Part shown: positions 1 to 64,000 of the stretch, piece by piece
Position numbering within the stretch: position 1 is the first letter of the stretch
How the letters are laid out: each line of letters opens with the position of its first letter
Origin: Yuukianura sp. NJ FZ-2021
Taxonomy: Eukaryota
Direction of reading: 5' to 3'
Length of the DNA stretch: 64,000 nt
NCBI GenBank assembly: GCA_046563655.1
Contig: CM102284.1
Location: 4,092,001-4,156,000 of the forward strand
Position numbers and translations under genes: made by a program
The notes under the pieces: generated by a model
What the model was told of the DNA's origin: nothing
Databases searched by the model: none
The model's input: the letters and a program-made list of their open reading frames with translations, nothing else

Positions 1-1320
1 TGTTTCGATTCCACAAGAGGAACATCCTGAAATCAACTTCGTTGGGCTCCTCATTGGGCCAAGAGGAAATACACTCAAAGGACTTGAAAAAGACACTGGA
101 GCCAAAATTATAATTCGTGGAAAAGGATCGGTCAAGGAGGGAAAAGTTGGTGGTAAGTTCCAAGGTGATGTTTAGGATCTAACGGAAACGTTTATAGTTT
201 GTCAATTATTGTTTTCAGGCAAAGCTGGACTTCCTTTACCCGGAGAAGATGAGCCGCTACATGCTTATGTCACGAGCAACAACCCGGATTCAGTCAAGAA
301 AGCTTGTGACAAGATCAAGGACATCATCAAGCAAGGAATCGAGATGCCGGAGTCTCAAAATGATTTGCGTAAAAACCAACTTCGAGAATTGGCGCTTCTC
401 AATGGAACGTTGCGTGAAGGCGAAGGTCCGAAGTGTAGCAACTGTGGAGCTACTTCGCATCGAACTTGGAACTGTCCCGATAAGCCCAATGTGACAAACA
501 GTGTCATTTGTACTGTCTGTGGCGGAGCTGGACACATTGCAAAGGATTGCAAGTACGTACTTTCACTATATTCTACTCTACAGATTTTTGAAACAGAATC
601 ATATGGTTGTTTTTTTTTTTTTAGAATGAAACGTCCTGGACAGGGAGGCCCACCTACGATAAATCCGAATGAACGAGCAAAAATTGACGAGGAGTACAAT
701 TCGCTGATGGCGGAGCTAGGAGAAGGAAGTGCTGGAAAAGATGGAGCACAGCCACGCAGCATCAGTAGCGGAGGAGGTACATACCGCCCGTCAACAAACA
801 TATTTCAGCGCCCACAAGCTCCAAGAGCTATCATGTCTGGTGTTCCACCGCCACAGAATAACATGAGTGCGGCTACTTCCGCTTTACAACAAAGTAAGTG
901 CAGGCAGGCACATTTTTATAAATATTTGAATATTAGTTAATCAAATCGTTAACTAAATCGTTGAATCTTACTATGTACTTTATTTTAGGTTGGAGTAATC
1001 ATTCATATCATCTTGCGCAACAGCAACCTCCTCCTCCACCACCTCCCGGAGTGCAATCCGTTATGCCACCTCCACCACCATCGCAAGGTTACATGACGCA
1101 GAGTAAGGAACTGTCAACGAATGTTTTCTTTTTCTAAACTTTTCTGACTCACAGAAATCCACATTATCTTAATTATGCTTTGTTTTCAGGCTGGAATGCA
1201 CAACCGCCACCACCAGGAATGTACTGGCAAACTCCTGCAGACATGTATCAACATCATTGGCAACCACCTCCACCTCCTCCAGGTTCGGACAACAATCCGC
1301 CGCCACCACCACCAGTTTGA
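1..1320 (+). CDS. SF1: Splicing factor 1 / branchpoint-binding protein, 3' part (5' end outside window); exons ~1-152, 219-552, 625-893, 989-1102, 1190-1320
   Basis: KH domain '[40 protein letters not shown]', QUA2 '[19 protein letters not shown]', two CCHC knuckles ([28 protein letters not shown]), Pro-rich tail ending in TGA at 1318-1320; GT-AG introns keep the frame. Confidence 0.95.
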
Positions 1321-2085
1321 GCAGAATGGCGAGACTACACATCTAACCGCTAGTTAAGAAGTTGAGTAACTATAGATGATAGAAGCTAAAAATTTTAGTT
1401 AACAGGGTTTCTGGAATTCGAGTTCACACCAAGCGCCGCCATAAGGTCATTCTACAGACACGGCGCTGTTGTAATTTATTCATTTCTAAAACTAAAAGTA
1501 GATACTACTGAAAATTAGTTTTTAAGAAATGCTTTTATTGTAAAAACTTATTTTGGTTTATTAGTCAAAAATGCTTACATGCGGGCCCTTCGGTGCAATT
1601 CTATCTGCAAGGATGTGTATAAACACTCATCAACTCGTGAAGTGTTTTCAAACGACTTCAAAGAATTGCTTTCAAAGGAAAATGTAGGATTTTTAGAAAG
1701 TTACTGGACTAGCAACCAAATGATGTTACTGCGCCAAACTTTTTGTTAACATTGTGCATAGGGGTCCGCTGCTCTGTAGGCTAAATATTCAATTACTAAT
1801 TGGTTGACTGTTGATTAAAACTTTAGTTACGATGCTAGATTTCATGAAACTATTTTTAGCAGTTATTCATTCAGTAGCTCCAGCAGAAAAATTATGAGTG
1901 ACATGTTTACTACTTGGGCTGAATCCATCCAGCATTCGACGTCTTCCTGCCACTGGAGAATCCTGAGTCGTTGACGCCTGCGCAAACAACAAAGAAGCTT
2001 CTTGAATTCGGAGTTCCTTGGACTCATGTGGCAAGTTGTTTACAACTCTTTTAGAGTTAATTGTTTACTATAAACAATTTAATTG

Positions 2086-5000
2086 CTACTTTTCCGTACT
2101 TGACTTGCGTCTTCTCTGTTGATAGGCCCTGTAGGAGTTAATTGTTTTCCAATTTGGAACTGGGTAATCCCTGGCCATCATTTGGAGAAAGTTTGTCACT
2201 GCCGTTGGAGAAGGCAGGCAAGGACCAATGGCTTCTAACAAAAACGGATCCGCATCCACCGCTGCCTCAAAATCCGGAAAAGTAATTTGGCCATCTCTGT
2301 CCACATCCAATTTCTTCATAGCCATTTCGACAATGTCCTTGATACTCTCATCCACATCTTCGTCAATTGCAACAGAGCGGACCAGACAATTCTTCAAGCA
2401 GTGATAAAGCTCTTCTCGAGCCAGTGAATTGTCAGCGTTGATGTCATAAATGAACCAACAGAAATGGATTCTCTCTTCATGTGATCCTTTGACCATCACT
2501 GACAGTCCGATGACCCACTCCACTTCGTCAATCTATTCAACCAGAACAAAATCAAGTCAAGAAAACCAATCTTGAGTAAAACTATCACGTCTCCTACTGA
2601 AATCAACTTCGGAAATGATGCTGACGCTGACGAAGTTCTAGGAAAGCTAATTAAGCCTCTTTCCAGAAACCTAAGCTCCAGCAGGAGTGAAGCTGCGAAG
2701 ACTTTGTGATCCCGGGTAATCATCATGAAGATCTTGACACTCCCGGAACTTTTACGGATTGGATTTCAAATTATCTACTTCTTTTCATCAAATTGTGTTC
2801 CGAGTCTGTTTGAATGAAAGCATTAAAAGTGATTGAAAGGAATCCAGAGGCCCCTCGAAGCTATACCTGCATCGACGTTGATGAAGAAATTTAAGCCTTC
2901 GAGAAATCAGCTTCTTTAGTTTCAGCGATTTTCTAAAAAATCTGAAGCACGCGCCAAGATTGATGTGTGAAGGAAAAGACGCTGCGAGGGAATGATTTGT
3001 TACAAAAAATCTTTGGAAGACGAAGAGTAATCCTTGAGTCAGCAGCAGCAGCAGTGTCAAGAAGGCATGATGAAAAACATTTAATATGTTCAGTAGCAAT
3101 ATCCTTGTGCTGGATCATAATTACATCGAGCACAGCGTCTTACGCTGCAGCAGCGCTTCAATCCCTGCAGAATAAGAAGATGAAAGTCTCTTTGTTCCTC
3201 ATCATAAAAGATGCTCGTGAGAAAGTAGCGTCAGGTGTAATAGAAAAGGATGATAAAAAGCCTTGGTTTTTAGTGTCTACAGAACGACGCTGCTTCCAGC
3301 GCTAAGTTGTCCAGGACTCGTAAGACGCTGGAAGCGTAACAGTGTGTTACACTTTTTCTTTTCTGAGGAACATGAGTTATGAAAGCGGGTTGTTTGCAGA
3401 ACGTATGGATTTGCCTTGGGCATGTGATTTCCCCTGAGAGTCCTTGTGACAGTTGTCATCATCTCCCTCTCTAGAGTGAGAGAAAACATGGACAGTTCTG
3501 CTTAAGGGAGAAAGTTTTGTATGAATTTAGAAAAACTGGTGATTTGTTAGGTTAACTTTATGTTAGGTGTTAAAATATGAAAAAATGATAAACCGGACAT
3601 GTAGAAAAAGCGTTCGAATGTGTAAACAGAACCGTGTGGTTGGAGTTTAAGTGTAGGGGAGTGTTTGGATTAAAGCCTTATGATGCGAAAGTGAAAGCGG
3701 AGAAAGTAAACAAAGTCGTTTTTCCTGGACAGCCTAGGGTATCCCCCTTACTGCGGTGTGGGATAGATGAGCTAACGTCGTGGTCCTGAGAGGTCGCTTT
3801 GTCATCTGTCACCTTATCAAACCCCCTTTGTCTTCAATTACTAATGGTTTCAACCATTTTTTAGTGTAGTACTTCCGTCGTTGTCCGGTAGCTCGTTATA
3901 AGTTAGTTTATGCTAGGTTAGGGTAACTTATAAATTAGGGTGCAACTTTCACGTTAGTTAAGGTTTGGACACGATTAGGGTTACGTTTCAAGTCAACTAC
4001 TATGATAATGAGCAATACTTCCTGGAAGGAAGCACGAAATTTTGTTCCAGTAATTTGTCATTTCTAAATTTTGGAGACACGGAACGAGATCATAGGAGAG
4101 AAAACAGTGAAAGTCGAGCCGGGTAGGTTTACGGATGCTTAATTTTTGATATGTGAAATTTGCAAAGGACATGTCCGGATAAGAGATTTCTGGGCCCTCG
4201 CGAAGCCTTGCATTGCGTGAGATAGGAGTTGAGATGAGAGAAATGAATGGGAGTAAATCACCATGTAACTTCTCCTATCCCACACCATGCAAAACTCCCA
4301 TTGGGCCCAGCTCCCATCTCTTTCTTAAGCTTATCCGGACATGTCCTTTCGCATGTTTAGGACATGATAAATTATTGACTTTTGTTAAGGGTTGGGTAAA
4401 TAGGACACAACATTGCTTCTTCTTGATAAAAACATGTTCAAAGTACTGAGTATTTCATTGTTCAGTTTTTCCCACGGTGTTTTTCGTTTGTAGAAAAGGC
4501 TTTCACTTTGTGAAGCCGTCGTCATTTGCAAAATTAGAGAAAAGAAAAATGGAGCTGGGGAAGGGGAGAAACTTTTTTTTTCTGAAAATGGTAATTTAGT
4601 ACTAAGTTTCAGTTGAGGAGTATTTAACGCTAAAAGTTCAATATCGTGAAAAGCAATTATCTGTAACATGATTAATGATCTTCCGCCTCCAACATGAACC
4701 TGGTCTTAACAAGTCTAAACTTCGTCATGAAATTGAGATTCTGTGTAGCTTTCTTCTTTTCCTTCACTGAAATTAAAGTTGGCAAGTCTTTTTTCCAAAC
4801 AAATTAGTTCGCAGCGCTGAAGTTAGAAGAAGCGAAATTAAAATCTTGCTTTCTTTTTCTTAAGAAACTATGAAATTAAAAAAAAAATCAGAAGAAATTG
4901 AAACTGGGCTTACGAGGGAGTCATTGTTGGTGTCAAATGCCCGGAAAATTCTGTCCAGCATCACGTCGTCGGTGAGGTCAAGGGTCGTATGAATGACTTC

Positions 5001-5424
5001 TCTGAAGCGGAGTCTGTCCATCTTGCCAGCCCCTGTCCCTTGGGACACGAGGCTTTGATGCATGAGGAACAGGGACAGAATCTGGACAAGAGAAAGCAAG
5101 CTTAGTTTATGTTAGGTTATGTTAGGTTTACGTTACTTTAGACTTTTGATCTCTCCTGGGTAAATACTACTTGTACTACAACTGAAAAACTAACGGAACT
5201 CCTTCAGCTCCATTGCCCGAATAAATAAACAGGGTACACCTAATGACTTAAACTGCCAAGTGACCTCTGACCTCGAGGGAGCTGAAGTGAGTCTTCTTTG
5301 AAAGCATTTCGGCTTTTCCCAGTTGTTCTTTCAGGAAAGCATGTCTTTGTTGCTGCTCTGATGGGCTGGAACAAAGTTGTCCAAATCGACGCTTGTACAA
5401 TGCTGAACTACTACTACTATACAT
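2086..5424 (-). CDS. EFCAB1: EF-hand calcium-binding protein, calaxin/EFCAB1-like; exons 5424-5272, 5081-4914, 2532-2086 (possible alternative last exon ~2045-1867)
   Basis: Spliced product 'MLSKETHFSSLE|ILSLFLMH...MDRLRFREVIHTTLDLTDDVMLDRIFRAFDTNNDSL|IDEVEWVIGLSVMVKGSHEERIHFCWFIYDINADNSLAREELYHCLKNCL...KKLDVDRDGQITFPDF...LLEAIGPCLP' has three EF loops and the calaxin-type C-terminal motif; phase-0 introns. Confidence 0.8.
4167..4346. mobile_element. 180-bp MITE, Spy-like (copy 1), in calaxin intron
   Basis: TIR GGACATGTCCGGATAAG...CTTATCCGGACATGTCC, flanked by AAA on the left and TTT on the right with no direct TSD; same sequence as 15427-15606. Confidence 0.85.
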
Positions 5425-7601
5425 GTCGTTTTCGAAAAAACTGAAACTGATGAATTTTTAAAAATTCATTTTCAAAAAAATTTGAGCGAGCAGACTGTTT
5501 CCCAAAGGGCTTAGTGAGTCATGCTGCTGCGTTCAAGAATTTCAGGATTTCTGATTAAGGCGTTTGATCAATAAATGCCGACATGTTTTAGCTAAGTGTT
5601 TACTTTCTCCGTAAAAAGTATTATGTTTTCTGAAAATCTTTCGCAGGTTAATAGCAATTTTTGAGATGTTTTGGAAAAATTTCAAAAAAAAAATCAGAAT
5701 TTTGAAAATGGGATCCGAAACAGTGATTTTGGCTCTTACCCGACAACGACTCTCCGGAGGACACTTTGGAGGTAAACGGTTCTAAATGATTACGACATAA
5801 ACGATGTACCAGGAATTCTGTGACGCTGAAACGATAAAGCCAAAACTGTTATGATTATGACCCAGAAGGTCATTGGCAGCATCGGCAGTACTTTTAGTCA
5901 ACCATACATTACTAACGGTTATTCCAGAAGACAGAAACGCTGATTTCATTCTCCATTTCACCCAAAATGAGTCCCCCATGCCACCAAGGAGGTCAGAAGC
6001 GTCGGAATGCTGCCAGTATTCGTATTTCTTCCCTTAACTACGCCGGAAACCCATTTCCAAGATACAGGAAACGGCTTCCCGGATGCTACACTTTGGTACA
6101 AAGAATACACAAAAAGGATTTTGAAGTAACTCCAGAATACTTTCTAAGCGAATGAATGAGTTTCCGGCGAAGCTTTTTACGCAAGTCGTTCATTTTTACT
6201 TGCTTTCTCCCAGTTTTTGGCTCTCTGCATGTCCTCCGTCAGTTTCACTCCGGAGAAGATCATTTTCAGCATTTTTTTTTGGGTTTAAACGATTTCACTT
6301 TTCCACAGAAGCCCAACTAAGTGAGATATGCTCATTTTTTCTGAAAAAGTTAACCCGCCTTTTCCCAGTTACTTTTCCATCCGGAATCACTCATGCGAGT
6401 CTCCAAAAGTGGAAATGGAGTTGTGCCAAAAAGAAAACAAGCAATCCCGCGGAATGCCAAAAATGCGGAAAACATGGTTACCATATTCCAGCCTATGCTA
6501 TGTCCAACTATTCTATCACGTTATCTTGCCCTCTGCTGTGACTCTTATGGCCTCCGCGGTGAAAGGCGTCACTTTCACTTTTTCCATTCAACCGCATTCT
6601 CCTTTAGTGCTAACAGCTTTCATTGTGGATCGTTCGAATTTGGTAGATAAAAGACAAGCTGTCTAAGGTTAGTAAAAAAAAAAAAGGACGAAAACGAGAA
6701 ATATTGTTTTTTTTGGTTTTGCGCTTTACTTTTGACGACAAAATGTTTCAAAAATGGTATCGAAAAATGGTTTTATTTTTACATTCTGTGAAACATGGAG
6801 CTTAAAATTATCGGAAAAATTGAAATTCAAGTATATTTTATTATTTTTTCAATTTGAACTTAAATTGAAACTTACATAAAAAATTCTTTGTGCTGCGGCT
6901 TCTACTATAAATCATGAAGAAGAGGAACAGATGCTGGATGTCAAGACCTTAAGTTAATACTAAGACTATGGGGAGAGAAAAATGGCCTAAAATTGATAGA
7001 CTTCAGAAAAAATTTATAGTGGGAGGAGAAAATTTGGTCTGAGAAGTTTGAACTTTTAGGAGAAGGTTGAAAACTTTGATGAGAGAAAGTCGAAAACTAG
7101 TGAAAGTTTGTAGGGTTGTTAGATTGAAAAGACAAGAGATTCTGGGAAGAAAAATATTTTTGAAAATTGTTTCATTTTTGTCATTTTGACATTTTTTATC
7201 ATTAGTAATTGTTGTGACTTATCTAATTTGTTTGGTCTTAACTTACTTTAGAGTGAAAAACTATGTTTGTTTTTCTAGAAATTTTGAAACCTGAAATTCT
7301 ACTTTTCTAAAAATACATCTTGTTTTGAGAAACTGTCTAAAAAGAAGATTTCCAGGTCCTAGATTTTGAAAAGTGATTCAAGATCCTCATAGTTTCATAG
7401 TTAGTTTTGACTATGATGGATGTTAAAAAGTGTTTGTGTTTTTGCTGTGTTAGTCCATTGTGCTTTCAAAGTATCTTTAAAATTTTTCTTACTTTATGAA
7501 AACCTTCATAGTTAATATGCGTATGAAGAGTTTTACTTGTGCGAAAGTAGTGAAAGCAAACCGCGTTTTGGTTCTTTAGACACCAATTTTTAGAATTATT
7601 T

Positions 7602-10600
7602 TTACACTTGAGTGATGGAATTCTTTGAGTTTCGACACGAAGTCTCAACAAATTCTTCTGCGAGGATTAAATTGGACAGGTCAATAGCAGATTTGGTTTT
7701 CCTGGAAGAGTTTTTGACATAGCCATTGAGCGGCATCGCTGGAGAAAACACAGAATTTTGACGGTTCCGTTGAATGACGGCCGCTGTGGACATTGAAGAT
7801 GAGAAGTTGGAGGGGCGACGATATGGTGAAACTGTTGGTCCTCCAGTGGAGGTTGATGGATATGTCACTGTGGTGGTGGTCACTGATCCTCCGGATGGCC
7901 CACCACCGTAGCCGCCTGACCCACCTCCGGCCGGTGGGTAGTAGTTGTACGTACATTTGGCAAAATGTGGAGAAGTTTCACTCGATATATTGAATTTAGA
8001 CATAGTTCGCTAGAGAAAAAAATTACAAAAGAGGATCAATTATGTTCGGTTGATGTCCGAGATTGAAAATAAAGTATGGCTATGCTTCGGTGACAATTTG
8101 GTCAACAACGAAAAGTTCAAAGAAAAATCCGGCCAACATCCAAAATATTTAACTTCCTAATTCCTTGTCTTATTTGATGCTTTGAAGTTCCAGAATGGTT
8201 TTTACCCAATAAAATTTGAGCAAATTGTGTTGGACAAGTTGCAGACAAACAGGAATTATTATTGAACGCTGGAAAATAAACGAGCCGGTGTTCTCTTTGA
8301 AATTGTCTATTGTCTGTTTCGTCAAAAAAAAACTTGATTGAAAAGTATTGCGAAACCGTAGAAGCTAAAAGCTGGGAACTGCTGCAGTTGTCATTTTAAT
8401 TTTGGGTTACATGTCGCTTTTCCGACAGGTTGAAAAGCAACATATTCTTCCTCTGTGTCCCATTAACCACTTTGGACAGCCACAAATGAAGTCAATAATC
8501 ATGGAAATTCCAACACAGGAGATGTCACAAGGAAAGCGGGAAACAAAAGCAAGAAAAAGCTTTCATTCCCACTTCTGTGGTCTCACAGTGCTTTCTCTTG
8601 AAAAAAGTCAACTCTACCCCCTTAAACGGTTCCCGCACAATTCTGAACGGGTACTTTGTCGTTAAGACAAACAGAACCAAATTTAGCAATGCTTATTCGT
8701 ATTCCGTCTTTGGACGTATCGTCCATCCAAGGGCGGTACATATGTTAACGTAGAGGTACCGGTTCATACGTTACCGTTCAGAAGTGTCACGGTACGTCCC
8801 TTGAGCTATCATGGCAGCCGCACTTAAAGCCCATACTGACTTAGAACCATCTGCTCTCTGTCAACTTCGTAATGCCCCCGCTATTTTCTTTTTTTTATGA
8901 AATCGTTTCAAAACAAATAAAACCCGAAAATAATAAAAATCTTGGTCATAAAAAGCGCCAAAAAAATGTTTAACTTTTGTTTTCGACCGAGGACGAGGTT
9001 AAGGTTAGGTCTGACACTAAAACGATCTTTCATTCCTTTTCGCCAATGACACTTTCACCCACCCAGTCCAATGAACCAAGAAACCCCAAGGGAACGGCGG
9101 ATGAAAGTGGCTGCCATTCGGCTCAGCCGTTTTTACTTTCACCCAAGCCGAATGTCAACCACTTATCTCCTGCTTTGTCCTTCTATCCCTCTAACTTTTG
9201 AAATGAAACTGAGAAGATCACTTTTCCTTCCTGTCTCGGAAAATTTTGAAATTCCGCCCCTTCTGGACTTCCTCATACAACTCAACTTCAGATTTTGAAA
9301 TCTTCACGTTTCAAATTTTGAAGAAAGTTGCAAATCCTTCTTACTTTAGGAGAAGAAAGGGAAGAACTGGAAACAGATTTGGGGATTTCGTAGCAAAAAC
9401 TTTTTAAAAGTTCTCAACTTGTCTCTTGTTTTTCAAAATCTTTGAGTTTTTGGCTTTCACATCAGAAGGCCTTTACTCTTCGGACGGGTGTATAATAAAT
9501 CTGGGGATTTGGACTTTCTCTTTCTGTTTGAGCATCATTAAGTTCTCAAATGAAAATTCGCCTGGGCTAAAAGGTACGAGAGCCAAAAGTTTGTTCCAAA
9601 TGCAAAGGAAATGAAAGGAGGCAGCAGAAAATTAATTTCGGAGAAAAGTTCTTCTATCCAGGTTAGCAGTGTTGGTGGATATCCACTTTTTCGACATTTC
9701 ATCCACGGCTGGATATCCAGTGGAAGAAATTTACGAAATGGATGAATCCAAAGGGGCGGAGCTTTGCCCTCTGAATTTGAATTAATTCACTACAAAAAAC
9801 TAAACAACATGGAAACACAGTCCAATAACTATGTATATATTGTTTTTAAATACGTTTTAAATAATATATTAATTATAATGTCGAAAGTAAAGCTTTCCGA
9901 TTACATTTCGTAAATTTAAATTTGAATTGATTTGAATTTCGCGCAAAATTTGTGATTTCTTCCATCCACTTTTAGTTTCGTCCATTTGGGGTGCGTTTCT
10001 TCCAGTGGATATCCACTGGAAGTGGCAATTAAGCCACTGGCCGTTTAAGCGTCCACCAACACTGCAGGTTAGAGGTTAGGAAGTAAAGAAAAAATTACTA
10101 AACAAAAGTCAACTCTACCGAAATGTTTTCACTTTCACTACTTTCTCTCAATCTTCTACCGTCCATCCTACATTTTTTTTTCAAAAATCGCAGTGTTTAC
10201 GGTACATTGGAGACTAAAACATAAAAAACGCGTTTTCTTTATCCGCATTGCATAGATGATTGTGAAGTGATGCTATTTTTGCATTTTCAAATTTTTGAAT
10301 TCGGAAGAAGTTTTCGTGCTTTTCAATCACATTTAACTTTCTGATTAAGTGGAAAGTATAGGTAAAAACTCGGACATTTTCGAAAATTAAGTCAGATATT
10401 TTTGAGTTGTGAACTTACTGGAAAGTGCGTAATTGGAGGAACATCAGCGATTGCGCAAGAGGGACGATGCGATTCGCAGAATTTGGGTTGATATGGTTCC
10501 AGCATCCGGATTTTCCCCCAGCGATTAAAGAAAAGTGCAATTGCTCCCACCCAAAGTAGCAGAACGACAATCACAATTCCAATTTCTTCTCCACGCACAA

Positions 10601-11074
10601 CCACTGTTGGTGGTGGTGGCTCCGTGGAACTGTGGTGGTGATCGATGTCCTCTCTTGGAGATTGTGGTGGCTCAACACGTATATTGTGAAAGTCGCTTGG
10701 TCCGTATTGGTCATCTAGTAGAATTCCGTCGTCATAGTAGGCCGGTGAGCCCTCTGGCCTCGGTGGCTCCACTGCCGGGGGGTACGGTAACCTCGGGCGG
10801 GGGTAGTTCCAAGAACCGTCTGAAAATGTCAATACAAAAATGATTGAAAGTTTTAGAATATTAAAATAGTATTGAAATTCTGAACAAGTTTCAAAATACG
10901 ATTAAACAGAAAACGTGTCCAAAATTCCGAACATCAAAATCATAAACCAAAGTAAGTGCAGAAGTCAGGTCAAAAGCGTTTAGGTGAATTTCATGTTTTT
11001 GGAGGTAAGGTCAAGGTCGTGCTATACAGTGAGCGTTTACCTGATGATTTCTGTTTGATGGAAGCTGGTGGCAT
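7602..11074 (-). CDS. Single-pass membrane protein with FNDC4/FNDC5-like TM/juxtamembrane segment; exons 11074-11041, 10819-10419, 8009-7602
   Basis: 'GEEIGIVIVVLLLWVGAIALFFNRWGKIRMLEPYQPK' resembles the FNDC5 TM region as I recall it (GEVLIIVVVLFMWAGVIALF...); splice phases 1 and 0 join the exons in frame; the first exon is least certain. Confidence 0.7.
9667..10064. mobile_element. hAT-type MITE (~400 bp)
   Basis: 13-bp TIR CAGTGTTGGTGGA / TCCACCAACACTG; 8-bp TSD CAGGTTAG at 9659-9666 and 10065-10072; internal TGGATATCCA subterminal palindromes. Confidence 0.85.
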
Positions 11075-13336
11075 TTTCTTGTCAGTTTTCACATATGTTT
11101 TCAACAAAATATTCAATTTCCTGAATAAGTTTGATCTGTGAGGAAACAATTGAATTTGGATGGAGCTTGAGGCATGACGTTAGACAGTAGACGCTTCAGG
11201 CTATCGACGCTCAGTTTCCGTCTTCTTTTCTATTTCAAAACGGAAATGAAATAGTAGAATAGAAAGTTGGATTTCGAACATGTTACTAAAAAATCTAGTT
11301 TTTTTTTATTCAAAATTTCACCACAGTTTTCCACTTGCCTGGATCCGCAATGGCCATGTCACCCTAGGTTTAGCAGCTCTTCCCAAATAGTGTCCAACAA
11401 CAGAAAGGTTGGTCACAATTATATTCAATTTTGTTTCAAAATGTTTCTTCTTTTGTCAAAATTTCTAAATTCCAACAGAAGCCTTCTGCAATCGGCCTCT
11501 CTTAACCTACCATCTAATGATTTTCTTGTTTTTAATAATAGGGTTGAGACTCTTCAATCTTCTTCAAATGAAATTTATTTTCCAAGACAGTTGACTTGCC
11601 TCTTGAGTTGATTAAACTGAAATGTCCCCAGAAACTGTCATTTCCAATTGGAAATCAAACACCATTTATTGATTAACGGAAACTCCGAAAAAGTAGACTG
11701 GGTAAACAGACCCATTATGGAGGCTTCTTTCTCTAGTTAATTTCTGCCATTAAGCTTTTCCTTTTGTCCCCTCCGATCCATTATCCACAATCGAATTCAT
11801 AATCGCTTGAGAAAGTACCTTATGCGCTGCGGCTTCACTTCAAAACTTTCGTAATTTATGAACAGAATGCTCTTAATGTATTGGACTTTCACCAGAGTTA
11901 ATATGCAACAATAATCTCTTAATCTGTCACCTCTTGAACAAAACACTTTCAAAAAGTCAATTTAATTGATGAGAATTTTCGAAATCACGTGGTTTGGATA
12001 ATGCAGAATCTATCGTTTACTGGAATTCTGACGCTTTTAGAAGAGATGAGTGACTTGTGGAGTGGACAAAACGCTGAAAGCGACTGAAACGTACTTTCTC
12101 CCTGTTCGCACTTTTTGGGAGAAAGCAATGGTGTTACCCGGGTTTTCTGTTTTGTTCGGATCCTTTGGGACACTTGCATGTGAAAAAATGGGAATAGTGT
12201 TGGAAGAGGGTGCAATTGAATTGAAATTAGACGTTACAAAGAGAAGACTTGGACTAATTTCCTGTTATTACTTTAGCTTTGCTGTAAGCGCTGAAAGTGA
12301 AAGTGTTTTCTTTCACCTTCCAAAACACTTTGGCTCTGGAGCTCATCTGTCTTTCAGACGTACCAATTAAAATAACATTACGAATAAACTACATATTAAC
12401 AAAACATCGCTTGCGTAATTACATTTCTCAAAAGAAAAGTTTGGAAATGAAAAAAAAAGCATTGCTGTAATTTCAATTTGATTCGGAGAAAGCATCAATT
12501 CTAACTCCAAATTCTAGAAAAAAACAAAACCGATGTGAAATCATTTCTTTTGGGAAACACTAGAAAATGGCCTGTAGAACGCCCTTGATTTTAAAAATGT
12601 CATGCAATTAAAACAAGACCGAACTGCGGTTGCGGTAGTCCAGAAAATTTGGTAGCAACTTATTAAAAGAAAGTTCTTGCAAATAAAACTGATGCTTATT
12701 GAGATCTTGGTATCCTCCTTATGTTCTCCGTGCTTATGTTAACATTTTGTACTTAACAAAGTTCTTCGGTCATGTAATTTTTTAACACATTTTAAATTGC
12801 AGAAAAAAAACAGGGAAGTCCACTCCACAGTCCATACACGCATTAAATACCATGCCTGACCTTGAGATTGAATTTCGTGGTGTGACTCCCATTTTTCTAT
12901 GATGTGATGAGTGTAGCAGTCAGTACACCTTGAAATTCCGGTTCATCTGCTATTACTTTTTTTAACTGAAATTTCTTGGAAGAAAAACTGGATTTGTAAT
13001 GGTCAACTGTTGCAAAAAATTATCAAACTCTGCTGCATGTTTACGGGATGGGTGAAGGAAATGGAGATTTTGCATGTGAGGATGAAACAGTGGAAGATGC
13101 TGTTCTTCCAAGTTCGATTTTCACAGCAAATTAAAACATTGTGAAAGCATTGTTGATTGACGTTACCGGAATTAACATTTTAGTTGCGTTGTTGTGCAAA
13201 GTACGGCATCAAATACGGAATATGTCAGAGGTCAAGTAGTAGCTTTCACACGTTGCGTAATTCTTAGTGAGGGGAAAATTTTGGAGCGTCGAATTGCTGT
13301 GGACTCTGTGCTGAATGGATGGAGGCGGAGATTCCT

Positions 13337-13884
13337 ATGCTCAAAATGGGAAGTTCAGGTAGGGTTAAACAATTTTTCGAAATAAAAAAGAAATTCTCAA
13401 ACATGTAAGTTAAATATTCAAACATGGAAAACAAAATCCAGTGAGTTTCACAATGCTGTTAATTTCCAGAAAAGAAACCGACAATTTTGGCGACGGCGCA
13501 AGAGGAAGACGACGACGGCTTAGAATTGGCGAAACCCGTTACCAGACTTCCAATTCAACGAAGATTTAACGCAACACGGATTGGATTGATCTTAGCAGTT
13601 GTGGCGGTAGTACTACTTGTTATGATTGCAGTTCTGACCATAGGATTTTTCATCTTAACAAAATATGTTACATACCCGGACATTTATCTCGTGGGAAATA
13701 TTACTGGAAATTTGACAGCAAACATGGGGACTCTGGGTCACGTTCACTTAAAACCTGACATTCAAGTTAGTCTTAAACTAAAACTATAAAGAACAACAAG
13801 AAATGCAATAAATTAATTAATATTTTTAACTTTAACTAATTAGTTTTCACTTATTCCCTTTATTTATAGCTACATAATCAGTAG
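13337..13884 (+). CDS. Small single-pass membrane protein, unknown family (~110 aa); exons ~13337-13358, 13470-13765, 13870-13884
   Basis: Hydrophobic stretch 'IGLILAVVAVVLLVMIAVLTIGFFIL' after a basic 'RRFNATR'; N-x-T sites (NIT, NLT) downstream; plausible GT-AG junctions in matching phase. Confidence 0.5.
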
Positions 13885-14017
13885 TCGACTTTACGACTTT
13901 CTACAATTTACATTTTTTTTTCAATTTTACAATTTTTGTGTAAGTTTTACATTACGATTATTGGACTGTTTCGGCGGACAAGCCTAATGCATTTGTACGA
14001 GCTGAATTTTTTAGTAC

Positions 14018-15055
14018 TTAGTTTTTAGCTTTCTTCGATGTCCCTTGTGAGCTTCTGCGTCCTTTGCGCTTGCCTGGAAGTCGTCGAGATGGGGACTGGA
14101 CTTCATCTTGCCCCATTTCACTGTCAAGTTCCTCATCTGAAGCGTCAGCAACTCCGGATGTGTTCGACTGCAAACGTGAAGGAGTTGACGCGGTTCGACT
14201 CTGGCTTCGCGTCGTCATGCGTGGTGAAACAAGTGATATCGTAGGGGTCGCAGTCGTATCGGAAGACACAATTGGACTGGCAACGTCTGCTGAAGCTCCA
14301 GACTGCTTCGGGACCGCCACTTCCGTTTCGTCGATTTGGTTGTAGTTGACCTCCGCGCTAGCAGTATTTGCCTGAAGTTCATCCGCTGGAATCGGAGTCG
14401 TATTTGCTTGCAGTTCATCCGCTGGAAGCGAAGTCGCATTTGCTTGAAGTTCATCCGCTGGAATCGGAGTCGTATGTGCTTGAAGTTCATCCGCTGGAAT
14501 CGGAGTCGCATTTGCTTGAAGTTCATCCGCTGGAATCGGAGTCGCATTTGCTTGAAGTTCATCCGCTGGAATCGGAGTCGTATGTGCTTGAAGTTCATCC
14601 GCTGGAATCGGAGTCGCATTTGCTTGAAGTTCATCCGCTGGAATCGGAGTCGCATTTGCTTGAAGTTCATCCGCTGGAATCGGAGTCGCATTTGCTTGAA
14701 GTTCATCCGCTGGAATCGGAGTCGCATTTGCTTGAAGTTCATCTGCTGGAATCGGAGTCGCATTTGCTTGAAGTTCATCCGCTGGAATCGGCGTCGTATT
14801 TGCTTGAAGTTCGTTCACTGGAATGCGGGCAGGAAGAGTTGCCAAGTCTTCCCGGAATGCTTCCATGTACGGCGTCATGGTGTCCCGTACGATTCTGTCC
14901 ATGACTTGTTTGAAAAGAGGAGTTACTTCGTCCAGAGGCATGTTACGCGATTCTGCCCATGCGAGCATCTCCGCCTCAATTTCTGGAGTCAGCCTTGGTA
15001 AATCTTGGTCCATTTGGACTTGTTCCTGGGCGGAAGTTTGGTTATCATCTGCCAT
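14018..15055 (-). CDS. Intronless 345-aa orphan ORF with 13 x 12-aa repeats and a basic C-terminal NLS-like tail
   Basis: ATG-to-stop ORF with unique sequence on both sides of the repeat; (IPADELQANATP)n; C-terminus 'RRLPGKRKGRRSSQGTSKKAKN'. Confidence 0.6.
   Translation of the reverse strand: MADDNQTSAQEQVQMDQDLPRLTPEIEAEMLAWAESRNMPLDEVTPLFKQVMDRIVRDTMTPYMEAFREDLATLPARIPVNELQANTTPIPADELQANATPIPADELQANATPIPADELQANATPIPADELQANATPIPADELQANATPIPADELQAHTTPIPADELQANATPIPADELQANATPIPADELQAHTTPIPADELQANATSLPADELQANTTPIPADELQANTASAEVNYNQIDETEVAVPKQSGASADVASPIVSSDTTATPTISLVSPRMTTRSQSRTASTPSRLQSNTSGVADASDEELDSEMGQDEVQSPSRRLPGKRKGRRSSQGTSKKAKN
14362..14826. repeat. 36-bp minisatellite, ~13 near-identical units
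   Basis: Unit GCATTTGCTTGAAGTTCATCCGCTGGAATCGGAGTC repeated, with variants such as GTATGTGCTTG. Confidence 0.97.
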
Positions 15056-15426
15056 CGCTTCTGCTAGAACTGGCTCACTACTCGTAATCAGTCAAAAGAC
15101 GTAGCACGATAAATTTTCGAACGATTCTGAGAAGCGATGCGCGATGAAGCGATCATCGACCGAGCGAACCCAAGTGCAGTAGTAGTGAAGTGGATCAGTT
15201 TATTGTGCTGCTCGGGTTGTTGTTAACAACATACTGAAACCATCAAGCCGATGGCGTTACCATGGTAACAGATATCAAAATTTATGGCTGCTAATGCTAT
15301 GTGCTACAAGTAAAGTCTAGAACACAAAAAAAAATTCCAAAACCAGTGCAGTGTTTTAACATTTTTAAAATAATTTTTAATTTGTAAATCACAACAACTC
15401 CAGCTGTACTAAAGGTTAGACGTAAA

Positions 15427-15606
15427 GGACATGTCCGGATAAGAGATTTCTGGGCCCTCGCGAAGCCTTGCATTGCGTGAGATAGGAGTTGAGATGAGAG
15501 AAATGAATGGGAGTAAATCACCATGTAACTTCTCCTATCCCACACCATGCAAAACTCCCATTGGGCCCAGCTCCCATCTCTTTCTTAAGCTTATCCGGAC
15601 ATGTCC
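15427..15606. mobile_element. 180-bp MITE, Spy-like (copy 2)
   Basis: Same sequence as 4167-4346, again AAA|element|TTT, with different outer flanks. Confidence 0.85.
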
Positions 15607-15799
15607 TTTAAGAGTATTTTTAGAATATTTAGTTAAGAATGAGCTGCTAAATTTTGAGACTTCCAAGTGACATGTCATTTCTCGGGTGTCAAGAGAAACC
15701 AAAGTTTGTGAAACGAAAATGATAGTTGAGAAATGAAGTAACGTAATGGTTATGTTGCTGGACGTTGCTGTTATGGGACATGGATTATTCACAGAATAA

Positions 15800-18700
15800 T
15801 TATGGGGTAGCAGGGCACAGGTTGACTGCGGCACATGCTTTTCCTTTGTCAGTGGCCTGAGCCAACAAGCTGAGCAAATACGGACCATAGTCTTCAATCA
15901 ATTCTTTGCACTGAAAAAAAAATTCAAAATCGCTCTTCATTGCCGTCACAATGCCGTCAAGAACTAAAAAAGAGAAATCAATGAAAATTCTTACGTCCTT
16001 CTCATGATTCCTCGGCAACAATGGACAAACTTTCTCAACCAACTTTTCAATGGAGGTGTCCACAGTGGGGTCATCCAGAAAGGCACTCAAGTAGCTCGCA
16101 ATGAGCTCACAGAGTTCGCATCTATTCATGTTGGTCAAATCCATCGCAACTGCAAAGTCCAAGGTCAAATTCAGCGATTGATATTATGATAAAGTAGAAC
16201 TAATTACGTACATTCTTCTTCACTAGAATCAGAATCCAATTCAAGTCCCCCGTTGCAAAGCTTGAGTTCAGTGCAAATTCGTCTCGGTTCCATCTGATGC
16301 GTGAGATAATTTATCACGGTATCTCCGTACTGTTCAATGAAATCGCGACAGGAAGTCCGCAGCGTCCGTGGTACCCATTTGCAAACTTGCTCCACAGTTT
16401 CCTTGATTTCCTCCTAGACATGAAAAATTGAAAATTAACAATTGTACGAGGGAATCTTTTAAAAATTACACTGACCTCTGTGGCGTTGTCAGTCAGCATT
16501 GAATCCAATCTCGTAATGACAAATTCGCACAGTGGGCACGAAGGTTTCTCATCTACTGGGTCTATCCTTTCCAATTCATCGTTTACCATGACCTGTTCGC
16601 CTCTATTCATGTTGGTCAGATCCATCGCAACTGCAAAGTCCAAGGTCAAATCCCAGCAATTGATATTATTATGATAAAGTAGAAGTAATTACGTACGTTC
16701 TTCTTCACTGGAATCAGAATCCAATTCTAGTCTCCCGTTGCAAAGCTTGAGTTTTGTACAAATTCGTTTAGGTTCTACGTTATGCGAGAAATAATTGATA
16801 ACGGTTTCTCCGTACTGTTTGATGAAATCACGACAGGAATGCCGCAGCGTCCGTGGTACCCATTTACAAACCACCTCAACAGATTCCCTGATTTCCACCT
16901 ATTAATAGACAAGAAAAAATTAAAAAGTGTGCTAGCGGATTTTTTAAAAGATAACACCCACCTCTGTGGCGTTGTCAGTCAGCATTGAATCCAATCTCGA
17001 AATGACAAATTCGCACAGTGGGCACGAAGGTTTCTTATCTACTGGCTCCATCTTTTCCAATTCATCGTTTGCCATGACCTGGGGCATGTAGCGGTCAAAC
17101 GGCAGCCCAGCTTCCACCACGAGTGGCACATTTGGAGTGTTCTGAGTTGGCATTGGTGATCCTAGTAAGCAAAGTCCAATTGCTGTGCAAATTCCATGGG
17201 CTGTTCCATCAATCAAAATCATTTCAGCAACTTTGTCTCCGTATTCCTTCATAAAAGTGAGGCATTCTTCCTTGTAGTGAGTTGGAATAACGTAACAAAC
17301 TCTTTCCATTGCATGATCAATTGTTTCCTGAAAACAAAAAATACCTATATGAGAAAAGGCGGAACATGAATGGGAAATAGTAGTATTAACATCTTGCCTG
17401 TGTTCTGTTCTTCCCTGCGAGCAGTTCAAAGATCTTGCCAACCGTGAACGTACAAATTCCACACGTCGGAAGGATATCCGACACGCCTTTCTTGGCAACG
17501 ACGGACGCTCCAGTCATCTTCTCCGCAGGAGTCAGCTTGACCATAGGATACTCCCAGACCAGTTGCTCGTCATCTCCAGTCAATTTCTCCGCCGGCTGGA
17601 GCTTTGTCATTGGATAAGTGAATCCTGGCTGATGGGAAGGCCGTTCATCGTCACCAGTCCATTTTTGTGCAGGCTCAAGTTTCGTCAAAGAAGCATCCGA
17701 ATGCAGAATTGTCCAAAGTGGAGCTGGATTTGAGGCGGAGCTGAAGAGCTACAGAGACAACAGACAGAAAAATCTACTTATATAAAATCGAGACCCTGTT
17801 TATCTGTGTGTGTGTGTGTGTGTTCCACTACTCCTCCGAAACTACTGGACCGGTTTGGACAAATGAGGTGTCCTTTTCTTCGTGAGGTCACCCCGAAGAG
17901 CATAGGCTATGTGACATCTTGACCTGTGACCTTTGACCCTTGACCTAGCGCGATGACCTCACAAAATCGTACCAAACACAGGTAAGTGACATGTCATTCG
18001 AAAGCAGAGGTCAAATGCAGTCGATTGATGCATGACACATTGACCTGTGACCTTTGACCCAGAGCGGTGACTTGACATAGAATTAAGCCGAACATAGGCA
18101 TGTGATATATCATTTGAACGGGGAGGTTGAAAGGAGTTGATTGTGGTATAACACGATGATCTACGACCTTTGACCCTTGACCCAGAGCGGTGACCTCATA
18201 TAGAATTAAGCTGAACATAGGCATGTGATATGTTGTTCGAAAGGGAAGGTTCAGAATAGATTGACGTATGACGCACTGTCCTGTGACCCTTGACCCTTCA
18301 GCCACAGCGGTGACCTCATATAGAATTAAGCTGAACATTGGCATGTGATACGTTGTTCGAAAAGGGAGGTTCAAAGTCAAATGCAGTCGATTTATATATG
18401 AGATTGACCTGTGACCTTTGATCTATGGCGGTGACCCCATAAGAAGTACATACAAACATAGGCCTGCGATATATCATTCGAAAGAGGCGGTCAAATGGAC
18501 TCGGTTGATCTATGGCGCGTTAATTTTGTGACCTTTGGCACCAAAAAGAATTAAGTTCCACAGTAAATTGTTGTCTCTAATTAATGTTAAACATTTAATT
18601 GGATGGACGGGTAGTTGTAAGGGATTTCCGCCTGGGCAAAGGGTAGAGAAGGATAATTTTCATAAAAATAGTCCAAGCGGGTCCGGTATCGCAAATGGGT

Positions 18701-20869
18701 AGCAGCGGGTTCCCAAAAGTGATACATTGTTCTATGTGTGTTGGCATACACTACCACAAAAGCTAGCCCCGCTTTCACAAGCGGGTATCATACCTTGTCC
18801 GAATATAAAAGGTTTTAAATCTGTATTCTTTTAGCGCTTGATTTACCTTCACTCTTCCTGCAATTGAACTGGTCTGATTACATTGTTCAATGAAGATGCA
18901 AAAGTTCACTGGATCCAATTCCTCGACAATCAAATTATAAACAAGGTCTCCATATTCATTTGCCATCTTCAAACACTGTAAACACATTACAATACTTTAA
19001 ACAACAGAATCCACGGGAATTCGTCATTTCTATCTCTACTTGCTCTTCCTTCCGTACCTCCTGAGCATATTTTCCAGTTTGTTTACAAAGTCCCGTGATG
19101 ATTTCCTTGAATTCTTCTTTCGTCGTGTCAGACGTGAACCACTGCTTCATGTAACTTACCAATTGCTTGCAAAAGTCACATTGGTAGTCCGTCAATGGTG
19201 GTCTCAAGGCTTGAACGCCATTTGGAGAACCCTCAACTTTGACCTTTAAAACGTAAACAAAAGGAAAGTTTATTAGTTTTTGACAATACAATTGCATTAG
19301 TTTTATATTAACATAAACTCTGTGGTTAGTATTGAATGAACTTCGAATCTTCTCAAAAACAAACATAAATGTACTTACTGGATTGAAGGAAACAACTTCG
19401 CACAAACCAATCACACCGCAAGCTTCAACAGGGCTTAGCTCATTCTGGACGTAATCATAAATAGAATCGATGTTATCCATTGCTGTGGCGCGACAAGCAT
19501 CCGAGTAGCTCCCAAGGTGTCCACAGACCTGAAACACAAAATTATTTCGTAAACCTTGGATTCTATTTCAGTAAAACTACCGAATTTACATACTTCAAAG
19601 ATTTTATGGAGCAACTGATCCTTGGTCAAATTCTTGATAGTGTCAACGAACTTTCCGACATAGTGGGAGCATTTTGGACAAGAATCTTCCATGATGTCAA
19701 AGCTGCCAGAATCTTTCGTCTCTTCAATTTCCTTCATTTGTCCAAGCATTTCATCTATGCGAATGGAATTGCAGAGTCCAGAAACAGCGCAAACTGCTTG
19801 TGGATCCATACGGGACACAAGGGCGTCAATGAGTTCCGGAATAAACTCATCCGCAAGTTTGGAACATTCATCGGAAACTATTTTAAGGGGGATGAGTTTG
19901 CAGCTCCCTTCAAGGACTTGACGTAGCTCATCCTACAAACAAATCATCGCAAATCAGTTGATTAGTTTCATAAATCCATTTTTCAGCAAACACCCACTTG
20001 TGTTTCGTTGCTCAGAAGTTGATCTCGAGCTTGTTTGACCATGTCCTTGCAAATGTCGCAGACATCGTCGTTGTCTTCGGGCAATTTCATGTGTTCCCAT
20101 ACTCGTCCAATACAGTGCTTCACTGCTCCACACTCCTTCGCCTGACTGAAATTGAATTCATACAGAAAATTAGATTAACAGTTACCAAGTGGTTTACAGC
20201 TTCCTATTTTCATCGAATGTCATAGCGCTTGGATCTTTTCATGCTCATTTCAGGAGCTACATAGCAAAGCAAAAGCCTTTGAGAAAAATGTTGTTGCAAA
20301 TCGAGAAGTGGGGATAAGTGTTTTGGAAAGTTTAATCTCTGCTGTCAAGGCTCAAAGATTACAACAACAAGCAATGAACTCAGAGGTCACATGAAGAAAA
20401 AAACAAGAGAGATGAGCCAAACCCTGCTGCGCCTCTAAGAAAAGACTACGCAGCGCATCTTCAATGCTTCATTACTCGACAATTGGTTATCGTAACTTGA
20501 TTGGTCACAAGTCATATGAGTAATGAACGCTGTTTTTACATCTCTTCGACGGAAATCCAGTTGACGAACCGTTTAAGGTACTATGATAGGGAAAAGACTT
20601 GTATCTACTTAATTACAAATTACCAGTTTCTAGTACATAATATCGACTATAATTTCCGAATTCCGTTGAGGTTTAGGCACTTACGTAATGTTGTGACACC
20701 AATATGCTGGTCCTCTGGTACACATTTTGGTGCCAAACAGTGGCCGGGCCGTAGTAACATCAACTTCGACCTCATTTTCCGTCGGTTCTTCGTAATTGAC
20801 AACGTAGGGACTGGATGTCACAACTGAAAATGTAACAAACACCAAACAAATTAGTATAAGAGCCTTCAT
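15800..20869 (-). CDS. PSAP: Prosaposin / saposin-related multi-SapB precursor (~13 exons)
   Basis: Signal peptide MKALILICLVFVTFSVVTS, SapA motif 'LFGTKMCTRGPAYWCHNIT..AKECGAVKHC', and successive six-Cys SapB domains (CDICK, CPKCS, CDFCK, CGICT, CPLCE x2, CELCE) ending 'KACAAVNLCPATP*'. Confidence 0.93.
16122..17080. repeat. Tandem ~480-bp duplication inside prosaposin (two exons plus introns = one extra SapB domain)
   Basis: 16122-~16594 matches 16603-~17080, including intron text 'ctattcatgttggtca..tccatcgcaactgcaaagtccaaggtcaaat' and exon 'KPSCPLCEFVI(T/S)RLDSMLTDNATE'. Confidence 0.92.
17773..18797 (+). mobile_element. Non-autonomous Helitron-like element in prosaposin intron, with (TG)n microsatellite and ~120-bp internal tandem repeats
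   Basis: Starts A|TCTACTTATATAAAA; (TG)n at ~17803-17822; 3' hairpin CCCGCTT-tcac-AAGCGGG (18768-18785) just before terminal CTTG|T; no TSD. Confidence 0.7.
17880..18540. repeat. ~120-bp diverged tandem repeat, ~5 units
   Basis: Recurrent 'tgacctttgaccc..agcggtgacctca..gaattaagc.gaacataggcatgtgata...ttcgaaag..gaggt(t)ca'. Confidence 0.9.
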
Positions 20870-21196
20870 CGTGACTTGTTTCAGATGAGGTTCTGGAGTG
20901 ATCTGAAGATTGAGCTAATAAAATCTTTTCAAAATGAAGAGTTAACTCTTGAGCTGGGGTAGTTTCGACACTCTTTGGCTTTGCTTTGCTAAGTCACGCT
21001 ATCATAGTTTTTTAAGAGTTACTTTGCTTCTAGGGTTGGCGTTTTTCTATTCGTCCTCTGAAAAGACTTCCATGGACTTGTTTAGATTGTGACTAAGAAA
21101 CGATGACCTCATTGTCAGCAGCCAAACAATTGACTCGTTTTGTTCCTTATGACTATGACAGTGATTTGCACTGTTCTTGTACATGCTTTAATCTGG

Positions 21197-21348
21197 ACTA
21201 GACGGAACCCGTGATGTTTACACATCACGATGACATGAAGGAAGGATGAATTTGAACATTTTGTCAAAAATCCGCTAGCTTTTTCGTTTGACCCGAGGTA
21301 TGACCTAGGTAATTTCGTGATGTGTAAACATCACGGGTTCTGTCTAGT
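21197..21348. mobile_element. Short inverted-repeat element with 34-bp arms, each a hairpin plus terminal CTAG (Helitron/Helentron-like ends)
   Basis: ACTAGACGGAACCCGTGATGTTTACACATCACGA (21197-21230) versus TCGTGATGTGTAAACATCACGGGTTCTGTCTAGT (21315-21348), one mismatch. Confidence 0.65.
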
Positions 21349-22385
21349 TGAATCGAAAATGTATTGTAAAGGCTGGGGGGGCAAGCCCCCCCAGACCCCC
21401 CCCCCTCTTTTTGGCTTTTGAGTTGAGATGGAATTTTTGGAAGTCTGTGCTTGGAGAAGTAATGTAAAAGGTACACCCCAGGATCGTTCCACTCTTCCAC
21501 ACACAGAGTTTTTTGCACATATAGTTTGCATGGTCATGCTGTTAACATTGGGACGACCAACACTCGTCAATTAGAGTATGATTTTACATAAGGAATTTCA
21601 GCTAGCTAGTAAGTTTGCACAAAGCACAGAAACATGAAACGAATCTAATCTTCTAAATCCGATGCAAACTTTGTTTTAATGTAAACATTGGCGCAATTCC
21701 AGTAGTACTACTTCTTAATTAGTATTTTCAAAAGCAAACATAAGTTCTTAGACGCTATTATTCTAGATATCTTTCCTTCTGAGAAACGTTTACAAACACA
21801 AGCATTGTAAACGCTCCTTAGAAGCATGTAAAGATTCTTTCATCGGTCGATTTCCTGGAAAGGTCACGGCTGTAAATCTGTCACAAAAACAAGGACGCAA
21901 CTTTATCAAAACCGCAAATGAATCATTTGAACTATTTCCGCATCATAATAAATTGTGGTAAACAAAAGGAGTCTTGCAATTTTATAGCGAAAGTGAGCCA
22001 GAGGAATTTCCTTCTCACTGTTCAATAAAACTTATTATGTAACTTTATGTTAGAAACCTACTATGATTATGATTTTAATTACCGTTATCTTCCTACTATC
22101 AATTTCAAAAGCGTATGACCGATTGCCGTTAGATTGAGCTTCCTTTGTAATTTGTGTTTCGTGTATTACAGTAACAAACAGTATAAACAAAAACTAGTAA
22201 AATCACAATTTGTGATTGTACTGCCATTATTCATTAACAACCTTAATCTGAAATCCAAAGTATACTAAATAAACATGAGTGACCATGTCACAGATTAATG
22301 TAAGTTGTTCTCACCTGAAGTAAATACGACCAGAAGTATCATTGACCCGAGTGAGGTCATTGTGTTTGTATTCATATATGTTAGC

Positions 22386-22626
22386 CGAAGCACGCCATAA
22401 TCTAAGCAACAAAAATCTAAGCACGCCAAAATCTAAGCATGATGTTATAGTGGATTTGGATTAGGTTTGGCTAATTAGGTTAGTTAGGTTAGGCCTGAAT
22501 TAACGTTAAGGTAGGTTTGGTTAGCATAGTTTCACTGCTAACTACGTAATTTAGCCTGCTTAGATTGTAGGTTGCTTAGATTTTGGCTTGCTTAGATTTT
22601 TGTCGCTTAGATTATGGCATGGACTC
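22386..22626. mobile_element. Mutator-like (MULE) MITE
   Basis: Long imperfect TIRs built of AATCTAAGCA / TGCTTAGATT units; 9-bp TSD TATGTTAGC at 22377-22385 and 22627-22635; TTAGG-like core. Confidence 0.85.
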
Positions 22627-23676
22627 TATGTTAGCTGCCCTCCTTGATGCTTCAGCTCGTCCTTTCGTCAGACAGCTTAACCGTAGTCTCCTCTTCTCTT
22701 CGCTGAGAACCGTACGTTGTACGTATGAGATTCTTGAGTCGATTTGGTGACCTCGACCGTTGACCCGAGATCAAATTCAAAACATCAGTAACAATCCAAA
22801 ACTGCGTTCAATTCCCGAATTCCCGCGTAGCTCCATTTGAATTCGCAATGTTTGAGTCCATAGTTAAAAAGGAAGTCGCTAGATAGCAAAACTGGCGTAA
22901 AACCACAAAATGAAGTAATTGTCGATTCAAATTGAGAAGGATATGGTTGTCAATTTAGCTGAAGTAATCAAAATTAAGTAATTCATTAGCAATTTTATGC
23001 TCTTAATATGTAACTACTTTACTAACTAAAAGTGTTACAAAAAACTATTGAATATGAATGTTTTATATAGCATAAATAAAATTTCCAAGTTTCAGGGTGA
23101 CAATGACGGGGAGTTTGTACATGTACGAAAACACAGGTAGGTCAAACTCAAGTGTTTTTTCATTAAAACGTTGTGCTAATTTCTAACTTCTAGTTGTTTT
23201 TGCGGTTTGCCGAAGTTGAAAAGTAAAAAATTCAACTTAAACTTCCATCAAGAGTTTAACTTGGTGTAAAAAAAGGACCTGAGAGTTGAATTAGGATTTT
23301 ATTATTATTAAACCCGTGTTACATCTTATCCAACGCTGAACCTTATCAATAAACCTACACAAACAATCAACTAAAATACAAAATGTGATTTAACTTTTTC
23401 GTTACTTCATCCTGCTTTCATCATGCAATGGACTTTCTACCCTACTTTATTTTTTTACCAGAATTGGTTCTCAAGGCTATCTGGTCCAGGAACGTTGTTT
23501 TTGAGCTTAAAAACTCATCATTTGAAGTCTGACTTCAAAATAACCCCATTATCATCATTCGCAGTTTACGAGTCAAACTGATGGGCGCGTCTTCGTCTCA
23601 GTGCTTCTGCTAAACCAGAATTTGCTATTTCATTTGAAAATATTTCCAAGAAACTGTGGTTGCAGTGTTTGCAACT

Positions 23677-26600
23677 ATGATTGGACTCATTTTGAATTCC
23701 AGTCTATTTTTGCCGGCAGTTTTACTACTGACGGTCTTCTTCTTTTTGGTTTCTTGGAAACCCAAAGATCGGCAACTTCTGAAAAAAATTCCTGGTCCGC
23801 CAAAACTTCCACTTTTGGGAAACGCATTGCAACTCAGCGGTGAAAATCACAGTAAGATTTACTTATCAACTTCCCGGTTTTAAATTGTTCGTCGCATTGT
23901 TACACTTGACCTGCTGGGTCAATAGGGAACAAGTTTTAACAATTTTAAATTTAAAAAATTTAACGTAAGATTTTTTGATCTGTAGAACTCCTTGGCGTTC
24001 TTGGAGATTGGTTCAAACAATATGGAAGTCGACTTCACGTAACAATTGGCAGCAGTTCACGCGTATTTTTGATGAACAGACACGATGTGGAAGTAAATGG
24101 AACAAAATTTTTAAAAATTTTGAAATTTTTCTAAAATTTTTTTTTTTTTAGAAAGTCTTGACCTCCAGTGTTCATATTACGAAAAGCGTGGACTACAACT
24201 ACCTTCATGGGTGGATTGGCCAAGGATTGATTACAAACAACAATGGTAAGTATTTTCCGAAATTTCATCTAAATTGAACGTCAAATACTAACACTTTACC
24301 AACAAAATGAAACCGTTTTCGAAATTTTTGAAAAAAACTTTATGTTGTTAACTTTTAATTCTCATAGGTGAAACATGGTTTGTTCGAAGGAAGATGCTTA
24401 CTCCAGCATTTCACTTTCGAATTTTGGAAACATTTCTTCGAATTTTCAATGAGCAATCGGATATCATGGTTCAAATGTGGGATAAATTTGCTGCAAATCA
24501 ACAAGCATTCGACATTTTTCCATACATTACTCGATGTGCCCTCGATGTCATTTGTGGTAAGTTACAATCAGTTTCCATCATACTCCCGTCTAAACTGAAA
24601 AAACAGACTTTAATAAATTTTTACTTCATAAAGTGCGAACCTTGTTTCTACGTAATGCAAAATTCACCTTCTGTCAGAATCATTTGAGTCTTACACTTTC
24701 GATGACTACATCTAAACATGGAAGGGTTTTTGAAGCAGATGCTTCAAATGATGCTTTGTACAAAAAAATCAATTGTTACTTTGTACAAAAAAATCAATTG
24801 AAAAGTTAGCATTTCTTTATTTTAAGTTAAATTAGAATATGTTCAGACTTCAATCAATTACACAAATTGAAGTTTTTGATTCGGTTGAATTTTAGAGACA
24901 GCAATGGGTATCAAAATTAACGCCCAGAAAAATGCCGAGGCAGGAAACGATTCAGAATATGTGAAAGCAATTTATAGGTAAGGCAAGAAAATTAATTACT
25001 TTTTAATAAACTTGAATTACTAATTAATTCGCATTTAAAATTTGTTTTCAATTAAAAAAAAACAGGATAAGTGAAGTAGTTTTCCGAAGGAGTGTGAGTC
25101 CATGGCTTAATCCGGATTTTATTTGGAAACTTACACAAGGCGGTAAAGAAGAGGCACGGTGTCTGAGCATTCTTCACGGGTTAGCGAATAAGGTAAATCT
25201 AAAATTAACTTTTTTTTAAGGCTCACATCTACCCTGGATGGAGGACGCTGGACGCAGTGTTCCCTGTTTCGGTCACTTTTGCAAATTTTGGTCCGAAATG
25301 TTTCAAACGACTGAAATGATCTGAATGTCCGACCAAAGTGCTTACACGGTATGTGCACGAAGCATTTGCAAATCCTAGCCACACCTCCAACATTTTCAAA
25401 TCTACCGCGCCTCCAGTAAAGTTAAAATTAATTTGTGTCATTTTGGTTAACTGAATGTCGTTGGGCCGAAATGTCCGAAGGCGCTTTCAGCCGAACAACC
25501 GAAATGCCCAGTGACTGAAACTGGGAGACTCATTACAGCCATTAGTTCTGTTTTTCTAATGTCGTATTCTATCAGTTGTTTTTATGTTATACTAGTGCTG
25601 ACATTTTGTGTTTGTCATGTGAGGTTAGTTACAAGTATCGTGTTTCATAGGGTTTCAATTCTGCACTCTTGCGACAAAAATATTACATAAAAAAACTAAG
25701 TACTTCATCTTACTGTGATTTTTTAGGTAATTCGAGAACGAAAGCTGGAACTTTCTCAGGAAAAGTTGAAGAAAAATGGAAAAGTTGAAGAAAAAGAAAA
25801 TGAGGATGATATTTACACAAAAGGTTAGAAAAGTATACATGCCAATTTTTTTTTTTCAATTCGCAACCACGTGTTGTTACTTTCTCCCAAATCCGTTTTT
25901 AACAAAGTAAAAAGTAGCTCAACAATTAGAACTCAGATGCTGTATAATCCTAAACTTCCCAGAGTGCTTCTAGGTTAACAAAAAAGTATGAAAGCAAGCT
26001 CGTGTCAAAAGACCGGTAAAAAGAAACTAGTCATGTGAGAAATGGATTTCTGCGTGATTAGTGAAAGAAATGAATTGAATGATTCGAAAAGCGTCTTTTC
26101 TTGACACTTTGACACCTTTTCTGAACTCTAGGTAAGAAACGTCTAGCATTTTTGGATCTACTTTTGGAAGAGCAGGCAAAGCAAGATGGAAATACGAGTC
26201 CCGCACACGCACTGTCAGATCAAGACATCCGCGAAGAAGTTGACACGTTCATGTTTGCTGTAAGCTAAATTTATTGCATGATCAGATTCTTCTTCCAATT
26301 TTCAGATCAGAATATCTTAGATGGCTTAAGGTTATTTCAATTTTACAGCATCATAAAATTATTTTCTTTAAGGGTCATGACACGACTACTGCCAACATTG
26401 CATGGACATTGTACTGCATTGCGGCGAATCCAGACGTTCAGGTAACAACAAAAATGGTGCCTGGATCCTGAAATTTTTAACAATTCTTTACCGAAATTTG
26501 AAAAATGTCCAGGCCAAAGTTCATGCAGAACTCGACAGCATTTTTGAAGGCGAAGACAGACATATTAATTCAGAGGACTTGAGCAGAATGAAGTACTTGG

Positions 26601-27538
26601 AGTGTTGCATCAAAGAAGCACTGAGGTACTTAATCTAGGTGGAATAATTCTGCTCCACTTTGAGTTACCTATCCTAACATAGCCTAACCTAATTAATTTA
26701 ACTAACGTTAGTTACATGTTATTTTTTAGACTTTATCCCAGTGTACCATTCTATGCCAGGCATCTCTTGTCTAACCTTCAATTAGGTAAGAAGTCTGTTC
26801 ATTTCAAAATGGAAATTTTCTAAACCTTCCTAACTTTCTCTCTTGGACTTTTTTTTAAAATTCTGTCAAGATTTTGATATTTTTTAGACTCGGAAGTGAC
26901 TGTACCCGCTGGGACAGAGGTGTTTGTGATAACATTCTTTCTCCACCGAGATCCTGAAGTGTTTCCTGATCCTGAAGCATATATTCCTGAAAGGTTTCTG
27001 CCGGAAAATATGAATGGACGACATCCATATGCTTTTACTCCCTTCTCAGGTGAGGTCATGACACTCAAAAGTGGTTTAGACAAACAGTTCAAATCGGGAC
27101 AATGTAAACAATATGTACTAAATCTACATTTACTTTTATCCTAGCTGGTCCTAGAAACTGTATCGGTAAGTGCTCAATTTCAGAATTCAAAATTTCAAAA
27201 TAGGACTTGTTATTGGAAAAGACGGTTTTATTTTGAAAGCCTTCTTATTCCACCACTTCAACCGCACGTGGAAACTTTCACCCCCAACTTTCTCTTTTTT
27301 CCCAGTTTTCTGTTTTTTTATTTGATTTTAACATTCGTTTTTGAAAATGTTTTTCAAAGGCCAAAAGTTTGCAATGATGGAGATCAAATCAACAGTTTCT
27401 CACATTTTGCGGAAGTTCAATATTCATGCAATGGACAAACCGGAAGATGTGCTCATCAACGTTGAAATCATCCTACGCCCCAAGAATGGCATTCCGCTCA
27501 AAATTACTCCTAGAAAAGTAAATTCCGTTTCTTCTTAA
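23677..27538 (+). CDS. Cytochrome P450, CYP4 family (CYP4C/4V-like), ~14 exons
   Basis: N-terminal anchor plus '[14 protein letters not shown]'; '[17 protein letters not shown]'; '[10 protein letters not shown]'; I-helix '[14 protein letters not shown]'; '[16 protein letters not shown]'; 'PERF'; heme motif '[18 protein letters not shown]'. Confidence 0.95.
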
Positions 27539-29112
27539 ACACATTTACTAACTTTTTGGAAGAAACTGTAATTTAGAATTACCATTTCCAAATACAATAT
27601 CTTCGGCTTTTCTTGGGAATTTGAAATTTGGATCTGAAACTGTTGTTTTCAAACTTCTGTGATTTATGAAACTTTGTCTGAGAACAATTTTTAGCAACGC
27701 GGAGACAGATTTTTGGTTCCGCGATGAACTGAATTTTCGAGTGCAAAGGTCAAAATTTTTGGCTACTTTTGACCTTTTGACGTTCAGCATTTTTGAGTGC
27801 TATTTTGAGTCGGTTATTTATTAGGATAGAAAGTCTGGTGATGAAAAGCTGTTATGCATAGGTAATTGATTCCTGACTTTCGGGTTAGTTAAGGCTAATA
27901 TTGGACAGGAAATGAAGTAAGCGAAGGCGTTTGAACGTGACTAGTACGATGTAGGCATCACGAGGTTGTCTAATCAACGTCATCGTAACTGCTCGATCCT
28001 GATTACCTTAAGGTAATTGTAGCTTATATTAAGATGATGACCTAGATGACCTCTGACCCATAACATATAAAGCTCAAAATAGGTTGCTTAACATTTTACT
28101 GTTCAAATCGTGAATGATCCAAACGGGCTATTACGAAATGGTACGAGATAGAAAATCCATCAATGCAGCAGCTTTCCTCTTGAACGACCTTTGACCTGGC
28201 ACCTAGATGTTGCACAATGTCAAATGTCAAGTGGACACACTTGCAAGTTTATTGAACTACAGCTTGGAAAACGAAGAAAGCAAGCAACTTATAGCCATTT
28301 TTAGACGCAAGAATTGTTTGTGATGTGGTTCATGTAACTGCTCACCCAGGTTTTATTCAAAGACAACAAAAGAAAAATTCAATGAAAAAACTTTTTACGA
28401 ACTTTTTTTTTTTAATAATTTTTGTAATTTTCTGACAATTTCGACGCATATTTTTAATTATGTACACCTCACACGTCAGCATAACAATTCAAAGCATGGT
28501 TATTTCCATTTTGAAAGAAAAAAAAACTATATTGTTGTAAGAAAAAAATTTAGACAAAAGTTGTACAAAGCCAGAGAGAACTGAAATTTACTAGGTTTTA
28601 AAAGGAAACTATTGCAGAGACATTTACTAACAATTTACGAATTATATTATACTTATTTAATTATATAAATATAAATGGTTCTACAATCCTATAACATGGG
28701 AAAATTAAATATTACTTTAGATATGCAGTCAGGGTCATTACAAGTTTCAAAAAAGGTACTGACTACAGTTACACACAGACACAAGCACTATACCAATAAA
28801 TTAGTTGAATGAATTTGTATATTAAACGTTTAATTTAATGTTGCGTTTTTTTACTTATACGAAACGTAATTGTTTCGCAAATATTTTGTAGTTTCTAACA
28901 TCAAAAATAAGATTCTTTGTTCATTTGTCAGTATACAGGAGTTCATTTGTAGTAGAGGAGAAAGTAAAATTTGAAATTTGGACTGACTAGACATAACAAC
29001 GTTCAAATTCTTGTAATGCTGCAGTTTACTTAACCTATTTGACCTTAGGACATCCAAATTTTACTCATTGAAATTGACACTTTGACAACAGCCACATTTT
29101 GGAAATTGGCAA

Positions 29113-32100
29113 TTACAGAAACGACTCGAGGAGTGAGTCAGTGCGAGTCGCGTTTCGCGGCCTGTTTTTCCTACCGTGAACAGTTGCAGCAACCACTGCA
29201 GCGGTGTCACTTGCCGCCAGTTCTAAGTGTTCTTTTTCAATTTGATTCTGATCTTGGGAGGAACTTTCAAGGACTTGGAGGGGTATGGAGCTTGCGTGTG
29301 GGCTGGAACTGAATTGTGAACTGGATCTTGTGACCCCAGTGACCTGGTGACCCATTCTGCTCGCATCGGGAAACGTCTTGAACGTAGTGCATAAGTAGGA
29401 TGGACTCAAATTGACCGTAGTGGTTCTTCCGCCGTTGGAAATGACTGATGCGTTTCGAATGAGTTTTCCTTGGCCACCACTCTGAAACGTATAGGTGTTG
29501 AGCCGACGTTGGTGATTGAGGCAGAAGTGTTGGTTTTGACTTCCATCTCGGCGGAAAAATCGGAGTCGTTTGCAGAGCGGCACGTTCTCAATGGCAGATC
29601 GAAAACCAGATCGAAATCGGGAGTTCATCCAGGCGTAGATGAAGGGATTACAAATGGTGTGAGCCAGAGCCAGCCATTGGATAATTGGAAAGACGTAGGT
29701 CATGTACTCCCATGCCCAGATACTGGGATACAAGTCGCCAATTACCTGCATAGAAACAAAAAGAACTTTTGAGTTTAGGAGAGGTCAAGCAGGTCAAATC
29801 CACACGAGGTCAAGCATGGTTAGCTCTAAACCGAAGTGTAAAGGTGGAATTTCACTGAGGAATGAGGAAATATGATATGCACATCAAAAATTTGTTAGGT
29901 TTGGGCTTAACAGTGGATTCTTACGATTAGTTAAAGTTAGTTAGGTGAGGTATCGTTTAGTTACGAAATTGCACTTACGACAATTAAGTTGAACGGTAGC
30001 CAGGACACGGAGTAGACAGTTACTACCGTCAGCATCATTTTTATCATCTAAGGAAACAAAAGTAAAAATTTTTGTAAAAGCTGAAATTTTCCAAGGTTGT
30101 AAAATGCCAAACTGGAGCAAAGAGAAAGTTGATAAGTTATGCTAATTTCTAACATAAACTAAAATTTGCATGCAAAAATTGGCAAGAAGTTTTTAATTCT
30201 GCATAAAAATTAATTAACTTCAAAGTTTAGGCGTTCAGCGTATTAAAAAGCACTAAAACTTACGAAATGTGAAAACATGTTACTAAATAATAGTAACAAA
30301 AAGTTTAGAGTTACATTAGAAAAAAACAAACAGCTTGCAGTTTTCCTGATTTTCATATGAAAATTTCTTTGCTAATTCAATATTAAAAATTTGGCATTGC
30401 TGTGGATGTTCCTATGCAAGTCGTATATTCGCTTTGCAATTAATGACGCAAACACATAACGAAATTGTCGTCTTCGGTGCTTCTATAACGCAAGAGTCGT
30501 TCGATAGACGTTTCCTCTTTGAAGGTAATTTTTGGAAGTAAACTTTAGAATTTTTTCATCCAAATTTTTCGGATTCGAAAGATGCTGGAAGCGGCTGAGG
30601 AAGTCATTGAAATGTGATGAAGAAGAGCGGGGGAAAAGAACTTTAGGGAAAAAGGTGAAAATTGGAATTGTGAAAGTAATTTCAAATGGAAAAGCGGTGA
30701 AAGTACGGGAAAAGAACCTTTGGACTTTTCCCGCCTTATTTTTTCTTCTTCTTGTAGCGGAAAAAGTAGTGCACAGTTTAATTTTCATTTAGGAGTGCTT
30801 TCTCTGGCTTCCCATTTGCATTTGTAAAATGACTCATGAAAGTTACTTAGAAATGTAACCAACTTTCACTTTCATACATTTTATGCATTCATCACTTCGA
30901 AATTTTGAAACACTTTTAAAACATTTTCTGACAATAAGTGAGAATAGATTGAGCAGGCAGGCGTAACAAATGCACAACTTTTGATTACTTCAACTTTACT
31001 TTGGGCCAAGTTTAACTTAACCTATAGCCTTCAAAGATCTTTACTTGAAAACTTAAAATGTACTTTGATTAGGTTAACTTTCACAAAGTGAATTGTCAAT
31101 TAAGCTAATTTTCGGTTTGATGAAAGTGGGTTTTGACTAAGGTTATGTTGAATGAGGTTAGTTGAAAGCAATTCTTCGACTAGGTTAGATTCAGTTTCTA
31201 CTACAGGTTATTCCAATTGACTGAATAATCAAATACACTTTATATTTTTGGCATGTATCCAACTGAAATGGAATTGGATGTTATGAGAAAACAGGGGGCT
31301 GGGATTCCTGAAATGCTGAAAGTGCATTTCGATGTGTTCACGGTGAGTTGTAGTTAGGTTGATGGCTGATGGTAAACAGAACATAGTTCCGCAGTTCTTT
31401 GACTTTTGATCCAAGTCCACTCAGTACTGTATTGCTAATGACCTTTTGCCCCGCCCCTAAAGTAACGGTGTTGATTAGGTACAGAACCCCTGGGACGATG
31501 CCCTTCTGTATTAAAGTGAGTTCGTGAAATTGCTCAGGTTGACTGACGGCTGACTCTGTCCAATGTAACCCAAGGTCCAACGGACTTTATGCTATCCAGA
31601 AACAGCTTAATAACATGAACTAGTGAAGTGAAAGTTTCATTCTGCTTTCCATCAGTAAAGTCATTCACTGTTCAGGAAATATAAAATGCCACAACTTAGC
31701 ATTTAAACCACAAAATGAGCTCTTTTAACCATTTCCCATATGTTGACTAATCCAGTGACTAATACGCAAAGAAACTTTGTAAACATTTTCAAAATGATTG
31801 AGGGTGTGGTTTTGATTAGAATTTATTTGGCGCAAGCTGAGAACCGAGCGTGGTGAAATGTTCATTTGAATTGACGCGGAAACGATTTCTGCATTTTAAG
31901 TATTCCTCGGTTCCACCTCTTCAAACTTGTGTAGTAATTTTCCGTCTGTTCCTTGTTGTTGTTCTGCAAACTTAATAACCTTCGTGTCACTTTGACAGAT
32001 GGTGAAAGCATGAAGATTTGAGCCTTCAGTTAATTTGTTATTCAAGAGACTAGATTGTGCCGCTTTCCTTTGTAAGCTAATGTAAACCCATTGTTTCCAT

Positions 32101-35100
32101 GTTGTTTTCACCCTGTTCTATGGTTACAAATGACTTTGGGAAATGATGCTAAGAAGGGCTGTCGTCAAGACTTGGATATTCATTGCTCTTAAAGGCAACT
32201 TTCTCCACTTTCACTTCAAGACAGGAACAGCAGAAAACTTTGTGACTTTCACCTTGAAATACCCCCACCCCGTTTCAGCAGTTAGCCACCGCCCCATCCC
32301 ACTTACAACGTAATTACGTTCTACCTGCACGTCGATGTCTAACATGATACTGTTTTAGGCGTCATCGCTGTGCTGCGGTCAGGATAACGTTTGCACGCGC
32401 GTTTTTTTAAATTGGAGCCCTTGGGCGTCCAAAGATCCTCCTGACGCAAGCTTCCGACTTTTTTCAATTTTGGGTTAGATTCAATTTAAGTTTTGTGTTC
32501 AAGTTTCTTCAAGAGTTTCACAATGTCAAAATTGATTTCGAAGGAAAACTTGAAATTGAGTTGTTTTCGAATTGTTCTGACGCATGACCTGGAATGAATG
32601 ATTTCCTGGCGGAAGCTTTTGTTTGGAAGACAAAAGCTAACTTAACTAACCTTAACTTTTTTGTTGAAAGTGAAACATTGGGATTGTTTTTTCCGTTGTT
32701 TAGAAAACTGTTCTTAACTGGGATGAAGACAAAAGTGAAAGCAAAAGAAAGACTGAGTCAACGGACGTGAGGTAGGCGTGAACGTGACAAATGGTAGCTC
32801 TTAAGACTTTCTAAAAAATGTGTCTAATGACAAAGCCCAAGGCAGAGCAGTTCAAATTGGAAAGTAAATACGACTGAAGGAGAAAGTCTTCCGTCTCTGT
32901 CACTTGACTCATTTGCTCTTTGCTAAAGACAATGTGACTTTACAACTTCTTTTGGTTTAAGTAACAGCTTTATCTTCATCAAGTGTTGTAACAAATCTAA
33001 CTTACACAGCCTAACCTAGGCTAAATTCTCTCAAAAAGTGAAAGTTAACTTGTGAAACTAATCTTGTATGATTCAATTTTGTTCAGAAAGTTCTGGTTCT
33101 TTTGACGTTTTATAACATTTTAAAAAAGTTCTAGAGCAAGCATAGTGGTTTGTCTTTTAGTTTTGAACAAAATTATTTTTCACACAAGAGGTGAGGTTTC
33201 AGGTTAGATGATCGATTATAGGGTCACATTGAGTTTGTAACGTTAGGTTTTAGGTTAGGGTTAGTTGTCAAGTTAGATTATGGGGTTTGTAACCTGTTCT
33301 TGAGCTAATGTTATATGTCATTAGCTCTTTTTGATGTAATCTCCCGCCATCACTTCATGGGAAAACAGCAATCAACAAAAGACGCTTCAGATCTTTTGCC
33401 AGACGACCAACTCCGGAAGAAAGTAAATTCTCAAATCCAAACCAGCACAAAATCACACGCTCTTAACTCTTAAGTAGTACGACACAAGCCAAATGCAAAG
33501 TGCCGCCTCATGCATCATGCAGGTTGTGGTGGTTGTGCATTTGAACAGTTTTAGAAAGCGTCCAAGCGTCGTTTTTAGTAAGCGTTAGAGCCCTTTGTTC
33601 TAAAAAGACAAACAAGGCGTCATTTAAATGGAAAAGTCAGTTTGCATTTACGTCCAAGTGTGAGAGCCACTTCCGCCGGATCCTGGTGGCCTCCGGTGGC
33701 TCTGCTTGCACATCCGACTTGATCCGTTCACAATCGTATTCCTCGTTTGCAAGCTGCAACTGGTGGAGTAAGCGAGCGAAGCAGTGTTTGACCTTGACAT
33801 GCCACGGTGATTTCGCTGTGGCCCTCTGCCGATTCGCTGCTTCTTGGCCCGTCGACACTCGAGGGTTGAGGGACAGTGGCAGTGGACTTTGGTGAGAACT
33901 TGCATGAATGCGGATCGGAACCTCGCATTGATCCAGGCATAGATCAACCTAGAGAGGGAGCAGGGGCGGTTTAGCACAAAGTGATTGTAGCACAAAGTGA
34001 CTTTAGCACAAAGTGACCTTTGACCTCTAGTAACGTGCTTACGGATTATAAGTGGTGTGGGCCATGGCGAGCCAGTGACTGGCGAAGTAGAGGTAAATGA
34101 AAAAGTCGGGTGGGTTTTCAATGGCCGGGGGGTAGATCCCAAGGACAAGGTTCATGGTATTCATCGGGAGCCATGCCAAGGTATAGGCAACCACAACCGC
34201 CAGCGTCATGACAACGGTCTGTTAAACAATTAATAAACAGTCACAATTAACGCAACAACAAAACGCAACAACGGTGGACTAAACATTGTGCGCCGACAGT
34301 GGATACACTTGACATAAAAGTGACCGGACACCTATTCCAGACATCGTAACTTTAGTAGCAAGACAACCGATAGGAATGGCACGCTAACTAGGGTTACCCC
34401 GTTAATCCTCATATTTCGACACTTCAATGTTAAATTTCTCAACAAAATTTTCTCCGAATTTTTGCTTTTTTTTTTAAAAAAAAAATACAACTTTTTTCCC
34501 GTAACTTTCTCCGAAATGAAACAATACTTCGACATTTTCTCGAATCGTTACAACTTTCTCCGGAAAGAAACAACAACAATTTTCTAGCCCTTTTTCAAAA
34601 AAATCAAAATTAGGCTTGTTGCGCAACTTTTTCAGTGTTTGTCTTCCCTAATTGGACTTCTGAAATTTCACAAGTCCTTTTCTTCTTTTTCGAAATCCCC
34701 ACTTTCTAATGCCTAAAAACACAAACAGAAAAAAGTTGATGCTACAATTTTCAAAATTTTGAAAAGAGCACCAGAGCTAATGAAAGTTAAACAATGAAGT
34801 TAGTAGTACAAGCTTAAAGTTAAGCGACGTTCCTAATTGGCCCTAACTTGAATCCCTGGACGAACGAACCAGGAAGTAACTTATAAGTGGATTAGTTGCC
34901 TCATGAATAATGGCTTTTAGAACAGAATTTTGTAAGGACGCTGCTAGTCAAACGCTGTTCTACTTTAAAAGCAATTTGTCCAATCTTTTTAAAACAATTT
35001 CTTAAAAAAAGTAATTTTTCAAAAACATAATTCCTTCCTGAATATGACATGCTACTTTTCTTAACTAAGTGTTCCGAGTAATATCGATGAAGAAGCGGAA

Positions 35101-38100
35101 GAAAGTGGGGACCATAAAGCTAGAAAAATTACACCAGTTAATTTGATTGATTTAGTCCTTGGGAGTGGTATTTTTGAAAAAACCACTTCGAAATTGAAAA
35201 TTTTTAAGTTACTATCAAAAATATTGGAGCGGAACGCCTACATTGGTTGCTTCTTGTGCATCAAGCATGGAGAGACTAAATCAGCGTCTAAGGAGTACTT
35301 AAAGTTAAGTCCATGTTGGTAGTAAGAGGGCCATTTCCTGAAGGAAAATTGATACTTTTTCATACTTTTTTTTTTGATATATCGATTGATCCCAGAGACT
35401 TTCCTAAAGTTGGTAGTAAATACGATCTTGGAGCAAACAATGTTTACTTTTACATTAGATACGCTGTGTAGGAGGGATAATAATGTCAGACACCAGAATG
35501 AGAATTCTATACTCTCATAAAACATAAAAAAAAGTTGAACAAAATATAAATAGTTTTTGAAATTTGAAACATAATCCCACCACAACCTTTTAGAATTAAA
35601 CAAAATGGAACTTTTCTATCTTTAGTTTCAGTTCGAATAACTAAGAGAAAGCTCGTTTCGTTTTTTGTTTTGTTTCGGATCATTTTTCGCATCGCAAAGC
35701 CGCGACAACGATGTTTTGGAAGTAGCCGAAGAAGGAATCTCCTCTGTCAATTCAAATGTAGAAGCTTTTTTTGAAGACGGCTAGATGATGTGAAGCTTTT
35801 TTTGTCACGAAAATTAAAGAAAAAATTGTTTCGGCTCATTTTTTTTTGTTTGAAAAAGTGAAAGTAGGAAGATGTAAAAGTAACTCAATTTCAGGGATAG
35901 TTCTGGATTTCTCATCCTGTAGAAACTCTCTATATGAATTCTGAAATTTCGATGCAGCTTAAGCCTTGAGCCAATTTTGAGAAAATTGGATTCCTGCTGA
36001 ATACTTCAACTTATTCGAGTTTTCAAATTTGAACTTGTTATGAACAAATTCTAGAGTTCTGATTGAAGCGAAGGTATTAACCTGATAATAACTTTTGGCA
36101 CTACTGGATTAACTCACATCTGAAGAAACGAGTTCTTGGATAAATCAAAAAACCTTTGACATTTGACCTCTCAATTTTGAAAATTCAGTTGCCGAAGATG
36201 GAATTAGCCACATTTGAACAACAGGAATTAAACTTTTAGTTGAATTACTTTGCTTCCACGTTGTGTGCATGTGCCAAAGTTAAAAGCGCCGCGCGAGCCC
36301 ATTCACTAGCCGACGGATATGCATCAAAATTTGCTTTAAGTTAACATATACGTCATGCACATAGCAGCTTGCAGTTTGCTTTTGAACGCGCGTCATTACG
36401 GAAATTAATAGTAGCTCAAACTTTAGCTTTCTAAAGAATAACAGCCGCCAGGTTTGCAATTTCCTTAAAAGTGAATTGCAAATTTTTGTAAATGTGCAAA
36501 ACAAAAACAATTTTTTGGGATCTTACCTTCCGTTTGGCCTTGGCCAGTCGCTGATCTCTCGCATCTTCTGCTTCTCCAGGAGCCTTCTTACCCCAAACTG
36601 CCAGAGCTATTCTCGTGTACGTATAAATTAGCACCGCCAATGGGAAGAAGTACTGGAGAACCATCAGGGTTAGACTGTACACCAGTTTGTCCGTTTCATT
36701 CGGCCAAACCTAGAGATCAAACGAGAGTTCAAATGTCATTTAGAACGTAAGGCGGAAAGACATCGTAAACTGACAAGGTCAATAAAGAGAATTTCCTAGA
36801 GAAAGTTCAAATTAGGAGGTCATTGGCATTGACAGGGAAGGTCAAAGCAACATGTTATGTACCCGAATTTAGATGAGTCAAATTATCTAATGATTTTGCA
36901 ATTAAGAACTGACAGGTCGGTAATTAGGTCGGCCATTTCGGTTTTTTAAGCTTTTTTTTTATTTAAGCTATCATTTTAGCAATAAGAAAAGCGGGGGCTT
37001 AGGATAGGTTTTTCTTTTCTAGCCAAGGTTATTTTTCATTCTTAAAAAACTTTTTTAAACAATTTGTATTTAGAATTTTTAGAACACCACGTCAGACGTC
37101 ATTCCGTTTCGTTTTAACAGCAAAGGTCATTAGGAAGCCGAAAGCAGCCATAAATGTGAATGAGATGAATGAAGGCAGGTGGTTTTGATGTAGACTTTCA
37201 CCCCTCCTTTCCCTGTGCTTCCAGAGTCCATAAGGTTATGCTCAACCTAACCGTTAGGTTCAAACGTAACCATTAGGCTCAAAATACCATGTTTCATCGC
37301 TGTCTAAACTGCTTTTTAGAAAAGGCGAAATAACGTTTTAGCCACAGAGTCTTTCATTAGAACCCACCAAAGTGTTGTAATGCTTAAGGCTAATGCTACT
37401 TCTGTGGATGGATTAGATAAATAAACCAAAGGAGGAAGAAGCTCCAATGTGCTTTGAGCTTTAAAAGCTCATCTCTTGCTCCGCACATTCACGTAGTAAC
37501 TTTCTCGTTTTTGTAACTTTGAACAAACTGCACCTCTTAAATTTTGGGTTGGATGGTGACTAATTTATTTGGGCAGAAATTGCTTACAAGAGAAGGAGTT
37601 TCAAACGGTTGAAAAAACTCTCGAGAAGAAAAACAAATAACGTTTATTGGCGTTCCTTCGTTTCAGAAGTGTGAAAAACTGTGTGAACTTCAACAGAATG
37701 TGAAATCGAAGGTTGAAATAACTTTAGCTCAGGGTTAGGTTAAGTAAGCTAACCTCCAAAAAAAAGAGCTAACCTGGTTATGTAATGCTTCAACAGTTTA
37801 AGTGTCATAAGAAGTAAAGAACTAAACATTAAAAATTAAAAACTATAAAAAAATTCTTGTAAGTTTGACTATAATTTATTAGTTTGCATGCTACCCTAAC
37901 CTTAGACACAAAAACGGAAACTGGAAACAAGGACCTTCCGCTTGACCTGAACACGCGAACACACCGTTAGTGTCAATATGTCTGTTTCAATTAGTAGTTT
38001 TTGAAAAGGAAATTACTCATGACACAATTACATAGTGCCTATTACATATATTATTTCTCTTAAAAACAAAAACTTTTCCAAAGTGTAGAATTTTTTAATA

Positions 38101-41100
38101 ACCTAAAAACTTTGCTTTCACTTTCACTACTTTTAATTATCAATTAAAGTAAGTTTCAATTGAAGCCTTATTGCCTTGTTTCTGACGTAAAGTTCAGTTG
38201 AAAATTATGATTCTATCGTCAGCACCAACTTTTCCTCTCCTGAGTCAAAAATAGACAAAAGTGTTTTGTTCAAATTGTTCACAGAAAGTTTTGAATTTTC
38301 CATAATTGGGCTAATTTGGAAAAAGAAGCATTTCTCTTTTATTGTTTTATTCATAAGAAGGTTTAATTAATAATTTGCTGCTTCCTTCTTCTCTTCCATT
38401 GCCTCTAATGACTTTATTCACCCAGAGGTCAAGGGTCACGTCGCTTCTTTTGCCTGAGAAGTTAGATGCAGCCTATGACGTTAAGGGCTCTCTTGGATTC
38501 TGGGACAAGCGTTCTCCAACTTTGTCTTCATTTAAGTTCAGTCCATGTCAAGTGCTTTTCTTTCTTCAGAAGAAAGTTCGCCGATAGCAGACTCAATTCG
38601 TCTTCTCAAGTCCAAAGTCATTCGGAACAAGATGGAGCGGCACGAAATCCAGCACTTTGGGAAGTGTCCTTCAAGGGACCTCTTTAGCAGACGGGCCCTT
38701 GTGGAACAACTTCTCTAGTTTTTATTTTAGTGAAAGCAAATATTATTTTCCCTTGTTACTCAAATTCACGTTCTTCGAATTGCACTGTAGGAGTGGAGAA
38801 AGTCGTGACACGAAATAACTTTTAGGCTAGTCCGTTTCAAATAGTAGAAGGATTCGACAGAGTAAAATAGGGTTAATATTTCAAAAGAAAGTTACACTAT
38901 TACTGTAACATGATTTAACATTGAAAAGCTTTTTCGGAAACTAACAATGTGAAAGAAATTACAACATACGAAAGAGTCTTTTGTACTAAATGGATGAAAC
39001 AAAGTAATAAGTTCAGCATTCTATGTGAAGGAGATATAGCTTATTTTATTTTTTAATTTTTAATTTTTTCAAATGAAAATAATTTTAGTTTATTTAAAAG
39101 AATTAGTGTAAATTCGTTTAATAATTCAAAAATTTGGTGTGAAGCTTTGTAGATAAGCTTGAGTTTTTGTTAAAATTTTGCTCTTCTTAAACGAATAACT
39201 TGCTGGGTTTTTAAATTCTTGTTCTCATTGAAATCAAATGCAGATCAACATCAGACGGTTTCTGGCTTTCGTTCACATTCTCGAATTTACGCGGATTCTT
39301 TTTATCTGTAATTTTTATTTTAGTGTTTTCTCTAAATTGGACCACTTTTCCAGAAAAATAACATTCGAGATCGGTTAAACCGCTCCTCACTTCTAGCATT
39401 ATCCAGCGTCGGTGTAACCAATCATGATGCACTTTTACTCGTTTTTGGTATTTGGAATAACTAAACAAATGAAACGTAGTGAATTATAATTATTTCTTGC
39501 AAAGACTAAAAAACCAAACCTAACTTCTTCAGTTTTAAGTGAACTGTGTGGCCTAATAAATTCCAGGGGTAATGTGAGACTTTTTGCCTTTTGTGGTTGG
39601 CTTCACCTCTTCTAAACTGGAGAACTAAAACCCAGATGCCAAATTACTGACTGATTGATGATCACCACCAGTCTTCTCCCACAAAGTGAAACATTATCGA
39701 GATTTACGACTGTTCAGCAACCTCGACAGTGTTATAATTACTAAACCTGAACAAATTTGCTCATGTCAACAAATCACCTACTAACGAGGACCGGCTTTCC
39801 GCAGTTTCGCAAAACAAATTACGGAATTAGTAGTAGTAAAAAATTTGTCATCACTTATTGGAAAATGTTGTAACTTTCGCTTCCCAACGCGAAAAAATGT
39901 AAGTTCAAGGTGAAATCGAACACCAGTAAGCTTCCTGCCTGCTAAGCAAAGTTCAAGTTATATTTTTTGTAATGCTAAAGTGAGTACAAGTGTTAAAATA
40001 ATTTTTTATCATACTAATGTTCCGTCGTGAGATTTGGTTAGTTTTGATATTTATATTTTCAATGATTTTTTTCTGTGTTTATACAACTTTAACGTACCCG
40101 GCTAGTGTTCGATCCAACCTATGGTAAACTTTTCTTCGTGTTGGGACGTGGGAAAAGAAATTTACGTAATAACTATAAGAAAGCAACTACTCGCATAATT
40201 TATTTTGAGAAACGGTTGAAAACTAAATTATTAGTAAACCTAAACCACCATGCTAACTTGCCATGAGGGGAAATTAATTGCAGAAGTTACAAAAGCACAA
40301 TTCAGTTTCATACATAAATGAAACCACCAAAAAATGAAAAGTTCTCTTTTTCTTTTACCTACAGAATGAATGAGGAGGATCAGTTTCAGGTACAAAATAG
40401 AATAATGGAAATCACACGAGATTTCAAGTGCCGAAGCGGATCACATTCTTCTTTTTCAAAAATACTTTTCAAAATGAAAAGCCCATTTTTCATCTTTTTC
40501 GGTAGATCTAAAAGAGCTAAGCCTCTAGCCGATAAAACTTAGACAAGCCTAAGATGAAGAATAGACTAAAGCTAATGTGATTTTGCCAGTATTGCCTAGG
40601 GAAAGGAATAAGGCGCGGAACGCTTGGAGAAAGTGGAAAAATAAATTATTCATGGAATATCAATCAACTTGTTCGTTTTTTAGTCCAAAATACGCGAGAA
40701 TGCTCAAGTAACATAACATAATACTCTACTTGAGCATCGGCGAAGAATCTTGCTACTTCACGTTTCATGGTGTAGCACAAAAATCGAAAAAATTGAGAAA
40801 AAAATTCTAAACTTGAAAGAAATAAAAGCACGTCGAGTTTCCAGAAATTTTTTTTCTTACCAAAAAGCTGAACAACGGAAATTCGTTTCTTGGGTTTCCG
40901 GAACTTGCGGAGAGAGTAAAATTTTCACAACAAAGTTACTTTTTTGTGGCTTTTGAAAAATAAATTGTGCGTTTTTGCAATCCGTTTGTAGTGGTTTACT
41001 ACTGAAAACAGCACGCTTGACTTGTTTTCAACAAAATGAATCAGAATTGATTCAATTCTAGAACAAATTGCTCAAAAGGCGGGTGATTTTTTTCTAATCG

Positions 41101-43401
41101 TAGAAACGTTTGTGCAGTTGAAATAAAATAAAACCTAACCACTTCGTTTCGTAATTCAATTTAGGTTGGGTTTTGAGTTAGTCTAACATGAGAGAAAATT
41201 GCACTAGATTTAAAAGCATCAAAATTGGTCTATGTCTGGTCTAGTATCGTTGAAAACCTTCAACAGACCCACATTCTTGTTCAAGAGAAAAGAGAAAGCA
41301 CTTGAGAAGCTTTTGTGGTAAGATGCAGTTTCTTCCAGTTTTTTCTACTTCAACTCATAAAATTGCTGAGTTGTCAGTTACTGTTACTATCAAGCTGAAG
41401 ACTTGAAGACAATTTGGTCAAAGTGAAATTGGACCACAATCGTTTATCTTTAATTGTAATTGTCCTCAAATTGGAACAAACTTTGACCGGCAATGTCAAT
41501 TACATTGTCTTCACTCACCCGCCTTTTCTGTTGCTCCAGCTCTTTCGTGAGCAAAACTTTTCAACCGGAATTAGTTACTCCGTTCGTGCAGGAAAAACTT
41601 TTTCTAATAAAGTTAATGAGGCTGGAAGTTCCCGGCTTTGACTTTCTCCACTTAAGTATGAACTCGTCTTAGCATTTGGGGAATTCAAGTCTTCAAATTT
41701 TAAGCCAAATCTAGCCCGAAACCTGACTTAATTAAAACCTAGCCCTGGCTCGTTTTAAGAACGAAGTTCATTTGTGCGATTCGGAATATGACACGAACTG
41801 TTAAAAATGACACCTCTAGAGTTAACTTAGGTTGCTCTTGAAATTGACTTTGACGTCCTTCTTATGAAAGTGGTGAAAGTCAAGTGCACGTAACATAGCA
41901 AACCAAGTTCTTCACTTGAAGCTCGCCTTTGATTTCAAAGAGGTCGGCAAGTTCAATTGAATTTTTAGACAAACTTTTAATTCCCAAGATAAAAGCTTCA
42001 AAACTACTTGTATGGAGGGCTTCAACTTACTAAAGTTAAAGTTAGGTAAGGCTATGCGTCACTTCAAGGTAACAAGGTATGGGGTACTTTAAGTACTTGA
42101 AAAGGCGAAGGTGTTAAGATAATTAGAAAAGAGTTAAGTGCCCATTCAGGACAAGCGGAACCTGGAAATGCTCTCGTTCCTTTCTATGACAAAGGTGGTT
42201 AAGTATTCCACTAAAAAGAAATTGAGTCCAAAATTACCTTCTTACGACACTCTAGAACATTCAAGCGCCACTTCAAACACAACTTCGAAACTTTAAGGTA
42301 GAGCCTAACCTAATTTTAGGTTAGGCTTTGTTAGACTATGGACTTACTGGAACAGTCCGAAACTTACTAGAAACTGCGCTATTCATTGCTTGCTATTTCA
42401 TATCTCACAGAGAGACATTAAGGAAATTAAAATTAAAGAAATGAAAGTCTAAATGCCTTGAGCAAAAAGTGTTTCAATTTTCAAAAGTACGCTTAAAGCC
42501 AAGTCCAGCAACAAACAAGACCTTAATTAGGTTATGCACTTTTAGCCTAACTTATGTTATGATTTTCTGGCGAATAAGGTTAGGTTCATGCGCTCACAAT
42601 TAGGAATTTAGGTTAGACTGTTTTGGGTTAAAAGTTCTTAGAATTTGGAAGAATGACAGAGGTAGCGTAAACATTCGCATGTATTACGAGGTGTGAAAAT
42701 TTCGCATGATTAGGTGTTGAAGTTTGAAAAATTTGACTCACCTCAGTGCATTCTGGATTTCCATTGACAACTATCATGTCGGTGTACACTGCAATTGGAA
42801 TGGCCGTCAGAATGGCTACGACCCAGACGAGGAAAATGACGAAAACGGCCTGTGAGCGCCGAAGTCTTGGTTTGAGTGGATACAAAATAGCGACATAGCG
42901 GTCTCCCGCGAGAGCCACGAGCGTATATGCAGAAACGAAGACGCAGACGGCCTGCGCAGGCGCCACGAGATGACAGAGTACTTCGCCAAAGGGCCAGTAC
43001 TGCAGTAGGACTGAGATGTACGAGAATGGGACGCAGAGCAGGGCCATCAGGAGGTCACCGACGGCCAGGTTGGCTATCATGTAGTTTGTGACGGTACGCA
43101 TGCGCGGAGAACTGAACACGACGTAACAGACTAGAATGTTGCCGAGGAGTGCCGCCAGGAAGACGGTATTGTAGATGATGTAGATGATCACTTGGAAAGC
43201 AAGGGAAAACTGAACTGTTTCAGTTGGGTAGAGAGTGGTGAAGTTGTCATCGTGAAAGTCAAAGGTCAAGTTGGGCTGGTCATCCATGGGTGTGGTTAGC
43301 ATCAGGTCAAGTGGTTGCGAAGTTAACGGGGTCACGTAGGATTCAATTTCTGCCTGGGACATTCCAAAAGTTTCGAGTTCTGACGAATCTACTTGTTCCA
43401 T
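29113..43401 (-). CDS. RYa-R: Neuropeptide GPCR, RYamide/NPY-like receptor, distal isoform B; exons 43401-42742, 36709-36527, 30047-29979, 29745-29113
   Basis: 'LLGNILVCYVVFSSPRMRTVTNYMIANLAVGDLL', 'YWPFG', 'GDRYVAI', TM5/ICL3 'QYFFPLAVLIYTYTRIALAVWGKKAPGEAEDARDQRLAKAKRK|MIKMMLTVV', 'WLPFN', 'CNPFIYAWMNSRFR'; the ICL3 is typical of arthropod RYamide receptors. Confidence 0.88.
33648..34218 (-). CDS. Alternative proximal TM6-TM7-C-tail cassette (isoform A) of the same GPCR; exons 34218-34043, 33948-33648
   Basis: AG|'TVVMTLAVVVAYTLAWLPMNTMNLVLGIYPPAIENPPDFFIYLYFASHWLAMAHTTYNP|LIYAWINARFRSAF...SHTWT*'; phase-0 acceptor compatible with the exon ending at 36527. Confidence 0.85.
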
Positions 43402-46209
43402 ATTTATACAGCTCCACGACACACTTGAATGAGAAATTCGAATTTCCTCAAACCGGTACTTCAAAACGGCTCAAGCCGGTAATTAAAATTTTCCGAAACC
43501 GCAGATCAAAAACTTGATTGGATATTCTCAAACAGACAAATTTTTTAGTCCGGAAGTCGGCCCACACTTTTCTTCGGTCTAAACATAAGTTTTTTGCTTG
43601 TTCTGTTCTGAGTAGGATCGGATTTCAAAAGTTTTTGGTTTTCAAAAGCTTCTTTTCGAAAAAAGCAATGCAGTTTTCCTTTGGTTTTGGATTTGGAAGT
43701 TATTTGATTCACCAGATATTTCCCACGTTCTTTTTGAGTGTCAACTGATTTTGAATTCCGGTCACTTCTTGAGATCCCTGAAGATGAAAATGCATTGTCT
43801 GAAAACATAACAAAAAAGAGGGCGAAGAATATTATTTCTTGTCCACAAACAGTGACAAAAGCAGAGCTTCCAGGAAAATCTTCGTGCCTAAAGCATACAT
43901 GTGAAATTTGTAATGGAATCTCTTTGCAGGAACTTCGGATGAGCATCCAGAAGTTTTTGGAAATGCCAAAACTGGCAATATGAGTAAAGTAAACAGGCAG
44001 AGATGATGGCAAATAAAGATGAAAGGCAGGTATAAACTTAATTGTCAACTGGTGTGTTGTGTCTATGATCCTCATATGGGTTCAGTTTCTTTTGCTTTCT
44101 AGTTTCTACTTTGGTGAAAACAAGAAACAATTAGTGGTTGAGCTGAAATAACTACTTCCAGTTGAACAATACCACAGAGAGTAGGGGTAATTAGAAGGTA
44201 TCTACATAAAACTTTGTACTGACACTCGAGTTTCCGCTAGAAACTTTTCCCAAAACTACATTTGAAAACCGCAAAAACTAGAAAGATCGGAGGAACTACT
44301 TTCTCCTATGCTTCGAACTTTTCAAAATTCACAACAGATACCATGATTTTGGAGCATCCAGCGACATCACGTTTCCCAAAAAGGCTATCTGAAATTGGCT
44401 AACATTTCCGGACGGTCATCTACCGCATAGAATCTCTATGGACAGTGGACGGTCAATCGTTCGTTGTCCATCGACCAATGCACAGTGCTGTTAGACATTC
44501 CTAGGTACTATAGTAAGGTGATGTTTGAATTGCTGTTTCTTTCGTAAAAACAGCAATTTTCAAAAACTGTCAACAGCCACCTTTCAAGTTTTGATTTTGA
44601 TTTGATTTGAAGTTTTTCAATTTTGAATAATTCAAGGATTTTTCCTAGGAATTGCAAAGTTTTATAACTCAATGTTCAAAGAGTTGTTATCCTAAATTTT
44701 TGAGAAGTGAACAAAACATTTCTGAAATGAATGAAAAATGCATAGATGTGTGTAGGCGTTACGCTTGTATGTACAATCAAGATATAGTTTACCGTTGTTT
44801 TTTGTTAGGGTAGTTAGGCAATTGGGTAGGTGTAACCTAATGACAAACCTAACCACAACCTTAACCTATGCAAAAAACCTAAAAAATTTCCTAAACTTTG
44901 CAGTTGTAATTTGAGTTCTTCACACTTACGTCATTCCACAGGTATCTTATACACCTAAGCCAAGATTTCATAATTTACCACACGCTTTCCCATGCCATTT
45001 TCAACTTTTCCGGATACAACTTTCTTTTTTTAAACTTTTTTGATGAAACGTTTAAATTCCCAAATTCTGGAAACCCACGCAAAATTGTTTCAAAGTTGCA
45101 AAATTCCTGAACATGCAATCTTAAATCCATCTACACTTAAAATTCTCTGCTAATGATTTCCAACGCCTTTGAGCAGTGTAGGATTTAAGAACAAACTAAA
45201 GTTTAGTAAGATTTTATACTTTCAAAAAGTTTTCTTTACAAAAACAAAAGTTTTCCAAAAGAGAAAGTCTAAACACGCGGAATAAGTTTTTGGACAAGTT
45301 AAATTCCTTTGTCAAAAGCCCTCTGACGCATGCGCTCCACTTAAGCCTCCTCTCAGGCTGGTCAAAAGGTCAAGTTTAAAAGCCGTTGAATTAGAAATGA
45401 CCAACAAAAAGTTTCAATTTCCTGGATTTTCTGGGTTGTAAAAGTTTACAACATTTTGATCCTTTCATCACTTTCACTTTTCACCGGACTTTTCGAATTT
45501 AATATTCTATCCGGAAGAGGATTGGAAAGATTATTGTGATCTAACAAAGTCCGGCAATCGGACCAAAGGATTTGTATCTTTACGAGGACATGCTCAATTT
45601 TCATACTTTTTTTCGAGAAGAAGAAATATAAATTCAATATTAAACTGACAAGGTAAAAAGGAAAGCCCACAGGAAGATAATCTAGGAAATGACTTTTTGG
45701 GAGGGACGTTTTTCGAAAAAAGAAGTGAAGTTCTAACGAAAATTTTTAGCATGGAGAATTTGACAAAATCCTAAAGTAGTGTAGAGTTAAAGTGGACGCT
45801 GTGAAAAAATTTGAGTCCATTTGTCATGGAAATCGAATTTTTCTGCACTTTTTACTCCAATTTCAAGGAAAAGGAACTTTCCCTTGCAACAGGCTTTTTT
45901 TTGAATTGGCCCATACAAAACGTTCACTCATTCAAATGACCAATATCTTTAGAAAATTGGATTCTTTTCTTATGAGATACGAGCAGCGTCGCTTTGTCGA
46001 AAAAGAAAAGGTAAAGATTTTGGAAATCCGTATGCACATTTCAAGTTTCTAAAAAATGAAAAAAAAGTTGGATTGTCAAATAGAAGTAACAAAGAAGTTG
46101 CACAACTGTTTGCACTCAAAGTACAAAAATAAATCCAACAAAAGCTAAAAAATCTTTTCTATTATGCAAAATCTCGTTTTCATGAAGCTTTTTGGTCAAG
46201 GTAAAGTAT

Positions 46210-46416
46210 AACGATCGTCATTGTAGCCACTTAGTGTAGCCACTCCGGCCGCTTTGTATGGCTACATTACGCAACTACACCTGGTGGCGACATTTGTAGC
46301 TGCTCAAACCCAAAACACCTCACCTAAAGAGGCAACAAAAGTATGCGGGCAGCGTAGCCTCTCAGTGTAGCCTCAAAGTGGCTACACTATGTACGGCTAC
46401 AAAATGAGACCGTTAA
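46210..46416. mobile_element. Degenerate MITE with imperfect TIRs
   Basis: AACGATCGTCATTGTAGCCACTTAGTGTAGCCACT versus AGTGGCTACACTATGTACGGCTACAAAATGAGACCGTT; internal TGTAGCC/GGCTACA subrepeats. Confidence 0.6.
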
Positions 46417-49359
46417 ACCTTACTGCAATCGAATTTTTAATTTAAAAAATCTTTTTTCAAAATCCAAATGGTGATTTTATGAAATTCAAAGGTGTGTATA
46501 TTGATTTTAAAATTCAAAGTTTTGTGGAACCTTATTTCTTTTTTAAATTGTATATTCGAAACGGAATTCTAAGAAATAAGGATTTTTTGGCCCACTTGTT
46601 TACAAAACCTCAACGTTAATCTCTGCTTTTTTATTGAAGCTTAATTTTCGGAACAGATTATTCTGTCAATCAAAAACTCAACAGAACTCAACAACTTTTA
46701 CCGTTGTAATTTTTATAATGAGTAATGCCTAGCCATTACCGGAAATTAAAATACAGAAAAACAATTCTCAGAATTTTCATTTCCAGATTCTTTCAAAAGT
46801 AGTCTTAAAATTTCCCGACATAATTTGACAAGAATTAAATAGATTTTACAAAAAGAATGACGCAAAAAAGAGACTGGGCATCAAAAAGTTGCAGAGGAAA
46901 TCGGAACTTTATAAATTCTGAGCACATCAAAAGCCTGGACATAGTTTAGACAAATATGAGTTGCGGTAAACTTGAAATTTTGAATGTTTTGTTGGACATA
47001 AGCAAGACTTTAGTGAGTCCCGTCCACTTGAACAAGTTCACTTGCAAGATTACTTGTAATCTTTGTGCTATGCGGATTTACTTTGCAAATAATATTCTCT
47101 AGTCAGTTGATGATTGCTAAAACAAATCAGTGTCACGCACGACTTGTTCAAAAACTATTTTTTTTTCAATTCCCGTGCTTCGCATTTCAAACAAGGACTT
47201 TAGATATCCTTAAACACGCAGAAATGTAGGCTAGTTCAGTAAAAAATGCAACTTTTGTTATACTATTTTGGCAAAAAGTAATAAATTCCACTGCATCTGT
47301 TCTACAATGTCAATTTCACGTAAACTTTTCCCCTAAACTTTTCTTTCCGCTTTCCTTGTGTCAAAATTTTTCACTCTTTCTAGCCTAAACTAGCTTTCAA
47401 AATTTCCCGTTTCTCTTTTTCAAAGTTGGACTTTGTTTAGCCCAATAGAATTTATGAAAGTTTTTGAAAATGAATAGTTTTTGCCAACCTGGTTTAGTGT
47501 GAAATTCAAAACTTTTTCGACCTTGAAGGAGATGCGGAGACGCTTCGAGTGAGAAACTTTTTAGAACCAATAGGAAGTTAGGTTCACTTGGAGCCACCAC
47601 CGTCGACCAAGATTTGCAAGCGACTGGATCCGAAATGTATGAAAACTCCCGGGTTTCTTTCCCTTTGATCCGAACTTCGCTGTTCTCCCTCCCTTCAGAA
47701 GAAGATTTGCCACCGACTAGTGCAACTGATGCTGCTGCTTCGAAGAGGTTGGTCAAATTGGTTCATTTTGAAGGGAGACACACAGCATCAGGCAGATAAG
47801 AAATTGAAGTATGCCGTTGGAAGCTCCTTCATCTAAAAAAGTACAAACAACTTCGCAGACATGGACATTTTCGAAATCTAGAAGAGGCAAAGAAATGTCG
47901 AATTTCATTTTGGAATTCAAATTTTGATGATACCGAGTTGGAATTAAACTTTGAAGGAGAAAGTGGAGTGAAAGTCACGCCTGGAGAACTGAGATGAAGT
48001 TTCAAACTGCAAAGGAAATTTCTTTTTGACGCTTCATATTCAAATTCTTATCCACAAAAATCTTTGTGCGGGGGAGCGAAACAGGAAAACTCTTTCGTAA
48101 ATCCGAATTCAAAAAATAAAAAGTGAAACGCGGATTTCCATTCATGAAGAAACTCGTTGTTGAATACTGAGAACCAAGATATCCTGATAAAATATTTTGT
48201 GAAGTTTTCTTTAAAGGTTTTTCAAAGACTTGTTTTCTGAACTTCTTCAAAAACTAAATCCAAATTCAAAAAAAAGTTTCGTCGTCTCACCTTTCTTCTT
48301 GTAGTTGTTGGTTGCATTGCAATGTTTTCCAAAATATTCGTCACTTTTCATTTTTTGATTTTTTCAACCAAAATTTTTAGACTGTAGGCAGTTGAGTAAG
48401 GTAGGATTACACCTTAAGTAACAACTGAAGAGCATCACAAGCTTCATTTTCAAACTTTTCATTTCAATAAAATTTTATTTCACGAAATCTTCATTTTTGA
48501 AAACTTTTTTTTTAAGTTTTACTCATTTCTCATTCGGTTGGTATTACTTTTCGCCCACGCTCTTTTGGTGAATTAAGTATCCTCTTATTTAACAACGCCA
48601 CAAACACTAAAATCAAAAGTACAAACAGAATGTAAAATATAAATTGACCTTTACACAAGAAGTTCAAAGGTCACGAGTTCACTTACACTTCAACTTCGCT
48701 TCTTTCAATAAATAACTTATAAGGTGATGAGATCGCGTGAAAGTTCAAAGAAGTTGAGCTGCTTTTTGTACATAAAACTGAAGGTGTTCCGCCTAAAACC
48801 ACTGATTGACTGCATAGGTTGTTAACTATAATTAACTAACTATGTACTTTGTGCATCTCCTACAACATAATTGTGGATTTGATAAGGAAATCAATTGTTT
48901 AATCGATAGTGTTTAGACATTAGAACTTGCATGGGAGCTGATTCACCTTGATTTATGGGAGATAAATGGGAGCACTTTGGACTAAACTAGACAAGTTCTG
49001 GATTAATTGGAACTTGAGCTATCAATGAAAAATTTTTATTTAATTCAAAACATAAAAAAATAATTTAAGATAATTAGAACTAAATATAATAATAATTAAT
49101 TGCAGAGTCAGGTACAGTTCGTTGCTTTCACTAAAATTTACGCACAGTGTAGGGTTAACTAGATCAATTTTAGATTTGTTCCTTGTTTGAACCGCAACGC
49201 AACCGCAAAACGTGGTGCGAATTGGTATTTACCATAATGATTAATTCAAAACACTTAAGATTCACTTTAGAATGGTTCTAAATTACGCTTTAAGAAACTA
49301 ACTTAACATTAAGTGTCAACACTGTGAAACCTGGAGATTTCGATAACGACGGCGAAGGC

Positions 49360-49720
49360 GACGTTATCGCTTCAGTATCCTGATTTAGCCTTTGAGAAAT
49401 CTCTGCCATTGCGTAACCTGTTTTGTAACGCCTCCGCAAACTGTGCAGAAGCCGAAATAAGAAAAGATTAAAGGAACGCTTCAGAATCCACTTCTTCCAC
49501 CGAAATTTGTAACCGAAATTTAAGCCAAACTGACGCTATTGCTACAGCGTTTTGCTTTACCGTTTGAGAAATCCTTGCCGTTTTGTAACGTTGTTTGTAA
49601 CTCCTCTAGAAACTGTGCAGACCACGACATGAGAGAAGATTAAAAGAACGCTTCAGGATCCACTTCTTCACGGAAGACGGAAATTCGTCACCGAAATTTA
49701 AGCTAAAGTGACGCTATCGC
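49360..49720. repeat. Two diverged tandem copies of a ~175-bp unit
   Basis: 'tttgagaaatc...tgtaac...aaactgtgcag...aagattaaa.gaacgcttcag.atccacttcttc...ccgaaatttaagc.aaa.tgacgctat.gct' occurs twice. Confidence 0.85.
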
Positions 49721-51824
49721 TGTGCCTTGCCATCATAAATCAATGAAAACGTAGGGGGTTTCGCGAATCGCTGAAAACTTGATGCTGGTTGGCAGCTTCG
49801 GATCAGGAACCAAGCGCTGTTACACTTAACGCTGAAACTAAAAAACAATGCGCTACAACAAAGATCAAAGGAGATGCAAAAAATACTGTTTACTTTTGAG
49901 TATGTGTCTCGCCTTTTCAAGTTTGTGAAAGAAAGTCTCTTTTTTGAAAATTCTAAAGAAACAGTTCGCTGACCTTGTGCCCATTTCATGTTCTAAGCAA
50001 ACAGATATGTACATGGAGAGGAAAATTAAAAAGCAAATCTTCAAAAAATTGGAGTTCAAGTTCGGCTGTATCTAAAATTTAATTTTACCTTTTTTCATCC
50101 TAATTTAAAAGTGCAACGTCTCAGTGACCAAGTTTGAAGAATTCCGCTTATATTGCATCGGAGAAAATGGGACACACCAAGATTTATGGAGATGGATTTG
50201 CCGGTTTGACAACATGACACTTTTGTTGTTGACACTTTGACGTTGACGAGGGTGTCCTAAAGTAGCCAGAGTCTTGCACAGACCAACTTTCTGCTTCTGG
50301 TCATCATTACGTATTCTGAAGACGAAACGCCATGAAAAATGTTACAATGCAGCAGAATATAATGAAGAATGGTTCACGTTTCCTGAGAAAAATCGGACAC
50401 TGTGAAAATGGTTCCGTCGTCACCGTATGGTCGTGGCCATTGACACGTTTCCATTTGATGTAGGTTTTTACGAAGGAAGTGATGGTGATGGTGAGAAAAT
50501 GAATTGTGGTGCTTTGGTCAAATGGGGACTGAACGCACAATGGGAATTGTGTTTTCTTTCCAAAGTATTTTGAGGAGGCCCGTTGGATTTGAACTTATGA
50601 CCACTTCCGAAGATACAAGCAAATGGCTGGACATCATTTTGATAAGTTTCATAACTGCCGTCGCTGCTGCTAAAGAGGAAGCATCTGATGGAAGCATTGT
50701 AAACAAAGAAAAAAAATGGAACGCGTGACATGCCTAATAATAAACACTTCATTTCTGCAGCGAGTTCAATTTCATACAGCGATACTGCTACGACGAAGTC
50801 GAACTTGGTAAAGTGTAACGTGTGGCTAAAATGAAGGAAATTCTTGCGACAGCGCTGAAAGGAACTAAAATCTAAACACTAAATGAATATAATGTTAACA
50901 TTCGTTAACAAAACCTCAATTATGAAGACAATTGATCTTGTATCCAAAAGCACAATCATTATGAATGAATAAATAAATGAATTTTGAAGAATTTTGGTGA
51001 ATCAGTTTTCATATTTCTTGTACGAAACTTTTCAAAATGTTCTTGAATAATTTAGGATATCGATCGCGTAGGAAAAACGGATTTTATTTACTTACAAAAT
51101 TGTACTACTATTAAGTTTTGATTAACCAAACTTTAAGAGGCTGTGCAGTTGCACTTTTAATTTAAAACTGAAACTGTTTGAATAGTAGATTTCATTAGTG
51201 GAATTGTGGAGGGCATCTTGGTAGCTTTCTCTGCTTTCTCCAGCTGCCACCCCGAGATACTAACATGACTTTTCACTTTGATCTAGTTGTGATGCAACCC
51301 CCTCGGGGTTAGCCCTACAGCCACTCATATGGACTAAAAGCCAAGGATCATCAAAGCTGCTGCAACCTAATTACTCGTGACCTTTGACATTTCCTTAATC
51401 TTTGAACTCCGACCATCGCCTTGAAGTTAGAATGGATACCACAACAGGGCACAGGATTTAAAGTTTAATTTGGTTAAAAACTTTCTCGGATTTCGTTTCT
51501 TTTTAGTTCAACTGTAAATTCAAAGTTTGTAAAAGTAAATAAGTAATTATGCAGCCCCCTGCAATCAGCACCATTAGCAACCAACGCAATTTTTTGTTTG
51601 TGACGTCACCACCAGCTGAAACAATACCGTAATCGTGATATTTTAACCCGCTGGCATCTATGTAAAGAAGATGCGGTTTGCGGGTTTCTATAGGACACCA
51701 TCGTTAATACGCAGAATTCCGGTATTTTTCAGCGGGTGACGTCATTTTTTTTTCCACATGGCAACCAAACAAACTTTCTATCCGCACTACCTAGTAGTAT
51801 TCTAGTATTTACCTTGGTAATTAT

Positions 51825-52315
51825 CAAGGTAACTAAACATAAATACACACGCGCTTTCTAAGGTAGTCTCACGAGCGGTTTTTTCAGCTATTTTTGCGAT
51901 ATTTTTTGGTGGGGCGGATTGTTTATTTTTTAAACATTCCTCTGACAACGTTTTCCTTCGGTCGGAGTACAAAATCAAATTCCTCAATTGTGACCATCCA
52001 GTGTACCCAATCATCGGGCTAGTGGTTTACAGGATTTTAGGATTGGAAAATGAAGTAAACAAATTTTACGCTTATAATTACTACGAATTCAATGCAACTC
52101 AATGACAAATAGTGGATCTGCGTAAAATACTGAACGCTGGGTACAACTAAACACATCATTGTTACCTCAACCAACCTTTGTACGAATTTTATACAGTTTT
52201 ATTTCCTTGGAAACCTAACAATCCGCCCCACCAAAAAATATCGCAAAAAAATATTAAAAAACCGCTCGTGAGACTACCTTAGAAAGCGCGTGTGTGTTTA
52301 TGTTTAGTTACCTTG
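51825..52315. mobile_element. Non-autonomous DNA element with ~100-bp TIRs and 8-bp TSD (P-element-like; hAT not excluded)
   Basis: CAAGGTAACTAAACATAAATACACACGCGCTTTCTAAGGTAGTCTCACGAGCGG... mirrored at ~52218-52315; TSD GTAATTAT at 51817-51824 and 52316-52323. Confidence 0.85.
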
Positions 52316-53197
52316 GTAATTATGAAGTTAACAATCGGCCCACTAATGAACAAACTAGAAAATTGAAAAACAGGAAAATACGATGTTGAGTCAACACACT
52401 TTGAAAATTTAGTAAACCTTCCAGGTTTTGAAAACAATCTTTGAATTTTGAGTGAACATTTCGGATTTTGAGATCAAACGAATCATACTGATTGTCACTG
52501 TCGTACACCGTTGACACGATGAGCCGTCACCACCGTCTCATCTATCAAGTGGGTTTTACAAAAGTGTTTGAGACTTTCGAAATGTTGTTGAACTAAAACG
52601 ATGAGACTTTTCGGGTGGGTGAGGGTGTTCTACTCTGATTACTTCTATTGTATAACATTTCACACTCTTTGACAACATACAACTCACTTCAAACGGTGTT
52701 TCTTTTTCAAACGTTAGGCTAACCTTACTTATGAAACTTTGATTAGCCTTCGAATGTGGGATGGCAACAATTGAAATTCAGAAGGTGGGATTCCACTTGG
52801 TGGAGGACCATGGTTCAACGCTCTGACACAAAGTGTTCACAGTACCAACAAGGATTCTTAAGTTAACTCTTCAGAATTGTTTGGGTGTTCAACTCGTTGG
52901 TTGGAAATCGTTGAGTAGTGACCACGTTCTGTCTGGGAAGCTCACGGTTTTTAGTATTGAGTGTTTGTGACGACAGTTGAGCAGACGCAGTGAATCAAAG
53001 TCTCTGGACTGCGCAGTGGGCAAAGAAAACGCTTAAGAATCTTACAACAAATTCATCAAAATTTCCAAAAAAAAAAAACAAACAAACAAAACAAAACAAA
53101 TAAACAAAAAACAAAATTGAACTCAGTTTTCACCTTTTTAAATTTTGGATTCACGCTGAGGGAAAGCAGCGTTTAGCTTACTTTCACCAACAAAAGA

Positions 53198-54392
53198 ATG
53201 TGGAAAGTGAACTTAGCAATTTTCGGCGTTGTGGTAGCCATTCTGAGCCCGACTGAAGCTTCGACTTTGGAATCTAGCAATCTTGGTAAATAATTTTGGA
53301 TTTAAATTAAAATTAAAGTTAATGAAACGTCAAATTTTCTTAAATTTTCTCCCATTACCACAAATTCTGGAGTGGAGGACGTGGTCTAAAATCTACTAAA
53401 GTCAAAGTCTGATGAGAAAATAATGGAGTATACTCATCTTTATTACGCAGCGAAACAACATTAGACCGTGAAATCGCTTTTGAGATTTATGTTTAGCGTG
53501 CTCTTTTTTAGCACAAAATTGCAGAGAAAAAAAATGAGCAAACAAAAAATTTGATACGTGGTTGAGGAGAAAGTGAAACTGGAACTTAACGAGCAAAAAA
53601 TTAAAAACGCATACTTTCTTTCGGAAAAGCTCAAACTAAATTTTACTAGCAATTGACCATTTTCTCAAATTGTGCTTAATTTTGTTTGTCTCCTCTCGAA
53701 ATTGAAAAAGTTAAGCTAACTTTTTAATTTCAGCTGAATTGGAAATGAAGAAGGCTTTGGGCGGAACGGCTTGTACCAAACTGCAACACGAAGTTCAAAA
53801 GGCAATAATTCTGCACAAATGGAGTTTGGAAAACATCAAGTTCCAGCAACGGCTTAAAAAGTTTCCAAAGTACATCGTCACGATCCAGTCCGTCGAACCG
53901 GTACACGAACCACTCGTCGAACTTCGCTGTCCCGGCGGTACCGGTCCCCATTTCAAGGATACTCCGAACCTTGAATTCTATTTCCACGAAACCCGGTTTC
54001 AAGCGTCATCAGTTCGGCTCTTCGATATCCAATCCATTTTCCCAATTCACACCGGTAGCATGAGCATCAAAGTCAAGTTGGATCCACTGGTGGTGACACT
54101 TGACAAGGTCATTGGCATTGGATCAAGAATTATAGGTCAACTACCAGATATCAATGATGTTTATTATGCAGCTTCTCTAGCAAATTCGGATTATGCAAAA
54201 GAACATCGGGAAAATTCGGGTGAAGAAGCGATTGAAGCCGACCAAGACGAGGGAGGCGGTCTTCTTAAGGTCGAACGCGAAATTGAAACGATTTTTACAA
54301 ACCGAATCAAACCGGACGTTCAAAAACAGCTTAAACTCATTGTTTCGACGGCTGTTCGGAAATTTTTTACACAAAATTTCTACCGTACATAA
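53198..54392 (+). CDS. Secreted protein of unknown function (~250 aa); exons 53198-53285, 53734-54392
   Basis: Signal peptide 'MWKVNLAIFGVVVAILSPTEA' spliced in phase 1 to the 217-aa ORF. Confidence 0.7.
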
Positions 54393-54621
54393 GCACGCTA
54401 CTTCTGTTCAGTTCCCCTTGAGCACTTATTTCTGCCTTAATTTATGAACCATGTAACATTAACTTGTAATTTATTACAATGTTGCGCATGCTCTCTTGAG
54501 TTTGAGCACAGGTCGCTGCATCTTCGTCAGAAACCACCGATTTCAGCAATAAAACATTAAAAAATGTTTAAAATCATCATCAAATTGATCTTTTTCTTGA
54601 AAAACTTGTTTCAAAAATGTT

Positions 54622-55875
54622 TCAGCAAAGCTCGAGCGAAACAAATGCGCCTGAGCGAAGCCGACTTGCAATAGGATCGTCATACTCATCTCCTCGAATG
54701 ATACGGTGACTTCCGTTACATCCTTCGTCATCCCAAAGTAGGACACAGAGACCTAAAGTACAAAATTGGACATGGTCAAGGTCATTACCCCCGCCCCTCA
54801 AGTATGTCAGTTCCACTTGGGCAGGTCAACGTAAATTTACGTTAAAGTTTAAACTTCACCCAGCGTGTCAATGGAGGTCACTTTTTTTCGCCAGTTGGAA
54901 GGAAGATCCAAGCACTCGTCGTCGTCAATGTACAGAACCTTACTGCCTGCCACTAAAAAATAACAATGAGATGTCATGCTAAGATTGTCAACTGTGAAGA
55001 TCCCATTGTCATCAGTATGTTTCTTGTCAACGGTGTACCTTGATAGTCGTCATTGTCAAAGATCTTGACAGCAGCCCTCTGGGAATTCGTGGGTTCCAAT
55101 TGGGTCGTGTCTACAAAAGTGTGTCGCCAAATGTCAACGTGTGTAAATTATTTAAGCCCATGGTTGAGCTTATGACGTTCATGATTTTAGCGATAGACAT
55201 TTAGCGAGAATGGTTACTGTTTAATACTGACGAGGGAACATTCCCAACCGGTCGTCAACTTTTTGAATTTAAAAAATCCAGTCATATTCTGTATGTCAAA
55301 AGAAAATTCTCTGCAGTAGTTGCGGTTGCCAATGCCAAAAAAAAAGTATCCTGACCTGGACTCGAACCCATGGCCTTACTCCAGAAAAAAAAAACGAGAA
55401 AAAATACTTACTATTTTTTAAATTCAAAAACTTGACGACCGACCGGTTGGGAATGTTCCCTCGTGAGTATGTTTGAGTGTGTTTCAGCTTACATGCAGTT
55501 TTGGCCGCAACCTTACGTTCCGGTACGGGCGTGCGTGTTGGTTTTGGTCGATATCGCTGGAGGTAGTTGACATTCAAGTCCTCGATGGCTTCAGCGTCCT
55601 CTTCATTCGACAGAAGTTCCGCTATGTTTTGCGGATCTCCTGGAATATCCAGTGCAACTTCCTTTTTGAGTGTTGTGGTGATGGTTGCTTTTGTACATTT
55701 GACCTCTTGACATGACAGAAAAGCTAGAGAGGTCAAAAGTCATTTATCAAACAAAAGAATCTACGAAATAAAAAAACGAAATTAACGGCAACAGGAACTA
55801 CTTTTTACCAATGGCGGTTGAGATCACAATAAAATTGAGTGTTGCGTAATTGCGACGAAGCGGTTCGCACGGCAT
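54622..55875 (-). CDS. Putative small beta/gamma-crystallin-like (Greek-key) protein; exons approx. 55875-55809, 55723-55493, 55110-55039, 54947-54861, 54752-54622 (5' junctions uncertain)
   Basis: Last three exons join in phase 1 to give 'AAVKIFDNDDYQ|GSKVLYIDDDECLDLPSNWRKKVTSIDTL|GLCVLLWDDEGCNGSHRIIRGDEYDDPIASRLRSGAFVSLELC*', two (F/W)xxxx(Y/C)xG ... S motifs. Confidence 0.55.
55227..55467. mobile_element. Tc1/mariner-type MITE in an intron
   Basis: TA|CTGACGAGGGAACATTCCCAACCGGTCGTCAAC...TTGACGACCGACCGGTTGGGAATGTTCCCTCGTGAG|TA; ~50-bp TIRs, TA at both ends. Confidence 0.8.
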
Positions 55876-56596
55876 GTCTTTAGACGCTGAAAAATCAAAA
55901 CAGAACTGAAAAAATTCCGGGTTCGGGGGTACAGGAAAAACCGTGGAAAATAAGAGTCAATTGATTTTAATTAAAAGTTAAATGAGGAAAGTAATCAACC
56001 AAATACGCAGTGACGAACGACATTACTCCTACCCTCAGAATCGACATCATAAAAAGCATGCAGACCAATGTGTTCGACGAAATTCAAAATTATTTCTCAA
56101 AACTAAATTCAAAGAAAGTTTAGGTAAACAAAATTTTTCGGTGAGATGGCGGTTGTACAACTTTTTCACGAAGACCTGCAGTGAGTTGAATTTTTTTTTC
56201 ACAAAAAGTAGGTCAAAGGTCACGAGTCAAAATATTTTTCTTTGTCTTGCAAAAATCTGCTGTTAGACCCGATTTCTAGTTAATTTCGACATCATAACAA
56301 AATGGAGTATTTCCGAAAGGTTTGGTTTCGGTTCTACATTTTGAGTATCAGAAAGGTACAAACAATTTATTTTTTTTTTGTAACCTAACCATGCTGATTT
56401 TTTACTTAATAAATTATAAAAGAAATTATAATAATATGTGAAACAAGTGGGGAGGGGGCTACGTTTCTCACTGGAAGTAGTTCAATGACTGAATAACAGC
56501 TTGTTTGGTAATGTAATGATTACCAGGCTCTAAAAATAATTTGACAGATTGGTTAGTATGATCTAGAGGCTAAAATTGACAAATATGTTCATGTCT

Positions 56597-59500
56597 CTAT
56601 TTGACATTCCGAACAAACTCGGAAACATAGTCTCGGGAAATCGCAATACTGGAATGGAATCGACCATTTCGGTTAAGATCCTTTGGCCACGGAATAAGTG
56701 TCCACGTATTCAACGATGGATTGTAGCATTCCATGCTTTGTTCATATGGGTCTGTTCCATTTCCACCAACGACGTAAATCAGTCCATTCATTTCAAAAAC
56801 TCCTACAATTTAAAACAAAACAATCGATTAAGCATGCTGTGAAGGAATTCTAATAGTATCTAGAAATTAATGCTTTATGTACCGTAATATGCTCTTCCAT
56901 GATTCATAGGAGCAACCAATTCCCATTTGTCCATATCTGCATCATAAACTTCCACTGAAGTTAACAATCGTGCTACCTTGTCTTCACCGCCAATTGCATA
57001 CAATCGATTTCCATGAGGAAATAATTTGAAACATCGTCGTCCCACATTCATTGATTGAACGCTCAACCATGATGTATCTTTGCTACAATATATTTCTACT
57101 TCCTTCAATGCCTGAGCGTTCGATGAGTTTCCATCTCCCTCGCCTTTGTCAATTCCAATTCCACCAGCCTAAGCAAAACACATTAATAAGACTATCGTTG
57201 CTATTGCTAATATGGAGAGTAAGCTTCATGTTTTGAACATACCGTGTACAGAGTGTCGCCAAAGAAGGCTGAAGCATGACAGCTCCTTGGAAAGTGTAGA
57301 AACGAATTCCCTTTCCATTTTCTTTTAGACGGTTCAACCTTCAAATCCAATTTCTCCACTACGTTTGTTACAACAACGTTTCTGAATTTATCATTCATGT
57401 CACCTCCAATCTGAAACAGACAAAAAATTAAAGTTTAAAATACTATTATACTATTTAACGTTATGATTTTGTCTTATTAAGTTGAGCTTTAAATTATAAA
57501 TACAATACCACATAAATTGAGTCCACAGCACTTGAAACTACTGCACTGAAGCATCGTCGCGCCTTACGTATGGTAAACGCTGGTTGCGGTTCTTTGCGAC
57601 CTCCAGTAAAAATATCTACGTGGTCAGATGAATCCATGGTACCCCAAATTGAGGCATCCGCCTTCATCCCAAATACGGATGATCCCCCAATGTCGTAAAT
57701 ACAGTTTCCAACTTGAACCATAGACGAGAACTCCCTTGGACGTTTCACTTTATGAAGCTTATGAAGTGTATTGCTCTAAAAAATTAAATTGGTTTAAATA
57801 ACAAAATAGCATGAATTCTCCTAATTGTATTTGAGTGTTAAAATACCTTAAAGTCGTAACCTTCCAAATAGCGGGCTCCGTTCTTGATAACTGCATACAC
57901 AAGGACATGTTTCTCCAAACGTTCTCTGGCATTAAAGCGTGTAGCGGGTGGTGACAACGTCGATGCCAAATTGAAACTAGAAGCCGCAACCTGTTTAGCA
58001 GTTTGAGTGGGGTTGGAGGAACCCCAATCCGAATCTGAATCCGATGCAGGTCCAGTCAGAAGAGACTGAGTTTGAGACATGTCTGTAGCCAGAGTAGATG
58101 TTGTTCCAGTACATGGTTCAGCATTGCTTGTTTTATCTGGAATCGCTGTTCCTACCAACGCATTCGATTCCGGCTTAGGTACTGTCGCAGATTCATGTTG
58201 AGTTGATGAACTTCGTGTTCTCATATTCAAAGTGATTGAACTAGGAGCTCCACTCGTCGTAGGATTTGGACTGATTGATGTCGCTGATACTCCAATAACT
58301 GGACTCGAAACAGGTTTCGGAGAACTTGCTGGAAACTGGGTAATTTCGATATCTGTTCTCATGGAAGTAGAAGTTTCAGCAGTCATCGGGTCGGTATAAC
58401 TCTTTTGAGAAGCCTTTGTTACTAGAATGGGAGCATTTTGTTCCGACTTGACCGAAAAAGTAGTAGTCTCGTGGTCTGTAAAGTATGACACTGACGACGT
58501 TGGTTTTTGAATAGGAGAGGTCCAATCAACTTTGCACTTTTGCTCCACTTCTACCAATTTCACTTTAAAGTCGTCCGCGAAAGTATCAGCACTGTTATCG
58601 ATTCCACTTCCACTGCCGCTAGCATTGTGCATTTCGTAAGCCTTGTTTGCTAGTACTTGGTTATGGAGCTGGACACAGTCTGGAATAGATGACAACAGCG
58701 ATCCCGGAGCAAAGGCTTGGCGGAGCACGCGTGGTGAAGCGTCAAATATTTTGCCTAAATCTAACTTTAACACGAGCGGATAGATTTGGTCCTTCCGATT
58801 GGCGAGATCAGCAATAGCCCAAGTTACCACTGCTTTGAGCAGCAAAACGTGCGGTACACCCGTTTTCACTGCTTCCGTCATGTAAACGTTCATCTACAAA
58901 CAAAAAGTACCAAATGTTTATTAAACCTCAACCAATTCAATAGTCAAATTTAATTGAAATAAATTATTGCTTTGCTAACCTCATCGAAAGAAACGTTCGA
59001 AACGAGTGGATTATCGATTGCTTTCTCCAGATTTTTGATTATGTAACTATTGATAATGTCCAGAAGTTTCTTATTTTGCTTCTCCTCTGCAGTTGCTTTC
59101 AGTGTCCAGCAATTGATCAGGCCTTGGATCTCAAATTTTTCAACCACGGCTAACAGGTCTTCCAAAGTAAAAGTATCCTTCAAGAAGAGTTCACGGGAAT
59201 AGTACATTCTAACGACCAAAATTTGGTGTTAATTTCTAAACCAGTTATTAGAGTTGTTCAGTAGCAATCTGAAATAATGAGAATCTCGGACAAACCTGAC
59301 TACCGCTTCGACTGCCGCTGCGTTCAAACCTGGAATGCTAATCACGTCGGCGGCAGCAAGAGAATTCGGCGAGAGCTGTTTTTGCACAAACGGTATTTGT
59401 TGTAGCATAATCCTATGCGCGAAAATATCGGATCGAACCCCATCAAGGTTAGTGTCGGCGGAGTGGTCCGGAGAAGCACAAGCACACAAAAGAAGATCCA

Positions 59501-61174
59501 CATATCTCTTGTTCCTGTAATTTACAGCGTAAATAAAATTAATACGAGACTCTTTTTTTCATGAATAACAATTGCTCTAAAAAGGGATACTTGGACAAAA
59601 CTTCACCTTCGGTCTTCTTCAGTGTAAGTAATGATTGGGAGTGGCATGGCCATGGACATTGTTACAAGCTTGTGAGACGTGGTAATGCAACTTGGAGTTT
59701 CCGACTTCAATTTCCCAGGAAGTGGAGAGGATACCGATGGTTTTGGAGTTTCGTTTAAACTCAGCGTAGTAGAGGACACCGCGGGAGCTTCTGAGTTGCG
59801 CAAAAGGCCTGGCACCGCTGTCTTTAGCGTTGATGACCCTACGATGGCTTCTGAAGTAGATGACGGCGATCCCTGGACGTTCTGCCGTTGTTCTTTTTGC
59901 GATGAAGTCAATGGTAGCATAGATGGAGCCACGGCAACTGCTACTGTGGGAAACATTGGCGAAGAGTTCGATAATGAGTTGATTTCTGGTCGAGGTATGC
60001 CAGTTTCAGTTACAGCTGTCGCTGTCGGAATGGACACCGCGATCGGAATCGGAGCTGCAATTGTACTAGCAGGAACTGGTGTCCTTGGGGAAGTACGGTG
60101 GTCCTCTACTGCATCAAATGTGAGGTCACGTCGAGGTGGGCCTGTATCTTTAATTAGTCCTGAGTTACGAACGTTACAGAGGTTTGAAGACCAAGCGCAT
60201 GCAGGCTCCAATCGTAGGTCAAGAGTGTCCGACGTACCTGAAGCAGAGTTTCCTCGTCCGGTTGGTTCCTCGTTTCCTCGTTCGACCTGGTCAAACTCAG
60301 AACGGGTCACGGGAAGAGAATCGTATTCCTGACATTCCTCAGAGCGACTGGTTGCAGAGGGTTTGGAAGCAGAAAACGGAACCGGAGCCGTAGGGCGCTT
60401 TACGTACATCACAGGCGCAACTCCTGGCCTTGAAGGCACTTTGGATGCGATTATGATTGTTGGTACTACCTTGGAATTCGAAAGTAGGGTTTGTGAGATA
60501 CCGCTGGCAATGCCAGTATTGGTCTTCTTAATGGGAATGTTGCACAACCGTTGTTTCGAATGAGTTACGGGGCTTTTCGTCGTTTCCTTCTCCTTCTTCA
60601 TGACACTTGATGCTTCAGAGTTGCAGGATTTTGGAGATATGAATTTTTTCTTAAAAGAATGACGGGATGGGCCAAATTCAGCCTTCTCATCGTCACTACT
60701 TGCTGCCGAAGAGGAACTACCAATGTCTATAAGATCAATTACCGTATGGGAACGCGTTGTCGTTCTATGGCCATCAAAAGAGCATATAGCACTCGCCGAT
60801 GACGGGGAAATATTCCGTGGACTATGACTCTGCTTTCTGCGCTTGTGCTCTGGAGAACTAGTCGGTGTAGAGGTTACAGAAATCGTGGAATAAGTAGTAG
60901 ATGACGAATCTTGTCTTCGCCGAGAATGCTTTCTACTAGTTTCAGATTTTGCCGGGCAGAGTTGTGTAGATGTAGAATTTGAGGGGCCTGAAACTGAATC
61001 AGTGCTCTGGGTAATATTCGTAGAAGAGGACGGTTGCGGGTTCTGTATCGTTGCAGACGAACCAATTTGACCTGTGGTTTTGGCTTTCTCAACAGCATCA
61101 CCTTGACATGAAAGAGGCATCGTTCTTATTTCTTCTGGTATACTTGGACACGGCGTGGTCGTACGAACCAATTC
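56597..61174 (-). CDS. Atypical BTB-BACK-Kelch (KLHL-like) protein with long S/T/P-rich N-terminus and insert; start uncertain
   Basis: BTB-like 'DLLL...IFAHRIML...AAVEAVVR|MYY..EL...LEDLLAVVEKFEI'; BACK-like 'LLKAVVTWAIADLANRKDQIYPLV'; Kelch repeats 'NCIYDIGG', 'NRLYAIGG...SVEVYDADMDKWELVAPMNHGR', 'GLIYVVGG...SMECYNPSLNTW'. Confidence 0.8.
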
Positions 61175-62500
61175 CTAAAACAAAAAATCAAATTGACATA
61201 CTAGTACTTGTTGCCTGAACGTGAATTCGTTAGTTACCTAAATACCTTGATATAATTCCGGAAGTACACAATTTTATTAGATTAATTAGGCTATCCGGAA
61301 TACATCTTACCTGATTGACGGACAGGGAAGCAACGTATTTACGTATTAGTAGTTAACTACTGAAATTGACTTTACTAATTAGTGGTTATAAATAAATGAT
61401 ATAAATGATCGATCATACGGTGGTTGGTGATGGCAGGTCGAAAACTCGCCTCATCCAAATCCAATGCAACGCGCAGAGAGCCAAAAAAAAAAGATGAGGA
61501 AATAGCATCTCCCTAAACGGCGGATTGCTGATTCTAGCGTATCGATGAGCATTTCGACGAAAACGCGAATCCACGCACACAATACAATGCAAAGGCATAT
61601 TTTTGCACACTATATACTCAAAATTAATGTAATTTCGCAAAGTAATATGTATTATTCCTTTCCCTAGAACAATAGGTATTGGCTGCTGTTGGGGAAGTTA
61701 TAAATTCCACTTTTGCAATTGATCTTTACGACGCCTGCATCAAAAAGTTTTGACTTCGCGTTAACGTCTGCGAGCTTTCAAGGTCTTAACGATGGCACAT
61801 TTAGCATTTTTTCAACGCCGCAAGTGCTAAGGTCAATCGAACAACAGGAAACCTTACGACTACAGAATTCATTTGTTCTAATTCCAAGGATTCTGAGGTT
61901 TAGTTACCACCGTAGTTTTTACACAGCCTCAAAATAAGTAAACAGCAAAAGCAAACAAGCAAAGTAAAACTTCGGAAATCTGAATTACCAGTTCTGAATC
62001 ACTGGACTGGAGGTTCTCAGTTGTTGTTGGTGAGGTTGGATAAGGTAAGTAAATCGTAAAAATCGAATAATACTAAAGTCACCAAACATGTCACGTTAGC
62101 TGCGTACTTTAGTTTTGTATTCTGCACTCTGCAGACTGCAGTACAAGGTCTTAACGCTTACGTAATTTTTGTTGTTTTAGAGCATCACAAGAACACAATA
62201 AACAAGCGTCAGCTGATTATTTTTTCACGTGGGTAATCTCAGCACAAGTCAGTGTTGTTACAGCACGGCGTATACGATTCCGGGATACACCGTTGACGAC
62301 GACGTTTCAACCTAAAATAACTTCTGGAAGGCAGTAACGTCGTAGTTGACGTGAGTTACGCTTACGGAGTCTATCTTAACCTTCAAGGTCCTAAAACTGC
62401 AGCTAAAGTAATTCGTATTATGAATTGTACCGTTAGAATAATCGTATCGTTTTAAATCCCGGTCATATATTTTTATTATTTTTCAGTTCTCACACGGAAA

Positions 62501-62977
62501 ATGTCTGGCGTGATGGCCAGAATGATTCTTACGGGTGGTTTCGCCTTAATTGTTGCAGCGTTTGCCTATTTTTCAACGAGGGAGGAGCAGAACAGGAACC
62601 ACGAGCACGCCCATACTAACCACCGTTCGGGTCGTGGTGGTGGATCGAGACCCCGACCAGATCCGGATCCTCCGAAAAACGCTTGGCATGATGCAAGGGA
62701 TGCCCCACCAAGACGTCGGGCATCTCGTCGAGACTCGAACTCCTCGAAAAAACCAGCATCAAAGCGACATCAATTGGCATGCACAATCTGCCTTAACGAA
62801 TTCTCAGAGTTACTTGACGCCGGAGCCGACATTTGCAGCACTTCCTGTGGTCACGTTTTTTGCATGAAATGTATCACGGCATACATCGCTTCACAAGACC
62901 ATCCATCCATGGTCAAATGCCCAATTTGTCGCAGCTTTTTCAGTAAGGATTCATTGTCGCGTGTTTTCTTTTCATAG
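62501..62977 (+). CDS. Small C3HC4 RING-finger protein (putative E3 ligase) with N-terminal membrane anchor
   Basis: 'CTICLNEF...STSCGHVFCMKCI...KCPICR...LSRVFFS*'; hydrophobic 'MILTGGFALIVAAFAYFS'; splice acceptor just upstream of the ATG. Confidence 0.85.
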   Translation: MSGVMARMILTGGFALIVAAFAYFSTREEQNRNHEHAHTNHRSGRGGGSRPRPDPDPPKNAWHDARDAPPRRRASRRDSNSSKKPASKRHQLACTICLNEFSELLDAGADICSTSCGHVFCMKCITAYIASQDHPSMVKCPICRSFFSKDSLSRVFFS

Positions 62978-63395
62978 ATTATTCGGCCTACCAAACGCAC
63001 TTTATGTTCGGAGAGGAAATATACTTGCCAAGTATCATGACTCAAGTCTAATTATAATTAATATTTGAAAACCAACCATTAGATTACTAATTGGTACTGC
63101 CAAATCTAGGGGCAGCGTTTGTCGACTCCGATTTCTGGAGTTGATTGCGCATGAGATTATGCAATAAAAATAAGTATATTGTTAAAGTCACTGAGGTGTC
63201 ATTAATCGTATGAAGGCAATTAATTAAATTAGAAACTTACACTTACAAAATTTAATTTAGACCATTAATAATTTGCGAATAGTTTAATCATTTTCAGGTG
63301 TAATGTGTGGAGGTGGTGAAAATTACAGAATGGATTGGTAACAAAAGACAGTTTTTCTCCACATTTTTCGGACATACTTATCAGATCGGGTATTT

Positions 63396-64000
63396 TTACA
63401 TTAAATTTTGTCTGTGTGTAGGTCGGATGTATCTCACTCCGCCATTTTTGGCCCATTCTTTTTCAAATTCCAATTCAAGGATATGAGTTCCGGGTCTCCG
63501 GGTGAGTCCCGTTTCTTGTAATTTTAATCTACACATGTTGACATCGTCACGTCCTAAAAATAGGATCAAAAACGTTTATAATGTATTGTGCAAATTGTTT
63601 TTTTACGTTTTAAAACGAGTAACGGTGTACCTACCTGAAACGTAGAGAGCAGGAATCCGTCCAGCGTAGATTTCCATCTCTCGTTCGATATTCTCGCCGT
63701 CAAAGTGAACATACCACCATCCTTTGTTTTGTACATCTTTGGTAAACGGTACACGGAAGTATCGCTGCTGCTGCTGCTCAACATCGGGTGTTGGTAACAA
63801 CGGGGGAGCTGACGGAGCGAAGCTGTTGTTTTGCATGGGCTGGTAAACGGAGTTCGGAGCTCGTTCGGCCACCCCAGCTCGACCTTTGCTCTTGGACTTC
63901 CACGCGTCATAAACTTTCAAGCGACGATGGCATTCCTTACTGGACAAAGGAAAACAAGATTCAGCGACCTTGTACTTGCAACGTAGCAAGCTGATTGGAC
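63396..64000 (-). CDS. 3' end of an unidentified gene; exons >64000-63635 and 63553-63396
   Basis: Phase-1 splice gives 'KGWWYVHFDGENIEREMEIYAGRIPALYVS|GRDDVNMCRLKLQETGLTRRPGTHILELEFEKEWAKNGGVRYIRPTHRQNLM*', a globular-looking domain I cannot name. Confidence 0.65.

Follow-up and report, generated by a model that had tools for sequence, protein, structure and literature searches.

Can a single set of exons for the first five transmembrane helices (TM1-5) of a peptide receptor serve two different versions of the remaining part of the molecule? The question is raised by a minus-strand locus in a 64-kb stretch of genomic DNA from Yuukianura sp. NJ FZ-2021 (GCA_046563655.1, contig CM102284.1, positions 4,092,001 to 4,156,000), which is referred to here as the window. 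The locus is a springtail (Collembola) RYamide receptor gene, in which one TM1-5 exon set is followed by two versions of the part that comprises TM6, TM7 and the C-terminal tail, called cassettes A and B (Table 1). A preliminary description of the window had placed four coding blocks on the minus strand, and all four were recovered at their coordinates. The translations likewise contain every feature that it had read from the cassettes: the ECL3 strings, the motifs WLP, NPxIYAW and NxRFR, and tails of ~85 and ~165 amino acids. It had also taken each cassette for one uninterrupted block, which has to be corrected, since a short intron splits each of them (94 nt in A, 233 nt in B).

Table 1. Features of the RYamide receptor locus, in coordinates of the 64-kb window.
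Feature	Position	Strand	Description
Shared exon 1	42742..43401	-	ATG, N-terminus, TM1-TM4; 220 codons; donor GTGAGT
Shared exon 2	36527..36709	-	End of ECL2, TM5, ICL3 to ...KAKRK; phase-0 end, donor GTAAGA
Cassette A, exon A1	34043..34218	-	Phase-0 acceptor (..aacag), TM6 (AWLP), ECL3, TM7 to NP; donor GTAAGC, phase 2
Cassette A, intron	33949..34042	-	94 nt, GT..AG; splits the NP|LIY codons, phase 2
Cassette A, exon A2	33648..33948	-	LIYAW, helix 8, Cys pair, ~85-aa S/T-rich tail ending ..HTWT, TAA
Cassette A, stop codon	33650-33648
Cassette B, exon B1	29979..30047	-	Phase-0 acceptor (..ccttag), TM6 (MIKMML..SWLPFN); donor GTAAGT
Cassette B, intron	between 29979 and 29745	-	233 nt, GT..AG
Cassette B, exon B2	29113..29745	-	ECL3, TM7, helix 8, ~165-aa tail with TYTF, ending ..ESFL, TAA
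Cassette B, stop codon	29115-29113

Exon 1 matches the Pfam family 7tm_1 with an E-value of 8.1e-35 and a TM1-5 profile with 1.4e-80, and its translation is 57-63% identical to springtail RYamide receptors in a protein search; exon 2 matches the TM1-5 profile with 3e-27. The three junctions that matter, namely the donor of exon 2 and the acceptors of A and B, are all in phase 0 and carry GT/AG sites. When the TM1-5 profile was run against all six frames of the window, which takes in the 20.6 kb that precede exon 1 and the 3.6 kb that separate the two cassettes, exons 1 and 2 were the sole matches and no second TM1-5 was found in the 64 kb (best spurious match E 0.57). The scan agrees over the whole window with the earlier claim of one TM1-5 set, two downstream modules and no second TM1-5 between these. 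A profile of the RYamide-receptor region from TM6 to helix 8 identified exons B2 (2.5e-23), A1 (5.5e-19), B1 (8.9e-10) and A2 (3.8e-09), the next match having an E-value of 0.35; values of this size rule out the cassettes as chance ORFs. No other GPCR exons were found in the 64 kb by profile scans. The ORFs around the locus are parts of unrelated genes; among them are large same-strand ORFs at 57.8-61.2 kb and one for a RING finger at 62.5-63.0 kb. The window contains no N bases.

The family assignment rests on several lines of comparison. The protein search returned 134 proteins at E ≤ 0.001, and nearly all of the 120 listed are named as RYamide receptors or NPY receptors. In a tree sampled from RYamide-receptor-like sequences alone, with other peptide-receptor families outside its sampling, the springtail clade (support 100/99) sits among the RYamide receptors of insects, crustaceans and chelicerates. 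Search and tree thereby both agree with the RYamide-type family named in the preliminary description. Against PF00001 (7tm_1), exon 1 passes the cut-off. Exon 2 (7.5e-05) and A1 (1.5e-04) each align with the expected segment of the profile yet do not reach the cut-off singly, and B2 alone gives no match. Class A motifs are present in the translations, with GDRYVAI in exon 1, AWLP and NPLIY in A, and SWLP and NPFIY in B. By sequence, the product is a class A GPCR and a putative arthropod RYamide receptor, a designation that refers to kinship and not to activation by RYamide.

Cassette B is the more conventional of the two modules. Of 111 RYamide receptors matched by both cassettes, 100 score higher with B and nine with A, and two are tied. 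It carries MIKMML, the TYTF motif of the tail and an ESF[LMI]-stop end, and the latter is common to the B-type proteins of Orchesella dallaii and Folsomia. The start of exon B2 coincides with the exon start of a B-type exon in a metagenome locus (L005), and the ATTAAA hexamer occurs at +274 and +279. B is the canonical arthropod module and, in the reading favoured below, the ancestral version. That it is kept across species was judged on its canonical motifs and conserved C-terminus, the dN/dS figures given below covering A alone.

Cassette A evolves under purifying selection. Its closest relative is the metagenome locus L003, with identity at 118 of 151 aligned positions. Between the two, the overall dN/dS is 0.12 (dS 1.27), with 0.068 for TM6 to helix 8 and 0.19 for the tail, and the flanking DNA is no longer alignable. 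Thirteen A-type sequences extend to a stop codon, and nine of them (the window, L003 and P0121-P0127) have a C-terminus of the form [PH]-[IVT]-W-T-stop. The earlier expectation that selection maintains both modules is in line with this dN/dS value for A, with a single clade for all A-type sequences (see below) and with the motifs and conserved C-terminus of B.

A word-indexed search for longer proteins with exon A1 alone gave none at E ≤ 0.01. The A-type part of the Orchesella cincta protein as query retrieved four proteins, three of them cassette-only ORFs, and no further full-length A-type protein. A phmmer search of A1 against 1.84 billion representatives produced 61 matches; among 22 of these, the Folsomia model P0162 is the sole full-length protein combining TM1-5 with an A-like cassette, and none is clearly transcript-derived.

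The two cassettes of the window share 39% identity over 79 amino acids. Nine positions after the TM6 proline B has Asp and A has Gly, and the tails end in an S-x-hydrophobic motif in B and in ..TWT in A. In the cassette tree all 12 A-type sequences, including a protein of Allacma fusca, fall into one clade (support 99/96) that contains springtail-like sequences only. A recent cassette duplication within the lineage was also considered; forcing the window's A and B together is rejected (p-AU 6.4e-5; for this and the other AU tests the groups were chosen with the trees already at hand). The split between A and B is thus an old one, and in the light of these trees cassette A appears to be a springtail-wide duplicate of B. 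The B-type cassette of Folsomia forms a long unresolved branch and by score matches A slightly better than B, and a clade of the three Folsomia cassettes is not rejected by the AU test (p-AU 0.095).

Which TM1-5 do these cassettes go with in other springtails? The TM1-5 tree groups by species, the cassette tree by type. The models of O. cincta (A-type) and O. dallaii (B-type) are 87% identical over TM1-5 and are sisters with 100/99 support, the three Folsomia genes cluster on the TM1-5 tree (92/98), and forcing the A-type genes together on that tree is rejected (p-AU 2.5e-6). Each Orchesella species has a single full-length RYamide receptor among the matches listed; the two models come from two different species and could therefore in principle be paralogues. 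The Orchesella models, together with the disagreement between the TM1-5 and cassette trees, favour the interpretation that one TM1-5 may be used by both cassette types. In Folsomia the arrangement is different, A- and B-type cassettes being located on different scaffolds in separate genes whose TM1-5 are just 76% identical. Separate genes for the two types are also seen in some of the metagenome contigs; the contigs recovered by the metagenome scan do not include the 42.9-kb contig of P0128 or the 15-kb contig of P0122. Of nine metagenome loci with an A-type cassette, five have a TM5 exon immediately before it, the arrangement found in the window. L005 is a tandem array in which a B-type exon precedes a complete gene made up of TM1-5 and an A-like cassette, and L008 is a tandem array, too. 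The metagenome loci extend at most 2.1 kb downstream of the A cassette, and the order A-then-B is known from the window alone. Of the modular one-gene receptor system proposed in the preliminary description, layout, family and selection are upheld; in other springtails the cassettes can sit in separate genes.

Taken together, we consider it fairly probable that the locus represents a single gene with a choice of two 3' exon sets, which would give rise to two receptors differing in pocket and tail. The phase-0 donor at 36527 would join either of two acceptors: the proximal one at 34218, leading to cassette A, or the distal one at 30047, leading to cassette B, in which case A would be skipped inside a 6.5-kb intron. 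Either choice is predicted to complete a 7TM receptor, isoform A with 439 and isoform B with 514 amino acids. Both would have the N-terminus, TM1-5, ECL1-2 and ICL1-3 in common and would differ in TM6, ECL3, TM7, helix 8 and the entire C-tail. If both junctions are used, the Asp of B versus the Gly of A suggests that the isoforms may differ in peptide potency or selectivity, and the different tail ends point to possible differences in tail-dependent desensitisation and scaffolding.

Two other scenarios have to be weighed. A single cassette could be in use, either B, with A recently disabled by the 94-nt insertion at NPxxY, or A, with B an undecayed relic of a lost tandem copy. The 94-nt block contains three tandem 16-nt repeats, is missing from every other A-type cassette seen and, when read through unspliced, ends cassette A at NP-stop. 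Downstream of the A stop there is no AATAAA or ATTAAA within 1.8 kb (the first AATAAA is at 31827; the minus-strand average of the window is 1.44 per kb). Poly(A) hexamers downstream of the A cassettes in the metagenome loci follow no consistent pattern. Tandem RYamide-receptor-like genes in other springtail-like contigs also make the loss of one copy's 5' half plausible. Against a disabled A, however, the block has a GTAAG donor and the acceptor CCCCTGCTCCCTCTCTAG, its removal restores NP-LIYAW exactly, and the 100 codons after it are open up to the conserved HTWT-stop, in a tail with the low dN/dS given above. A relic B would have to be reconciled with an open last exon of 211 codons that retains TYTF and ESFL, for which neutral AT-rich DNA is an improbable source. 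We regard the use of a single cassette as unlikely.

Alternatively, A and B could belong to two transcription units. B would then have its own TM1-5 outside the window, in a gene that is nested or very long, or a TM1-5 between A and B would have been lost or collapsed in the assembly. Such an organisation has parallels in Folsomia, where A-type and B-type cassettes each have their own TM1-5, and in the tandem arrays at L005 and L008. In the window, by contrast, the profile scan of the full 64 kb detects just one TM1-5 set, the sequence is free of N, and the unrelated same-strand ORFs and the RING-finger ORF mentioned above stand against a gene reaching in from outside. The grouping of TM1-5 by species rather than by cassette type also speaks against two units, which we consider improbable.

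A gene with alternative 3' exons, as favoured here, is not new in kind; the design is already used by the OAMB and ETH receptors. The Drosophila octopamine receptor isoforms OAMB-K3 and OAMB-AS are described as arising from an alternative last exon, differing from ICL3 onward and signalling differently in cell assays (PMC2650798). In the springtail gene, as described for OAMB, the variable part starts between ICL3 and TM6. OAMB is an amine receptor, however, and related to the peptide receptor only at the level of class A, and the springtail cassettes consist of two exons each and are known from genomic sequence. ETHR-A and ETHR-B are reported to share 5' exons and to use alternative 3' exons, as subtypes conserved across insects, with sensitivities that differ 28- and 320-fold in Anopheles and with expression in different neurons (PMC8291126, PMC3510462). 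As described there, ETHR resembles the springtail gene as a neuropeptide GPCR with shared 5' and alternative 3' exons, a likeness that leaves aside where the variable part of ETHR begins and that spans different receptor families. With alternative-3'-cassette GPCR genes the springtail locus has in common one shared 5' set, two complete 3' modules each with its own stop, and maintenance of both modules by selection across species; use of both junctions in mRNA, and isoforms that differ in pharmacology, coupling or expression, would be predicted.

Within its own family, isoform B would be like other arthropod RYamide receptors (the Drosophila CG5811/RYa-R orthologues, luqin/RYamide-type), with the canonical TM6 MIKMM..WLPFN, TM7, helix 8 and TYTF. 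Unlike in those receptors, a second, diverged TM6-TM7-tail module of A-type is present inside the springtail gene. A single RYamide receptor is given for most arthropods in a recent preprint. In the accessible literature on RYamide receptor splice variants and isoforms and on Collembola neuropeptide GPCRs, supplements aside, we found no report of alternative TM6-7 cassettes in an RYamide receptor.

The two-cassette gene may even be ancestral for the springtail RYamide receptor, a suggestion that we put forward tentatively and rate at somewhat less than an even chance. The module would have been duplicated within the gene before the split of Symphypleona and Entomobryomorpha, and springtails would thereby have acquired an additional receptor of their own, of A-type and marked by a P-[IV]-W-T C-terminus; in the species studied here both receptors would still be made from one TM1-5 set, and Folsomia-like lineages would later have duplicated the gene, turning isoforms into separate genes.

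Since the mechanism is known from the OAMB and ETH receptors, the value of the springtail locus is mainly comparative. One practical consequence concerns gene annotation: which cassette enters a single-isoform springtail gene model is arbitrary, as with A for Orchesella cincta and B for O. dallaii, and orthology calls can be misled by this. If both junctions are used, springtails would obtain two RYamide receptors from one gene, with common helices 1-5 and different helices 6-7, third extracellular loops and tails. Such a natural chimera would be suited to asking whether ligand potency, coupling and desensitisation are set by one half of a peptide GPCR or by the other. Folsomia, with its two module types in separate genes, would provide for comparison a case of the transition from isoform to paralogue. 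Should the in-gene duplication prove ancestral, springtails would offer a graded natural sequence in which splice isoforms of a peptide GPCR become paralogues, and they would have two RYamide-receptor pharmacologies, compared with one in most arthropods.

Minus-strand translation under the standard genetic code recovered four coding blocks at exactly the positions proposed in the preliminary description. The observation holds, although its exon limits needed correction: the two downstream cassettes, A (proximal to exon 2) and B (distal), had been taken for single exons, and each is interrupted by an intron. Both spliced forms are open, with 281 common residues followed by 158 (A) or 233 (B), and the cassettes are 39% identical across 79 residues.

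Coding exons and cassette introns of the RYamide-type receptor gene (window coordinates)
Feature	Position	Strand	Description
Exon 1	43401-42742	-	ATG through TM4; donor GTGAGT
Exon 2	36709-36527	-	ECL2 end, TM5, ICL3 up to ..KAKRK; phase 0 end; donor GTAAGA
A1	34218-34043	-	cassette A, first part; phase-0 acceptor at 34218
Cassette A intron	33949-34042	-	94 nt, GT..AG, within NP/LIY codons
A2	33948-33648	-	cassette A, second part
B1	30047-29979	-	cassette B, first part; phase-0 acceptor at 30047
Cassette B intron	between B1 and B2	-	233 nt, GT..AG, at top of TM6
B2	29745-29113	-	cassette B, second part

Profiles from 29 TM1-5 parts and 38 TM6-helix 8 parts of RYamide receptors were run across the six frames of the window, whose sequence is free of N. 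The TM1-5 profile matched exon 1 (E 1.4e-80) and exon 2 (E 3e-27), the next match having an E value of 0.57, and no second TM1-5 set was found in the 64 kb. The cassette profile matched B2, A1, B1 and A2 only (E 2.5e-23 to 3.8e-09; next E 0.35). Tblastn agrees with these matches. Translation, profile scan and tblastn thus bear out the layout of one TM1-5 set with two downstream modules, and the claim that no second TM1-5 lies between the cassettes holds. The remaining long ORFs belong to genes unrelated to the receptor. Downstream, two saposin B-type domain ORFs (16947-17513 and 18959-19567, -) adjoin a 357-aa ORF without clear family (14021-15091), probably forming a multi-exon prosaposin-like gene (14021-19567, -). 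Other ORFs carry a DUF4808 domain (10395-10901, -; E 2.7e-27), an EF-hand pair (2089-2532, -), a splicing-factor-1-like KH/zinc-knuckle combination (176-937, +) and a RING finger (62456-62974, +). Two further ORFs, 57841-58893 (351 aa) and 59606-61174 (523 aa), share the strand of the receptor and lie upstream of it; neither gave a Pfam match at E<=0.001.

Assignment to the RYamide-type family, as first suggested, is borne out by database matches and tree placement. Exon 1 retrieved 134 proteins at E<=0.001, nearly all of the 120 listed being named RYamide receptor, and the four top matches are springtail proteins (one each from Orchesella dallaii and O. cincta, two from Folsomia candida; 57-63% identity). 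In the TM1-5 tree the window joins the springtail proteins (100/99), amid insect, crustacean and chelicerate RYamide receptors. Cassette B is the canonical module: it starts with MIKMML like other arthropod receptors, and carries a TYTF motif in its tail. Of the 111 listed receptors matching both cassettes, 100 score higher with B, 9 with A, and 2 are tied. In a tree of 38 TM6-helix 8 segments of our choosing, cassette B and O. dallaii B form a pair (91/91); the Folsomia B-type, on a long branch, is unplaced in this tree. The C-termini read ESFL in window B, ESFM in O. dallaii and ESFI in the Folsomia B-type.

Cassette A is characterized by a T-V start, AWLP in TM6, LAMAHT-x-YNP in TM7 and a Cys pair after helix 8. 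A phmmer search with exon A1 against 1.84 billion cluster representatives gave 61 matches; among the 22 examined, eight are clear A-type cassettes, one of them from Allacma fusca. These are ORFs called on genomic contigs, and in most of them the codon preceding the first Thr is CAG (Gln), the conserved splice acceptor translated as if coding. Nine loci were recovered when JGI metagenome contigs were searched with an A-type alignment; one of them, L003, carries a close relative of window A. The C-terminus [PH]-[IVT]-W-T-stop occurs in 9 of 13 A-type sequences reaching the stop (window, L003 and database proteins P0121-P0127) and was not found in A-type P0002, P0003, P0139 and P0162. In the 38-segment tree all 12 A-type rows fall into one clade (99/96), with window A sister to the Allacma sequence, and a topology uniting the window's two cassettes is rejected (p-AU 6.4e-5). 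DNA-level similarity between window A and L003 is confined to the coding part (75-78%), with no alignment in the flanks. Over 151 codons, the Nei-Gojobori method gives dN 0.154 and dS 1.27, a ratio of 0.12 (TM6-helix 8 0.068, tail 0.19); dS is near saturation and the ratios are rough, yet the direction of selection on cassette A is clear. By these comparisons the two cassette types are old and both conserved, A by its dN/dS and 12/12 clade, B by its canonical motifs and ESF C-terminus.

Neither L003 nor any other A cassette examined has the 94-nt intron of window A, which contains three tandem 16-nt repeats present nowhere else in the window. A disabling insertion is disfavoured because the block has a good GTAAG donor and a good pyrimidine-rich acceptor and its removal restores NP-LIYAW exactly; more likely, an intron was gained in this lineage within the most conserved TM7 motif. 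No AATAAA/ATTAAA lies within 1.8 kb 3' of the cassette A stop (31827-33647, -), where about 2.6 would be expected (minus-strand mean 1.44 per kb), so that the absence is no marked departure from expectation. L003 has its first such hexamer about 1 kb past the A stop; cassette B has ATTAAA 274 and 279 nt past its stop.

The core of the original inference, that A and B share TM1-5, is favoured indirectly, by comparative evidence, and we regard it as moderately probable. The window layout, one TM1-5 set and two cassettes, fits such sharing. TM1-5 sequences cluster by species and cassettes by type: the O. cincta (A-type) and O. dallaii (B-type) models are sisters on TM1-5 (87% identical; 100/99), whereas their cassettes are 31% identical; the three Folsomia genes also form one TM1-5 group (92/98). 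A TM1-5 tree constrained to unite the A-type genes is rejected (p-AU 2.5e-6; groups named after the trees were seen). One full-length receptor per Orchesella species is found among the 120 matches listed of 134, which fits a single gene for which annotators chose different cassettes. In five of the nine metagenome loci (L001, L002, L005, L008, L009) the A-type cassette is immediately preceded by a TM5 exon, as in the window, the other four having too little upstream sequence or no match; the loci extend at most 2.1 kb downstream of any A cassette. Against sharing, the A-type (P0003, P0162) and B-type (P0004) cassettes of Folsomia belong to different genes with TM1-5 76% identical. Folsomia has at least three RYamide-receptor genes, both A-like ones on one scaffold and the B-type on another, and their grouping on TM1-5 is suggestive of gene duplication later than the split of the cassettes. 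A single clade of the three Folsomia cassettes is not rejected (p-AU 0.095). In L005 a B-type ECL3-TM7 exon (276-1049) is followed after 7.3 kb by a complete TM1-5 plus diverged A-like gene (8357-10378), and in L008 a TM7-like 3' exon (58-306) precedes, by a few kb, a complete TM1-5 set that carries a diverged A-like cassette (2724-5456). Tandem arrays of RYamide-receptor-like genes therefore exist in springtail-like metagenome contigs, and the family has thus expanded in some lineages.

In the most likely mechanism, alternative last-exon choice as originally interpreted, the phase-0 donor of exon 2 would join either the proximal (A) or the distal (B) acceptor. Two receptors would result with common N-terminus, TM1-5 and ECL2, and different TM6, ECL3, TM7, helix 8 and tail. 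This interpretation is partly supported: architecture, family and conservation of both modules stand, and sharing of TM1-5 is favoured by the comparative evidence. In the alignment, the residue preceding W-L-P is Ala in A, Ser in B and Cys in most other arthropods. At the ninth position past the TM6 proline, Asp or Glu is present in 7 of the 8 canonical or B-type rows (window B among them), Gly in window A and L003, and His, Pro, Ser, Asp or Glu in other A-types. Because an Asp at this TM6 position contacts an arginine of the peptide in vertebrate NPY receptors, cassette A may bind RYamide differently. The tails have no motif in common and, since S/T-x-hydrophobic-COOH is a class I PDZ ligand, may recruit different partners. 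From these differences we infer functional divergence of the A and B isoforms.

Two GPCR genes of arthropods are established cases of the alternative 3' design: OAMB isoforms diverge at the third cytoplasmic loop and remain different beyond it, with distinct signalling (PMC2650798), and ETH receptor genes yield A and B subtypes via alternative 3' exons, an arrangement conserved across insects; in Anopheles the subtypes show 28- and 320-fold differences in sensitivity (PMC8291126, PMC3510462). The abstract of a 2025 preprint gives a single RYamide receptor in most arthropods, and literature searches at the level of listings and passages brought up no report of alternative TM6-7 cassettes in RYamide receptors or of springtail RYamide receptors. 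The springtail receptor is a further case of a gene design already known.
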